Origin: Takakia lepidozioides
Lineage: Eukaryota; Plantae; Bryophyta
Direction: 5' to 3'
Length of the DNA stretch: 64,000 bases
Assembly: GCA_030704615.1 (NCBI GenBank)
Contig: CM060732.1
Coordinates: 7,998,001-8,062,000, forward strand
Shown here: positions 1 to 64,000 of the stretch, piece by piece
How the letters are laid out: each line of letters opens with the position of its first letter
How positions within the stretch are numbered: position 1 is the first letter of the stretch
Translations under genes and position numbers: made by a program
The notes under the pieces: model-generated
The model's input: only the letters and a program-made list of their open reading frames with translations
Told to the model about the DNA's origin: nothing
Database searches by the model: none

Positions 1-3000
1 AAAGTTGTTCAATGTTATAGTGGACACAGAGCAGATAGGGAAGCTACTGCTTGAGAAAGGTGGGCTCGAGCGCCGGATAACGATTATCCCTCTCAACAAG
101 ATTCATGCCTTTGGCATTCCTTCAAGGACACAAACAGCAGCTGCCAAGCTAGTAAGCTATATCTCTCTGGGAGCTTTGTCGAAATAGCTTTCACAAAAAT
201 GTCACATTATGTCTTAATTCAGGCTAGATAGCCTTGTTGCTTTGTGGCTGAATTGCCTTGTGATTGTTTGGCTCTCAAATCATCTCTGCAGTCATATTTC
301 CGTGCTTCCCTTTTTCCTCGTTCAAATGTTGAATATGATAAAAAGAAATGTAGGATCTGAGGATGTTGTGGACAAGACCAGGCACCATTTATTGCAGTTT
401 TTGTTAATTGACTAAATTCAAACACCCTTGTGCTCTGTGAGTGTTTTTAATCTGTATAACAAAATAGCTGTTTGGCTCTTGTTCCTGCAGGTAGGGTTCG
501 ACAATGCAAGGACTGCACTCTCGCTTGTTGGCTATGCAGAAGAGCTTGAGGTTTGGAGTCCCTCTCATACATTGTAGTATGCAAGGTCATTTGTTCAGAA
601 ATTATATATTGGATGAAATCTCACCAAGTCAGTCAGTCCTAAGTGAAGGACAACATCAATGTGGTTGCAAATCTTTCCACTGGTCACGCTATTAAGATCT
701 TGTATCTTGACTTGTGTTCTTTCCAAACCCAGGCAGCAATGGCTTTTGTTTTTGGAGGCACTTTTGTTTGCAACAACATGGATACAGCCAAACAGGTGAC
801 TCTTCAAGGCACCTCAGTTTACTAAGTGGTGAATCCTCTTCTTTTGAGGTTCCTTGCTTCCTCTTTGAGCTTTCTGCGGACATAAAAAATTATCTTCTCA
901 TTTTATTTCTTCTTTGACATTTCATTTCTTGACAGGTTGGTATTGCTCATTACAGGCATTGGTTGCTTGTTTTTGGTGGGAAGGTGGCATTTCATAGAGA
1001 TGTAATGACCAGATCTGTAACCCTAGATGGGGACATCTTTGAACCCAGAGGTCTCCTTACAGGAGGCTGTCGCAGGTGAAAATCTACCTTCTATTCTAGC
1101 AAGCAAGAGCTCAGTGAATTTGATAATTTGTGATGTCAAGGGAAGTCTGTTGTGTAATTTAGCTCAAAATGAGGTTTTACTGAGGTTCCTGCCAAATATT
1201 CGCTCTCAGGATTTAGATAATACTATTTCTTTCAGAATTGTTTTCCTGCTTAGCAAAAGCACCTAGCATCCCCAAGGCTGCATCTTCAATCTCTTCGGCA
1301 CACAGGGGTGGTGGTGAACTTCTCAAGCGCCTTGACACTTTGGCTGAAGCTGAAGCCAACCTTGCTGTGCATCAGAGGAAGCTTGCAGAAGTCGAGGCTG
1401 AGGTAGATTCTCAACAGATTCATGTATGCTATTACATAAACACTTTACTGCAAATGTGAAGAGCCTCAAAGAAGATGGATTTCATAGGTTTGGGTTTTTA
1501 TAGGTTTGGTGGGCCACATGGACCAACTTTCATGAGGTGTATACTAATAATACACATCCCCTATGAGGGGTTGATGGAGTCAGTGGCAAGTTACAGCAGT
1601 TCAATGATGATGTTGGTGGTCTGATACTACTCACATGGATATATGTACATCAGTGGAAGGGATCTGTCCTTTCTACCTTGATACATTCTTTGTAGTGGCT
1701 TTTGACGAAGTCCATCTTAAGCAATTGCTTGCTCTTGGTCCAGTGAACTGCTAAAGTTGCTGCTGGTATGGCAGGTTGCTCTTTTGGCTCCTTCAGAGAA
1801 AAAATTCTCTCACCTCAAATCACAACTGGAGCTACAGACATATGATCTTACACTCTTCGAAAACCGTGCTCAGCAAAGTGAGCACCACAAGGTTAGCACC
1901 CCCCTGTTCTGGTCTATCCATCTCCTGCTTGTGAGTGAGCACAGCTGTCAATTATAGCTTCCTGTGTCCATGGAAGCAGTCTGAAGGAGCATCGTGTAGG
2001 AAAACACCTAAGTTAGTATACATTGTGCTAGGTATTGACTCTCGTATGGGCTCAAATCCAGCTACCTTGTCCTCGGTGGTTTGGTTTCATGATCAGTTGG
2101 TCTGGGGATGACAAGACCAACTTATCTAGGAATATATTGACTCGTCATTTAGTGATCTCTGCCGCAAAAAGGTCATTGTTCGGTTCATGACAGAATCATG
2201 AATGTGATTGGCCATTTTACTTGGATTGCAGCTGGCTGAAGTGGTGACAACCATGACCACAGAGCTTGAATCTGAAAGAATGGAGCTACTGACAAAGGAG
2301 CAGCAGCATGAAGAATATGTGAATGCAGTGGCAGCCTTGGAGTTGTCAATTAACGAGCATGGTCGGGATCGAAAAAATCGTCTTCAAGGTCTGGAGGGGA
2401 AAATTAAGTCTGTAAAGAAAGAGCTGAGCTTTGCCTCAAAGGAGCTGAAGGTAATTAAATTCAGGGCAATCATGAGTAGCTTTCGATCTCAACTAATGTA
2501 TAATGTCCAAGAGCCATATCTTGACTCAGCAATCCACAACAGGGTGCTCTATTTCACTTTTGTTGCACACATCTATAATATCCTTTCATCACAGAAATGG
2601 GATCTCTCGTAGCTGGATATAGAAGATTTGTATGAGAAAGTATAGTTGAACGAGTAGATCTGTCTATTTACAAAGGATGAGCCCAATCGCAGCTTATTTT
2701 ACAAATTTGGGTGGATCTGTATGAGGTTTGCAAGCACGACTGATACAATGCCAGAGTTATCATGTATTCATTATAAAAAAGGAACCAGCTTCTTCTACAA
2801 CTACATCCCCTTCTATTGCAGTTAGTTGTTCAAGTTGTGATGCTTTGTTGAATGTGTGCAGGTTAGAGAAACAGAAAGAGAGAGACTTGTTCTGGAAAAG
2901 GAAGCAGCCATGGAAGAGATGCACCTGCTTGGGACTGAACTCTCTGCAGTCCAGACTCAGATCAAGAAGCTGGAAGAAGCTGTTGGCAAGACAGAAGCAA

Positions 3001-6000
3001 AGGTAGTTGCTAATATTTGGTGGTGCCCAAATTCCACCAAACTAAACAAAACTTGGCCGAAATTTTACCAAACCATATAAGTTCCCTCATTCACAGATTC
3101 TTCTTCCTCAAGGAGCCTTAAGAATCAAGGTTTCAAAGTCGCTAACTGAGCGCCGATTTTTAACTTGAGTCAGTAGTCAGTGAATGATGCATTCTTCAGC
3201 GCAGTGAATAAATAAGGGAGACTAAGAAATGTGTGGATAAAACTGAAGAATTAGGGCCAAAGGAAAGTAAGAAATCTGTTACTTCCGCAGGAAGCAGAAA
3301 GAGAGACCTTGAGAGTACTTATTGACTGTGCTAAGGTTGACAATGATGAAACCTTTTGAAGTCCCTGCACAATAGTGATCCTCTTGTAGCAGTCTGGGTT
3401 TTCACTCACCAGGGTGCGTGGTAACAGCCACAGAAATGGGTGTTGGTGGCGGTGTTGTTTGTGTCAATTCCCATATATGCCATACACTTCCAGGTGTTAT
3501 AGATGTTGTACGTGCTCTATGTTGTTGTTTTTCAGAGGGATTTAATTCGAAATGAACACCTGAAGGTCAGTGCGGAGCTCAACGCAAATCGTGCTAGGAT
3601 GAAAGAATGCGATGCACAAATAAGTGCAATGGTTACAGCACAGAGCGAGCTAAAGCAGAAACTTGCTGACTGCATCCTGCAATCAAAGAGACTTGACAAT
3701 GAGGTCGATATACACCAAATTCAAAGTGCTTCTTTTCCATCTTCCCATTCCCCCCTTCTCTTGAGCTTTGCGTGGACGTCATAAAGTTTCTCTCTATTCA
3801 CTCAAAGTTGGATAGTAGTTTTATGGTTTGGGGTGGAGGCTGGTTGTTGGGGCTAACTGTTCATTCATTGTGTCTTGTCTTCTCTTCATCCCCTAAGCTC
3901 TGTGAGCTCCCATGGACTCTGTACAGTTCTCTTTCTTTCTCTAAGCTCCCCATGGATGTTATAAAGCTCTCTTTCTTGTTTTCTTGCTTGGCAGCTTACC
4001 TGCATGAAGCGTTGACTCTTAGACAATCCCTTGAGCAGTTGGTGCTTTTGGGCTGCTTGTAGCCCCTCTCTCTTTCCTGTTTCTTACTTCCTCGTCCATG
4101 GACCTTATAAAGTACCATATCATTTCATTTCTCCTTCTGTGGACGTTATAGAATTTTTTCTTTTATCTTGCTTTCTCTTGTCCCACAAGCACTTTCAGCT
4201 TTCTGCTGACAAGTACCAGTCCATTTCATTTCATTTCTAAGTTTCTTCTTTCAATGAGTATGCTTGGGTGTGTCTTTGACTTCGTTGATCAGTGGTGATT
4301 GTGGAACTGACCTGGGTCGGTGATAACGGCACAGGTGAAGCGAGTGGAGAAAGAACAAAAGGATTGTGCACAGAAAGTGGACAAGTTGCTGGAGCAGCAT
4401 CAGTGGATTGCTACAGAGAAGCAGTTGTTTGGCAAACCTGGCACTGATTACGACTTCGTCACACGCAACCCTCATGTTGCACAACAGGAGTTCGAGAATT
4501 TGCAAGCTGAACAAAAGACGTATGTCCTCTCTTCATGGCCACATTTTGGATGTCCACTCCCAATTGCTCATGGCCTCTGTTGACCTTATGTAATTTCTTT
4601 TCTTGGTTTCATTCTTTCTGTGCATCCCCCTGTCTCTGTCCTTCAGCAATGGCCTGTATTATGCTCTCCTCTTGTCCACCATCCCTGGGTTTCCCTCAAA
4701 CTGGGCATGGGGTCTTCCCACACTTGTAAGCAGAAAGTAAGTAGAACTAACTGCCCCCTCTTACCTTAGCTTTGATTGAAATGGTTGTTATCTACAGTTG
4801 ACATCCTGGATATGTGATATTCTGCAGGAATGAGAAACGGGTTAACAAGAAGGCAGATGCTATGTTTGATAAGGCAGAGGAAGACTTCAAGGAACTCCAG
4901 AAAAAGAAGAAAATTGTCGAGGTCTGCTGTCCTCTCTTTTGCACTTACGCAAGTCACTGAGTCCAGTTCTTTGATGACAGAGAAAGATTCCAGTTCTACA
5001 CTTATGGGCTGCAGCTTCCCTCAGAATTGTTGGTCTGCCAAATATCCTAGTCTCTTGACATAGATAGTTGCAAAGGGGCAGTGTTGTGGCATTTTGCCTG
5101 GCCGTGTTGTGACTCTTAAAGACTGTATTTCAACTGCCAGATCTGAAAGTTTAGGATTTTGTTTGAATTCATTACCTAGGACAACAGTCAATTACAGATT
5201 GTGAATTGCAGTCAAGTCACAGGTTTACGTTGCACGATCCCTTGCTGCAGAATGATAAAGAAAAGATACAGAAGGTGATTCAGGAGCTGGATGAGAAAAA
5301 GAAGGAGCAATTGAATATCACCTGGCAGAAAGTCAACAAGTAAGGAAGTCCTTTACACTGGCATACATGCAGAGAGACCAGGATTCAGAGATATGGTCAG
5401 AGGATGATGAGCAGAAATTTTGTACAAAAGAATCTGAACAAGCCATGTAGTCGGGATAAGTGCACTCAAGTTAATGTATTTTTGTGGGCTGCAGGGACTT
5501 TGGGTCAATATTTTCAATGCTATTGCCAGGTACAATGGCCAAATTGGAGCCCCCTGAAGGTGGTGGTTTCATGGATGGGCTGGAGGTCCGTGTTGCATTT
5601 GGAGGGGTTTGGAAGCAATCACTCTCAGAGCTCAGCGGGGGCCAGCGATCCTTGCTAGCCCTCTCTCTCATCCTTGCCCTTCTTTTATTCAAACCAGCAC
5701 CTCTCTACATTCTTGATGAGGTGATTTTAGAGCCTTTTGTTCCTGTTCCATAACATATATTACAATGAAAAAGAATTGTCTAGGTTTCAGAAGTCCTCAA
5801 ACCCAGTGACTGGCATTTACCCACAACGCCATCATCTTCACGAGTGATAAGTTGGCTGACAGAGACAATGATGACAGGCAAGTTGAACCAATAGGAGGAA
5901 AAAAACGGTTGCAGTGATATATTTGGCTTGTTGTCTGGTAGGTTGATGCAGCACTTGATCTCAGCCACACGCAGAACATTGGTCGTATGATCAAAGCTCA

Positions 6001-6722
6001 CTTTCCCCAATCTCAGGTATGTGCATGTATCATACACAACCCCATGACCTTCCTTGTTATAGAAAAATGGATCCATGCCCTTTCTAGCTATTAGTGGGAA
6101 AGGTGAATGTGTAATCTGCCCTTTCTAAAAGGTGGTTGTGTTGTGAATGACAGTTTATTGTGGTGTCCTTGAAAGAGGGCATGTTCAACAATGCGAATGT
6201 CATCTTCCGGACAAAATTTGTTGACGGTGTCTCCACTGTCACACGAACTGTGCCAGCAGGAAGGCAGGCCGCAGGAAAGAAGCAAAAGCCCACCACCGAA
6301 CAATCCTCACAGGGTAAACCTTGCAACAAATCAAGTACATCATTATTCTGTTTTTTTCTCTGTCAAAGCCAATTGTACTTGCCAGTTTTTCAGATTTCTT
6401 TATCCAGTAAGGTGTCTGAGCTTCCCATGGACTCATAAATTGTCCTTCTACAGCCATATGGGCATGTAAGTGGTTGTTGTGCCTCAGCATTTTAGTTGGC
6501 CCATAGTTGTACAGCCTCAATCCTGCTGCCTTCTATTGACAATTATGTTGTCCAAAAAAAGGTCAATTTTGTGGTCATAGACATGCATCAGTAGGAAGCT
6601 TCTTTCTCATGGGCTCCTTGTTGCTCGGATGCAGACTGAGCCTTCAAAACTCTGCAACACCTCTTTGGCTAAAAACATACCTGACTCTGTTTTGCTGTAT
6701 ACTTTCAGGTGACCTTTTCTAG
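1..6722 (+). CDS. SMC2: Condensin subunit SMC2, 3' part of a multi-exon gene (5' end lies outside the window)
   Basis: GT-AG exons read in phase: 1-151, 491-550, 733-795, 984-1075, 1306-1402, 1775-1891, 2232-2450, 2862-3002, 3536-3703, 4335-4519, 4828-4921, 5251-5339, 5495-5720, 5942-6016, 6154-6313, and a probable last exon 6709-6722 (GDLF*). Motifs: hinge ([10 protein letters not shown]; [18 protein letters not shown]), coiled coil, ABC signature [15 protein letters not shown], Walker B/D-loop [21 protein letters not shown], and [15 protein letters not shown], all characteristic of SMC2. Confidence 0.95.
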
Positions 6723-8846
6723 ATTTCTGTTTGAGCACTTGCATGCCAGTGAAGGAGACAACAGACGTTTTTCATCATTGGAGGATCTGGTAAGCAATAT
6801 ATGGCCCTTTTCCTCTGAGGCTCCACTTTGTATCCCAATGACATAACTCGAACCATTTACAGAAGTGAGAAAGAGATGGAGATGGCCAACTTTAAGCCTT
6901 AGACTCAAGTTTAAGAAAATGCCAGGAAAAGAAGTCTTAGACGAGCTGACTCATCCTAAGACTTTCAGATATGAATGGTTTTTTATCAAACAGAAGAAGG
7001 AATTATGGCATCTTATTGTGGCATGTCTTCGTCAGATCCCTTAATGGAGGAGATTATCAAGTGGCAGGCTTGCCCTTCTTAGGCGGCCCTCATGGCTGAG
7101 CCCTTTAGGCTATCGAGTGACATTGGAGCAACCAAGATATGGAGGAAAATAAAGAAAGCTATTTTGGTCATAATGGTGATGGAGGCCGTAAATGATCCTT
7201 ATAGTTTCCTCTGCTTGTATCATTTGTAGATATAGAAACAAATTGTCTACATACACCTTTAAGTCAGTTTGTGCCATACACTTGTAGAGTATATCAATCC
7301 TCATCTGTCTACTGTTGAATATGCGCGTGTGTAACAAGGAAAATAAGAAAAATGATCCACAAGTGGACTGGCAAGAGAAAAGTAGTTAGCATGTAGTCTG
7401 GCAACACGAGTTACATGATACATAAAGCACGGTGAAAATTCTTTGTATTTTTGAGGACGCTTATTCCCGTGAATGACACCCGCCAGGCGCCCTGTACAGC
7501 GTGGCGGGTGCTTACACAAATGTAACGCGCCCTAGGGTGACCTAACCGCCCAGGGTGAGGGCGGTTACAAAAGGACACGTCGAATTTTCTCCCGGTGCTT
7601 CACGGTAAGGCCCCTGCCCGCTGGCATTCCACGATTTTCGGGCTGCCAGCCTCTGGCTAACGCCCTTGGCAGCCAACCCTTAAACCCGCATGTCCAAAAC
7701 TGGACGTTTTCTGGGATCAAACAGGTCTCCCAGTTGTAGATTTTGGCCGATTTTGATTTTTTTCTTGGGTGCTGAAATGGTCCATGAAAAGAGACATTGC
7801 CCAGATCAGAATGGACCAGGATGGATGGCGGTCGAGATCAAGGGCTTGTAGTGGCAGGGGGTCTGGCTGTGGTCTGCTCCCGCCTCTTTGTCTTCCTGTG
7901 CATAGCTCACAAAAGAGTATCTCATACCCCCTGCACTTTGACCAAGTCCTTGCTCCTACAATGGGCTCCAATTCTCGAGATTTTGTGCTTGTTGGAGCAA
8001 GGGAGACGCAGGGAACACCTTTTGGGGTCGAGCCAATGCCATCCTGACACGCAAAATCTTACAAATCCCCCATTTTTATCTTTTTTTTTCCAAAAATGGC
8101 TCCACTCGCACCAGTAGCGTTTTCATAGCATTTGTCTGATTGGCTCGAAATTTGGGCAGGACCTGCGAGGGGTAGGTGGCAACATATTGCCCGGTCGCTT
8201 TTTGCAGATTCATTTTTTTCTAGAAATTACGCTCATGTTTTTGGCCGGGGGTCAATTTTTGGGGAAAAGTCAACAGAGGCCTGCGGGCGTTTAGGGGTGG
8301 AATGCCCTTGGACAGGGGCCTTATTAGAGCCTGTTTCCATGTAGACCCCACCCGGTCTAATGACATCATTGACCAAGGGCCCAACCGGTGACTTTGCGAC
8401 CGGTCCGACCATATAGCCACCCCATCTCCCAAGAAGCAGGTTGTCTTACCAGTCTCCTTCCACGTGTGTGAAGTCTTGCCGGCAGTGATTTTTTTTCTTA
8501 AATTTGAAAAATAGCACGAGTGGCTACAAGAAATATCTATATATTTTGTTCATCCATTGAAAATTTGGATAAAATCATCCTCCTACGTACTTTCATCCAT
8601 TTATATCATCCACATTTGGCGAATTCATCCATTGTTTTTATTTTCCTTGTAGAAGTTTGGCGATTCATCCATGAAAAAATTGGGAATTTACGACAGAATA
8701 TTCTATTTTAATGTTTTGAAGTCGCCATTTGGCGATTTTTCGCCAAGAAAAAAAACACTGCTTGCCGGTCTCCTTCCAAGTGTGCTTCACACACAAGAGA
8801 AAGACCTGCTCGGCATTTTGCACATAGAAGTGTCTGAGGACGTTCA

Positions 8847-8866
8847 TAGGGTTTAGGGTTTAGGGT
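8847..8866 (+). repeat. Short interstitial plant telomere-type repeat (TTTAGGG)n
   Basis: tagggtttagggtttagggt, followed by aaaccc. Confidence 0.5.
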
Positions 8867-10195
8867 AAACCCAGCACAAAGACATCATCTTTTGGTCGGG
8901 TTTGACCACATGGAAGGACGCTCTTACCCTATACATAATTGTAGACACTGAGCCTCCTGGTGGGAGCCAGTTTAGGAGAGAAGGAATGCCACCCACAAAA
9001 TCCATTACTCCCTGTACCCCACAGATAAAGTGAAGAGCCCAGTATGGGTGTTTGAGAGACACACCTAATAAGTGAGCAATAACTTTCATCTGTGAGCATC
9101 TTTCCTATTGTTTCTCAATTGGCACTTTACTGCTCGGAAGGCCCCGTACAGAAGTGGACAATGTACCAGCTTCCCATGTACCAGCTTCCCGGTGAAGCTT
9201 TGACCTCAATGTGTACATGTTTTGTCTAGGAACAGGAACCGTCCATAGCAGATAACCGATGGGTTCCTCAAAGCCTGGAATGGATGTAAACCGGAGCAGC
9301 CTGTTATAAAGTGCAACTTTAGAGCAAAGCAAAGAGTGCCAGTACAACTGGTGTTGGGGCATGTGCATGCAGTGCAGATATCCCTTCTCTTCTTTACTTT
9401 CAAGTAGACTAAAATAGAGCATTTGAGGTGTACAAAATTTACCTTGGGGGTAGTCTAGGTTCTGTCAACTGCTCAGGGTTAGGGTAAAAGAACAGCCTAA
9501 GCCTTGATAATAAATCGATGGAAACACAACATGAGAGCACATTTGCAAGTTTCCCAATCTCTCTACCAGGCCTGACTTTTCACAAAGTAGGAGAGAGCAT
9601 CTCCATGAAGCTCAAACCTGATCTTCACACCCTCCACCCACCTCATCCCAGCCCCACCCCAACTTGCAGTTAGATAGTGTGGTTTCTTGGCGTCCCACTT
9701 GCCATTAGTTAGTGCCATAACATTTAAATTACATGAATTTGGACCCCCCTTGGAAAGAATTATCTCGCTTATCTGTACGACATTTTGAGATTAACCTGAA
9801 ACACAGTCAAATCTCTCAGAATCAAAGATAAACAGTTCAAACCAACTTGGAAGTGCAAGAAGCACCCTGAGTGAACAATAAACCAAGATGATCAATGTCA
9901 CAGCATGGTATCCAGCACCATTATACAAATGAGGCCGCTCACCTCCCAACATCTCCTACTCCCATCGTCATTTTATGTGCAGTGGTCAAGGGAGAAGCAA
10001 TGTATGTACAACGATGGAAGGGAGGGAGGGAGAGAAAGACATGTGAGGGCAAGTGGGCATGTGATACAGCCAATGTGACCGCATGGAAGTGGGCTTCCCC
10101 TGCTTGCACACAAAAGTTTCATCTATGTTGAAGAATGTGTGTGCAACTAAATGACTCTGGGGCACACTCAAAGCATGCTGACTCCAAAGCAATAT

Positions 10196-13100
10196 TTACA
10201 CCGGGGAAGCTGGCCCGCTTGCCTCCTCTGTGACATCGTGTTTGCAGACAGGACAAAGCTTGGAGTACTTGAGTAGCCACTCCGCTCCACAAGCCTGGTG
10301 AAACTTGTGTTGGCATGGGAGCATGATGAGTGCCTCACCATCCTCATATTCGCCCTGACATATGGCGCACACCCTACATGGCAAGCAAACATGTCCACTG
10401 TGAATAATTGAATCTCCCCTTTAGTCTGGAGACAGCCCAGGATTGGCCAAATAATGGTTGCCTGTCTATCCTCCCTCCCCCCAGCTCCTGAAGAGGTACT
10501 CAAAACATAGCACAACAGCTCCGGCAAAACGAACACTGACTAGATTATGCCATTGTCCAAATCTCAATGCTTTGCATTAGGAAAGACAACAACCATGTAA
10601 GCCACATGGAAAGCATGCATATGACTCAAGCCTCCACTCCATCAGAGGGATTGGACTGGGGGAAACAGCAACTTGAACTGCCGGTACAGGAAAGAGAATC
10701 TACAGGCAAAGAATCAACGAAATGACTACGCAGAGCTTTAGCAGAGAAACAGGAGACAACATACTCTGAGGCCTGGTCGGCACTTGCCGGCTGCTCCTTG
10801 CTGAAGTGGCAGACAGTCAATGAAGTGACGAGTGCCGTGGATGCAACACAGCGGACATTCTCCAACTGCACTAGACTCTGCCATGTCCACCATCAACTGT
10901 AAGCATTCCAACCACCTCCACAAACTGAGTGGACAAGACACATCAGAGTATGGAGAGAGAGAGGCAAGGACAGTGATCAGGCACTTTGCAGAAAGCAGAG
11001 GGGGTTTTGGAACCGATACAAGGGGAGGAGCAACTGAGTTTGTTCGGCCGTACCTCATAGGTCATGTCAGTAATGGCAGGTGCTTGAGATCTTGCATTCT
11101 GGGCGATTGTCGCCGAGTCTGTGAGGGACAGGGAGAGTGCTATTCCATCCATATTCCCAACCAATTCACGGGTGATCAGACAGCAGACACCTCAAAAAAG
11201 CTACCAATGGAGGATGTGATGCACACAAACAAGTCAGCACATATTTGCGTTCAAAATAGGACCTTCTTCCAGATCAGAAATGATCTTGAAACTCCCTTTG
11301 CATGGTTTGTAAAGAAGGCTACAATGTATATCCCATTTGTGTTCTTCCAGAGTCTTAAGTTTGGTTAAGAGCAAAAGCTTCAAAAGACAGCCTACCTTAA
11401 ATAAGGTTGACAGGCTTAAAACATTTGGCAATATTAACAATGGGCACAAGACCTCTTCTTTCCCCATTTCCAGGGAGAGCCAAATGAGATTACCAAGAGC
11501 CACATCAAGCTCCACCTCATCATGCTGCGCCGTCAGCGGAGGCCTGAGATCGGCGTCCACTGTGCCGTTAAGGTACTCCTCCAAATCGTCTCTGGCTAGG
11601 TTGCGCCGGGAAGATCGCCGAGCGCGGCGTCGGTTGTTTGCTGGGTTTGGAGCAACCACGCTAACATCTGCATCATCATTGTCATCTAAGTACTGCCCCC
11701 ACCGCTGCTGCTCTATTCTCCGTTGCTCTGCTGCTGCTCGCCTCTGCCGACCTGGCATCAGCAAGCACACAGTTGACTTGTAGTCCCAATTTGAAGAGAA
11801 TGTACTCAAAAGACCTTTGCCGTAGCCTTGTGACTAGACCCCAGTTTGAAGAGAATGTACTCATAAGACGTTGTTTGCCGTAGCCTTGTGGCCATTGACC
11901 CCGCGCCCCGTTTGAGCGGAACATAAAGGGACAGAACCTACCTTTGTCAGGGGCTGACGCAGGTAGTAAGACTTACCTTGGAATAAACAATTGATCCGGG
12001 TTTTCCAGATATCCTCTAGAAATCCCTTTACCCAAGCGTCAACCTGGTGTGTGTGGTTTGCCCAATAACTAGGCCCCAAAAGGGCCTGGGCTTTTGGCTC
12101 AGCCTCGAGACTTTCAAAGTTGGTGAACAGAGGTACAGGCACAATTCCCTTGATAGATTTGAAGAGAGCGACTCTCTGGTGAGAGAACCCCGGACAATGA
12201 ATCAGAAAATGAATATTGTCTTCAGGTTGCCTGCACAACAGGCAATTGCACTCTCCCTTTCCTCTCTGCTTCTGTTTGCTGCAAAGGTAGGCTTCCCGCT
12301 TAAATTTCAGTCTAGTGCCGAGAGTGGGTAGACCCTTGAGGTCATCCATGATGGCCTCCCCCATGTCACAGACTGGAAACAAGTTCAGGGAAGTTTTCTG
12401 CCTAACTTCATTTTCATCAGACAATTTCCTGGCAAGAGAGATTGTACTCATAAGACATTGTTTGCCGTAGCCTTGTGGCCATTGACCCCGTGCCCAGTTG
12501 GAACGGATCCTGGCAAGAGAGAGAGAGAGAGAGAGAAAGTAATCATGAGACATTTACCGTAGACTTGTGGCCGTAGACCCCACTCCCAGTTTGGGCGGAA
12601 CTAAAGTGAGAGAGAGAGAAAGCTGTGAGGGTTGATTGTTATCTACTTTCATATCACACCACTAGATGTACAACATAGGTGCATTTTCTACCTAACTTTC
12701 ACATTATGCACCCAACCACTCTCTCTACAGACATCTGCCACCCTCTAGGTGCCACATTTTCATAGTACCAAAATGACATTTGACCAAATACATGAGCTTG
12801 AAATAACCTGAATATAACCTGGCTTAGCCTTCACCCCCACACTGCAGAATCTGCTTCTGTACTAGAGAGCATTCGTCACCACTTGCTCACTCTCTGACAA
12901 CCATTGTGTTCAAGATACGCACCTCATGTACCTCTCAAAGGGGATAAATCTCATGGACTATTCTGGAGAGTGTTAAGCTTTCATAAATTTGTAATCAACT
13001 AAACCCCTGAAGAAGTCAATTGAAGATTCCATCCATCAAGGTCTGGACCTCAGTCAAATTTTTCATGGTGCTATTTCAATTCCAGTTGCACTTCCTCAAG

Positions 13101-13617
13101 GGTATGCTCTCAGATCGCTCTTTTCCAGTCGATATTAGAAATAAATGTAGATACCTTGCAAATAGATATTTGAATCTAACAGTTGCTAGTAGCACAGGGC
13201 AGTAGAGTGAGGGACAAAGGAGGATGAACCTTGCGTTCTACTTGAAGGAGTTCATATTAACTTCAACGATTTTATCATTTACCTTTTCCAGCCGCCCTCT
13301 CACTCCTCCTTGAATCCTTGGGGGCCTCGACGTAACCTGTGCAAGTACAGTGGACTAAATAAGCCATGCACACACTGGAGAGAGACAGTAGTCCGTACAT
13401 AGGGGTGCACTGTATTCGGCAATGCATTACAACAGAAGTACTTTTCAAATTTAAAAATACATATACCAGGCATGCATCAGAGTGGCAGTAGCAAAAGTTT
13501 CCAAGGCTCACATCAAGACTAAGATGGAAAAGAGCGGGAAAGGTCCGCATGCTAACCTGCTCTACCGGGAACCCCGCGATTAGCAGGAACAGGTGCCGTG
13601 GTGGTTGTAAAGCTCAT
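10196..13617 (-). CDS. RING-H2 E3 ubiquitin ligase with a UIM-like motif (Big Brother/RNF-like), 6 coding exons
   Basis: Phase-compatible exons 13617-13557 (MSFTTTTAPVPANRG...), 13336-13283, 11751-11494, 11139-11054, 10877-10765, 10373-10196. Splicing yields EVELDVALALSLS (UIM-like), DMTYESLVQLE and CAICQGEYEDGEALIMLPCQHKFHQACGAEWLLKYSKLCPVC (RING-H2). Confidence 0.85.
11780..12600 (-). mobile_element. 5'-truncated non-LTR retrotransposon (LINE) 3' ends, stacked in intron 2 of the RING gene
   Basis: ORF 11861-12553 contains the LINE ORF2 C-terminal knuckle CLLCRQPEDNIHFLIHC. The 3'-end motif ggggtcaatggccacaaggctacggcaaa recurs about 4 times (near 11818, 11875, 12462, 12555), next to (GA)n tracts. 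Confidence 0.65.
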
Positions 13618-14867
13618 ATCTTAGTTCTCCTTGACTCTAAAAGCGGCTCCGGCTATCTCAGCCCGAGCCTCTCCCTGTCTTTAGCCCCTCCCTCTCCTCT
13701 CCCTCTGTAAAAGGTTCACCGGAATGAGTGAAAGGAACTCAACTCCACTGGAAAAGTAACACCAACGATAGTATGTCCGTGCCTTGATCCAATCGTCGAA
13801 ATCTTGAAAATTTTGAGAGCAGTGTACCTTGGAAAGAACTCCCCTGAAAAGAGAGAGCTGAAAAATTGAGGAGTCAAAAGGCCTGTCACAAATCGGTTAA
13901 GTTTAGCGCAGGCGGAAGGAAAATGGCAATTCAGACGCGACGTCCTTTCAACCCCCTGCAGCTTCTTTTACAGCTAACCGATCCACTTAAAATGCTATGA
14001 AGCAGGAAAAACGGGGGAGAGTTAAGAGCAAAACAGAGATCGACAACAGATGATCACACTTCTCTAATCTCACAATTGCCAAACATACGTACACAGCAAA
14101 CAATGCTTCCGCTGGATAGACCGAGTGAACCTTGCTAGACAATTTCACATGAAAACTCCAGATTACCTCGCGCTACAATTCAAGACAAAAACTATCGCTA
14201 CTGTCAGATAATGATCCCATGAATGATGGAGTCTACGTATACAACACAAGGAAACATCTCAAATCAATTGCAGCAGATACGAACTCCCTCGCATCCCCCT
14301 CCCCCACCACTGCGACTACAATCAGGTGTCCATCTCGGCTATGGAAGACAAATTACCCTAACTAGTGTGAGCCAATCCCACACCAAATCCGAAGATCTCC
14401 CTCCTCACAACCGATGCCCGCAGATATTTAGTATGGAATCTATGCAATCGCGCTCCCACAAGAGCAACAACAAGAACAATCCACACGACGCGCGCGAGAA
14501 GGTAGATCGCACAAGAGACCCGCAAGGTCAACCCAGCCACATAACGGCCACACACTCCGCCGGCGACCATCCGCCAAGCAACATCCCGGGCACCGTTTCC
14601 TCGACAAGTGCGGTGGGCGAGGCGCCTACGTGGCGAGCACGTTTGAACGGGAGGCTCTCAGCTGTCTCAGTGTTATTCAGTCGTATTTATTCATTTTTTT
14701 AATAAAAACTATTTAAAAATCTAAATGTCTTTTCCAGCCTTTTTATTTTTTGTTTTGTTTTTTGGTTTCCAAAGTTATTGTTTTGCATTTCTTCAAGCAT
14801 GGAAGATTGTAAGTGGCTTTCTTTGGAAATTGGTTAACCGGATACTCCCGGTCTTCAATTAACTGCA

Positions 14868-15200
14868 TAGGCTACCCTAGAGGTCGCATTTGGGCCTCGA
14901 CATAAGAGACGCACTTGGATACATCGGGGATTGCACTTAGACTTAGATAACACTGGCCACTTAGGCCAACGGCACAGGTTACCCTAGTATTACAATTAAA
15001 ACACCATTAGAAGGCACCCATGTAACAATGCATGCATTGGTTAGCATGTAGTGACTACAAGTCTTATAGCAAAAGTCGAAGCCCATCTAAGCCCAAGTGC
15101 AATCTTCTATTCATGTATCCAAGTGCATCTCCCATGTAGAGGCCCAAGTGTCCACTGTCATCTAAGCCCAAGTGCAATCTCCTATGTATTCAAGTACGTT
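14868..15200. repeat. Imperfect inverted repeat belonging to a dispersed repeat family (MITE-like)
   Basis: cacttggatacat and gattgcacttagacttagat (~14912-14948) are inverse to atgtatccaagtg and atctaagcccaagtgcaatc (~15085-15180). A homologous copy lies at ~36668-36812. Confidence 0.5.
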
Positions 15201-15479
15201 TCCCAAGGCCACATTTATTTTTTTCCATGAATTTATTGAGTAGTAATATATCCAATCATTATTGATATATCTCTCGAGGCTCCAATCATTGTCCCAGGAA
15301 AGCCCACTTTGCTATTTTTTACGAATTTCCAGTGACCATTTGAAAGTACTTGAAATTCGACATCCCCCACACCACATGTCCAAAAATCATGAGACCAAGC
15401 CGGTGCACCCGTCCTCATCGAGGGCTTTCCAACGGTACCAAGCACCAGGGCTGGGGCCTTGCGGTTCGGGACATCTCAA

Positions 15480-15921
15480 CACTACAAAACAAAACAAACA
15501 AACAAACTACCTCGCTTCATATATTGATAACAATATATTATACACACCAAATGACAATTTTATGACTCCGCAGTGGTGTGTATGTCTTATAGTGACCTTC
15601 TATGAGGTATGTGTTCATCCAACTCAACATTATAATATTCATCCATCCATGTAGTTAACACGTGTATATTTTACGCTCAACCTATTGTCGACACGTGTAG
15701 TGATCATGTAGTCATCGTGGTCATAACAACCATCTAACTTCATACAGTCAACTATGTTTGCCCGTATTTTCGTAAATTGCGGAGTGATATAGTCATATAT
15801 ATGTCTTCTGCAAGTCGTGATTCACTGTCAATGTCCTCCAGGACTTTGCAGTCATATTTGGAGACATAAAAACCATGGCTGCCAAATAGTGGCAGTCATA
15901 AAAACCAGGATTGTTATAGTG
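15480..15921. mobile_element. Degenerate non-autonomous CACTA remnant
   Basis: Starts CACTACAA (15480) and ends ...aaaaaccaggattgttatagtg (15921), which resembles the CACTA end at 37331. Contains (g)tagtcat subterminal repeats. No matching TSD. Confidence 0.4.
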
Positions 15922-16167
15922 TCATTATCTGTCCAGTCATGTAGTCATTGCATTTGGCCGGTGACCATGGTAAATTACAACATCCCTCCATATCTTTCAA
16001 TAAAAAGACCATATCATGTTGGCTGCCATTATATCAGGTGAGTGTAGTTACTTTATGCTTATTATTCTCTTAGATTTTACATTTTTCTTCTCTCTGGCGC
16101 AATTTTGATGCAAGATTGATGAGTGACGTAATCATGGAGTAAGATATGTTATTCACTATGAAGTATA

Positions 16168-16705
16168 TGTCGCGCACCTAAGCATCGTACCACAACATAC
16201 ATCGCTGTCCACCACACAATCTAAGCACACAATCCTAGAAAGCTATACCACAATGATAATGGAAGTGAACATAATGGAAACCCTCCACTCATGAATCCAC
16301 TCAATCACATAAACTAAGTCAAGCCAAGGGCACCCTTGCTAAGGGAATCCACCCTACAAAGCCCCCACCACACTCCCTCTCAATACCTAGAGCTATGGAG
16401 GTGAGAGAGGCTCATGGAGGCTCAACTACAAGAAGATGAGTCTCCTCCATCCTCACAAGGGGAAAACCTATCCTCATGTCCCAAGTGAGGCTTGACACCT
16501 CACTTGGCATGTGAGACCAAATGAAGTCCCAACACACAAAATATAAATATAAATATCTAAAATGTCCTAGTTAACTAGAAGTAGGTAATTCTAGATAACC
16601 ATGACTAAAACCATGACAGCTGTCGTGTACCTAAGAATCGTGCCACAACATACATCGTTGTCCACCACACAATCTAAGTACACAATCCTAGAAAGCTATA
16701 CCACA
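16168..16705 (-). repeat. 3' terminal repeat block Y1-GC-X2-T-Y2 of copy 1
   Basis: Y2 16168-16252 and Y1 16621-16705 (6 differences in 85 bp); X2 16254-16618; Y1/X2 junction is the palindrome GACAGCTGTC (16615-16624). Confidence 0.9.
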
Positions 16706-16717
16706 ATCGCCCCCCTA
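16706..16717 (-). promoter_or_regulatory. Polypurine tract of copy 1
   Basis: Minus strand TAGGGGGGCGAT directly before the TG of Y1; the same sequence occurs in copy 2 at 50312-50323. Confidence 0.85.
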
Positions 16718-16974
16718 GCTGGTGATTAGGTCCCTCTAACACCGGATAGCTGACAAGTATCCATCCCAATAAGATCATCGTTTGGCATCAATCGCCCAAG
16801 TCCTAGTATCTGAAGGCAATAGATCAAGAGGCCGGGTGCAAAAGTAGCCCCATCGTCACTTGCCTTCCTGCAACCCATGGCTCCAATTGGGTGTCCATGG
16901 CATTGAGCTCCCGTTAGCTAGACCTTGGATCACTTGTCAACCTCACCACTATCATGCCCCACTACCTCTATCCA

Positions 16975-18330
16975 AGGCATCGTGGACACAATCATTCTCC
17001 ACTATGAACCTCCTCAAGTGGCGGTGTCAAGCATCCCATGTGCCACCCCCTTGAGCATTTGTCACACACCAACATGGTCGCGGCACCACCAGCATGCCCA
17101 CATAGCATGCAACGCAACCCTGCAGGTACCACTGCAAGGTTGGGATCTATCCTCTCATCCACATGTGGAAGGTGACATGGCGCACAATTGCGCACATGGT
17201 CGTTCCATACCATGCCATCTCGACCCTCCAGAATCAACACTCCTGAAGGCAACACCTCCCGGACCTTTAGAATCACACGACCTGCTATGACATCCAAGGT
17301 CATAGGCGCTGTCTGCTGCAGATACACATAGTCCCCAGGATGAAAACGCCGAACACCTGTCGATATCCCCCTCCACGTATAGTGGCGTATCTCAATGTGT
17401 CTCGGTGTTGGGCAATAGCAAGGTTTTCAAAAGCCATAGGCATGACTCTCTTGAACAACTCTGCCCGCTGGGAACATGCTTGTGTCCACACATCCGGATC
17501 ATCAAGGTTGAGGACTGCTGCAGTCTCCCTACGAATAGATGCAGGCAAATCCGGCTCTCGGCCAAAGAGAAGGAAATAAGGCGAGAACAAGGTAAGTGAT
17601 GCTTGCTTGCTAAACCTGTAGCCCATGGCCAACCAAGGTAGCTGAAGGTCCCAATCTCCCAAGTGTCCCTTCTGCAAGCCATACTTGCGCAAGCCTTGTT
17701 AGACTATTTGCACAACCCTCTTGGCCAAGCCATCAGCCTCGGGATGATCCCGAGAAGTAGTGCGGTGATTTATCAAGGCTTGCTCACACAAAGCCTGAAA
17801 CTCCCCCAAGAACTCTCTCCCCTGGTCCATGAGTACCTCGGCTGGAGCACCAAATTGGCTAAGCACTCGATCTAAGAATGCATATGCAGCCCCCTCACTT
17901 GCCTTGTCATGCAATGCCACCAGTTCAATCCATTTGGAGAAATGTTCCACCATCACCAGCACATACTTATTATGGCAAATCATCAGTGGCAATGGGCTTG
18001 CGAAGTCAAGACTCCAACGATAGCCCAAACCCATCATGGGTAAAGGATGCAATTGTGGAGTAGGTGCATTGAAAGAAGCCCGCACTCTATCACACACCAT
18101 GCACCTTGCCACTAACTGTTGCACATTCGTGTGCATGTCCCGCCACCAATACTGTCCTTACAGCAAACTATAAGTGCGCCGCATCCCAAAATGTCCCAAC
18201 TCCTCATGGGCATGGCGTACCAATCGCGCTCGTTGTGTTGGATGAGGCACAATCCTCACTCGTCCATCCTCCCATACCCGGAGTAGGTGAGTCCCCTCCC
18301 ACTTGAATCTCTTGGTTCGTTGTAGGACCC
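16975..18330 (-). pseudogene. Integrase (HHCC zinc finger + DDE core) with C-terminal PHD finger, copy 1
   Basis: HAHEELGHFG...CMVC; WSLDFA...VLMDQGREF...HPEADGLAKR; then CMLCGHAGGAATMLVCDKCSRGWHMGCLTPPLEEVHSGE*LCPRC (C4HC3; the W codon is mutated to TGA). Several stops and frameshifts. Confidence 0.9.
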
Positions 18331-18595
18331 GATCTCTCTCCTTAGCACTCACACTGGCTGCTGTCTCTCCGGTACGAAGGTAGGCCAACACTGCTGCATC
18401 TTCATATACATCCTTAGCACCACCAAGCTCCTCACTGATCTCTGGATCGTCATGCACACTATCTTTATGACCAATCACATGGGATGGACCAGCTTGAGCT
18501 CCCATTGCTAGAATGCATAAAAATGCAGATGCGTGTCATCCTGGCACCATCTCCTCGTCCGTCTCACCATGCCAACAAGCTCTTGTATCATCAAG

Positions 18596-20093
18596 CTAAC
18601 TTGTGCATGGATTGCGACTCAATCCATCCGCATCCCGGTTGACTATTTTGGCTCGATGCACCACCTGGAAGTCGTATTCTTGAAGCATAAGTGCCCACCG
18701 TGCAAGCTTCCATGTAAGCTTGTCTGACTCCATCAACCACTTCAATGGTTGGTGATCCGTGACAAGAGTGAAGAGATTGCCATAGAGGTAGCATCTAAAA
18801 TGTGACACTGCCCATACTGCAGCCAGACACTCCCCTTCATAGGAACTATACTTCACCTCGGCATCATTGTTCGAGCGGCTAGCATATGCCACTACGAACT
18901 CTCTTCCCTCATTATCCACCTGTGTGAGCACTGCTCCAATCCCCAGCATACTCCAATCCGTATGTAGCTGGAAAGGCCGCCCCCGAATAGGCCGCCTCAG
19001 AATAGATGCAGGAGTCAATCGAGCCTTGAGTTCCTCAAAGGCTTCCTCCTGCTCCTTCTCCCACTGCCACTCCTGACCCCACCTTGGTCAACTTGGCAAG
19101 AGCCTTTGCAATGCTGCTAAATCCCTTGACAAACCGTCGATAATAGTTTGCCAATCCCATGAAAGCACGAACTCTGCTCATATCCATGGGGCGTGGAATG
19201 CATGCAATGGCCTCCACCTTTGTCTATTGAACACCCAATCCTCCAGGGTATATCATGTGGCCCAGATACTCAATCTGATTGTGGAAGAGCTTGCACTTTC
19301 CGGGGTGCAGTTTCAACCTGTGCGCTCTCAAGCGCTCAAACACCACCTGAAGGTGTCTCTCGTGCTCCTCAATCGTAGCACTAAAGATGATGATGTCATC
19401 AATGTAGCACCAGGCGAAGTCTAGCCCCGCAAGAATCCTATCCATGACCCTCTGAAACTCTGCATGAGCATTCTTCAACACAAACAGTAGGAACCGCCAT
19501 TGGTACAAGCAATCCTTCCCATATTGGTCAATCCCCCAGAATGTCGTCTTTTGTTTGTCAGCCTCTTTGATTGGCAACTGGTGGTAACCGGATCGCAAGT
19601 CCAATGTGCTAAACACCTTTGCATGCCCAATGGCATCAAAGATCTCCTCTGGAGTTGGCATGGCATATCTATCGGACTTAGTCTGACGGTTCACATGACG
19701 ATAGTCCCCACACATCCTTCTTTCTGTCCAATTGCCATAGATATCCTTCTTAGCTGGCATCACCGTTGCCGAGGTATACTCCCCGCCTGACAGCTCCACC
19801 AATCCAGCTTCGAACAACTCCATAGTCCGTGACTGGATCAATGACCTCTCCATGTCACTATACCGGTAGGGCCTTCGAAAGATTGGCGTGTCACTTGCCA
19901 AATCAATATGACTCTCCTGACCCTTCAAACTCCCCAAATCCTTCAAACCGAAGGCAAAGCAATTTCTATAAGCCCTTAGAAATCGCTGGATCCTCCGTCT
20001 CTCTCCTCCGGTAACTGTAGGTCCAACATCTGGTTCCCAATTGTCCTCAGTGACTGCAACCTTGGGTACACCAGGCTTGGAGGTAGGAGACAA
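18596..20093 (-). pseudogene. Reverse transcriptase and RNase H, copy 1
   Basis: RMCGDYRHVN, FSTLDLRSGYHQL, CYIDDIIIF, IEYLGH; RNase H FQLHTDWS...VVAYASRS...YEGECLAAVWAV...TDHQPL. Confidence 0.93.
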
Positions 20094-20499
20094 ATCCTTT
20101 GGTTGCTAGATAGCAACCTCTTGGGCCTTGTCCACCCACTCTGATTGTGGCGTAGCCTCCACTTGCTCCGCCATAGCCACCTTGAGAGCATCCTCTGAAC
20201 AAGAAACATTCTCAACCTCTTCAAAAACCTTAGCCACCTTGTCCTCCAACTGATCCTCAGTGTATGACTTTCCCCACTCCTCATACTGCTGCTTGAGAGA
20301 TCCAATAACTCTCTCTTTGCGCATCTCATCCCACATTTGCCATGGGTGTTTGCACCCCATGATCCAGTGCTCGCCCCCACTCACTGCCTCCACCGTCCCG
20401 GTTGGCAGAGAGGGTGCAATATCCAATGGGAGTGCGGAAGTAGCCACCAATGCTTGCAATCTCCATTGCTCAGCCATACACAAGCCAATGACCCATGTC

Positions 20500-21430
20500 A
20501 AGCAATTGAGATCCATTGCCTGACCCAACACCTGGCGTCGTGATGCCTCTGACAAAACTGGCACAGTTGTAGTGTCCGTGGGAAATCCCATTGCCCGCTC
20601 TCGCTCATCCACATTGGGCTCCACCAATTGCTGTAACACACTGTCCCAAATCAACCCAGGACCATTGTCTCGAAAAGCATGAGACGAGGGAAAGCTCATG
20701 AGCGTAGGCAAGGCTGCACGTGGCTACCCCACTCGATTTACCACTGCCAGAGGTGGACGGTCATCATGTCGCACCCTCTGTGGTTGCCTCCCTTGGTCCA
20801 AAATGCCCCAACCGTGAGATTGGGTGGCAGTTGAATGGAATCATAGGTTCTCTTGAGCAACTCTGGTGTGCAAGATTGGTCCACCACAACCTAGGCCTAT
20901 GTGCCCGTGAACCCACTGCAGCTGCATCCAACAATACAGCTAGTCCAATCCATGACCGGATCTGATGTACACTGGCCATAACCCTGGCCCGAGAATCCCC
21001 CATGAGAGGAACATTCTCCAAGATGTAATCTGGAGGTTGCACTTGCCTCACGTGCAAGTCACGCAACACTCGCAGCATCTCCCAAAACAGATGTGATCGT
21101 GCATCTTGCAAACCATTACCATGACCTGCGGGAGAATGTCCTTGGCAAGGCCACCCTCCTATCACCAAATCAATGGGATCATGCCGATCCAAATCCTCCA
21201 CCCCCAGCATGGTAATGTCTGCTGGCAAGGCCTTTTGGTACCCTTGAATTTGCTGAGAGAGGCAACAACTCAAGATACTGATGTGTGAGCAAGGCAACAT
21301 GGCGCATGGAAACACGCCGAGCAATCTCATCCTTCTCCACATACAAGTACTTGCGTACTTTGATCCCTGCTTGCAACACTCCTACAAGCCCAGTGCTCAT
21401 GCCTCCAAACATGTCTAGCAAACAAATCCC
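20500..21430 (-). pseudogene. DNMT3-like C5 cytosine methyltransferase domain inside the retrotransposon polyprotein, copy 1 (frameshifted)
   Basis: Motif I LDMFGGMSTG; II YVEKD; IV DLVIGGWPCQGHS; VI YILENV; VIII AVLLDAAAVGSRAHRPRLWWTNL; IX ERERAMGFP; X RRQVLGQAMD, in canonical order. Confidence 0.9.
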
Positions 21431-21779
21431 CGGGTCAGGTGGTTGTCAGGTAATGGGCACTATGTCCAAAGGAGCTAACTGAGGAGGTCCAGGTGATGTC
21501 ACTGAACCCCCCTCACTCACCAATGGATAGGCCTTCTGCCATGCTTGGTGCACACACTCGCCTGCTACTCGATGCAAATTCCCAACTGTACCCCACAGTG
21601 GAATATGAACAGACACATGAGGAAGCAAATCAGCCTTATTTGCCAATTGTTTGTCCTCATCAGGTGGTGGCCTATCATCTGCATGGCTATTGCCCTCCAA
21701 GAGGTCACCACCCCAAGCCGCCACCCCTGAGAATGCAGCCAATGTGGGCATCATCTTCCTATGATCCACCGCTACATTC

Positions 21780-23970
21780 TCAATAAACCGCACTGGGAGC
21801 AGTGCACGCCGACCATCCCCTGACTGCCATTCCGGCCTGTAGGATGTTGTTTCCTCCCAAAAGTCCAAAGTAAAGCCCATAGGCTACAACACAGCCCCAC
21901 CAACAAGCACATCATAGGACATCGCATCCGTAACAATGGCTTTAGCTCTCAAGATTGAGCTGTCCGTAGGATGATCCGGCTGTAATCGAATGAAGAGCTC
22001 ATGGCGTGTAATCCCTCGCCTTCTCTGAACCACCCAAAGATGTTTGAATTTGGAAAGGGCAAGGCCCCAAATCCGCCTCTGTGAGGCCCAAGCCTGCAAT
22101 TGCTCTCTCCCCAACATCAATGGTTGTGCTCCCGAGTCCAACAAGACCCGCAGTGGCCTACACCTCCTCTCGGTTGGGCCACCCAATTGAAACACTCCAT
22201 CCTGATTGTCCACCAGGACTACCCCAGGAGTCACCATGTTGCGCTCAATGGCTGGCCTAGCTGGCAACTCCTGCAACCTTACAGCTGCCGCTTGCCATGG
22301 TACAGCTGTGGCTGACTTCACCCTCGAATCCAAAGCATCCATAGACTACACCTTATCTGCTTTCTCCGCAGATAGTGCCGATACATCACCACTCTCACAG
22401 AGTCTAGCTGCTAGTCTGAACACAACAGCTGGCCGAATCCCCGGCATTGCAATGGTCATTGCAGAAAATAATGGAGCTTGGCAAACCGCCGTAGCCGCCC
22501 CCAACAATGTACTGGCTGCACCTTGTTTTACAGCACCACCCACTGGCATTTCCCGAGCCACACCAACTCTCCCCAATGGTATTCGTGGCTCTACCTCTGA
22601 CACACTTAGGCGAGCGGGTACCATTGATGGCGTAGGTGGCGCTGTCTTAGCCAATGTAAAGGATTGTGGAAGCCTTGTCTGACGACTCGCTTCCCCCCTT
22701 TGTGGATCAAAATCCACATCCGCTCTTCTTGGTTCAGGAGCACGCGTTGCTGCTCGAGTGACAGCAGCTGCCAAGTCCACATGCAATGGTCCTACAAGTG
22801 CAGCTCCACACATGAAGCCCATACCAATTTGGTCTTCCCTAAGCATAGGAGGTTGTGCAGGTGGGGCTTGAACCTCAAGCCTTGGAGCTGGCGCAACATG
22901 AGTAGTGGCCATGGCAGCAAGACGTTGCTCTAGCTGGGCAAGTCTATCCACCATGCCTTGGTCATGACCTTGACTCTGACCCTGTGCTCCTTGGTTTTGG
23001 TTATGACCTCCACCCTGACCTCTGCCTCCTCTACCTTTCGGGACTACATTGCCTCGTCCTCGGCCACCATTGTTCCCTTGGAACTGGCCTGGCTGTAGCT
23101 CAGGATGCAAGCCATAACAATGGGCCTCCTCATGCCCATACTTTCCACAATGCCCACACTGTAGTTGTGTAGGCTGTGCATGTGCCGACCCTTTGCCTCT
23201 CTCCGAGCAATCCTTCTTGACATGGGGTCCTCCACAATCCCAACAAGTCACACCCGACTATCGTTGGCCTGAGAATGAAGGGAGAGACCTCTGCATCTGA
23301 GATCCTCTCTGTCCTTCCCTCAGCTTCACCTGAGCTCCCTTGTTGCTTGAATACGTTGGGGTAGTGGTTGTTGTTGGCTAGGAGCCCCACTTCATTGTGT
23401 TTCCTTGCCAAACCCCACCATAACACTCGCAGCCCCTCCACCATATTGAGCTCTATCCGCTCTGCCAGCAAAAACACATTTGCTAAGGAGGGTTGGTCCA
23501 CTTGTGGGAGAGTTGCATCCCGCACCCTACTCCTCAGCTCCTTGTCCAGGATCCCATACTAGAACTGGATTCCTGAGCTTCTGTAACCCCTTGGGTTACG
23601 TTTATCAAGCGCCTCATGCGGGTGTAAGCCTCCCTCAAACTCTTAGTTGACCTTCGTTGGATCTCTTGCAAGCTCCGCAACTTCTCTGTCCTTATCCCTT
23701 GGTAGTTTCTCCTCAACTCCTCGAAGAACTCCACAACTGGTTAAATGCAGGCACGTGTGCTGGTGTTGCAGCAGGAGCTTGAGTGGATTTCCCAGCTCCT
23801 GTACCACTTGTCCCACTACTAGTGCTTGCAGTTGGAGATGTTTGTGTAGCTGCTGGTGTCACCGCTGCCCTTGTGCATCTAGTGATGGAGACATAGTTAG
23901 GTGACCAATACTCTCGCCACTCCTCAATCTCTACCATGTGTCCCCGCCTAAATTCATCCAAGCACAATGA
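21780..23970 (-). pseudogene. gag (two zinc knuckles) and aspartic protease, copy 1; gag N-terminus deleted
   Basis: CWDCGGPHVKKDC and CGHCGKYGHEEAHC knuckles; protease VLLDSGAQP...YDVLVGG; collinear with the gag of copy 2. Confidence 0.85.
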
Positions 23971-24788
23971 AATCAAAACAGTAACTCCCCCACACCAAAA
24001 ACACTCCACGGTGTCGCTTCTGCAAGACACCCCAGCCCAAACCCGGACTAACTCTTGCCTCCACCTACGGAAAGGTTTTGGCCTACAAAGAGGGTGGAAG
24101 ACTACAAGGAAGAGAGACTAAAGCAATTCCTATCACAACATGCTCTCATCCCACTACCCTATCTCCACACTATCTTGCTTAAGCAATAGACAAGACCTTT
24201 CAAGGATCTCTCAAATAACTCTCTAAGATCCCTCAAGATGTCTCTCAAACAATCTCACTAAGACCCCCAAAGCTTGGACAATGGTACTCCAAACAGTACA
24301 CGAAGGCCCCAAGAGCCTGCCAAATCTCGGCCCTCAAGGACCCCAAATAGTCCTTCAACAAGTCGCCAAAGACTCCTCAAGCTCGCCAAATATCGGCCTC
24401 CGAGGACCCCAAACAGCCCTCTAAACAACCTTCCAAAGGTTCCAAAAACTTGCCAAATATTGCCCTTCAAATACCCCAAATGGTCTTCCACATAGCCTTC
24501 CAAAGGCTCCAAAAACTTGCCAAAACTTGACCTTCAAAGACCCCAAATGGTCCCTAGATAGCCTTCCAAGGCTCCAAAAACTTGCCAAAACTTGGCCTTC
24601 AAGGACCGCAAATAGGCCTCCAAATAGTCATCCAAATACCTCTTCAAGAGCTCTTCAAAATGCCTTACAAAGCTCCTCATAGTGTCTTCCAAAAGCTCCC
24701 CAAAGGACCCCAAAGATCCCCCAAACAATCCTCCAAAAGGCCCTTGAAAATCCTCCAAAAGCCCTATATTGTCATTATATGTCACTAT

Positions 24789-24955
24789 GTTCCCAGCCTA
24801 TAGTGACCGTTCCCACACCTTGGTGACCATTCCCAGACTACGGTGACGGCTCCCAGATTATAGTGACGGTTCCCAGACTACAGTGACGGCTCCCAGACTA
24901 CGGTGACCGTTCCCAGACTACAGTGACGGTTCCCAGACTACGGTGACCGTTCCCA
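24789..24955. repeat. 20-bp tandem minisatellite (~8 units) in the leader of copy 1
   Basis: Consensus cggtgaccgttcccagacta; followed by ~3 units of ctagggtttgtgcatcccatg (~24962-25035). Confidence 0.9.
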
Positions 24956-26372
24956 TGCACATAGGGTTTCATGTGCATCTCATGCTAGGGTTTGTGCATC
25001 CCATGCTAGGGTTTGTGCATTCCAAGCTAGGGTTTGGGCTTCCTTGAGCTTCATGCTTGCTCTCCTCAAGCATCCATGACTTCTATGAGATACCAATGCA
25101 ACCTACCTTTATCTTCTTCACCTCAAGCCACAACCAAGCTTGATTCCATCTCACCTAGCAATGCATTTGCCACACAACAAGCTTCACTTCTCTTTGGAGC
25201 TCAAGAATCAAGCTTTTTATCTCATTTGATAAGCAACCAAGTCTTGCACTCATTCATGTGTTCTCCTTTGGCCATCCACACACATGCTCCATTCTTGGCT
25301 TCTATGTGTTGCTTCTCCAAGCATCAATACATCTCCATCTCATGCAAAGAGGAAGATTCAAGTCCCTTCACTTGCTAGCTCAAGAGTTGTGCTCTCCTCA
25401 AGCTTAAGGTTGAAACCCCAACTCAAACATGTGCTCTACAAGTGCTTTTCCTTCACCTAAGTGAAAACCAGCCCTTTTCCTTTCTTCTTGCTCTCCAAGG
25501 CTTGAAAATAGAAGCCTCAATGGGCTGAAAACATGCTCCACATAAGCATCGCCTCATACACAAAAGAATAACTTGTTCTCTTCACTTTCTAGCTCTCCTC
25601 AAGCTTGAAGTTGGAAGCCGCACTTGGAAAACATGCTCCACACATGCGCCACTTGCTTGGTCAACCACTTGCTTCAACAAGAGCAATCTAGACTAGCAAA
25701 AGCACTCCTTTCTAGCGCCTTAGCTTGTTTGTTTGTCAACCAAATGGAACCCCACTTGGCTTCGTTTCACCGTGGATAAAACAACCACTTCTTAGCTTCT
25801 CTTGAGCTACTCAATGCTCTTCAAGCTATCCTTGCTGTACTCCTTTTATGGTGTTTCTAACCCAAGCATGTGCCGCTCTTTGGCTTCTCTTTCACACCAT
25901 GAACAACTAGAGCTTGCTCTTGAAACCCTAGTGTCTATCTTCTCCACATACAAGACTCTCTTGTGATGCAAGAGCTCTTTTCCAAGCTCTCAAACCCTTG
26001 GTGCACAATAATGCTTCTACAAACCCTCAATGCATTCTTTTCACCATAGAAGCCACTTCCTTGGCAAATGGTTGTCACAACACTTGAGATACAAGAGATG
26101 ACGCTCCTTCTTCTCAAACTTTCAAACCTTTGCTTCCACACACACAAGACTTTCTCCCTGCAATACTTGCAAAGTCTTGTAACTCAAGAGCTCTCTCTCT
26201 GAGCTCTCCACCTCCTTGATGCAATGCAAACACACTCTCCCTTGCAACACCTTGCAAGCCTTGTGAGATACCTGAGCTTTCCCTAGCTCCCTCACTCCTT
26301 GGTGTACACCAACACAAGTGCAAAACTATCCTTACACTCCGCACTCACAAGCATAAGGTGATCTTCTTGTAG

Positions 26373-26737
26373 TGATAATGGAAGTGAACATAATGGAAAC
26401 CCTCCACTCATGAATCCACTCAATCACATAAATTAAGTCAAGCCAAGGGCACCCTTGCTAAGAGAATCCACCCTACAAAGCCCCCACCACACTCCCTCTC
26501 AATACCTAGAACTATGGAGGTGAGAGAGGCTCATGGAGGCTCAACTACAAGAAGATGAGCCTCCTCCATCCTCACAAGGGGAAAACCTATCCCCATGTCC
26601 CAAGTGAGGCTCGACACCTCACTTGGCATGTGAGACCAAATGAAGTCCCAACACACAAAATATAAATATAAATATCTAAAATGTCCTAGTTAACTAGAAG
26701 TAGGTAATTCTAGATAACCATGACTAAAACCATGACA
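26373..26737 (-). repeat. 5' terminal repeat X1 of copy 1
   Basis: 365 bp, about 6 transitions relative to X2 (16254-16618); no Y segment on its outer side. Confidence 0.92.
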
Positions 26738-26799
26738 TATATTTTGCATGGTGGAGCATTGAAACAATAATGTACTGAACCAAAAACTCTCATACGGAA

Positions 26800-27560
26800 A
26801 AAACAAGTGAAACATATGAGGGATGATCCATACCCGGTTGGTGTCCGGATAGCACATATGGTGGCTCTCACTTTCCTGTATTCCTCCTTTGTCCATTGCC
26901 AAGGTGCTAGTCGGCCCATAGATATGGCATGCAACGACATTGCTCCTCAAGCTCCTTTCTAACATTGAGAGAATCACTTTTTGCAGACACTCCCTTCTTT
27001 GCCGACGTGTCATTCAAGACACGAAAAAATGACGAACAAACATTCTTCTCAATATGCATGGGTTGTAGAAGATGACGAATCTTCAAGTACTACATATACC
27101 CCCACCCACAAATTCTTACACAAATATTTTGACGTGAAAGTAACAATGGAAATCATACAAAATGTGCAATATCACATGCATACATAATAGTATTGATGGT
27201 GTTTTTGTGGAATATGTACCGCCCAATATGACAATTCGTATAAGATTGAAAATTGCTTCATGTCGGGCACGTCCACTTCACCTGCCCCCTCCGCTTGGAT
27301 CTCCTTTCATCGGTCTTCCCAAAAACCGTCCGGATGGTGTCACATGTGGGGGGCGTACTTCATCTTTGTTATCAAACAAGTTCTTTTCTCTTCTTCTCCA
27401 TGGATGGTTCATAGGAAGAAACTTACGGTAGTTCGGATACATCATCTTGCGAAGATGGGGGGAGCGATGTGCATCAAGTTCATCATCACAACATGGGCAT
27501 GCGTGGTACCCTTTGGTGCTCAGCTCCAAACAAACAGATAGTCTTGCAGACATCCCGCAA
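26800..27560 (-). pseudogene. CACTA (En/Spm) Tnp2-type transposase fragment
   Basis: STKGYHACPCC...RKFLPMNHPWRR and LAPWQWTKEE...IRTPTGYGSSL match Tnp2 middle-region motifs. Confidence 0.7.
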
Positions 27561-27719
27561 TATTAGCGAAGAGAAAAAATTGTCATGTTGATGGCCCATA
27601 GTGTCAGCAACCCCACTACACTGCACAAAACTATCGCCGCTACTGTGACAGCAATGTCGCCGATTAGCCCCTTTAATCAATCCCAATCCTCATCAATATC
27701 CCTTGACAAGTAAATGCAC

Positions 27720-30307
27720 GGTTCTTAGGGAATATACCATGGTTTGAAGTCTCATGACCACCACAATATATTGCAAGACATCTTGTCACTTGCAGTACGT
27801 GAGACATTGACTCCCGAGGTTCGCGAAACAATCTATAGATTGGGAGACTTATTCCAATGGATTTGCTCCAAAAAAATGAAAGAAGCGGATTTTCCACGCC
27901 CATGAAGGTGGAGGCAGCGGTGGTAATGTGTATGTTGGAGATGCACCTTCATCCCTCCTTCTTTGACATCCAAGTGCACTTGGTAGTGCAGTTAGTGGAA
28001 GAGGCTTCGGTTGCCAGCCCCGTTCATTCTCAGTGGATGTACTTCCTTGAGCGTTATATGAAGACTTTGAAAGCACATGTAAGACAAATGATGCACCGGG
28101 AGGGTAGCATGGTGGAGGGGTATATTGCAAGAAGCTATGTTCTATTGCATGGAGTACATTGCAAGGGTGGATAAGGAAGCCTCTCGGATGTGGAAGGAAG
28201 ACGAGAATGTACGAACTAAGGACGTCATTTTGCCCAAAAATTCGAAGAGGCCGGTAAAAATTACCGAGCATGGTGATGCGCATGAATTCATACTGAAGAA
28301 CAACCCATCCATACATGAGTGGGAGGCAAGATACAATAATCTTGTTTAGCAACGATGGGAGGAGACGCTTGCGTGGAGGCAAAACCATGTAAGGGAGACT
28401 AGGACAATAAGAGCAGCGGGTGAGAATGTTTATTCACGAGATTTTCCCATGGAATTGTAGCCTTTAAGGTCATTCCGACATTGGCTTTGGACTGGAGTTG
28501 AAGACACCATTGCTCAAGGTGAGATGGTTTCAGATATGGTGCAAGACATTGCAAGGGGCCCCTCTCAATTCGCGACCTCATACACCTCGGTTAGGGTTCA
28601 TGGTCGTCATTTCTGCATTCGTGCTCTTAACATGAAGCGCAAAATAACATTTGATTCTGGCTTGTGTGCCACATATTCGCAAGATTCCGTGTCAAGCACA
28701 AGAAATACACGACCTACGTGGAGCAAACTCGAGTACATTGAAGAGCTTGAGAGCATATTCCAACTTTAGTATACAAGGTACCAGCCTCTTATCTTCAAGG
28801 GAAGGTGGTTCCAACCATATCTTGTGGGGCCTTCCGCAACACTAGTGTAAGATGAATGTGGTTTCATGCGCGTCAATGCAGATAAGCTCATGCCTACTCA
28901 TCGTATGTCTGATGAGTCTTTTGCATGGCCTTCAGACATAAAGCAAATATTCTTCTCCCTACAAGACAAAACAAGTTCATGAAATTGGAAGGTGGTTGTG
29001 CATGCTCAGCCAAGAAGAAGACGTATCTATCATGTTCATGGATCTACATGGGGCGAGGCAAATGCGGAGGAAGAAGAGATTGGTCATAATGATGCGACGT
29101 TGGAGGTTGGTTAGAGGGGGTACAAGAGGATGATGACGCCCTGGACAATGCATCCCGGACCCTATGATGAAGCTCCCTCAAATCCGGATGTTGGAGAAGG
29201 AGATGAAGACATGGCCACCAACAACGAGATGGAAGAGGGATGGAAGATCATGATTCAGACATCAATTTTGCAAACCTGGCCATTGATGACGATGACTCTG
29301 ATTACCAAGAAGACTTGTAGCTTGATGAGGACAAAGAAGCTCCGGATGAATGATCTTTTATTTGGACCGGCCTCACTTTGTACTTCACAAATGTACATCG
29401 TTCGCTTTTGTAAATTGTCATATATCATTTTATATAAAATCTTTTTGAACTTGTATTGTTCTCTGAAGTATCTCTCCAACTCTACTCGGCCTCCCCCGGT
29501 GATCTACATCTATGGCCTCCGGCATAGCCACTCTAGTCCACCCTTGTCTTTTCAAGACCTTAGCCCTCTCGCTCTCCCGACCCCTACCCTAGCTTTCTAC
29601 CCCTCATTCCCTCTCCCATAATTCCCCTGTCATTTCCATCCATTTCCCAGTACTTCGGCCCCCGGCTAATCACCTTCCGGCCCGGCCAAGGTTTCGGCAT
29701 GATGTTGTGGCCGGCCATTTAATCCTAGCAATCTACCCTCAACCCTCTAATCCCACGGCCCTTCCTTTTTTCTTTCCTAGCCCCACCCCCTGTCCCATCC
29801 AAAAGCCATTTGTACCTTCCAAAGCCCCTCTCACCGGCCCTTTGCCTCAACCATAAAGCAGGTCCCCTGCGACCCCCTTCCGTCGCAAAAAGAATCAGGC
29901 GTCGCAACCCCATTTGCTACCCCTACTGCGACGCCCCGCCGTCGCCACTTTCGGCGTGCAGGTTGGGGGCCCATCTTCCCCTTCAAGCCACCGTGCGACG
30001 GCCGGCCGGCGTCGCCGCGTTGGGCCTGACGCCGCGTCGTCGCCCCAACCAGCGTGATTGGGGCCCCTCCTCCCCAGTCATATCACCATTGTGCAACGTC
30101 CTGGCGTCGTAGACTGGCCCCGACATTGTGTCCGCCGAGTCTGCGACAGCAGGGCATCGCAATTTCGCCCGGCCCAACGGATGCAGGCGGTTGGGCGTCA
30201 CCGGCTGGCCCGCGATGCCGCCATCGCTGGCTCAGTGCCGCGCCCACTGTCGAACTGTGGACTGGCGTCGCTAAACCCCCCCCCCCCCCCCCCCATTTCC
30301 TGTAGTG
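27720..30307 (+). mobile_element. CACTA element remnant: Tnp2 C-terminal region (DUF4218-type) and a right terminus
   Basis: GLKSHDHH; LEMHLHPSFFDIQVHLVVQL...WMYFLERYMKTLK...EGSMVEGY; FDSG; terminus ...catttcctgTAGTG at 30307. Confidence 0.8.
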
Positions 30308-30399
30308 AAGCAGGAGAATCAATTTGGAAATTCCCCAGCAAAGAGGCCCAGCCATCAGGAATTGCTGCCACAATCGTGCCCCAGGTACGCCGAGCCCAT

Positions 30400-31830
30400 C
30401 ACTAGAAGGAAAATGCGGAATAACCACTGGCCCTTTAACCACTACTGTCTTTTCGCACTCTATAAATCACTAGTAACCACTTGCCAGTGGTTAATCCCGA
30501 TGAAATGCCACGGTGGCATCACAGACAGTGGTTGGAAGTGGTTTCAACCACTCAGTAGTCCACGTGTGATAATTTGTTTTTATTTATTATTTATTATTTG
30601 GTAATATATTAGTTAATAAATATAATATTCTACGTGGATGGGTGCAGTGGTACAGTGTGAGTGGTTATAGACACCTCAGTTATGGGAAGTGATTGAAACC
30701 ACTTGCTACTCCACGTGTAATAGTTCAATTTTATTTATGATTTATGATTTGGAAATCTATTTTTAATTAATAAATATAATATTCCATGTGGACGGGGACA
30801 GTGCACGTTGATCTTGAGTGGTTAAAGACACCTCATTGATTTGTACCACTTTGACAGTGGTGGAGAGTGGGTGGTGAAAGACACTGAAGTAATTGGAACC
30901 ACTATTCTAGTGGTCGCTCATGAGTGGTTGCCTACACAACAGTGCTTGGTACCACTTTTGTGGTGATACATGAAAAACTTTAAGTGGTTTGTGCACCTAT
31001 GACAGACTTTGAAAAATAGACAAGTGTCCAGACCATTGTAGGATGATGCTATAAAACAAATGGTTCCAACAATAAACTTTATTATGAATCTGAAACATAT
31101 TCGTCACCCTCTGAATCACTTTCCTCCACTGGAATAGCAGTTGGTTGTACAAATGCCGCTTGAATGCAAGTAGCCAACATAGCCAGGTCTTCAGTCTCTC
31201 ATGTTAGTTCTAGAATGTTATGTGGTTAAAGACAACCAACATGTAGCCCAATGGTAAGGGCGCATACCCTCTCACGAGGGGTTGTGGGTTCAAACCACCT
31301 GTTGGAAGTCATATAGGTGTCCACCTTCCCATCAGAAGGCAGTAGCCCCTTGGGGTCAAGTGACACCATAAATTACGCTTGCTCCGGCAACGCGTCCCCA
31401 TTTTTTAAATTTTTTTTTAATTTTCTTTTTTCTTTTTGGTGGTTAAAGACACCTCAGTGATTAGTACCACATTGGACAGTGGTACATAGTGAGTGGTTAA
31501 AGACACCGCAATGATTGGTATCACTTGGACGGTGGTAGATTGTGAGTGGTTAAAGACACCTCAGTGACTGGTACCACTCTTGTGGTGATACATGAAAATG
31601 TTTAAGTGGTTTGTGCACATGTGGCAGACTTTAAAAAACATACAGTGTCCAAATCATTGTAGGATGATGCTATTGAACAGATGGTTCCAAACAATCAACT
31701 TTATTCTGAATATGAATCACAATATTCATTCTCTGAAGCACTTTCCTCAACTGGAACAATGTTTGGTCATACAAAACTAGCTTGAAATATGGTAGCCAAC
31801 ATAACCAGCTCTTCTCCACTTAGAGCCGTG
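30400..31830 (+). mobile_element. CACTA left terminus with subterminal repeat array
   Basis: CACTAGAAGGAAAA at 30400; many accact / agtggt(taaagacacc) motifs in both orientations; ~250-bp duplication (~30947-31190 vs ~31570-31815). Confidence 0.65.
31236..31306 (+). pseudogene. Degenerate tRNA-like sequence (tRNA pseudogene or SINE head)
   Basis: A-box TAGCCCAATGG, B-box GGTTCAAACC, acceptor-like pairing CCAACA/TGTTGG; anticodon arm is aberrant. Confidence 0.45.
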
Positions 31831-32519
31831 GCACCATCTAATGACCTAGGTATGGGCTGATCTGATAAGGTAGAGGGTGCCCGTAGACCATCAAAATTTG
31901 CATTTTCTCCAATGTCCAAACTTCAACGATGAATTTTAGAATGAAAAAAAGTGAAATTCACATACCGTACCATATATAAAAAGGACGTAGCAGGATTTGA
32001 GCCCCAAACCACTGGGGTAACAAAAAGTGTACTATCAAATAAAAATTCAAAATAATTCAAAATGGATTTAGGGTTGCGGGTTTGTGTGCTGAACGATGAG
32101 TCTTGGACTTGGTCGTTTTTCTTTGTTTGTGTCGTGGGATGATTTGCAGGTGCATAGCTAGGGTTCGAGATGGAAGCTTTGGAGACCACTTGCGCTCAAG
32201 CGATGCGGGGAGGGTTGAGCTCGACAGCTTTGGAGACATGCGCGCAATCGATGCGGGGAGGGTTGAAGCTCGACAGCTTCCTAGCTTTTTCATACGGCCC
32301 TCAATATCATCCTCTCCACCCTCCTCTCTACCCCATCTTTCTTTCACATTGTCTGTTTCTCCTTAGTCCACGCCCAAACACTCTCCAACTCTCCATCAAT
32401 CTCGCTCCCATCCTCTTCATTTCTCATGCTTTTGCTGCAGTAGGTCGCTCAGGGCTTGGGTTTTCTGTAGGGGCACCATTGCCAGAAAGTTGTATTCTAG
32501 GGCTCAGCCATTTATATAT

Positions 32520-32735
32520 TCATGAAGGGAAAAGATGTCCATGGTGATATCGTCAAGGCTGGAATAATACCAGATGTCATTCTGAACAATACCCTTGTTG
32601 ATATGTATGCCAAATGTGGGGGCACTGTGGATGCAAATGAAGTGTTTGATGGGCAAACGAGATGTGATGTTCTGGAGTGCTATGATTGCAAGACATGCAA
32701 AACATGGATATAGGGGATGGAGGCTTTGGAGACCT
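32520..32735 (+). pseudogene. PPR (PLS-class) gene fragment
   Basis: KGKDVHGDIVKAGIIPDVILNNTLVDMYAKCG...WSAMIARHAKHG with frameshifts; similar to repeats of the gene at 57334. Confidence 0.8.
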
Positions 32736-32785
32736 GTGATCAAATCCACATCAGTAGGGGGTGAAGCCAGACCGAGTCGGGCCAC

Positions 32786-33074
32786 CAACAGATCTGCACT
32801 TGTAGTTCAAGTTTCCGGACTTTCAACTATTCAGATGGGCCTATCTTCTTGCCAATTGCTCCAATTGTGGTGTGCTATGGCTTGGAGAATTTCTCACAAC
32901 TAGTTTGATCAACATATTATGGCCTCCAGAGACCTAAGGGGTTGTGGTCTGGCCCCCAACAGATCTGCACTTGTTGTTCAAGTTTCCGGACGTTCAGGTA
33001 CTCAAATGGGCATATCTTCTTGTCAATTGCTCCAATTGTGGTGTGCTATGGCTTGACACATTTCTAACAACTAG
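32786..33074. repeat. Direct duplication, ~118-bp core with ~171-bp period
   Basis: caacagatctgcacttgt...gtgctatggcttg...caactag at 32786 and 32957. Confidence 0.8.
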
Positions 33075-33282
33075 TGTACTCAAGTTATGATGGCGTACTT
33101 CCACCAAGCACAAGCAACCGCCTCTTCGAGCTTGTAGCTCCATTCAGCAGGCATGAAGCTTGCTTTGAAAATCATTTGTAGCTGGAATGCGAGACTCTTC
33201 AGGCATGATCATGACCACAATCTTGGGAATTCCAATATCTTGATGCACAATTGCATGCTTGTCAATGGCAATGTCACCTCCC

Positions 33283-33920
33283 TCATCTGGTAGGGGGTTG
33301 AAAACATGCACCCAATGTAGGCCCCAAGTAGGCTCCTATTTCTGGGAGGGAACCAAGGTAGTTGCCAGGAATGAAAGATAGCACTATCACTCTAGGCTTG
33401 CAAAAAACACCTCCTTTACGTCCCCACTCAGGCGCCCATGGAAAGATAAAAACCTTGAAGTGGGACCTTCTGATGTCAAATTTGAGAGCAATCTGTATAG
33501 CTTCCAAAGATGCAAACATCACAGAAAAGAACCCTCTACCAAAGGTATGACATTATAACTAAAGGTGCAGGTCCCCCATCTTGCCCAGGTACTTACTGAA
33601 TGATCCATTCACAGACCCATTCGCGGTCGCGTGGCCTACCTGGGAAGTGAAGAAGAACTCCAAGCTGCACCAACTCTCGAGTCTGTTCGTTAATGAGAGA
33701 CATGGATTGGGAGTCATCATAAACTAGCTCATTGCCTCTCCATAGAAGTTCTTCAACAGGTAGATCAGACACCTGGTAAATCAACCGGGCCTTTGCCCAA
33801 AAGAGAGGGTTGCTCACTGGCCTCCACGGGCTTTCGTGGTCCCCAACGACTTGGGGCACGACCATTCCCCCGGGAGCTAGAGCTGCCAAGCCGCTTCCCC
33901 TTGTGAGAGGAATCACCTAT
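33283..33920 (-). pseudogene. L1-type LINE ORF1 fragment (DUF4283-like)
   Basis: ...GRGFFSVMFASLEAIQIAL...FIFPWAPEW pattern resembles the plant L1 ORF1 N-terminal region; in-frame stops. Confidence 0.5.
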
Positions 33921-36900
33921 CGGAGACATGATGAGTAAGAATAAGACCAACAAGCAGAAAAGAGAGAGAGAAAGAGAATAGAGTAGAAGGAGCCGAGAAG
34001 CTCTAATATAGTGCGCAATTCGGAGAGCAATAAGTCCAACCTAAAGCATCTGCCGGAGCCATAACGTTGAAACATCCACCACGAGAGCGGGAGAGATAGC
34101 CGACAGCTGCAGGGAACTATCACTAGGGAGAGACCATAGGAAGTGATCACTTGGGGCTCCTCGACAAGAGTGTTGATAAAGGGAAGCAGACAAGAATTGA
34201 ACCAAAAAGAGCAGAATACATAAACCCACGACTAGACAAGCAACACGGCAGCACCGCAAAAGACTAGCTAGCCCACAACCAAGCAAGCGCCGCGTAGGCT
34301 TAAACCAAAATTAATGTTAGCCGGAGAAATGGAACGCGTGAAGCTGTAGAGAGAAGGAGAGCTGAGGAAAACTAAAGCCAGCCATCATAATCCGGGTAGC
34401 GCCGCCAAGCAAGCAATCAACGAAACCCGGATGAGAGACGAGATAAGGCACAAAAACCAAAAAAAATCCGAGATGTGGAGGCTAGGAAACTAGAAAAAAT
34501 GGTTAAGTCCAAGACACAGCCACACACCGCAGATTGCGGAGCTCGCGCGCCTATATCATGTCATTTAAAAAATAATAATACAGAACAAGAGACAGAGGCC
34601 CTGAGTTAATTTATTAATAAAGGGTAAGGAAAAAATAACCTCAACTACAACCATGGAGGATGAAAAAGGGGGCACTGCCCCATGACCAAAGCAGCAAAGC
34701 AGCAAAACATCCTCCATGGAAGGATTAATTTACACCTTTGGCAAAGAAAACGGAACTATGAACTAGAACAGGAACTAGATCAAGAACCAGGAAATATGGG
34801 GGAATGCTTCTGTGTGAGCCTGGCCACGTGACCTTGTGAGTACGTGAGCGCAGCTAGGCTCACACCATGTCAGCATTGTTTCCAACGCAGAGGACCTAAT
34901 TCCACGGAAGTCACCTATTTCCGCAGAACGCAAGTCGATTGCAACGCACTCGTTTGTCTATCTTTATCTTGCGAAAGGGTTTGCGAAAAGGCTCGTGGAC
35001 CTATCTTGCGAAAGGCTTGCGAAAGGGCTCGTGGACTGCAATCATAGGTGCCTGTTGCACATTCCTGTTTCACATGCTTGCATTCTTCCCCTTCCGTTTG
35101 GGAGTTAGCTGCTTCTCCGGCTCTTTTGTGTTGAGTGCTTGTATGAGTCTCTCCTGAATGTCCTTGTCAGTGTGTGGTGCAAGCGCTGCGGTGTTGTCAT
35201 TTAGGTTCCTCAACACGACCTCATCAAATGGTGTGTCTTGTTTCGGAAGGTCAAGAGTATCACCCGCAATCTCTGAAGTGCGCCCTGCTCCAGTCTCTGG
35301 CAATCCCAGCTGTATACATTGTCAGGTCATTTGATGGGTCCGCTCATGTGTAGGTGAAATCAGGGTCATCGCTCAGGTACTTCCCCGGAATGAGGATATG
35401 GTAGATGTACCTGAACCATACATTCAGAAAACGTAGATGCAGCAGGTGCTTGTTAACTCACATTAAACCCCCTTGTAATCAATGTCGCGTCGACGCAAGG
35501 TTCATCTCCGAACTTCCCAAAAGACTAGAAGACACGAAACACTAAGCAAGACGGAGATTTATCTCCCGAAAGAGGCGATTGAAATCCATAGCATAATCAA
35601 GGTTGCGTTAGAATACAATGAAGAACAACAGGGCCAGTTTAAAAAACAGACTTCAAAAAATGATGCTCTCATTTCTCAAATCAAGGTTGCGTCAACGCAA
35701 GGTTGATTTGCATCCCCCCCCCCCCTTTCCAAAAAAAAAAAAAAAAAAACTTCAAAAAAGGATGGTCCCATTTCTCAAATCAAGGTTGCGTCAACGCAAG
35801 GTTGATTTGCATCACCCCCCTAGAAAAATAAATAAATAAAAATAAAAATAAAATATTGAAGTCGTATGTCTATTTCCATCTCATTCGTTCATTTCCCATG
35901 GTTATAGGCCCCACGTTTATAGGCCCCCCATCATTTTGGTGACGTGGTGAGACCTTGGGTGTGCTCATGCCACGTCAGAATGAGCTCCACGTCAGCGGCT
36001 GTGAGCGTACACTCGCGCTACATCACCATTGTGTGAGCGTACACTCACACGCGACGCTCACGCCGTAGCGTCGTTGGGAAAGATGTACTCCAGCAGAAGA
36101 GAGGGGAAAATTACATACTACCCTTTTTACGTTTGGAAGTTTCGAACGACAGCTGGGCCTTGGATTTGCCTTTCCTAAGGCTACGCTTGTGCCTCCAATT
36201 CACATCAGATTCATCTCCTTCAGCTGGGGACTGCTGAGCATTAACAGAGTTCCCAACATGTCGAGAATTTGTCGTTCCAGAGAATCGTTGAATGAGAAGT
36301 TCTAGAGCAGAGCTTGCTCCCTTTTCCCCAGGTGTTGTCAAAATCAAGGAGTAGCTGCATCCTCTTTATTTGGCGCATCTGGGAAAAGCTGCACACAACA
36401 CTCGCCAATAGACCTATGAACATCTGTTTTTCCAAATATTCCATAAGACATGAGCACATACAGCAGCCCACACTGGACATGAAGACTAAATGCTGCCGCC
36501 ATGGAAGTTCAAAAACAAGGTGGAAGGGTTTAAAGAAAGGTCAGATCTCCATGAGGCAAAGAACTTAGAGAGACAGCAGTCCAAACAACAAAAGCAAAGG
36601 GCCAAGTAATGAGACAGGTGCTCGATAGTCTCACAACATTGAGTAGAGCAGATAGTGCAAAGAGGGTGTCATCTAAGCCCAAGTGTAACATCTTCTATGT
36701 ATCCCACTACGTCTCCTATGTCAAGGCCCAAGTGTGACCTCTAGTGTAGCCTATGTCGTTGGCCCATGTGTGAATAATTGAAATCTAAGACCAAGTACAA
36801 TTTCCTATGTATCCTTGAACAACTCTGCCCGCTGGGCACATGCTTGTGTCCACACATCCGGATCATTCTTGAAGATAATCAGTGCTTATTCAGTCTCAGT

Positions 36901-37129
36901 ACTGCCCGGGTTCGAACTTCTACAAGTACAATAAAATGGATATGAGGGTCCTTGGCTTATTAGGGTTAGAATGCGTGCTAGGGATGCTATGGCTGCTAAT
37001 GATTTTTTTTTTAATTATAAAAATGCACCATGCCACGTGGCGCGACGCGGCGCGGCATATAGCATGATTTTTTTTTTAAATTGAAAGAATTGCGCCTCGC
37101 CACGTGGCGCGTCGCAGAAATACGTATCA

Positions 37130-37331
37130 ATACGCAACAATATGTATCCATGTGTAAGTGCCATGTAAGCAGATACATACTTGACTGTCATATATGTCTT
37201 GCTGGCATATATGACATGATGTCCGAGATGACATGGTTTTGGTGACTGCAGAGTCATGTAGTCATATTTGATAGTTATGACTGAAATCGCAGTCATAACT
37301 GAAGTGGTAAAAACCAGGATCTGTTGTAGTG
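37130..37331. mobile_element. CACTA right terminus with subterminal repeats
   Basis: ...aaaaaccaggatctgttgTAGTG; atgact/agtcat repeats; partner end not identified. Confidence 0.5.
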
Positions 37332-38949
37332 TGGGTTGACCCCATCCATGGACAAGCTGAGGCGGACATGTCATGGGTCGTCCTTCAGAAATTGCCATCT
37401 CTCAGCGGCAGCAGGTGCAAGAGCAAACCCCAGCTCGGGGAGAGCTCGGGAACGTATGAGAACTCATGTGGAGTTCGTGGGAACGCAGGGAACTGTTGAC
37501 CGTGACCGTTGACCATGACCGTTGGAAGCCGTGGTACGGACACCACGGGTTGGCACGGTGACCAGATCGTGGGGATGGCGGGCCGTGAAGGCTCGTGGGC
37601 ATGGTACCACGGGGTATCACGGGGCAGCCCGTGGCCAACGAGCCCCTAGGGCGGGCCGTGAGGAGTCGTGGCGGTTGGAGCCACGGAAGGCCGCGAACAG
37701 CTAGAGTGAAAAAAAAAAATTAAAAAAAAATTAAAATTTAAATAAAAAATCACTCGTTTCGTGGGACCTTGATGGGGAGGCTGGGCTTTGAGAAACAACG
37801 GTTTTGAGCTAGCTGATCCGGCAGAAAAGTCAGAATTGCCTCCCTGTTGCATTTTAACAAAGGGGATTACTTCCCTGTAGGTAATCTTTTCGGGTTTTCA
37901 GCCCAATTCTTAACTATGGGGGAGACCAGCCTGCAGGTAATTCCTTTGGATAGAGTGTGGTTGGGGCCTATATGTACTTCTATTTGCTCCATTTTTTAGC
38001 CTTCAGTAAATGGCGTGGTTTCCTGAGGTGGTTCCATTCTGAGGAATGGCTAGTGGACGTAAGGAGGCACTGGCGGACCCTGTGGAGGCTTGCATGGGGC
38101 CTTGGAGACCAAGTTTCATGAGCTCGTGGAGGGCGGTTTGAGGAGTGTCTACAGGATGCTCTCATGGTCATGCAAGTGAGAGAAGAGAGGAAAAAAGAGG
38201 GTGTTGGGATGAGAGCATGCTGGGGATATGCATTGCTTTAGTTTCCCTTCCTCGTAGCTTTCCACCTTCTCTGTAGGCCGAGACCTTTCCGTAGGTGGAG
38301 GCAAGAGTCAGTCCGGGTTTGGGCTGGGGTGTCCTTGCAGGAGCGACACTGTGAAGTTTTTTTTGGTATGGGGGAGTTGTTGTTTTCATTCTTGTGTTTG
38401 GATCTCCTCCACACCTGCATGCTTGATTGTGCGCCATGCTAGTTTTGTGTGGGCGCTTGATTTTATAGGTGGTTGACTCGGGCTTGATCGCCGATCCAAC
38501 CCTATAGCATGTTGTCGATGGTGAGGTGGGTTGATGACCAGTCAGACCATCTTTGTTTCTCCTGTGGTGAGGTTGGAGGTGATGACCAGCCAACCATAGG
38601 AGTGCCTGCGGTGGATGCAAGTGTAGGTGCAGGCTATGTTAGGAACCTAGTATTCCAAACCATAAGCCGCATCAGGTTCTCTACCCGGATACCTTGTGGA
38701 GAGGGGGTTAGAGACAGGTTCATGACCGGTTGAGTGTCAGTTTGTCAACACGGAGGTGCCACTAGTTGCTGGGGAAAATGCCTGTACGAGCACTAGCAAT
38801 GCTAGCGGGTATACGAGGCGAGGTGTGCAGTTTAGGCCACCTTCACCTCTTGTGTCTTCTACGGAAGGTTGTGATTTTGATTGTGAATCAGGAGAACTCG
38901 CACCGGCGGTGCAAGTTGTTTCCTTGCCATTGTTGTGGGACACAATGGA

Positions 38950-41760
38950 GGAGATGTATGGAGCCACCAAGGGGCCACGTAGGTACTCTGGGGCGGTGGG
39001 CACCATTGAGTTGGATGATTTTATCCAAGAGTTTAATAGTTGGTGTGACTTGCAGCAAATGCGCAATCCACAACTGTTTACGCCTTTCATGGCAAGGAAG
39101 GGGCTGTATGATCTCACATGAAAAATCAAGCCTTCTTCTTTGAAAGAAATTGGTGAGTACAGCGGCAAATTGAAACATGTGAGTATATTTCTTTTTGGTG
39201 GAGTCGATGCGCTTCATCAAGCGTCTCTATTTTCTTTTCATGCCCCCTATCCCCTATTCAACTTACACGCGGTAGCCGACATGCATCTTGTTGTAGGTCC
39301 TAGTTCCTTCATCAACATCCATTTGAGGGGCCGCCCATAGATGATTACCATGAGTTTAGGCGGGGGCACAATGTTGAGATCGAGGAGTGGAGGATGTACT
39401 GGTCACCCGACTATGTCTCCATCACTAGAGGCACTAGAGGGACAAGGGCAACAGCCACACCGGCAGCTTCCACGAGCAGCAATGGGACTAGTAGTACAAA
39501 GGCTACGACGTCCACCCAAGCTACTGTTGCACCAGCACCAGTGGCGGTGTCTGTCTTCAACCCTGTTGTGGAGTTCTTCGAAGAGTTGAGAAGGAACTAC
39601 CAAGGGGTGAAGACAGAGAAGTTGAGGAGCTTGCAAGAGTTCCAAAGGAAGCCTACTGAGAGCTTGAGGGAGGCTTTCACTCGCATGAGGCGCTTGATAA
39701 ATGTAACCCAAGGGGTTACGGAGGCTCAAGCAGTCCAATTCTGGTATGGGATATTGGACAAGGAGCTGAGGAGAAGGGTGCGGGATGCAACTTTCCTACA
39801 AGCGGCCCAACCCACCTTAGCAAATGTGTTTTTGCTAGCAGAGCGGATAGAGCTCAACATGGTGGAGGAACAAGTGGTCATGGTGGGATCTGCTAAGGAG
39901 GCACCACGGCTTAGTGGTGCTCCTAGCCAGCCACTACCTCAACGTGCTCAAGGCAACAAGGGGGCTCAGGTGAAGCCCAGGGAAGGACAGAGAGGACCTC
40001 AGATGCAGGGGTCTCTCCCTTCATTTGTTGGCCAACAACGGGCGGATGTGGTGTGCTGGACATGTGGAGGACCCCATGTCAAGAAGGGTTGCCCAGAGGG
40101 AGGCAATGGTTTGGCACCGGCACAGCCTACACAGTTGCAGTGTGGGCATTGTGGCAAGTACAGGCATGGAGAAGCTCAGTGCTATGGTTTGCATCCTGAG
40201 TTGCGCCCAGGCCAGTTCCAAGGGAACAATGGTGACCGGGGGCGAGGTGGAGCAACCCAAAGAGGACGAGGTGGCCAGGCACGAGGTGCAAGCCAAGGGC
40301 AAGCTCAACATGGCCGGAGACGTGGAGGTCAGGGTGTTGACATGGCCAACCGGCTTCAGCAGCTAGAGCAGAGGCTCGCTGCCATGGCCACAGCTAATGT
40401 GGTACCGGCTCCAAGGCCGGATGGTCCACCTCCTGCTGCTGAGGGAGGAGACATTGGAGGCATGGGATTCATGTGTAGGGCAACACTATCACTAGTGAGG
40501 GGTGCCACTACCACTATCACTGTGGGTGAGGCACCACTACCACTAGTGCCAGGCAACACTACCACTACCACTATGTGTGGGACAGGACTACCACTGGTGC
40601 AAGTGGAGTCAGCTGCGGCAGTGACTCGAGGAGCAGCACGAGTTCCTGAGCCACGGGGTGTGGAGGTGGAGTTGGATCCACAGCGTGGGGAGGCAAGCCG
40701 TCAGGCCAGGCTTCCTCAGTCATTCACATTGGTGGAGACAATGTCAATGCCATCCATGGCACCTAGATCTCGCCCGACTGTTACTGAGGCGGAGGTTATT
40801 ATGCCATTGGGGAGAGCTACACGGGCAGCACCACTACCTAGTATTGCCAAGGCTACGGCAGCTAGTGTGCTGCTGGGGGCGGCCACATCTGTGTGCCAGG
40901 CTCCATTGTTCTTGGCTACCATGATTGCGACGCCGGGGGTAAGACCAGCTGAGGTATTCAGGCTGGCAGCTACACTATGTGAGAGTGGGGAGGTTACTTC
41001 ATCTTCTGCGGAGATAGTGGGAGGTGTAGTGGCGGAGGGATTCTCGGATGTAAAGGTCAAAACTGCCACGGCGGCGCCATCGCAAGCTGCAGCTGCCAGC
41101 TAGGCCAACCATTGAGTGCGCCATGGTGACACCTAGAGTTGTCATGTTAGACAACCAGGATGACATTTTCTGTTTGAGTGGACCGGCACGCAAGAGGTAC
41201 CGGCCACTGCGGGTCTTGTTGGACTCGGGAGCTCAACCATTGATGTTGGGCAGAGCTGCTATTGCAGGTTTGGGCCTCACGAAGGCGGATATGGAGCCGT
41301 GCTCTTTCCAGATACAGACATCTCTGGGAGGATCAGAGCAGGCTCGGGGCATGACACGGCATGTGGCTAAGTGATGAGAGCCAAGGCCAGTGTGACAGAC
41401 GTGGTCTCGTACGATGTCCTTGTTGGTGGGGCAATGTTGTACCCCATGGGCTTCACCCTAGATTTTTGGGAGAAGTCAGCTTCCTATAGGCCTAGATGGC
41501 TGTCAGAGGAGGGCCGGCGTGTGCATCTCCCCGTGACATTCATAGGAGGAGTTGCGGTTGCCCAGCGAGGCAAGATGCTGACACTGGTAGCATTCACAGC
41601 TACAGTGACTTGGCCTGGAGAGTTGTTGGATGGCAACACTCATTCAGAGGATGTGTCACCTCCGGGAGAGCAGGATGACATGCATGGTATGGCAGAGTTG
41701 CCTGCCATGGTTGCTCACACTCCATTGTGGGGCTCGAGCAAGGATTGGCAGCGGATTGCT
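38950..41760 (+). pseudogene. gag and protease, copy 2
   Basis: 569-aa open stretch 39394-41103 with CWTCGGPHVKKGC and CGHCGKYRHGEAQC; N-terminal ELDDFIQEFNSWCD; ~200-bp interruption near 39110-39318; LLDSGAQP. Confidence 0.88.
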
Positions 41761-43191
41761 GATTGACGGGTGCAACTCTATAAAACTTTTGTAAAAATTT
41801 GTAACGCTAGTTTTTGCTGTCTAGCGAGATCAGTAAGTAGAGTAAGTACAGTAAGTAGATGGTGCTTCATTTGATCTGTGTTTCTCTACCCATGTAACCA
41901 AAAGAAATGTGTGTTTTGGTCCAAATGAGAGGATCTAAGGGTGGGGGTAGTGGCGGAGTAGTTGTGGCAGGGTAGCTCAGGCCGTGAGCTTTGAAATGGT
42001 GTTTCAAGATGGACTGAAGGGCCAGGAGAGAAAGGCAGATGTGCGACTAGATGCAAGGCTGTAGGAGCAGGATGAAGAGGTGTGTCTCTTGGTGTGCTTC
42101 TGTATGAGGTGATCTCATAACTGGACATTTTTCAAGGAGCACAAATCCAGGATTGTCAGCTTTTGGACTAACAGGAGAAAATTCTAACATATTGTTTTAG
42201 GACAGTAGTATATGAAGAGGGTAAGCCTATCAATCATGCATGATTCCACCTCATAAGTTGCCACTACTTAATGCTAGGATACAAAGTACCAGTATGCACT
42301 TAATTGAGGTGAGCACTTGAGAAGATATTAGTCATAAAAGATCAGTGTTTTCCTCCACTATGCAAACATACTAACACCCGAGTACAGGTACAGATATCAT
42401 CCACCATGCAATGTGGTCACCAGTAATACCTCACCACATTATTTGCACCTATGAACTAGAGACAACTTTTGCCTCAATGTCCTAATAGGAAAGAATAGCC
42501 ACCCTAGTTCCTAGCTTATGATCACAACAATGATCATAATGAGAACATTCCTAAATGTTGTCCTCCTGTCCCCTGCAAGAGGCAAATCATTCACCTACAC
42601 ACAGCTGCCAGGGTAGAGGCTTTTGTACCGTTAGGAGAGGAGGACAATGCGGGGATTGCACCAGGACCACCTCAGTTGTCACCATTGGACACCACACCGA
42701 TCGTGTGGCAGTGTCCGGATGAAGGCATTTGCCTTCTGGACTTGTTTGGCGGGATCAGCACCGGATTGGCTGCTGTGCTACAGGCAGGTGTATGGGTACG
42801 GGGTTACTTGTATGTGGAGAGGGATGAGACTGCACGACGCGTCTCACTCCGTCATGTTGCTCAGTTGGTGCAGCAGTACCCTGAGTTGTTGCCGGTGTCT
42901 GCAGTTCGTGGATATCAGCAGGCCTTGCCAACAGACATTTCGTTGCTGGGGGCGCAGGATTTGGAGTGGGTTGGCTCCATTGATCTGGTAGTGGCAGGTT
43001 GGCCCTGCCAAGGGCATTCATCAAGCGGGCATGACAATGGATAGCGAGACTCGAGGTCGGGTTTGTTTTGGGAGATGGTGCGGGTTTTGCGCCACTTACA
43101 GCTTCATCAAGCTGTATCTCCAGCATACATTTTGGAGAATGTGCCACTGATGGGCGATTCTCGGGTCAGGGTGATGGCCAGTGTGCATCAA

Positions 43192-46100
43192 CACTAGAAG
43201 AGAAACCGGCTTTTTCCTAGGTTTTTTCCACACTTTTTGTTGTGGAATCAGCCGCAGTCCACACCTGCCGTGGGTGTAAGAAACGATTAGTGCTTTCGGA
43301 CACCCCGTGGACGGCCTGGCTCTCGGGTGGCCCTGTGGAAAAGTCCACGGGTGGCTTTTTCTACGGGAGGCTTTTTCCATGGGTGGTTTTTTTCACGGGG
43401 TGCATGGTGACATGGCCACTGACATAGCCGATAACATAGCTGACATGGCAGAGTGTGAAAAAGGCCAGTGTGGCATGTTTCATGGCGGATTTCACACCTT
43501 GAACAAGCCACTATGCGACATGTGTCATATTTCACACCTTCGACAAGTCACTATGCAACACGTGTTCGTTCTTGTGTGGTGGTACACATTAATTAATTAT
43601 TAATTGATTTCCAATATTAAGTTTGAATATTAATGGATTTAATTTATTGTTATTATTATGATGATGATTATTATTATTATAGGAAAAATGGACAGTGGCC
43701 TTGATGAGAACATTATTAATAACAAAATATTGAAATTATGTTTTTAGAAATTATATTTATTCGCTCAGATACCAAAACACACATTTTGCAGGGAAGGAGA
43801 GTTTGTCTTAGTGTCTATGCTGAGTTGCATCTCCTACTCTCTGTAATCTAATAGACATTCACCTTTTTCCCTCGGTTGTCCCACCCTTGACTGGGGTCAG
43901 AAAAGCATTCATTCCACAGCTTCTCCTCATCTCTGTTACATGTTTCTGGATACTTTCCTATTGTCACTTTGGCAGTATCATGTCAAAATCACTCCAAACT
44001 ATGTACCATCTACCCATGCAGGTTTCTTGTAGCTATCCTTCCACAGGGAATCATAAGTAATCTGGAGCTTGAAATCTGGCCCTCTTGGATGACACTCTAT
44101 CCCTGCTCCTTCAGCTATCCATGCCTCTGCACAGATCATGCATACATCCTTGCATTGTTGTTAGCAGCTGACAATGGTAGCCTAGACTTGTTCAAGCAAA
44201 CACCCAACTCAACTTATCACACCAGTTCATATTCTCAATTGCATCTACCACTCTGTAATCCAAAGGCATTTACCTTCCAAGACGGTTGTCCCACCATTGA
44301 CTGGGGTCAGAAAAGTATTCATTCCACAGCTTCTCCTCTCTGTTACCTATTTCTGGATGCTTTCCTATTGTCACTTTGGCAGTATCATGTCAAAGTCACT
44401 CCAAACTATCAAAGGTTCACTCAACCAGCTAACTTGCAGAATTCTTAAAACATGAAAATTTAGGGCGATTCTGATAAGAGGGGAAAACAGAGTGAAATGT
44501 GTTGAAGAAGGTGCCTTGATTAGCATTGCCTGATTTTATCAATTGTGCCGCTGCTGCTACGGCTTCCAGTTGACCATCTACCCATGCAGATTTCTTGGAG
44601 CTATTTTTCCACAGGGAATCACCCCTTCCCGCATCATTGCTCATAGGTCTCCAAAGCCTCCATCTGCTCCCTTGCTGTGCATATCCTGCAATCATCGCAC
44701 TCCACGACACCACATCTCGTTCAGCCATACTGTCGAACACTTCCTTTGCATCCTCGATGCACCCACATTTGGCATACATGCAGTCCACCAGGGCAGTGTT
44801 TAGAATGACATTGGGTGCAATTCCAGATTTGACGATGTCACCATGGATCTCTTTGCCCTTTTCCAGAGCTCCCAGGCTTGCACATGCATTACAAACAAAT
44901 GTGATGTGGTTGGGCTTCACCCCTTCGCGCAGCAGTTGCTCATAGGTCTCCAAGGCATTCCTACCACACCCATGTTAAATCCTGCCAACATTATATTCAA
45001 CGTGATTAAAGTTCGTTGAGGCATTCCGTTGAACACTCGGTGTGCATTCATGATGCTCCTGCACTTAATATACATGTTCACAAGGGTGTTGAGAAGAAAA
45101 ACACTTGGCGTGAATCCACTTTGGATAATGTGAGTGTGCACCTGCTTTCCAGCTTCCAGACCCTTCAATTTGATGCACTTAAGCAAGAGACAGACATACA
45201 TATCTGAATCTGCTGAAATGCTCCTTGGTTTAAAGGTTGTAGAGCCTCTTTCAGTCTGCCTGCCTCACAAAGCATGAAGAAGAGGCATTATGGACTCCCT
45301 CTCTTGATCCTCTTTTAGAAGCTGTGGTCATGGTTGAGGTGCCTGATTTAAATCAGGGCTGCCAGCCCTGCAATGCACACAAACATGATGTGGCCGGGCT
45401 GAACGCCTTCCCCCATCATTTGCTCATAGGTCTCCAAAGCCTCCATCCCACGTCCCTGTTGTGCATACCTTGCAAGCATCGCACCACATCTCGTTCAGCC
45501 ATAGTGTTGAACACTCCCTTTGCATCCTCGATGCACCCACATTTTGCATACATGTCCACTAGGGTATTGTTCAAAATGACATTTGGTACAATTCCAGGTC
45601 TGAAGGTGTCACCATGGACCTCCTTCCCCTTTTCTAGAGCTGCCAGGGCAGTGTTTCGATTGGCATTAGGTACAATTCCAGCTTTGATGATCACCATGCA
45701 CCTCTGTGCCCTTCTCCAGGGCTGCCAGGCCTGCAATGCATACAAACATGATGTGGCCGGGCTGAACCCCTTCCCCCATCATTTGCTCATAGGTCTCCAA
45801 AGCCTCTATCCCATGTCCCTGCTGTGCATATCCTGCAAGCATCGCACTCCACGACACCTCATCTCGTTCAGCCATAGTGTTGAACACTCCCTTTGCATCC
45901 TCGATGCACCTACATTTTGCATACATGTCCACTAGGGTATTGTTCAGAATGACATTTGGTACAATTCCAGCTCTGAAGATGTCACCACGGACCTCCTTCC
46001 CCTTTTCCAGAGCTACCAGGGCAGTGTTTAGAATGACATTAGGTACAATTCCAGCTTTGATGATATCCCCATGCACCTCTTTGCCGTTCTCAAGGGCTAC

Positions 46101-47432
46101 CAGGCTTGCACAAGCATTGCAATGCACACAAACATGATGTGAGAGGGCAAAAGAGGCTGAAATAGGTCAAAGAAGAAGGTGCCCTCACCACATTGTCTTT
46201 GAACTTGTGTCATGACTTGACCGACCATCAATCCAAAATGACCTCTTGTGTGTGCTGCTTGTGTCTGTAGTAAGGTAATGTCGGATTGGTCTGTGAGATC
46301 GAACCACCACGGTGCAGCTGAGTAGGCAGAGATTGAAACACGGCCTGCTAAGACCAAGCTAACTCTCCCAAGAACGGCGAGCTCGCAAGAATGTTGTGAG
46401 CTTCTCCTCGTCTCATCTCCTCCTCCGCTCCTCCTTCCTGCATCATTTGCTCGACGCCTCCATCCCATGCCCCTGCATATCTTGCGATCATCGCGTTCCA
46501 TCCCTCGGCTACATGGTGTGGCGCAGGAGACAAAAAAAAATGCCAAGTCCCAGCCCTCCTCTGTGTTCACGATTACCCTAATGGGCAACCTTATTAGTAA
46601 TATTTTAACTTTTTAAAACCTAATGGGCAACCTTATTAGCAACTTTTTGACTTTTTAACCTTTTGCACTTTGATTCATTCTAGGTCAGAGGCTAAAATCC
46701 TGCTGCCAGACTTGTCTAGAAAATCAAAACACCATGTAGACAAACATTTGATAATGGTAATAAAATATATTACCATTGGGCTGGTTTGAACACTTGTTAG
46801 TAAATTTAGGTTAGGATTTTTTCGAAATATTCTGGTTTTTTCTTTGATGTGTGAGATGACAAAGTCCAAGCATGTCACATAAACAAGGAGTTCAACGTAA
46901 GGACGATGCAAGTGATTTGTGGAAAAAAGTGTAAATCATGCCTATGCCTATTTGTCCTAGTTGTGTCATAGGTTGCAATAGAACGGGGCCACCTTTGAAT
47001 GCGATCCCCATGCTCATTTCACCAAGGGCATTATAGACTTCATAATGTAGAGATTGAAAATGGGGTGTAGCAGGGGGTGATTCTTCACTTGCTAGTAGCC
47101 CATCGTGCAGATTTCTAAATATGAACATGAAGTTTATAATCATTTTTCAAGGGCATCATTCTCAAACTCCCCATACACCACAATGTGGAAATTCTATGGT
47201 CCCATTTCACACATGTGTGTAACATGCCATGTAAACTAAGCCAACTCCCGCCACGCTCATGGCTGTTTCACACCGTTCTTGTCTCGGGTGTGGATCACAT
47301 GTGAGACACCCCACAGTTAGGGCATATTTTGACCCACACCTTGGCTCACTCTACAGACCCATGATAAAAGCCGTGGAATGTGCCAGGTGTGAGATGGCAG
47401 AGCCGTGGAAAAAGTCGGTTTCTCTTCTAGTG
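43192..47432. mobile_element. Complete non-autonomous Pack-CACTA element carrying PPR gene fragments
   Basis: 26-bp TIRs CACTAGAAGAGAAACCG(G/A)CTTTTTCC; 3-bp TSD CAA (43189-43191, 47433-47435); no transposase. Confidence 0.95.
44480..46140 (-). pseudogene. Captured and rearranged PLS-PPR fragments inside the Pack-CACTA
   Basis: Repeated GKEVHGDI.KAGIVPNVILN..LVDMYAKCG.IEDAK.VF..MAERDVVSW motifs; YVCLLLKCIKLKGLEAGKQVHTHIIQSGF matches the first repeats of the gene at 57334. Confidence 0.9.
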
Positions 47433-48559
47433 CAAGTCCGGTCGTGGCTTGGGTCAGCAGTGTTGCTGGATGCAGCTGCAGTGGGGTCACGGGCTCATCA
47501 TCTACGACTATGGTGGACTAACTTGATGCCACCCGCACTGCTCAAGCGTGCATTTGATGGGGTGCAGTGGCCAGCACACCTCACAGTGGATAGCATTTTG
47601 GACACAGGGAGGCAGTCTGAGCGTGTGAGACACGATGACCGTTCGCCTTTGGCAGTGGTCAACAAGGTGGGTCAACCACGAGCAGCACTACCTACACTGC
47701 TCAGCTTCCCAGGATCGCATGCTTTCTGGGATAGTGGATCTGGCCTCCTGTGGGATGCTCAGTTGCAACAGTTAGTGGAGCCTAATGCCAACGAGCGAGA
47801 GCGGGTTTTTTCCACTGGGACCACGGCGGTGCCTTCTCTTTCTGAGGCATCACCTCGTCAGGTATTGGGGCAAGCGATGGATCTCAATTGCTTGACCTGG
47901 ATTATCAGCTTGGCTATGGCTGAGCAACGTAGAGTGTGGAGTGCACTTCCCTTGACAGTCTCTCTGCCTACCGAGATGGTACAGGCAGTGAGTGGGGGCG
48001 AGCCGGTGAGGACCACAGGGTGTAGACATCCATGGTACACGTGGGAGGTGCTCGAGGTTCAGAGGGAGTTGGCAGCCAAGGCGGCTGTGATGAATAAGGT
48101 TGGGGATTCTTCTCGGGTTGAGGAGGTCCTCAAGGATGAGATGATGGGGCAGGATGAGGCCTTGTCATTGACTGAGCAGGCAGGGAGTACTGCTCATGAG
48201 GTTGCGGCATAGCAACCACGGGACGCGTCTCCTACCTCTAAGTCTGATGGACTTAAGGTTACAGTTACGGAGGACAATTGGGAGCCTGACATTGGACCCA
48301 TTGTCATTGGAGGAGAGAGACGACGTATACGGCGGTTCCTGAGGGCTTACATGAATTGCTTTGCCTCTCGTGCTATGGTGGAGGAGCATGAGAGACATGT
48401 TCAGGTTGTGCATCGACCGGGTTTGGTCAATAGGGATGCGGATGGATTGAGTCGCAATCCATGCACGAGCCAGCAGGATGACACTGGAGCTCGGTGGCAT
48501 GGTGAGACGGACGAGGAGATGGTGCCTGAATGACATGCATCTGCCTTTTTGTGTATCTT

Positions 48560-50055
48560 GACCTACAACAGGGATGACTGTAGACGGAGTGTATGAGGAC
48601 CTTGAGGCTAGTGATGAGCCAAGTGGTGCCAGAGATATACATGAGGATTTAGTTGTGTTGGACTACCTCCGCACTGGAGACACGACAGCTAGTGTGACTG
48701 CCAAGGAGAGGGATCAGATCCTGCATCGAGCCAAGAGGTTCAAGTGGGAGGGGATATACCTGCTTCAAGTGTGGGAGGATGGTCGGGTGAGGATTGTGCC
48801 TCACCCAACACAACGTGCACGGTTAGTGCGGCATGCCCATGAGGAGTTGGGGCATTTTGGAGTGCGACGCACTCATAATTTACTGTAGGGGCAATATTGA
48901 TGGCGTGGTATGCACACATAAGTGCAATAGTTTGTGGCTAGGTGCATGGTGTGTGACAGGGTGCGTGCTTTATTCAACGCCCCTACACCATAGTTGCATC
49001 CTTTACCAATCATGGGATTGGGCTACAGGTGGAGTCTTGACTTCGCAGGGTCGTTGCCACTGACGATGCGCCGCCACAAATATGTGTTGGTGATGGTGGA
49101 GCACTTCTCCAAGTGGATTGAGTTGGTTCCATTGCCTGACAAGGCTAGTGAGGGGGCTGCGTATGCATTCTTGGATCGTGTGCTTAGCCGATTCGGTGCT
49201 CCAGCTGAGGTACTCACGGACCAAGGGAGAGAGTTCTTGGAGGAGTTTCAGGCTTTGTGTGATAAAGCCTTGATAGACTACCATACCACTGATCATCCTG
49301 AGGCCGATGGCTTGGTAGAGAGAGTGGTGCAGACGGTGAAGAGGGGTTTGCGCAAGTATGGCTTGCAAAAGGGACACCTAGGAGATTGGGATCTTCAGGT
49401 ACCTTGGTTAGCCATGGGCTATAGGTTTAGCAAGCAAGCATCACTTGCCTCCTTCTCACCATATTTCTTTCTCTTTGGCCGAGAGCCAGATTTGCATGCG
49501 TCTATTTGCAGGGAGGCTGCAGTATTCCTCAACCTTGATGATCCGGATGTGTGGACACAAGCATGTGCCTAACGGGCAGAGTTGTTTAAGAGGGTCATGC
49601 CTATGGCTTTTGAGAACCTTGCTATTGCCCAACACCGAGACGCATTGAGGTATGTCATTATACATGGAGGGGGATAGCGACCAGGTGTTTGGCGTTTCCA
49701 CCCTGGGGACTATGTGTATCTGCAGCAGACAGCACCTACGACTTTGGATGTCACAACATGACATGTGATTCTAAGGGTCAGGGAGGTGTTGCCTTCAGGA
49801 GTGTTGATTCTGGAGGGTTGAGATGGCATGGTATGGAAGGACCATGTGCGCGATTATGCGCCATGTTACCTTCCACATGTGGACGGGAGGATAGATCCCA
49901 ACCTTGCAGGGGTACCTGCAGGGTTGCGTTGCATGCTATGTAGGCATGCTCGTGGTGCCGCCACTATGCTGGTGTGTGATCGATGCTCAAGAGGTTGGCA
50001 CATGAGATGCTTGACACCACCTCTTGAGATGGAGATTAGTTATGTCCACACTGCT
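48560..50055 (+). pseudogene. Integrase with PHD finger, copy 2
   Basis: HAHEELGHFG; WSLDFAG...LTDQGREF...HPEADGLVER; CMLCRHARGAATMLVCDRCSRGWHMRCLTPPL...CPHC; many nonsense codons. Confidence 0.9.
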
Positions 50056-50323
50056 TGAGATAGTGGAAGTGGATATAACTAGTGGCAGCCAACAAGACAT
50101 GGGAGGCCAAGCTCATAGGAGTCAATACCCGAGATCTCAGGCTCAAGTTCACAGGTTGCAAGACGGCGACTAACGATGGGGCAACTCTTGTTCCCGGCCT
50201 CTTGATCTATCGAGTTTGAGTGTAGTAGGGACAGTGGTGGAGGACTTATTGAGGCTATGGCCACTATCACATCTTGTGGCTATCTGGACTTAGAGGGACT
50301 TAAGCGCCAGCTAGGGGGGCGAT

Positions 50324-51618
50324 TGTGATGGACTAGTGGCAGCCTAGTGGTAGACTAGTGGTTGCACTAGTGGTGGCTAGTGGCAGCCTAGTGGTTGGAC
50401 TAGTGGCTGCAATAGTGGTGGCTAGTGGCTGCACTAGTGACAGACTAGTGTTTGGTGTGCACATGTGTTGTGTAGTTTTAGACAACGATGTAGTTGTGTA
50501 GCGATATGTATGCGCACGACAACTGTTAAGTTATTTTACCACTAGTGTGAAATTAGCTAGGAAATAGCTAGCTTTTATATATTGATATTTGGGATTGATC
50601 CAAGTGTCAATCCAGGGGCCAATATATGTTTGGGCACTTGGCGTTGTTATCTTCACGGCAGATTGCGGTGGGCTCATCTTTCTCGAGTTGAGCCTCACCG
50701 CGTCTAGCTATGGCGCCGTAGTGTGGATTCCCCATGGCGTGGGGTGCACTTGGCTCGACTTAATATATGAGTGATGTTTTCATGTGCAAGTATGTGAGTT
50801 TGAGAGAGCTTGTGTGCTTGTATCATTTCTTCTTTATCATTGTGATGGATTAGTGGCAGCCTAGTGGTAGACTAGTGGCTGCACTAGTGGTGGTTAGTGA
50901 CAGCCTAGTGGTTGGACTAGTGGCTGCACTAGTGGTGGCTAGTGGCAGCCTAGTGGTGGACTAGTGGCTGCACTAGTGATATACTAGTGTTTGGTGTGCA
51001 CATGTATTGTGTGGTTTTGGACAACGATGTAGTTGTGTAGCGATATGTATGCGCACGACAGCTGTCAAGTTATTTTACCACTAGTGTGAAGTTAGCTAGG
51101 AAATAGCTAGCTTTTATATATTGATATTTGGGATTGATCCAAGTGTCAATCCATGGGCCAATATATGTTTGGGCACTTGGCGTCGTTATCTTCACGGCAA
51201 ATCGCGGTGGGCTCATCTTTCTCGAGTTGAGCCTCACCGCGTCTATGGCACCATAGTGTGGATTCCCCATGGCGTGGGGTGCACTTGGCTCGACTTAATA
51301 TATGAGTGATGTTTTCATGACATGCAAGTATGTGAGTTTGAGAGAGCTTGTGTGCTTGTATCATTTCTTCTTTATCATTGTGATGGACTAGTGGCAGCCT
51401 AGTGGTAGACTAGTGGCTGCACTAGTGGTGGCTAGTGGCAGCCTAGTGATGGACTAGTGGCTGCACTAGTGGTGACTAGTGGTTGTCTAGTGGTGGCTAG
51501 TGGCAGCCTAGTGGTGGACTAGTGGCTGTACTAGTGATAGACTAGTGTTTGGTGTGCACATGTGTTGTGTGGTTTTGGACAACGATGTAGTTGTGTAGCG
51601 ATATGTATGCGCACGACA
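50324..51618 (+). repeat. Tandem terminal repeat block Y-X-Y-X-Y of copy 2; Y contains a CTAGTGG-core minisatellite
   Basis: Y 50324-50521, 50841-51060, 51379-51618; X 50524-50839, 51063-51377; junctions GACA-GC-TGTC (51057-51066) and ttatca-t-tgtg. Confidence 0.92.
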
Positions 51619-52060
51619 GGGGCTAGCATGTGGTCCCCGTCATGCCGCTCATCCTATTGCACATTGGGAGTGACATTGGTCCCTACCGAACTATTCACAA
51701 AACCAGCTACATTTCCATACACATATGGGTTTCCGTCGCAAATTTTCCGATCCTTGTCAGCCACTATGCCATGAACCACCTCAGTGATATTGACATTCAT
51801 TGCATATTTGTGAATGACGTGGGGCGGGACATGTCTGTTCAACAACCTCCCACTCCTAATCAAAGTGATACGCCCCAAAGTAGTCTGGAAGCAAATCCAC
51901 GGTAGCATCATAGGGTGTATCCAGGACCAGGATGTCCTGCATCAGAAATAATCCGTGACCCATGGTAGGGTCCGTTACCCGTTTAACACAATACCAACGA
52001 CCCCAAAACTGGAAAGGCATGCCCATGGGAATGGGAAGTGGGTGAGGCACAAGAGGTTGT
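51619..52060 (-). pseudogene. SET-domain-like (lysine methyltransferase) fragment, cut off by the end of retrotransposon copy 2
   Basis: VKRVTDPTMGHGLFLMQDI...YFG...KYAMNV...DGNPYVYGNVAGFVNSS....PNV resembles the SET GxGLF and GNxxRFxNHS..PN motifs; frameshift and stops. Confidence 0.6.
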
Positions 52061-53506
52061 CAGAACATGCTCTGGAATGGTCTTGTGAGGAATGTCTTGG
52101 TACCTCTGTGAGAGATAGTGGGATCCTTAGGGCGTCGAAGCAGAGGAGGCAACAATATACCTCCAGCTCTACGCGGAGTATGAGGTGCACAAAGTCATCG
52201 TGGTCGAGGGAGCCCGGCTAACCACCCGGAGTAAGGCTGCATGGACCCACCTAATGGACTAGGTAGGGTTGACAAAGATGCATCATAACCAAATGATGAG
52301 GACACCGGAGAGGGGGGGGGGGTGGGGGCTGCTGCTCAACGCCCAAAAAACTTGAAACATTCACCATACCCCGCGACCTTACGCATCTCATCTATGTCAT
52401 GCCACATGATGGGCATCAAAAGAAGCAAGAAGCCCACAACAATTAAATGCCTCCTGCACAATGTAAATGCGAGCTTGCACTTCAAGTCGCGGCTGCAAGA
52501 TGCGTAGTATATAATGAGGCATCAATACTTACGTCATGATCTACTATGTATCAATATAATGTGTATACTATTAATCATACTATATTTGTACTTATATAAG
52601 AAACGTTGGGAAGGGGTAGAATAAGACTTACCTTTGCTGCATCTTTGGAGTGGAGCAGCCTGCCGGCAACCGTGCCCAACAGTAATTGCACCAACACTCC
52701 ATCTTGGGGGGCTGGTCGACGGTGGAAGTACCGGGGCCTCGTGCCTCTGGACTAGCATGCCTACGACCTCGAGGTGGCAAGCGAGGGAGTAGCCGGTGCA
52801 ACCGAGTCGATCCCGGAGTGCCGACATCATCCACATCATCCGAAATTTGCCCCCGGACCCTTCTATGATGGTTTCTGCCATGTACTGGAGGTGCATAAGT
52901 CTCCTCCTCATGAATGGGAGGCAATGTTGGCAAGGGTGCCGGCTCCAAATCCGCAAGGGTGAGGGATCAGTGACTTCCTACCATAATATGCTAATTAACA
53001 TATACCACGAACACATATTGCAGGAGCATACCTTTGAACAAAATAAATATATTGTAACAAGTTATAGGTGGTTGGTGGGTTAAAATATATCCACACCTCC
53101 GGATCGGCATAAGTGGGCCACATTGCGACCCGGTGGTGTAATTACCCTTATATGATGTAACCCCCATTGGACTTACACCTACTCTCGAAATTTGACTAAG
53201 TCCAAATTTGGCTAAGAAAAAATGAATTAAGAGGAGTTTATAGTACATAATAGCCGGGGTAACATAAATAAACCAAAGGCTTTAGGGACATTACAATAAT
53301 GTCCGGGGTTACGCCCTTTCTACAAACAAATTTATATCACGCCCCATCATTTACTGCATATGTGTATAAGAGTTATACACATAACCCTGTAGCCTGTCCG
53401 AGAAACACCCCCCCACACCACATTAGCTGCAGCACGAGAAAGCACAGGGCTACAGTAGCTGCAGGTTGTTTCGTTTACAGGGTTTGGGGGCAACTTTGCT
53501 CTACCT

Positions 53507-54340
53507 ATGGCGGACTGTGAGGATGAATTGGACTACATCCTTGAGGAGTTTCAAGACACAGAGGGCACTCAAGCATTCCCTGAGCCTGAAGCATTCCCGG
53601 ACGGTGATATTCCTTGTAGCCAAAAATTACCAGTGAAGAGGAAGAATCTGGCACCACGGATGGACAAGGGGCAACGACCAATTGTGGACTTTTTCCACTT
53701 GAGCACCATGGCTACGGCCTACAATCACCATTTTTCTTTGTACAGCAAGGGCAGGAAGCAAGTCACCCAATTGATTCCATCTGTGGTGTGGAAGGCGGTA
53801 TACACACACTACTTGGAAGTCCACCCTAATTCTGAATTTGCTGAGGAGACTCTGAAGGATCGTCTACGGAAAACGCTCAAAGAATTGAAAACAGGCACAT
53901 CAAATGAAGAGGATTCTGACAAGGCGGTGTTACAGAGTGACGAAATGTTGGTGAGGTTAAAGAGTACTGATGGCCATGCCACTCGGAATATAAGAGGCGA
54001 AACAACTTGTTACAATCAGGAAGTCCGTCCCCGATCCCATCAACAACTTCTACTGGTGTGGGGGAATCGGATGCACCACCGCCTGTACCTAGTCTTGGCA
54101 CCGAGTGTAGTCTTGCAATTTCTAATGCAACTATAGGGTCTAAGTCCTCAGGTGAAAAACCAGTGAGCAAGTCTGAGATGCTCTAGCAGCAATCTCGTAG
54201 CATTGCTGCCATGGCCCAGCAATTTCAGACTTCATCTGAAAGCCGTGACGCCCTCTTAGCTGCCAAGTTGGAGATCAGCCAAGAGAAGCAAAGCAAGGTC
54301 AAAATCAGCAATTTAAAGCAGGCCCGAGACCTCAACTAGG
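53507..54340 (+). pseudogene. Probable Myb/SANT (trihelix)-like accessory ORF of a PIF/Harbinger-like element
   Basis: WKAVYTHY...FAEETLKDRLRKTLKELK helical pattern; convergent with the DDE transposase; C-terminal coiled coil with stops. Confidence 0.5.
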
Positions 54341-54399
54341 TGTGATAAGTGACAATGAGTTTAAGCTGCAGGTTAAAACTATCTTACATTTGTAGTGAT

Positions 54400-55540
54400 C
54401 TGTCTAGTAGTCCCCGTCCCAGCCGAAGTCAGCTGGGTCGCTGTGCTGATCGCGCCTGCCAATCCTTCGCATTATTAACATTTATTCCCCCATGTAGCCC
54501 GGGTCCCCTAGGAGATATTCGAAGTACTCATCTTCATGCATGAAGTATTGCCGCCAATTTCTATGAATGTCAGAATGTCGCAGGATGGTAATGTCATGAA
54601 ATGACCCCGGGTACCCTGAATCTATGTAATTAAACAGTCTATCATTGTTCAATAGTCTCTCATATGCAACTTGCAAAAAACGAGTTTCAAATATTGAGTT
54701 GATGTAAGATGATGGTCAACCACGACGGTGTTGTTCATACAGTAGATCTTCTTACGGCCGCTAAACCATGTTTTGTGTTCTTGATTCTTCCAAGGAAGCC
54801 GAATTTTGACCAGGGTACCGTCAATCAAACCGATACATCTTTGAAAGTCAGGTATATGAGTGGCCAACCTAGCTTGCTCTTATGGGGTTGGCCAACGGAT
54901 TTCGTTTGCAATTGTGTGGTTTATGCAGGAAGAGATGAACATGGCATCATCGCACAACGAACTTCTCGACCAATTCCACATCAATGAATCGTAGAAGTTA
55001 TAATTCTCCTCTACTTCTGGAGTGACAATGTTTGGCATTTTTTTGTAGGCTAATAGCCTAATATTAGTTGTCATGCTTGAGGTATAAAATGAAATTGAGT
55101 AATGGTTGGTGAGGGGTTAGCTTACATGGCCTGCCAATGCAAAGTTTTTCTTCGCTTGTCAATCTCACATTTGAGATGATAGTCGGCACTACCAATGCAG
55201 CTAGCTCCTCAAACTCTTCTACAATAAAATTAGTGAGCTGCTTGAAAAGTGTAGGTGTGGCTCGCATTGTGGCAAGCACATCCCGGACTCCAACCTCTCG
55301 AGCCCTCCTCCATCTCGTTAGAATTGAACAAATCTACCGAACTAGAAGCAACTAGCGCAGCTTGAAGAAACATGGAAGCATCTCTCTCCATGTCGTCGAA
55401 CAGAGCATCATCACTTGAAGAAGATGAGCTATCATCGCTTGAGGGAGATGACGAGGAGCCTGCCATGTTGTCATCTCCCTCGTTGTCATCGCTTGAGGGA
55501 GATGACGAGGAGCTTGCCATGTTGTCTGATCGGCACACAG
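54400..55540 (-). pseudogene. PIF/Harbinger (DDE_Tnp_4-type) transposase, degenerate
   Basis: IRWPT...CIGLIDGTLVKIRLP...FSGRKKIYCMN; SGYPGSFHDITIL; YLLGDPGY; acidic Ser-rich N-terminus; two short insertions; C-terminus missing. Confidence 0.85.
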
Positions 55541-57333
55541 CCTCTCAGCCCTTAAACCCTAACACTCAATCGTCAGAGGAAGCAGCCATTGCCCTCATCC
55601 CCAATTTATGATTTGGTGCCCTCTTTTCTGACTTCGCGCCCAGTTTTCTGCACTTTACGGATTAACTCAAACTCAGAATGAAACCCGTAACTCGGGTCCA
55701 AACAGGGTCCCAAACTCAGGCTCACTTTACGGATAACTCTAATGTTTTTTCACTACTCCATACACGACCCCCCCATATACTCAACCACCAGCTCCACCCT
55801 CACCCAATGTAACAGCTCTAGCCGCATAACCCAGCCCCCTACCCACACAAAATCTCCCCTAACATGTATATCAAGTCTGCGAAAGTCTGCGAGGTTACTG
55901 TGAAAGAGGTTATTTTTTCCTCTCACTATAATTAAGGGGCCTGATTTGTGAGCTGTCGCTCCCAGGTGTTTCCCTTTATAACATATATCAAGTCCCTCAT
56001 GTGAGCAGTGTCGCGCAGGAATGGATTCCTCCACGTTCTCACCGTGTTGATGCGGAGGAAGATTACAATGAGTTATGGAGTGTGAATTATCAGCACTGCT
56101 GAATGCCTCAGCATACGTATATCTTGTCGCTGCTCCTTGTAGCGCATGTGTGAGAATGCACGGAAGCCATCTGTTGCCTCCATGTCTTGGAATAGTCCTG
56201 GAGCGACAATAATAGTCCAAGTGAAGCTGGCGGAAGAACAGATAATGTGTCATATGATCAGTGTGGCGAGTACGCCAAAAGTGCAGGAAGGCACGGTTCA
56301 ATCTGAAAGATGTTCGTGAGCTTGGAGAGAACGACTACCATTCTGAAGAAGACTTGGCCGGAAAATTGCTTGCTTCATGATGAGCTTACGACTGGCGGTG
56401 TGTCTGTGCTTTCCCCATCACACAAAACCCCACGAGAGATTTCCAGTAAGTCTTTATTCAAAGGTATTTTAATTTAGCGCGAAGTAATGCTACTGACTAT
56501 TTCTTTAATGGTAAGGCTTCGTGTTTGGTTTCTTTGGGAGACAGAGAGTAGGAAATCTGTAAAGGAGTTGCAAAACAGGGACAGGAAAAGCGGAGAGCCT
56601 CTAAATTTGCAATGTTGCTTGTTTTTTCATAACCTGAGCTACGAGCAAGCATCTCTCGATCTTTGGTGGCTAGTTTAGTACTCCTCAGTGTAAACTGAGG
56701 CAAATGGAAGCTGCAATCATCTTATTGCAGTTTTTGGATGGGGGTAAAACAATGATCAAAGAGTGGCTCTGGCAGGAATTCTTTTCGGATCCTTCCCAGC
56801 GGAAGGACAACAGGTTTGATAAGGTGAGGCTATCTTCATTTAGGAGGTGATAGATTTTGTCAATTTCATGTCTAGAGGACAGACAGTTCGCTTTTATTGT
56901 TGCTATGAGTAGTGCTACGCATCATATGGAAGATTTCTTCCCTCTTCGATGGTTGTAAGTAAGGCTGTCATTGAAGCTATCGCTGCTTACAGAAAAGTCC
57001 AAGATCACAAGACTTCAGACACAAGTGGAGGAACAAAGTCCTTTGGATTGAAGGTTTGTTGAATCCTCCTTGGGTGAAAGCAGAGCTAGCTGCCATGACA
57101 TAAGGTCAAGCACAATCTGGTGATTTTTTTCTATTGCCAATGTGCACCATGGAGCTGCAGCAAGCATACCATGGGTATTGTGATGATTGAGAGGTGCTGG
57201 CTCAAACGAAAGAAATTGGTTCAGTTTATTATCAATATAGACAATGGCAGGCAATTTGTAGCTGTCAGTATGTAGCAAAACCCCTTTCATGTATCTAGGA
57301 AGTTGTGGGTTGTAGTACAAAGGTCTGTCAACT

Positions 57334-60300
57334 ATGGTTTGTCATTGTCAACCACTTGAGGTGACTGGAAGGATCTATTCATTGTCTTTGGAGGAAGAGA
57401 TAGCTGCAGCAGGAAAAGTTGAAGGGTGGGGGCAAATCAATCCCAGAGGGCCTGATTTCAAGCATGCTAATACCAAGGAGGCACTGTTGAATGATAGCTA
57501 CAAGAGACCTGTGTGTGTAGATCTTCAACAGGAAGTAGCAGCAGCACAGTTGTTTGAATCAGGCACCTCCCCTACTACCGCTACCACTGCTTTGAAAAGA
57601 GGTCCTGGAGGGGAAGTCCAGAAGAACTCTTCTGGCACTTGTAAGGATGTGAGGATGCTATTTAAGGCGGGACAGTTGGGAGATGTGCTGCGTGTTTTGA
57701 ACCAAGGAGACATTTCTGCAGACTCCAGTACTTATGTCCATCTCTTGCAGGAGTGCATAAACCTGAAAGGCCTAGCAGAGGGAAAGCAGGTCCACACCCA
57801 CATAATTCAGACTGGATTCAAGCCAAACCTCTTTCTACTCAACACTCTCGTCAACATGTATGCCAAGTGTGGGAGTGTGGTGGATGCACGCCTGGTATTT
57901 GACAGAATGTCTGAACGAGATGCGTTTACGTGGACTATAATGATGGCAGGATATGCCAAGCATGGGTGTGGTAGGGAGGCCTTAGAGGTGTATGAGCAAA
58001 TGATGTACGAGGGGTTTAGGCCCAACAGGGTCACATTCATCTGTGTTCTCAAGGCCTGTGCCAGCCTGGCAACCCTTCAAAGGGGCATAGAGGTCCATGC
58101 AGACATCATCAAAGCTGGAATTGCACCAGACATCATTCTGGAGACTGCCCTTGTTGATATGTATTGCAAATGTGGGAGCATAAATGATGCGTCTGAGGTG
58201 TTCAACAGCATGGCTCAACGAAATGTGGTCTCATGGAGTGCAATGGTCGCAGGATATGCTCAGCATGGTTGTGGTAGGGAGGCTTTGGAGACCTATCAGC
58301 AAATGTTACGGGAAGGGGTATTGCCCAACAATGTCACATTCATTTCTGTTCTCAAGGCGTGTGCCAGCCTTGCAGCTCTGGAAAAGGGTATAGAGGTCCA
58401 TGCAGACATCAGCAAAGCTGGAATTGTGCCAGATATCGTTCTGGAGAACACACTCCTCGACATGTATGCCAAATGCGGGAGCATAAAGGATGCGCGTCAT
58501 GTGTTTGACAACATGCTTAAGCGAGATGTGGTGTCGTGGAATGCAATGGTTGCAGGATATGCTAGGCATGGGTGTGATAGGGAGGCTTTCGAGACCTATC
58601 AGCAAATGGTACACGAAGGGGTGATGCCCAACAGTGTCACATTCATCTGTGTTCTCAAGGCATGTGCCAGCCTGTCTGACCTAGAAAAGGGCAAAGAGGT
58701 TCATGCTCACATCATCAAAGCTAGAATTGCATCTTATATAATTTTGGAAAATACTGTTGTTGACATGTATGCCAAATGTGGGAACCTAAAGGATGCACGT
58801 CAACTGTTTGACAGAATGGCTGAACGAGATGTGGTCTCATGGAATGCAATGATCTCAGGCTATGCTCAGCATGGGTGTGGTAGGGAGGCTTTGGAGATGG
58901 ATGAGCAAATGATACGGGAAGGGGTGTTGCCCGATAAGGTCACCTTCATTTGCTTTATCAATGCATGTGCCAGCCTGACTGACCTGGAAAAGGGCAAAGA
59001 GGTCCATTCCAAGATCATCAAAGCTGGAATTGTGCCAGATGTCATTCTGGAGACTGCCCTTATCAACATGTATGCCAAATGTGGGAGCATAAATGATGCA
59101 CGTCAAGTATTCGACAATATGACTCAACGAAATGTGGTCTCGTGGAGCTCGATGATTGCAGTGTATGCTCAGCATGGGTGTAATAGGGAGGCCCTACAAC
59201 TATTTGAACAAATGCAACAGGAAGGCGTGAAGCCTGATGTGGTCTCATGGAGTGCAATGATCGCAGGATATGCGCAGCACGGGTTTGGTAAGGAGGCTTT
59301 CAAGACCTATGAGCAAATGATACAGAAAGGGATATCACCCAACAGGGTCACATTCATTTGCATTCTCAAAGCATGTGCCAGCCTTGCAGCTCTGGAAAAG
59401 GGCAAAGAGGTCCATGCTGACATCATCAAAGCCGGAATTGCTCCAAATATCATTCTGGAGACTGCCCTTACTGACATGTATGCCAAGTGCGGGAGCATGG
59501 CGGATGCTCGTCAAGTGTTTGACAATATGGCTCAACGAAATGTGGTCTCATGGAACGCAATGGTCGCAGGATATGCTCAGCATGGGTATGGTATGGAAGC
59601 ACTTCAACTATTTGAGCAAATGCAACATGAAGGTTTGAAACCAAATGTGGTCACCTTTATTTGTGTTCTCTCTGCATGTAGCCACGTAGGTCTAGTGGAT
59701 GAAGGCTGTCACTACTTCAATTCCATGAGTAAAGACCATGGCCTTACTCCTACAGTAGAGCATTTTGGCTGCATGGTAGACCTTCTAGGCCGTGCAGGTC
59801 GATTGAAGGAGGCAGATGACTTCATTAACAATATGCCAATTGAACCAGATGCAGCGTTGTGGGGCACCTTGCTTGGTGCCTGCAGAGTTCATGGTAATGT
59901 GGAGGTGGCTGAACGGGCAGCCAAATGCCTTCTCAAGTGGGATCCACAGCAAGCTGCGACTTACGTGCTACTATCAAACATGTATGCTGCAGCTGGCAGG
60001 TGGGACGATACTGCAAAGGTGAGAAGAATGACGAAAGAGAGAGGTATCAGAAAGGAGCCAGGTCACTCCTGCATTGAGGTCAACAACCAGCTGCATACAT
60101 TTGTTGTTGATGACAAATTGCATCCACAAATTGAGGAAATCCATGCTGAGCTGACGAGATTGTCTGAGCAGATGAAGGAAGCGGGTTACGTGCCCAACAC
60201 ACGCTTTGTATTGCACCATGTAGAGGAAGACCAAAAGAGAGTTTGTCTTTGCCACCACAGTGAGAAGCTGGCCATTGTTTTTGGGCTCATCAACATTGCC

Positions 60301-60465
60301 CCTGGGACACCTGTCCGTGTCATCAAGAACCTTCGGGTGTGTGGTGATTGCCACACTGTCACCAAGTTTATCTCGAAGATTGTTGGGAGGGCAATTGTTG
60401 TACGGGATGCAATCCGCTTTCACCACTTTCAAGATGGTGTTTGTTCTTGTGGGGACTACTGGTGA
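57334..60465 (+). CDS. PLS-class PPR protein with E and DYW cytidine-deaminase domains (organellar C-to-U RNA editing factor)
   Basis: Intact 1043-aa ORF with ~20 P-L-S repeats, E motifs, PG box KEPGHSCIEV, HSEKLA, CGDCH and terminal CSCGDYW. Start codon uncertain. Confidence 0.96.
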   Translation: MVCHCQPLEVTGRIYSLSLEEEIAAAGKVEGWGQINPRGPDFKHANTKEALLNDSYKRPVCVDLQQEVAAAQLFESGTSPTTATTALKRGPGGEVQKNSSGTCKDVRMLFKAGQLGDVLRVLNQGDISADSSTYVHLLQECINLKGLAEGKQVHTHIIQTGFKPNLFLLNTLVNMYAKCGSVVDARLVFDRMSERDAFTWTIMMAGYAKHGCGREALEVYEQMMYEGFRPNRVTFICVLKACASLATLQRGIEVHADIIKAGIAPDIILETALVDMYCKCGSINDASEVFNSMAQRNVVSWSAMVAGYAQHGCGREALETYQQMLREGVLPNNVTFISVLKACASLAALEKGIEVHADISKAGIVPDIVLENTLLDMYAKCGSIKDARHVFDNMLKRDVVSWNAMVAGYARHGCDREAFETYQQMVHEGVMPNSVTFICVLKACASLSDLEKGKEVHAHIIKARIASYIILENTVVDMYAKCGNLKDARQLFDRMAERDVVSWNAMISGYAQHGCGREALEMDEQMIREGVLPDKVTFICFINACASLTDLEKGKEVHSKIIKAGIVPDVILETALINMYAKCGSINDARQVFDNMTQRNVVSWSSMIAVYAQHGCNREALQLFEQMQQEGVKPDVVSWSAMIAGYAQHGFGKEAFKTYEQMIQKGISPNRVTFICILKACASLAALEKGKEVHADIIKAGIAPNIILETALTDMYAKCGSMADARQVFDNMAQRNVVSWNAMVAGYAQHGYGMEALQLFEQMQHEGLKPNVVTFICVLSACSHVGLVDEGCHYFNSMSKDHGLTPTVEHFGCMVDLLGRAGRLKEADDFINNMPIEPDAALWGTLLGACRVHGNVEVAERAAKCLLKWDPQQAATYVLLSNMYAAAGRWDDTAKVRRMTKERGIRKEPGHSCIEVNNQLHTFVVDDKLHPQIEEIHAELTRLSEQMKEAGYVPNTRFVLHHVEEDQKRVCLCHHSEKLAIVFGLINIAPGTPVRVIKNLRVCGDCHTVTKFISKIVGRAIVVRDAIRFHHFQDGVCSCGDYW

Positions 60466-63400
60466 AGCAGAGGGTGAGCAGGTAATTTATGCCAGAAGTT
60501 GTAGCCGCGTGTGGGCCTTGTGGATAGCCATCACTAAGCTGATTCCATGAGTTGAGATCATGGCCTTCCTGTATTGCAGGATCTGGCTGCATGGTGGACA
60601 CTCTTGCCCATGCAGGGCATTGGATGTGTTGAGTCCCAATCAAACCAGGTGATGTTGTGTGGATGACTTTCCTTGCTGCCCACTGAATTCAGCACGATGT
60701 GGAGGTAGCAGAACACGGATCAAAACACCTTCTCAATTGGGATGGAGAGCAGATATGTGCTACTATCAACTGCCTATGCTGTAGCCAGCTATTTTCACTA
60801 TACTGCAAAGGTGAGAGAAATGATGCAGTCAGGAGGAGGTCAGAGCACAGTTGGGAGGCAACGCAGTTTTTTATTTCTTGCAGCTGCAGTGGGCCATGTG
60901 GCTAAACCACAGCAGAACCCATCTCTCACTCTTTGTGCGCTTGCCACCTAGTTCTTTGAAGTTAGGCTACTTTAGGCTACTCAATTCTTTATCGAATGTG
61001 CACTAAACCAAATTTTAACCATTCCAAGACATGCAACCCCTCGCGGTGCAAGGTCAGGCATCCTGGGAAGAGGACTGAGTCTGGAAATTGGACAAATTGG
61101 ACCACAGCAACTAAGCATGATTCTTTGCCTGCAGCTTTAACCCTGTAGTTTACTCTGACTTTCTTGAAAAGCTTCAGGTTGTAACATGTCCACATGAACA
61201 GTTCGAAAATAAATCTGGCATCCAACCTAACACTCATGTTCAGATGAACTCGTGTCTCCATACTAACCCTCCTCCGCAAAGAAAACCTCTATTCTATCTC
61301 GCAGAAGTCTGAGAAGTCTAAGTGGGAAGTAAGGAGGTAAGGGATTTAGGATAAAGGAAACGAAGAAGAAATTCATTACATCCCTGTGGAGGAATTGACC
61401 AGGGATGAGTCGAAAACCCAGTGGGTACTCTTCGCTGTACCTCTTTCTGCACAGGCAACCCTTGGCTGATGATGATGATAGTTTTTATTTCAGCTAGGTT
61501 GCTCTCTTCTTGTTAGCAGTCTCTCTACCTCTGGGCCTTTGAAACCTTTCAAAATTTTCACATCCGTCCCAGCATAAAATCTATGGTCTGCCCTTGGATG
61601 ATCACATGAAATCTCAATACATTCTAACAGAAGGGCTTCCATTTTGACTGGAAGAGCTGATGGTGGTTGCCGCCACACTACCAGTGTTTGAGCCCACAAC
61701 TGACTCAGCAAGAGCCTCCTGGGAAGAAGATGCATCCCCAATGTAACTTGAGATCGCAGCTGGTAGCTCCGGCATGGTTTCCTGCCTTGTCATTGCCACT
61801 GCTATGATGATGTGTGCCTCTGTGCTCAATTCAGCCTCCAGTTGTGCTTGAGCTTGATCCCCAGTTTGGTTGCTATATTCCACAGCGGCTGCCTCCTGCA
61901 AAGTACAGAGAACTTGATCCATTTACGCCCAAACAGTCTGGAACCTACTCACATCCACACAAGTAACTCGATTGTTCTCCGGGCTTTAGTCATCTCCTAC
62001 ATGTATCAGCCTCACACCCCCCGCCCCCCCCCCTTTTCTACTCTGATGCTTCAAGACTTGAAAGAAAGGCGTAGATAATCATATGAAGTTAAAAAGTCAC
62101 AAATACCGCTGCAGTCAGGTTTTCGTGGAGATTCATCATCTCCTCAACCACAGCACACACATCCTTCAAGGCTGCTGCTTCGCGCTCTTTCTCCTGTGCA
62201 GCCCTGTGCTCCCGGAGCTTCATCCCCTTATGTGTTATAGGGCATTCTTACCTTCCAACTGAACACCAACAACTGACATGGTGTAGTATGGCAACAGACA
62301 TCTCGTACGCCCAGAAAACATCTGAACACATGATATGTCAGAAAGACATGGCACTCCAGCAAACCTCCAGAGGCTAAGATATGGTCCACCACTTCTTTCA
62401 GTCAGTCCTGCCCTATGATGTCTGTAGGTGATCATGAGAAATCAATAAGGTCATTACACAGCTTTGGAACTGACGGCTATCTGAGCCACAGTAGGAGGGC
62501 TGGAAAGGGGGAGGTGGAGGATCAATCAATACCCGTATAAGCTGTTCCTGAATAGCTATTGTGCGCTGTCGCACCGCATCATCAGGTGGGAGGCCACGCA
62601 ATACATTCACGACGTCCCTCACCAAACGACCAAGTTTGAACATGCTCTCCTGTATAATGCTCACCCAGGGGCTTGGCATGCAACCAACCTCAATATTGAT
62701 TGCAATTCTAACTCACTACCCAACTATGACCAATGCCACAAAACTCCATGCAGATTGCTGGCAGAGGGTTTATGGCCCAAAAACTACAAGATCACATGTT
62801 TTCAGCTCCACCCACTACTCAAAAGTTGAGTGTCCAAGTAGAAACATGATTTGAGGGGCGGAGGCAAGCAGTTGCGGGTGTCAGCTCTCGTTAATTTATC
62901 ACAGGCTAGAACAGAGTCCAAAAGCAGGTCAAAACCAGAGAATTCAACTGAAGTGTTCTGCTCTTTGCTGATTAAAAAGAAAAGATCTATCTACAAAAAG
63001 AACCATAACTGCTGACACATAAGTATGCGATGCACTCCAGGACAACCAAAAAGTAGGATCATTACACAAAGATGATGAGATAATGATCCAGATTTATGCG
63101 TTCAGATGATGATGTCTGTTGTGTGATGATGAGAGAGAGAGTCTGTGTGGCAGAGTAGGTGGACATGAAATCAAGACCTAAACCTCTAAGGACAGATCAA
63201 ATATTAACAGCGTATCTTTTCACATATGGAAATCGGATCATTTATCAATAAATGCAAAGCTTTTACAACACGAGCGTGAATAGACGATGAAGAACCGTTC
63301 CACTCTGATTTGAACGACCGAAGGTGGATCTGTTGTGAAAGCAAATATGAGAGAGACAGAGCAGGGGCAATCTTCTCGGTTTAACAGTATCCTTCATCCA

Positions 63401-63912
63401 TACAGGTCTGGCTCCTACGATCGCCGGGAGAGGAGGAGAGAGGTAGGCAAAATTATCTGCAAACTACGAGCGTGGGCTTACCAAATTTGTATCTCGCGCA
63501 CAGTCCCCACTTCACTTCACTTCAAAGAGGACTGCGTTCAGAGTAAGCATGGAATGATTGATCGTTGCTGCAAGACTTCCCCCGATACCGAACCAGTTCA
63601 CGGAAACTGACATTCCATATCCAACACTCATAGAATACCGGTCGCCCACAAGATAATTCTTTTCCTGCTGCCTTCTTTGTTCCCTTGTTTATCATCTCCT
63701 TCCCTGCCCTCCTCCTCTTCTCCTCCTCCCTCGCTGCTCAAACAACACAGTAGAACCCCTAACGGAAAGGAACCCACTAACGAGAGACTAATGAGGATTC
63801 CGTTAAGTCCTAAGTAAGGTAATTATGGACGTTAAACTCCCTTGATATTTTGCGGAGCACTGCAACGCAGCGAGGAGCGAAAGAAGAGAGAAAGAGAAGA
63901 GAAGCGAGGGAG

Positions 63913-64000
63913 ATGGCGGAAGGCACAGAGTTGGTGTCGGACGCGGATCCGCGGGCGGCCACGTTCTCTTTCACTGATGAAGATCACACTCTTGGCAACT
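63913..64000 (+). CDS. RNA polymerase I/III subunit AC19 (RPAC2, RPB11-like family), 5' end
   Basis: MAEGTELVSDADPRAATFSFTDEDHTLGN carries the EDHTLGN signature; the short N-terminus fits AC19 rather than RPB11; GA-rich leader upstream. Confidence 0.8.
   Translation, partial: MAEGTELVSDADPRAATFSFTDEDHTLGN

Follow-up and report, generated by a model that had tools for sequence, protein, structure and literature searches.

A Ty3/Gypsy family of mosses and liverworts in which a DNMT3-like methyltransferase domain closes the Gag-protease frame ahead of a predicted readthrough stop codon

The closest described system is KnitGypsy-Dnmt3 of the charophyte Klebsormidium nitens, in which the methyltransferase (DNMT) domain shares an ORF with reverse transcriptase (RT) and RNase H (RH), and which carries DIRS-type repeats (PMC5890265). 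Here and below, statements on cited works hold for the portions of each source that were consulted. In yeast, the Klebsormidium domain produced no methylation, a result that its authors call inconclusive, and two dinoflagellate retrotransposon Dnmt3 domains methylated CG sites de novo in the same host. The same authors discuss accidental methylation of the host and self-limiting transposition and, for a LINE-borne enzyme, methylation of RNA. SymbioDIRS-Dnmt3 of Symbiodinium, described in that work, methylates CG de novo in yeast and possesses a tyrosine recombinase. Finally, the EpiLTRs of Cymbomonas and Euglena (bioRxiv 10.64898/2026.05.21.726589) are LTR retrotransposons that combine a cytosine methyltransferase with a chromatin reader.

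In this study we focus on a window of 64,000 nucleotides from the moss Takakia lepidozioides (contig CM060732.1, positions 7,998,001 to 8,062,000), which contains two copies of one retroelement with a DNA identity of 68-85% across matched stretches. Copy 1 occupies 16168-26737 on the minus strand and copy 2 about 38200-51618 on the plus strand (Table 1). The family shares with KnitGypsy-Dnmt3 the Gypsy domain set, a non-permuted Dnmt3-type domain, purifying selection and the arrangement A-coding-B-A-B, which the 2018 paper gives for DIRS and finds to be the same in Klebsormidium. It differs in that the DNMT ends the Gag-protease (PR) ORF before a leaky-type stop, and in its land-plant hosts; we consider it a related variant of KnitGypsy-Dnmt3 and not a member, since the single frame is here divided by a conserved in-frame stop. 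SymbioDIRS-Dnmt3 likewise has a Dnmt3 domain and the A-coding-B-A-B repeats, whereas the window family carries a DDE integrase (IN), TG..CA ends and a 4-bp target duplication in place of the tyrosine recombinase. In EpiLTRs, by contrast, the DNMT is sister to DNMT4 and is accompanied by a DAM domain and a chromodomain, and the preprint itself sets them apart from streptophyte Gypsy-DNMT3.

Table 1. Positions of the features of the two copies and of the insertion in copy 2 (window coordinates)
Feature	Position	Strand	Remarks
Copy 1, 5' terminal repeat A	26373..26737	-	365 bp, begins TGTCA; flanked by target-site duplication TATA at 26738-26741
Copy 1, gag remnant with two zinc knuckles	22346..23955	-	Several frameshifts, N-terminal part of gag deleted; aligns to P0004 from residue 68
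Copy 1, aspartic protease region	21884..22345	-	Core LLDSGAQ 22144-22124
Copy 1, DNMT3-like C5 methyltransferase domain	20451..21445	-	Motifs I-X in canonical order, catalytic Cys retained; frameshifts and one stop
Copy 1, in-frame TAG CAA CCA (predicted readthrough signal) between Gag-PR-DNMT frame and RT frame	20100..20108	-	TAG = 20108-20106
Copy 1, reverse transcriptase and RNase H	18599..20105	-	PF00078 8.5e-27, PF17917 3.9e-36
Copy 1, DDE integrase, then C-terminal PHD finger (17111-16970)	16970..18535	-	PF17921, PF00665 1.2e-14, PF00628 5.8e-7
Copy 1, 3' end	16168..16717	-	Purine tract 16717-16709, B 16707-16621, GC, A 16618-16254, B 16254-16168 (ends GACA), TATA duplication 16167-16164
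Copy 2, 5' leader homology, gag, protease	38198..41763	+	gag start near 38945, interruption 39110-39306; LLDSGAQ 41216-41236
Copy 2, DNMT N-half, motifs I-VI	42700..43191	+	One in-frame stop
CACTA-type DNA element within copy 2 DNMT	43192..47432	.	26-bp inverted ends, CAA duplication, PPR gene fragments aboard
Copy 2, DNMT C-half, motifs VIII-X	47433..47930	+	
Copy 2, in-frame TAG CAA CCA, position as in copy 1	48210..48218	+	TAG = 48210-48212
Copy 2, RT start fused to RNase H end (internal deletion), integrase, PHD finger 49930-50010	48213..50025	+	
Copy 2, 3' repeats B-A-B-A-B	50322..51618	+	Junctions GACA(A/G)CTGT, terminal GACA

Both copies are dead. In copy 1 the start of gag is missing, and no fewer than 12 stops and several frameshifts are present; despite this decay its two A repeats are 98.4% identical, with six differences that are all transitions, and its B repeats 93%, and possibly this copy was mobilised in trans after it had become defective. 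Its 5' leader contains tandem arrays with units of about 67 bp and 20 bp (24303-24968). Copy 2 is missing the RT core and the greater part of RNase H, and its DNMT is broken by a stop, the CACTA insertion and a 2-codon deletion in motif IX; a 5' repeat A was looked for in this copy and not found. A short fragment of a third family member, from the C-terminal region of integrase, lies at 36814-36909 on the minus strand. The CACTA element carries scrambled fragments 65-80% alike to an intact, single-exon PLS-class PPR gene at 57316-60465 (plus strand; E, E+ and DYW domains; 1049 codons from stop to stop), and is a Pack-CACTA-like capture of an RNA-editing factor gene. For the PPR gene itself the database held no close relative, with identities of 46-67% over the region searched and the best, 67%, over the C-terminal 350 aa; in a tree of 67 rows it groups with those of liverworts and mosses at a support of 94/89, which is under the starred level, and the row most identical to it is a protein from Ginkgo.

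The ends of copy 1 read A (365 bp), coding region, purine tract, B (87 bp), GC, A and B, starting with TG, ending with CA and flanked by TATA; two equal LTRs are absent. Among 25 metagenome loci examined, the same layout was found in L054, L067 and L068 and parts of it in L006, L048 and L076, and target duplications of 4 bp were read in L054 and L068 (CATA; probably one locus) and in L067 (AAGG). A run of G precedes repeat B in both window copies, in L055 and in five of the six Sphagnum-type loci printed. At the inner B-A junction the two element ends are joined in the palindrome TGACAGCTGTCA or a close variant of it; this junction is present inside the 3' repeat block at window positions 16616-16625, 50519-50528 and 51057-51066 and in L006, L048, L056, L067 and L076, and suggests a replication intermediate with joined ends. 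The 3' block of copy 2 has one extra A-B unit. The order Gag-PR-RT-RH-IN, the DDE integrase, the TG..CA ends, the short target-site duplication and the purine tract are those of Ty3/Gypsy elements, and because of the A-coding-B-A-B arrangement we file the family as Gypsy-type with split repeats, as PMC5890265 does for Klebsormidium. Identity as a DIRS or split-direct-repeat tyrosine recombinase element was rejected, given the DDE integrase and the lack of a tyrosine recombinase in both frames of L055.

The methyltransferase domain lies downstream of the protease core in both copies. In copy 1 (minus strand) the motifs are FGGMSTG (21409), YVEKDE (21343), GWPCQG (21156), ENVPL (21018), LDAAAVG..WWTNL (20931-20872), ERER (20606) and RQVLGQAMDLN (20540-20505); in copy 2 (plus strand) FGGISTG (42745), GWPCQG (42997) and ENVPL (43135) are followed, past the 4.24-kb CACTA insertion, by the remainder at 47466-47888. 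PF00145 matches the middle piece of copy 1 (E 3.9e-13) and the N-half of copy 2 (1.7e-12, the stop read as X), and three of six DNMT pieces scanned singly gave no Pfam family. These coordinates and profile matches bear out the preliminary description, which had placed C5 methyltransferase motifs in both copies and proposed this Pfam check. It had also set the domain between protease and RT in each of them, which holds for both, although in copy 2 only about 50 RT codons remain downstream because of the loss of the RT core and most of RNase H. The protease piece of copy 1 had no Pfam match in the family scan; PF13650 matches weakly on its copy 2 equivalent and on the intact locus L055.

The order of the motifs, I to X with no circular permutation, led us to reject a DRM identity. 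P0001, an intact relative that shares 72% identity with the N-half of copy 2, retrieved DNMT3A first among solved structures (E 6e-12), with DRM and M.HaeIII behind, and a profile of 23 sequences gave 2e-17 for DNMT3A/B, 1e-8 for DRM and 6e-7 for M.HaeIII. The predicted structure of the L055 domain (pLDDT 89.5) led Foldseek to DNMT3A/B at 6e-19; in the VIA comparison this model aligned to DNMT3A/B with a Z of 27.3 and an rmsd of 2.6 over 266 residues, against a Z of 23.5 for M.MpeI, 19-21 for DNMT2, 18.0 for DNMT1 and 16.8 for ZMET2. By best hits in sequence and in modelled fold, the domain is thus classed as a DNMT3-like C5 methyltransferase, as in the preliminary description, and is closer to DNMT3 than to DRM, DNMT1, CMT, DNMT2 or bacterial enzymes; the label rests on best hits because identity is only 20-26% and the tree described below holds no host DNMT3. 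No alignment with DNMT3A could be made for the residues that recognise the target base. Host plant DNMT3 (PpDNMT3a/b, MpDNMT3b) shares the canonical motif order and the de novo methyltransferase class and bears a C-terminal DUF3444 (PMC6453930, PMC10952607), whereas the window domain lacks DUF3444 and sits in a retroelement ORF; no DUF3444 family was found in the intact ORF1 proteins scanned.

Catalytic residues are widely kept: among 274 extracted domains the catalytic-Cys pattern is present in 251, EN in 263 and the motif VIII pattern in 262. We consider that the domain is probably active in catalysing the C5 methylation of DNA. Some other role, either methylation of RNA or nucleic-acid binding or scaffolding in a replication cycle with split repeats and no PBS, appears rather improbable. 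It would fit the inactivity of the Klebsormidium domain in yeast, the RNA methylation raised for the LINE-borne enzyme (PMC5890265) and the replacement of PC in motif IV of related elements, which reads GWECQ throughout the 10 single-ORF type A elements, near-duplicates among them, and G[WF]EC in 68 of the 98 of type B. However, motif IV is GWPCQ in all five elements with the leaky-type stop (the window copies and L055-L057), conservation extends to the Cys, ENV and the arginines of motif VIII, and the modelled fold is nearer to DNMT3 than to DNMT2.

Relatives are numerous. A search with the copy 2 N-half kept 67 proteins out of 1679 candidates, among them Marchantia polymorpha, with its best matches at 69-75%, and Calypogeia fissa and Sphagnum troendelagicum at 68-70%; the relatives from Marchantia, Calypogeia and Sphagnum, at 68-77% identity, are annotated as hypothetical proteins, and S. 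jensenii is a member of a relative cluster. No protein named K. nitens appeared in the protein and cluster searches, in which Closterium relatives were present. Of 599 stretches from a scan of metagenome contigs, 385 were confirmed and 80 loci kept; L055-L057 are 48-49% identical to P0001, and the label Sphagnum-type is used because the domain sequence of L004 equals P0100, which clusters with Sphagnum proteins. A profile search returned 584 clusters at E < 1e-30. The Atlas search added only one PF00145 cluster, mostly Streptophyta, and viral contigs gave only phage-type methyltransferases (27-53% over short stretches), used as outgroup only. Two family members, P0046 and P0457, bear the names of bacterial MAGs (Obscuribacterales, Minisyncoccia) and are likely plant or algal contigs in bins. 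In one DNA run of the host, 41,390 contigs fall on copy 1 at an identity of at least 80% and cover 30 of 30 bins, which is neither a copy number nor a measure of how many copies bear the DNMT; the family thus has many divergent copies in this host.

Both DNMT and RT were found in 113 sequences, 15 of type A (DNMT before RT; named members include Closterium) and 98 of type B (DNMT between RNase H and integrase). Type B represents a second large architecture, RT-RH-DNMT-IN-PHD (P0270, P0465, P0472, P0334 and 95 others), and since its named members include the chlorophytes Haematococcus, Monoraphidium and Chromochloris, Gypsy-DNMT3 reaches beyond streptophytes. Quick trees with SH-aLRT support only, which included 24 of the 98 type B sequences and no host DNMT3 row, separate types A and B in the RT (99) and group type B in the DNMT (96), the type A groups being unresolved at the base; the window copies fall with rows from Marchantia, Calypogeia and Sphagnum (99). 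Moss and liverwort branches in the DNMT tree are short (0.1-0.2 changes per site) despite the long separation of these lineages, and horizontal transfer among bryophytes is possible.

The ratio dN/dS between the window copies is 0.12 in the DNMT (294 codons) and 0.14 in the integrase, and it is 0.09-0.20 in six further pairs, with dS near saturation in several. The domain is therefore maintained by purifying selection. Between the window copies dS is 1.5 in the DNMT and 0.6 in gag and integrase, which hints at an exchange of the DNMT module between subfamilies. That a fragment of a host DNMT3 was captured by a single element and is now decaying as a neutral passenger has next to no probability: both window copies are indeed broken, but the dN/dS is about 0.12, the domain has the same position in proteins of Marchantia, Calypogeia, Sphagnum and Closterium, it shows neither DUF3444 nor introns, the marks of host plant DNMT3, and types A and B are set apart in the RT tree as well as in the DNMT tree. 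The dN/dS values and the trees led us to rule out this reading and, with the shared position across hosts, to regard the domain as a heritable part of the Gypsy element. The preliminary description, which had excluded a chance capture and named a dN/dS near 1 as the contrary outcome, is upheld here. CG depletion was rejected as evidence of self-methylation, the observed/expected ratio of 0.41-0.70 in elements marking no greater deficit than that in the host PPR gene (0.35) or in the window (0.46); neither CG nor CHG depletion separates self-methylation from host methylation.

The DNMT is followed in both copies by an in-frame TAG CAA CCA, 140 (copy 1) and 115 (copy 2) codons past motif X. Across this junction 55 of the 80 loci could be aligned with the L007 probe, the other 25 falling short of the probe or not aligning. 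A stop occupies the homologous codon in 54 of the 55 (42 TAG, 12 TAA; one TAC), followed by CAACCC in 47, and these 55 loci amount to about one lineage, because most belong to one subfamily with near-duplicates; in all, there are some four independent contexts. Three of the other 25 loci show the junctions TAG CAG TTA (L055 and L057) and TAG CAA TCA (L056), so that UAG-CAR-YYA is found in five of five elements (copies 1 and 2 and L055-L057), with both frames in register. The residues upstream of the stop are not alignable between subfamilies, yet the signal is kept. As controls, CAR follows only 2 of 50 decay stops in or just after the same domains, and CAR-YYA accounts for 8 of 2416 codon pairs in L055. 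This locus is open on both sides of the stop, with 1369 codons for Gag-PR-DNMT and then 1047 codons for RT-RH-IN-PHD. Motif X is present in 46 proteins, of which 36 terminate 78-165 residues past it and four sooner; the remaining ones are three Marchantia gene models that continue into RT (P0020, P0028, P0045) and three of a single-ORF clade. In Marchantia and Calypogeia the stop is placed from such protein ends and not from junction DNA, and its presence there is suggested accordingly.

The same kind of in-frame stop between structural and enzymatic frames is described for TMV (UAG-CAR-YYA), MuLV, SIRE1 and Tca2, the CAR-YYA context being that of TMV, where it alone directs readthrough; the same source gives a Gag:Pol ratio of about 20:1 as needed by retroelements (PMC2194720). 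The window family differs from these in having a protease and a methyltransferase upstream of the stop, and its readthrough is predicted. We regard readthrough as very probably the route to Pol. The alternative, that the stop is a true end, with Pol reached by splicing, reinitiation or an internal promoter and the DNMT still linked to Gag, seems improbable. In its favour, the three Marchantia gene models splice across the junction, and the Tca2 flanks directed no readthrough in yeast (PMC2194720). Moreover, the Sphagnum-type context is CAA-CCC (five of six signal positions) with an ATG directly after it, 6 nt past the stop, and the first Met comes 14 codons past the stop in L056 and 5 in L057, so that reinitiation is possible in these three cases. 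Yet the two Marchantia models that were aligned, P0020 and P0028, join at different places, CAR-YY is kept where the neighbouring residues cannot be aligned, with the frames in register, and no early Met exists in L055 or copy 1, where stretches of 117 and 85 Met-free codons after the stop span conserved RT residues. RNA folds 3' of the stop were rejected as evidence, as they had no shared shape and no shuffled control. The preliminary description had seen the DNMT inside the polyprotein of a Gypsy family; the family assignment stands, but the domain closes the Gag-protease ORF before a conserved stop, and is not simply a domain of Pol. The window holds two dead copies of a Ty3/Gypsy family of mosses and liverworts whose first frame encodes Gag, PR and a DNMT3-like domain and ends at a conserved UAG-CAR-YY stop likely read through to RT-RH-IN-PHD. 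The anatomy, the motif conservation, the purifying selection, the stop and its context, the split repeats and the 4-bp target duplication are observations about which we have almost no doubt.

In the mechanism that we propose, ribosomes would mostly halt after the DNMT and yield Gag-PR-DNMT, and a few percent would read through to RT, RNase H, integrase and PHD finger. Since the DNMT closes the Gag-PR ORF ahead of the stop, the enzyme is predicted to be made at capsid level; each Gag would carry it into the particle, where it would encounter the newly made double-stranded cDNA and methylate it before integration guided by the PHD finger. We give slightly better than even chances to the cDNA in or near the particle being the main substrate, with the new copy pre-marked so that it is taken for host heterochromatin or kept in check from the outset, and with integration guided by the PHD finger. 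Gypsy polyproteins of Chlamydomonas (Gypsy-7a_cRei, REM1; PMC9940879) also have a PHD finger, for which a part in targeting insertion has been proposed; unlike in the window family, the domain list given for Gypsy-7a contains no DNMT. Bulk synthesis of the enzyme is not required by the wider group, because in related elements, 98 of type B and 10 single-ORF ones of type A, the DNMT is part of the Pol frame.

It is less likely, though worth considering, that the domain acts mainly in trans or after integration, Gag-PR-DNMT or a released domain methylating chromosomal copies, rival elements or host chromatin. Its place on the abundant side of the stop, which would supply far more enzyme than one cDNA per particle calls for, points in this direction, as do the accidental host methylation and self-limiting transposition discussed in PMC5890265. 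On the other hand, the DNMT has no attached chromatin reader, the PHD finger being in the second frame, and selfish elements are selected to act in cis. Gag fusions, moreover, go into particles, which also speaks against action in trans.

A DNMT-bearing Gypsy element is, as an idea, already published, and the preliminary description was right that this kind is known from charophytes; the published kind is closer than it implied, as KnitGypsy-Dnmt3 shares the DIRS-type repeats. Its statement that none is described in a land plant agrees with the full-text literature searched, in which subscription journals were thinly covered: no land-plant Gypsy-DNMT3 was found there, the named elements in print being those of algae, nor any mention of the junction stop. 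According to a 2019 opinion paper, land plants such as tracheophytes lack transposons that encode methylases (PMC6338049), and PMC12344493 and bioRxiv 10.64898/2026.05.21.726589 mention only streptophytes, citing or echoing the 2018 work. No such element is mentioned in the consulted portions of PMC6453930, PMC10952607, PMC6317226, PMC9940879 and bioRxiv 2021.02.12.428880, and neither Marchantia nor Sphagnum appears in the searched text of three supplementary files of PMC5890265. In the literature covered, no account was found of the land-plant range, the Gag-side position with its leaky-type stop, or the open first frames in Marchantia.

Our work extends Gypsy-DNMT3 to land plants, and calls for caution with counts of PF00145 in bryophyte genomes, which include transposon domains. 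Tentatively, and with less confidence than the steps above, one may picture a single ancient capture of DNMT3 by a Gypsy-PHD lineage that spread through the whole green lineage and in land plants shifted to the Gag side of a leaky stop, giving particles lined with a de novo methyltransferase; the element would write its own methylation on new copies, and the surplus enzyme of a high-copy family would add to bryophyte methylomes independently of host DNMT3, CMT and RdDM. Why transposons carry an enzyme that silences them has been unsolved since 2018, because the known hosts, Symbiodinium and Klebsormidium, are not easily studied by genetics and the Gypsy domain showed no activity in yeast. The leaky-type stop turns this question into a concrete prediction, namely that the enzyme is present at the level of Gag and not of Pol. 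Open first frames are annotated as hypothetical genes in the reference genome of Marchantia, for instance Mp4g09160 (1278 aa), and with the mutants, methylomes and transformation that exist for this plant, the question becomes directly testable in Marchantia.

What the first reader, a model, noticed from the sequence alone, without database searches (positions are those of the whole stretch)
26361..26564. No tRNA primer site: a 13-nt complement to a conserved LTR hairpin loop (candidate self-priming or kissing-loop signal)
Seen in sequence: directly after X1 on the coding strand there is no TGG-type PBS but ACTACAAGAAGAT (26373-26361). This is the exact complement of ATCTTCTTGTAGT (26556-26544), which is the 12-nt loop plus one base of a 9-bp stem GGAGGCTCA/TGAGCCTCC (26535-26564) inside X. 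The X of copy 2 has an equivalent hairpin, gcggtgggctca-tctttctcgagt-tgagcctcaccgc (~50665-50701, ~51204-51240), with a related 12-nt loop. Established knowledge: Tf1-group Gypsy elements self-prime using the 5' end of their own RNA. Inference: this family uses a tRNA-independent priming structure, possibly linked to the split-repeat mechanism.
Basis: partly seen in the sequence, partly recalled or inferred. Interest (0 to 1): 0.75.

Follow-up and report, generated by a model that had tools for sequence, protein, structure and literature searches.

The report
Self-primed retrotransposon with permuted terminal repeats
A moss/liverwort-type jumping gene has no tRNA primer site; the 12-13 bases after its left repeat match a stretch inside that repeat in three families with different sequences, so it likely primes its copying with its own RNA and likely inserts by cutting inside its repeat rather than at the ends of the copy.

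Summary
Observation confirmed base for base. A third family in moss-type metagenome contigs has another site, ACTCAAAGAACT, again complementary to its own repeat (23 of 28 copies with at least 10 of 12 pairs). CACTA end and tRNA site are rejected. The element is a Ty3/Gypsy with DNMT, RT, RNase H, DDE integrase, PHD and X...Y-X-Y repeats, like KnitGypsy-Dnmt3 (PMC5890265). Best reading: Tf1-like self-priming; a stable kissing loop is unlikely (12-16 bp; not a loop in family 3). X ends at the primer site, Y starts at the polypurine tract, X|Y looks like a joint of the two cDNA ends, and insertion is at an internal palindrome (GACA-GC-TGTC) with a 4-bp target duplication. Transcript start and cleavage are inferred, not shown. 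Not a Tf1/sushi member (no chromodomain; separate RT clade).

The parts
26374..26737 (-). X1, left repeat (starts TGTC; carries putative R-U5)
   Evidence: 98.4% identical to X2 over 365 nt; contigs diverge into unrelated flanks at 26737 (agreement 0.38-0.45 in 3 runs)
26361..26373 (-). Self-complementary primer-binding site ACTACAAGAAGAT
   Evidence: no variant at 2% or more listed at 26361-26373 while 26360 varies in about 30% of depth in 3 of 4 runs
26544..26556 (-). Putative self-primer ATCTTCTTGTAGT
   Evidence: exact complement; covaries with the site in families 2 and 3
26535..26564 (-). Hairpin enclosing the primer segment (GGCTCA...TGAGCC arms in all three families)
   Evidence: no substitution listed at 26529-26566, one minor insertion at 26559
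26436..26444 (-). Conserved GGCTYGACT motif, possible alternative partner of TGAGCC (uncertain)
   Evidence: present in three families; no two-sided change; not formed in the family-1 fold, 0.77-0.96 in 3 family-3 folds
16971..23957 (-). Broken gag-protease-DNMT-RT-RNase H-integrase-PHD coding region
   Evidence: Pfam DNA_methylase, RVT_1, RT_RNaseH, rve; tblastn of relatives; PHD-type cysteine pattern and PF00628 in relatives
16708..16720 (-). Polypurine tract AGCTAGGGGGGCG
   Evidence: identical in copy 2 and closely matched before Y in 13 of 16 family-3 Y copies printed
16621..16707 (-). Y1 repeat
   Evidence: 93% identical to Y2
16615..16624 (.). Palindrome GACA-GC-TGTC at Y1|X2; its halves are the two ends of the inserted element
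   Evidence: also 51057-51066; exact in 1 of 6 family-3 junctions, decayed by a few transitions in 5
16255..16618 (-). X2 with second copy of the hairpin (16437-16425), followed by Y2 instead of the primer site
16168..16254 (-). Y2, right end (CGACA); X2|Y2 joint at 16254
   Evidence: same joint seen as loose ends at 26373 in runs X3 and X4
26738..26741 (-). 4-bp target-site duplication TATA, left copy (right copy 16164-16167)
50309..51618 (+). Copy 2 (family 2) right end: polypurine tract then Y-X-Y-X-Y, hairpins at 50665-50701 and 51204-51240; its 5' X is absent from the window
   Evidence: family primer site read from contigs

Best explanation
The 13 bases after the left repeat are complementary to a segment inside that repeat, and this pairing likely primes reverse transcription without a tRNA, as in fission-yeast Tf1: the transcript likely starts at or just before the segment, which folds back on the site and would be cut after AGU to give the primer end. 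Shown: complementarity and its covariation in three families; X stops exactly where the site begins; Y starts exactly after the polypurine tract; the X|Y joint is those two ends joined; the inserted element ends at the two halves of an internal palindrome with a 4-bp duplication. Inferred: the replicative LTR is Y+X; the hairpin's 5' arm is U3 sequence, so the hairpin would form only in the 3' copy of the RNA and keep that copy of the primer segment from competing; the finished cDNA (YX-internal-YX) has its ends joined and the DDE integrase cuts the palindrome of the left LTR, giving X...Y-X-Y.
For: Predicted family-2 site recovered: loose ends after X read TCCTTATCACTCGAGAAAGATCAGCT (run X4, 4 contigs, agreement 0.96), the same start in X1 (11 contigs, 0.78) and CTCGAGAAAGATCAGC in X5, another study (1 contig); positions 4, 5, 7, 8 differ from family 1 and all are compensated. 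Family 3: 23 of 28 parsable copies have at least 10 of 12 Watson-Crick pairs, 5 perfect; positions 11-12 differ again and are compensated; 3 loci reach 16 bp; position 14 covaries inside the family (4/5/1/18, one-sided p 0.026). Pair count on 21 rows: primer helix 94.8% paired, 3 of 10 pairs with two-sided changes; slid controls 28-57%. Family 3 has TATA 29 or 31 nt before the 12-nt core in 27 of 28 copies. Family-1 RNA started at the segment folds it on the site with mean probability 0.95, falling to 0.32 with 85 nt more upstream. Clean X|Y joints in 3 of 3 window junctions and 4 of 6 family-3 insertions; one insertion (L018 = L056) keeps 10 nt of the primer site in the joint. 4-bp duplication exact in 8 of 11 family-3 elements with both ends, one mismatch in 2. 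Tf1 mechanism as summarised in PMC7175516.
Against: No transcript start was measured. Families 1 and 2 have no TATA near -30; their TATA-like words lie at -118/-112 and -100, which would put the start 70-85 nt upstream and make the segment internal. In 3 of 5 family-3 folds upstream sequence did not lower the pairing (0.82 throughout), so the masking role is not general in silico. Run X2 gave a mixed loose end (5 contigs, agreement 0.73) matching only the distal part of the prediction. One search used 20 of 28 copies and left out the three most decayed sites. Kin share sequence, so three families are three comparisons, not dozens. A plain two-LTR circle has two equal palindromes and predicts as many XYX...Y inserts; 0 of 39 family-3 left X copies had Y before them, so an unexplained bias is needed.
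Confidence: 0.7

Rival explanations
1. Still self-priming, but from an internal segment: the transcript starts 70-85 nt upstream, the hairpin forms in the 5' copy, its loop first touches the site (kissing contact), the stem opens, and a cut after AGU frees the primer. This would differ from Tf1, whose primer is the first 11 bases.
For: TATA-like words at -100 to -118 in families 1 and 2; the GGCTCA/TGAGCC arms are kept in all three families and carry no listed substitution in family 1; local hairpin probability 0.66 with upstream RNA present.
Against: Family 3 has TATA at -29/-31 in 27 of 28 copies; there the upstream arm repeats the site's own sequence, so the segment can be stem, not loop. 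A 12-nt closed loop cannot make a 13-16 bp helix without opening (established A-form geometry).
Confidence: 0.18
2. The pairing is real but serves RNA dimerisation, packaging or a strand transfer, and the primer is something else (the RNA's own 3' end, or an unknown small RNA).
For: Covariation shows pairing, not function; nothing here measures priming.
Against: The repeat ends exactly at the first paired base in three families, as expected if DNA synthesis starts there; one joint keeps a copy of the site.
Confidence: 0.08
3. The sequence is a CACTA transposon end, a tRNA-fragment site, or a chance match.
For: It reads CACTACAAGAAG, and other CACTACAA words occur in the window. The host tRNA set could not be compared.
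Against: No exact partner end: the nearest matches in partner orientation are the two hairpin loops, each with a wrong terminal base. The homologous position reads CACTCGAG in family 2 and CACTCAAAG in family 3. Three different sites would need three tRNA fragments that each also equal an LTR segment. No Rfam match at E<=1 in 26200-26900. Chance 4 of 20,000.
Confidence: 0.03

Closest known systems
KnitGypsy-Dnmt3 of Klebsormidium nitens (de Mendoza et al. 2018, PMC5890265; section 9, passages and a supplement term search read)
   Same: Cytosine methyltransferase in the Pol of a Gypsy element; repeats arranged as in DIRS-type elements (A-coding-B-A-B).
   Different: The parts read give no primer site, att palindrome, target duplication or mechanism ('PBS' and 'primer binding' 0 hits in 3 supplementary files) and report the elements from a charophyte; here they are in bryophyte-type genomes (named relatives in Calypogeia, Marchantia, Sphagnum). 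Sequence relationship to the K. nitens element was not tested.
Tf1/Tf2, Tj1, Tf1/sushi group and plant Tcn1 clade (passages of PMC7175516, PMC4600332, PMC6317226, PMC2864245)
   Same: No tRNA site; a short site next to the 5' LTR complementary to a segment of that LTR (11 nt in Tf1, 12-16 here).
   Different: Those are chromoviruses with ordinary LTRs. This element ends in a PHD finger, carries a DNMT, forms its own RT clade, has permuted repeats and a conserved hairpin around the primer segment.
PAT/Ngaro-type tyrosine-recombinase retrotransposons with split direct repeats (layout quoted in PMC5890265; the rest recalled)
   Same: A-coding-B-A-B layout; a circular intermediate is implied.
   Different: DDE integrase (rve), TG...CA ends, a 4-bp target duplication, a polypurine tract and a primer site.
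Integrase cleavage of the palindromic two-LTR circle junction in HIV-1 and foamy virus (abstract and section titles of PMC4372172; search listing of PMC1180852 and PMC1905944)
   Same: A palindrome made of two att halves that integrase is reported to cut internally.
   Different: There it is a side route at the joint of the cDNA ends; here the palindrome lies inside the LTR, away from the end joint, and defines the ends of all copies scored.

Membership tests
Tf1/sushi self-primed chromoviruses | No tRNA site; site next to the 5' LTR complementary to that LTR | tested here: met
Tf1/sushi self-primed chromoviruses | Primer segment is the 5' end of the mRNA | tested here: inconclusive
   Only indirect: TATA at -29/-31 in 27 of 28 family-3 copies, none at that distance in families 1 and 2
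Tf1/sushi self-primed chromoviruses | RNase H cuts the RNA duplex to release the primer | not testable with these tools
   RNase H domain present; cleavage needs an experiment
Tf1/sushi self-primed chromoviruses | Chromovirus lineage with a chromodomain after integrase | tested here: not met
   PHD, not chromodomain; in a 74-sequence RT tree the window and its DNMT/PHD relatives form a clade (support 0.93-0.99) apart from the chromodomain-bearing proteins (midpoint root, Tf1 itself not in the tree)
Tf1/sushi self-primed chromoviruses | Two equal LTRs whose outer ends are the integrase substrates | tested here: not met
   X...Y-X-Y, ends at an internal palindrome
KnitGypsy-Dnmt3-like elements | C5 DNMT in Pol with Gypsy order RT-RH-INT | tested here: met
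   all 6 full or near-full family-3 elements also hit DNMT, RT, RH and INT
KnitGypsy-Dnmt3-like elements | A-coding-B-A-B repeats | tested here: met
   window copy 1; L007, L039, L049, L051, L065
KnitGypsy-Dnmt3-like elements | Common descent with the K. nitens element (DNMT and RT phylogeny) | not tested
   no identified K. nitens sequence was among the search results
DIRS/PAT/Ngaro | Tyrosine recombinase, no DDE integrase | tested here: not met
   rve hit and no recombinase family among the 7 copy-1 frames of 150 aa or more scanned; 4-bp duplication
CACTA DNA transposon end | Partner terminal inverted repeat | tested here: not met
   homologous position is not CACTA in families 2 and 3
tRNA-primed LTR elements | Site complementary to a host tRNA 3' end (TGG) or half | tested here: inconclusive
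   No TGG start in three families; host tRNA halves could not be compared (no genome held; no tRNA in the window)

The most novel reading that the evidence does not exclude
A clade of DNMT-carrying, self-primed Gypsy elements across bryophytes integrates only through an end-joined two-LTR circle: the cDNA ends carry no att site, and the DDE integrase always cuts a palindrome inside the left LTR. It would be a natural system in which the circle, usually called a dead end in retroviruses, is the obligatory precursor.
Probability: 0.4. Interest if true: 0.85.

Novelty: new variant of a known kind. Interest (0 to 1): 0.66.

Why it matters
It extends Tf1-type self-priming to a non-chromovirus clade with direct covariation evidence, and gives a mechanism for an architecture that the one paper found on it mentions only in a figure legend. 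The split repeats become readable as a permuted LTR bounded by the primer site, the polypurine tract and an internal att palindrome. That makes two questions testable in Marchantia or a moss: whether a DDE integrase can depend on circles, and whether a U3-encoded hairpin masks the 3' copy of a self-primer. Such elements lack paired terminal LTRs of the usual kind, so standard LTR finders probably mis-annotate them (inference).

Tried and rejected
No whole genome is held for the window, so copies could not be counted in the host assembly. No RNA holder listed, and all laid runs were contigs, so no transcript start. Scans of viral contigs and genome contigs gave no loci. No Rfam match, no tRNA gene. 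CACTA end rejected. The TGAGCC:GGCTYG stem as a Tf1-like R-U5 stem is left open: 96.8% paired but no two-sided change and absent from the family-1 fold. Within-family covariation at position 2 is not significant (p 0.064) and fits methylation-type G>A and C>T decay. Summed contig depth is about half as high over the site as over the hairpin, but the tool says this is no copy number, so it is not used. In L018 the 3' X starts at or within about 10 nt of the predicted cut, but the joint has microhomology and the element is rearranged: not counted. The REM1 paper is not held, so its priming model was not compared. Seven family-3 loci with a shortened or different upstream region showed no further family. 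Paper searches for a prior description found only PMC5890265 for the architecture and none for its priming; subscription journals, Repbase entries and theses were not searchable.

Full report
Observation. On the coding (minus) strand X1 is followed at 26373-26361 by ACTACAAGAAGAT, the exact complement of 26556-26544, which is the 12-nt loop plus one stem base of the hairpin at 26564-26535. Copy 2 has the equivalent hairpin twice. Four of 20,000 shuffles of X1 reached a 13-nt complement, and an unbiased scan of both strands found only this site in the window.

The element. Copy 1 spans 26737-16168 on the minus strand, begins TGTC, ends CGACA and is flanked by TATA on both sides. Its broken frames encode gag, protease, a C5 cytosine methyltransferase, RT, RNase H, an rve integrase and a PHD-type finger. 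The repeats are X1 (365 nt) ... polypurine tract, Y1 (87 nt), GC, X2, Y2. Named relatives of the RT are from Calypogeia, Marchantia and Sphagnum, and the window holds a PPR-DYW gene, so the host is probably a bryophyte (inference). The same domain set and repeat order were reported for KnitGypsy-Dnmt3 of Klebsormidium (PMC5890265).

Covariation test 1, family 2. The window lacks the 5' end of copy 2, so I laid public contigs on its X (4 runs, 2 samples, 2 studies; three runs may be the window's own sample). Contigs that leave X at its end continue as predicted: run X4, TCCTTATCACTCGAGAAAGATCAGCT (4 contigs, agreement 0.96); run X1, the same start (11 contigs, 0.78); run X5, from another study, CTCGAGAAAGATCAGC (1 contig). 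Run X2 gave a mixed line matching only the distal part (5 contigs, 0.73). The tool showed 24 loose ends and withheld 196. Families 1 and 2 differ at 4 of 13 positions and each change is matched in the loop. On copy 1 no substitution at 2% or more is listed inside the site or the hairpin, while base 26360, just outside, varies in about 30% of depth in 3 of 4 runs. Contigs also show the X|Y joint and many unrelated flanks at the TGTC end.

Covariation test 2, family 3. A gag profile found 141 related stretches in metagenome contigs, of which the tool kept 80; their gag resembles Sphagnum proteins in the alignment. Five have the full X...Y-X-Y layout. The site is ACTCAAAGAACT and the repeat carries AGTTCTTTGAGT immediately before TGAGCC. 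Of 39 distinct left-X rows, 28 could be parsed; 23 have at least 10 of 12 Watson-Crick pairs and 5 are perfect; some rows are one insertion in different assemblies. Three loci extend to 16 bp, and position 14 covaries within the family (p 0.026). A pair count on the window plus 20 of the 28 copies (dropped: L011, L014, L017, L026, L027, L046, L050, L077, which include the three most decayed) gave 94.8% paired for the primer helix with 3 of 10 pairs changed on both sides; slid controls gave 28-57%. Across families, positions 4, 5, 7, 8, 11 and 12 change and stay complementary.

Which kind of pairing. A 12-16 bp helix cannot form on a closed 12-nt loop (established geometry), and in family 3 the bases upstream repeat the site's own sequence, so the segment can be held in a stem. 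What is conserved is GGCTCA, then the complement ending AGT, then TGAGCC. In family 3 a TATA word starts 29 or 31 nt before the 12-nt core in 27 of 28 copies, which puts the expected start at the segment, as in Tf1, where the first 11 bases pair with the site and RNase H cuts after base 11 (PMC7175516). For family 1, RNA begun at the segment pairs with the site at 0.95, against 0.32 with 85 nt more upstream; in family 3 upstream RNA abolished the pairing in 2 of 5 folds and left it in 3. Against this, families 1 and 2 have TATA-like words only at -100 to -118. I therefore give the 5'-end primer 0.70 and an internal primer released from the hairpin 0.18.

Link to the split repeats. In all three families X ends at the base before the site's first A, Y begins at the A after the tract GGGGGGCG, and the X|Y joint is those two ends joined, with one A ambiguous. 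It is clean in 3 of 3 window joints and 4 of 6 family-3 insertions; L039 has a 19-nt insert, and L018/L056 (one insertion, two assemblies) keeps 10 nt of the primer site, as expected if a primer was copied before the ends were joined. The integration ends are the halves of GACA-GC-TGTC at Y|X, with a 4-bp duplication exact in 8 of 11 family-3 elements. The simplest inference is a standard cDNA YX-internal-YX whose ends are joined and which is reopened at the palindrome of the left LTR. The weak point is symmetry: 0 of 39 left X copies are preceded by Y, although a plain circle offers two equal palindromes. Five elements are X...Y only; these may be one-LTR circle inserts, Y-Y recombinants or assembly collapse.

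Rivals rejected. A CACTA end has no exact partner and the homologous bases are not CACTA in the other families. None of the three sites begins TGG; host tRNA halves could not be compared.

Comparison. It works like Tf1 in priming but is not a member of that group: no chromodomain, and a separate RT clade in a 74-sequence tree (of 113 that passed the length filter, every second unrelated sequence was dropped; Tf1 itself absent). It meets the two stated features of KnitGypsy-Dnmt3, with descent untested. Self-priming is already predicted for plant Tcn1 and TAR lineages (PMC6317226), though not found for SM-Tcn1 (PMC2864245). Eight paper searches found no description of priming or of the internal palindrome in this clade. 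An earlier AI note on another genome (e1-7226033) reaches the same reading; I saw it after stating mine and do not count it as evidence.

Papers seen. PMC5890265: section 9, passages, term search of 3 supplementary files. PMC6317226, PMC7175516, PMC4600332, PMC9940879, PMC2864245: passages. PMC4372172: abstract and section titles. PMC1180852, PMC1905944: search listing only. PAT/Ngaro details and helix geometry are recalled.

Verdict. Real, covarying, most likely a self-priming signal in a permuted-LTR Gypsy clade: a new variant of a known kind, interest 0.66; the circle-dependent integration reading has probability about 0.4 and would merit 0.85.

Noticed in passing
L018:15610-15910 and L056 (same insertion): The X|Y joint keeps 10 nt of the primer site plus 5 other bases, and the 3' X starts near the predicted cut; the element is internally rearranged but has a 4-bp duplication.
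   Followed up: partly
L014, L020, L022, L024, L052: Elements with one X and one Y only (no terminal repeat) and a 4-bp duplication: one-LTR circle inserts, Y-Y recombinants or assembly collapse.
   Followed up: partly
window 50322-51618: Copy 2 ends Y-X-Y-X-Y, one LTR unit more than copy 1; Y carries variable numbers of CTAGTGG repeats.
   Followed up: partly
window 23957/23956 versus 38403-39350: Copy 1 lacks about 950 nt, including the gag start, relative to copy 2. Copy 2 lacks most of RT/RNase H and is interrupted between 43200 and 47400 by other DNA that includes PPR-like fragments.
   Followed up: partly
window 26314-26378 (loose ends): In all 4 runs, contigs match the primer site and downstream bases but have a different X end, and one loose end shows a variant hairpin: further subfamilies exist whose site and segment could not be linked.
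   Followed up: no
window 26632-26590 (-) and 50600-50641 (+): A second hairpin (CCAAGTG...CACTTGG) precedes the primer hairpin in families 1 and 2; family 3 has a different inverted repeat at the same place, just before its TATA.
   Followed up: no
window 15480 (+) and 37331 (-): CACTACAA words, the one at 37331 beside short subterminal-type repeats: possible real CACTA ends, unrelated to the finding.
   Followed up: no
window 57316-60465 (+): Open 1049-aa PPR protein with E, E+ and DYW domains (Pfam); related fragments at 32525-32745 and 43816-46141.
   Followed up: no
window 54400-55700 (-): Broken frames that by eye recall a Harbinger/PIF-type transposase (recalled; not tested).
   Followed up: no
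window 24303-24975: Two tandem arrays (about 66-nt and 20-nt units) in the 2.4-kb leader of copy 1.
   Followed up: no
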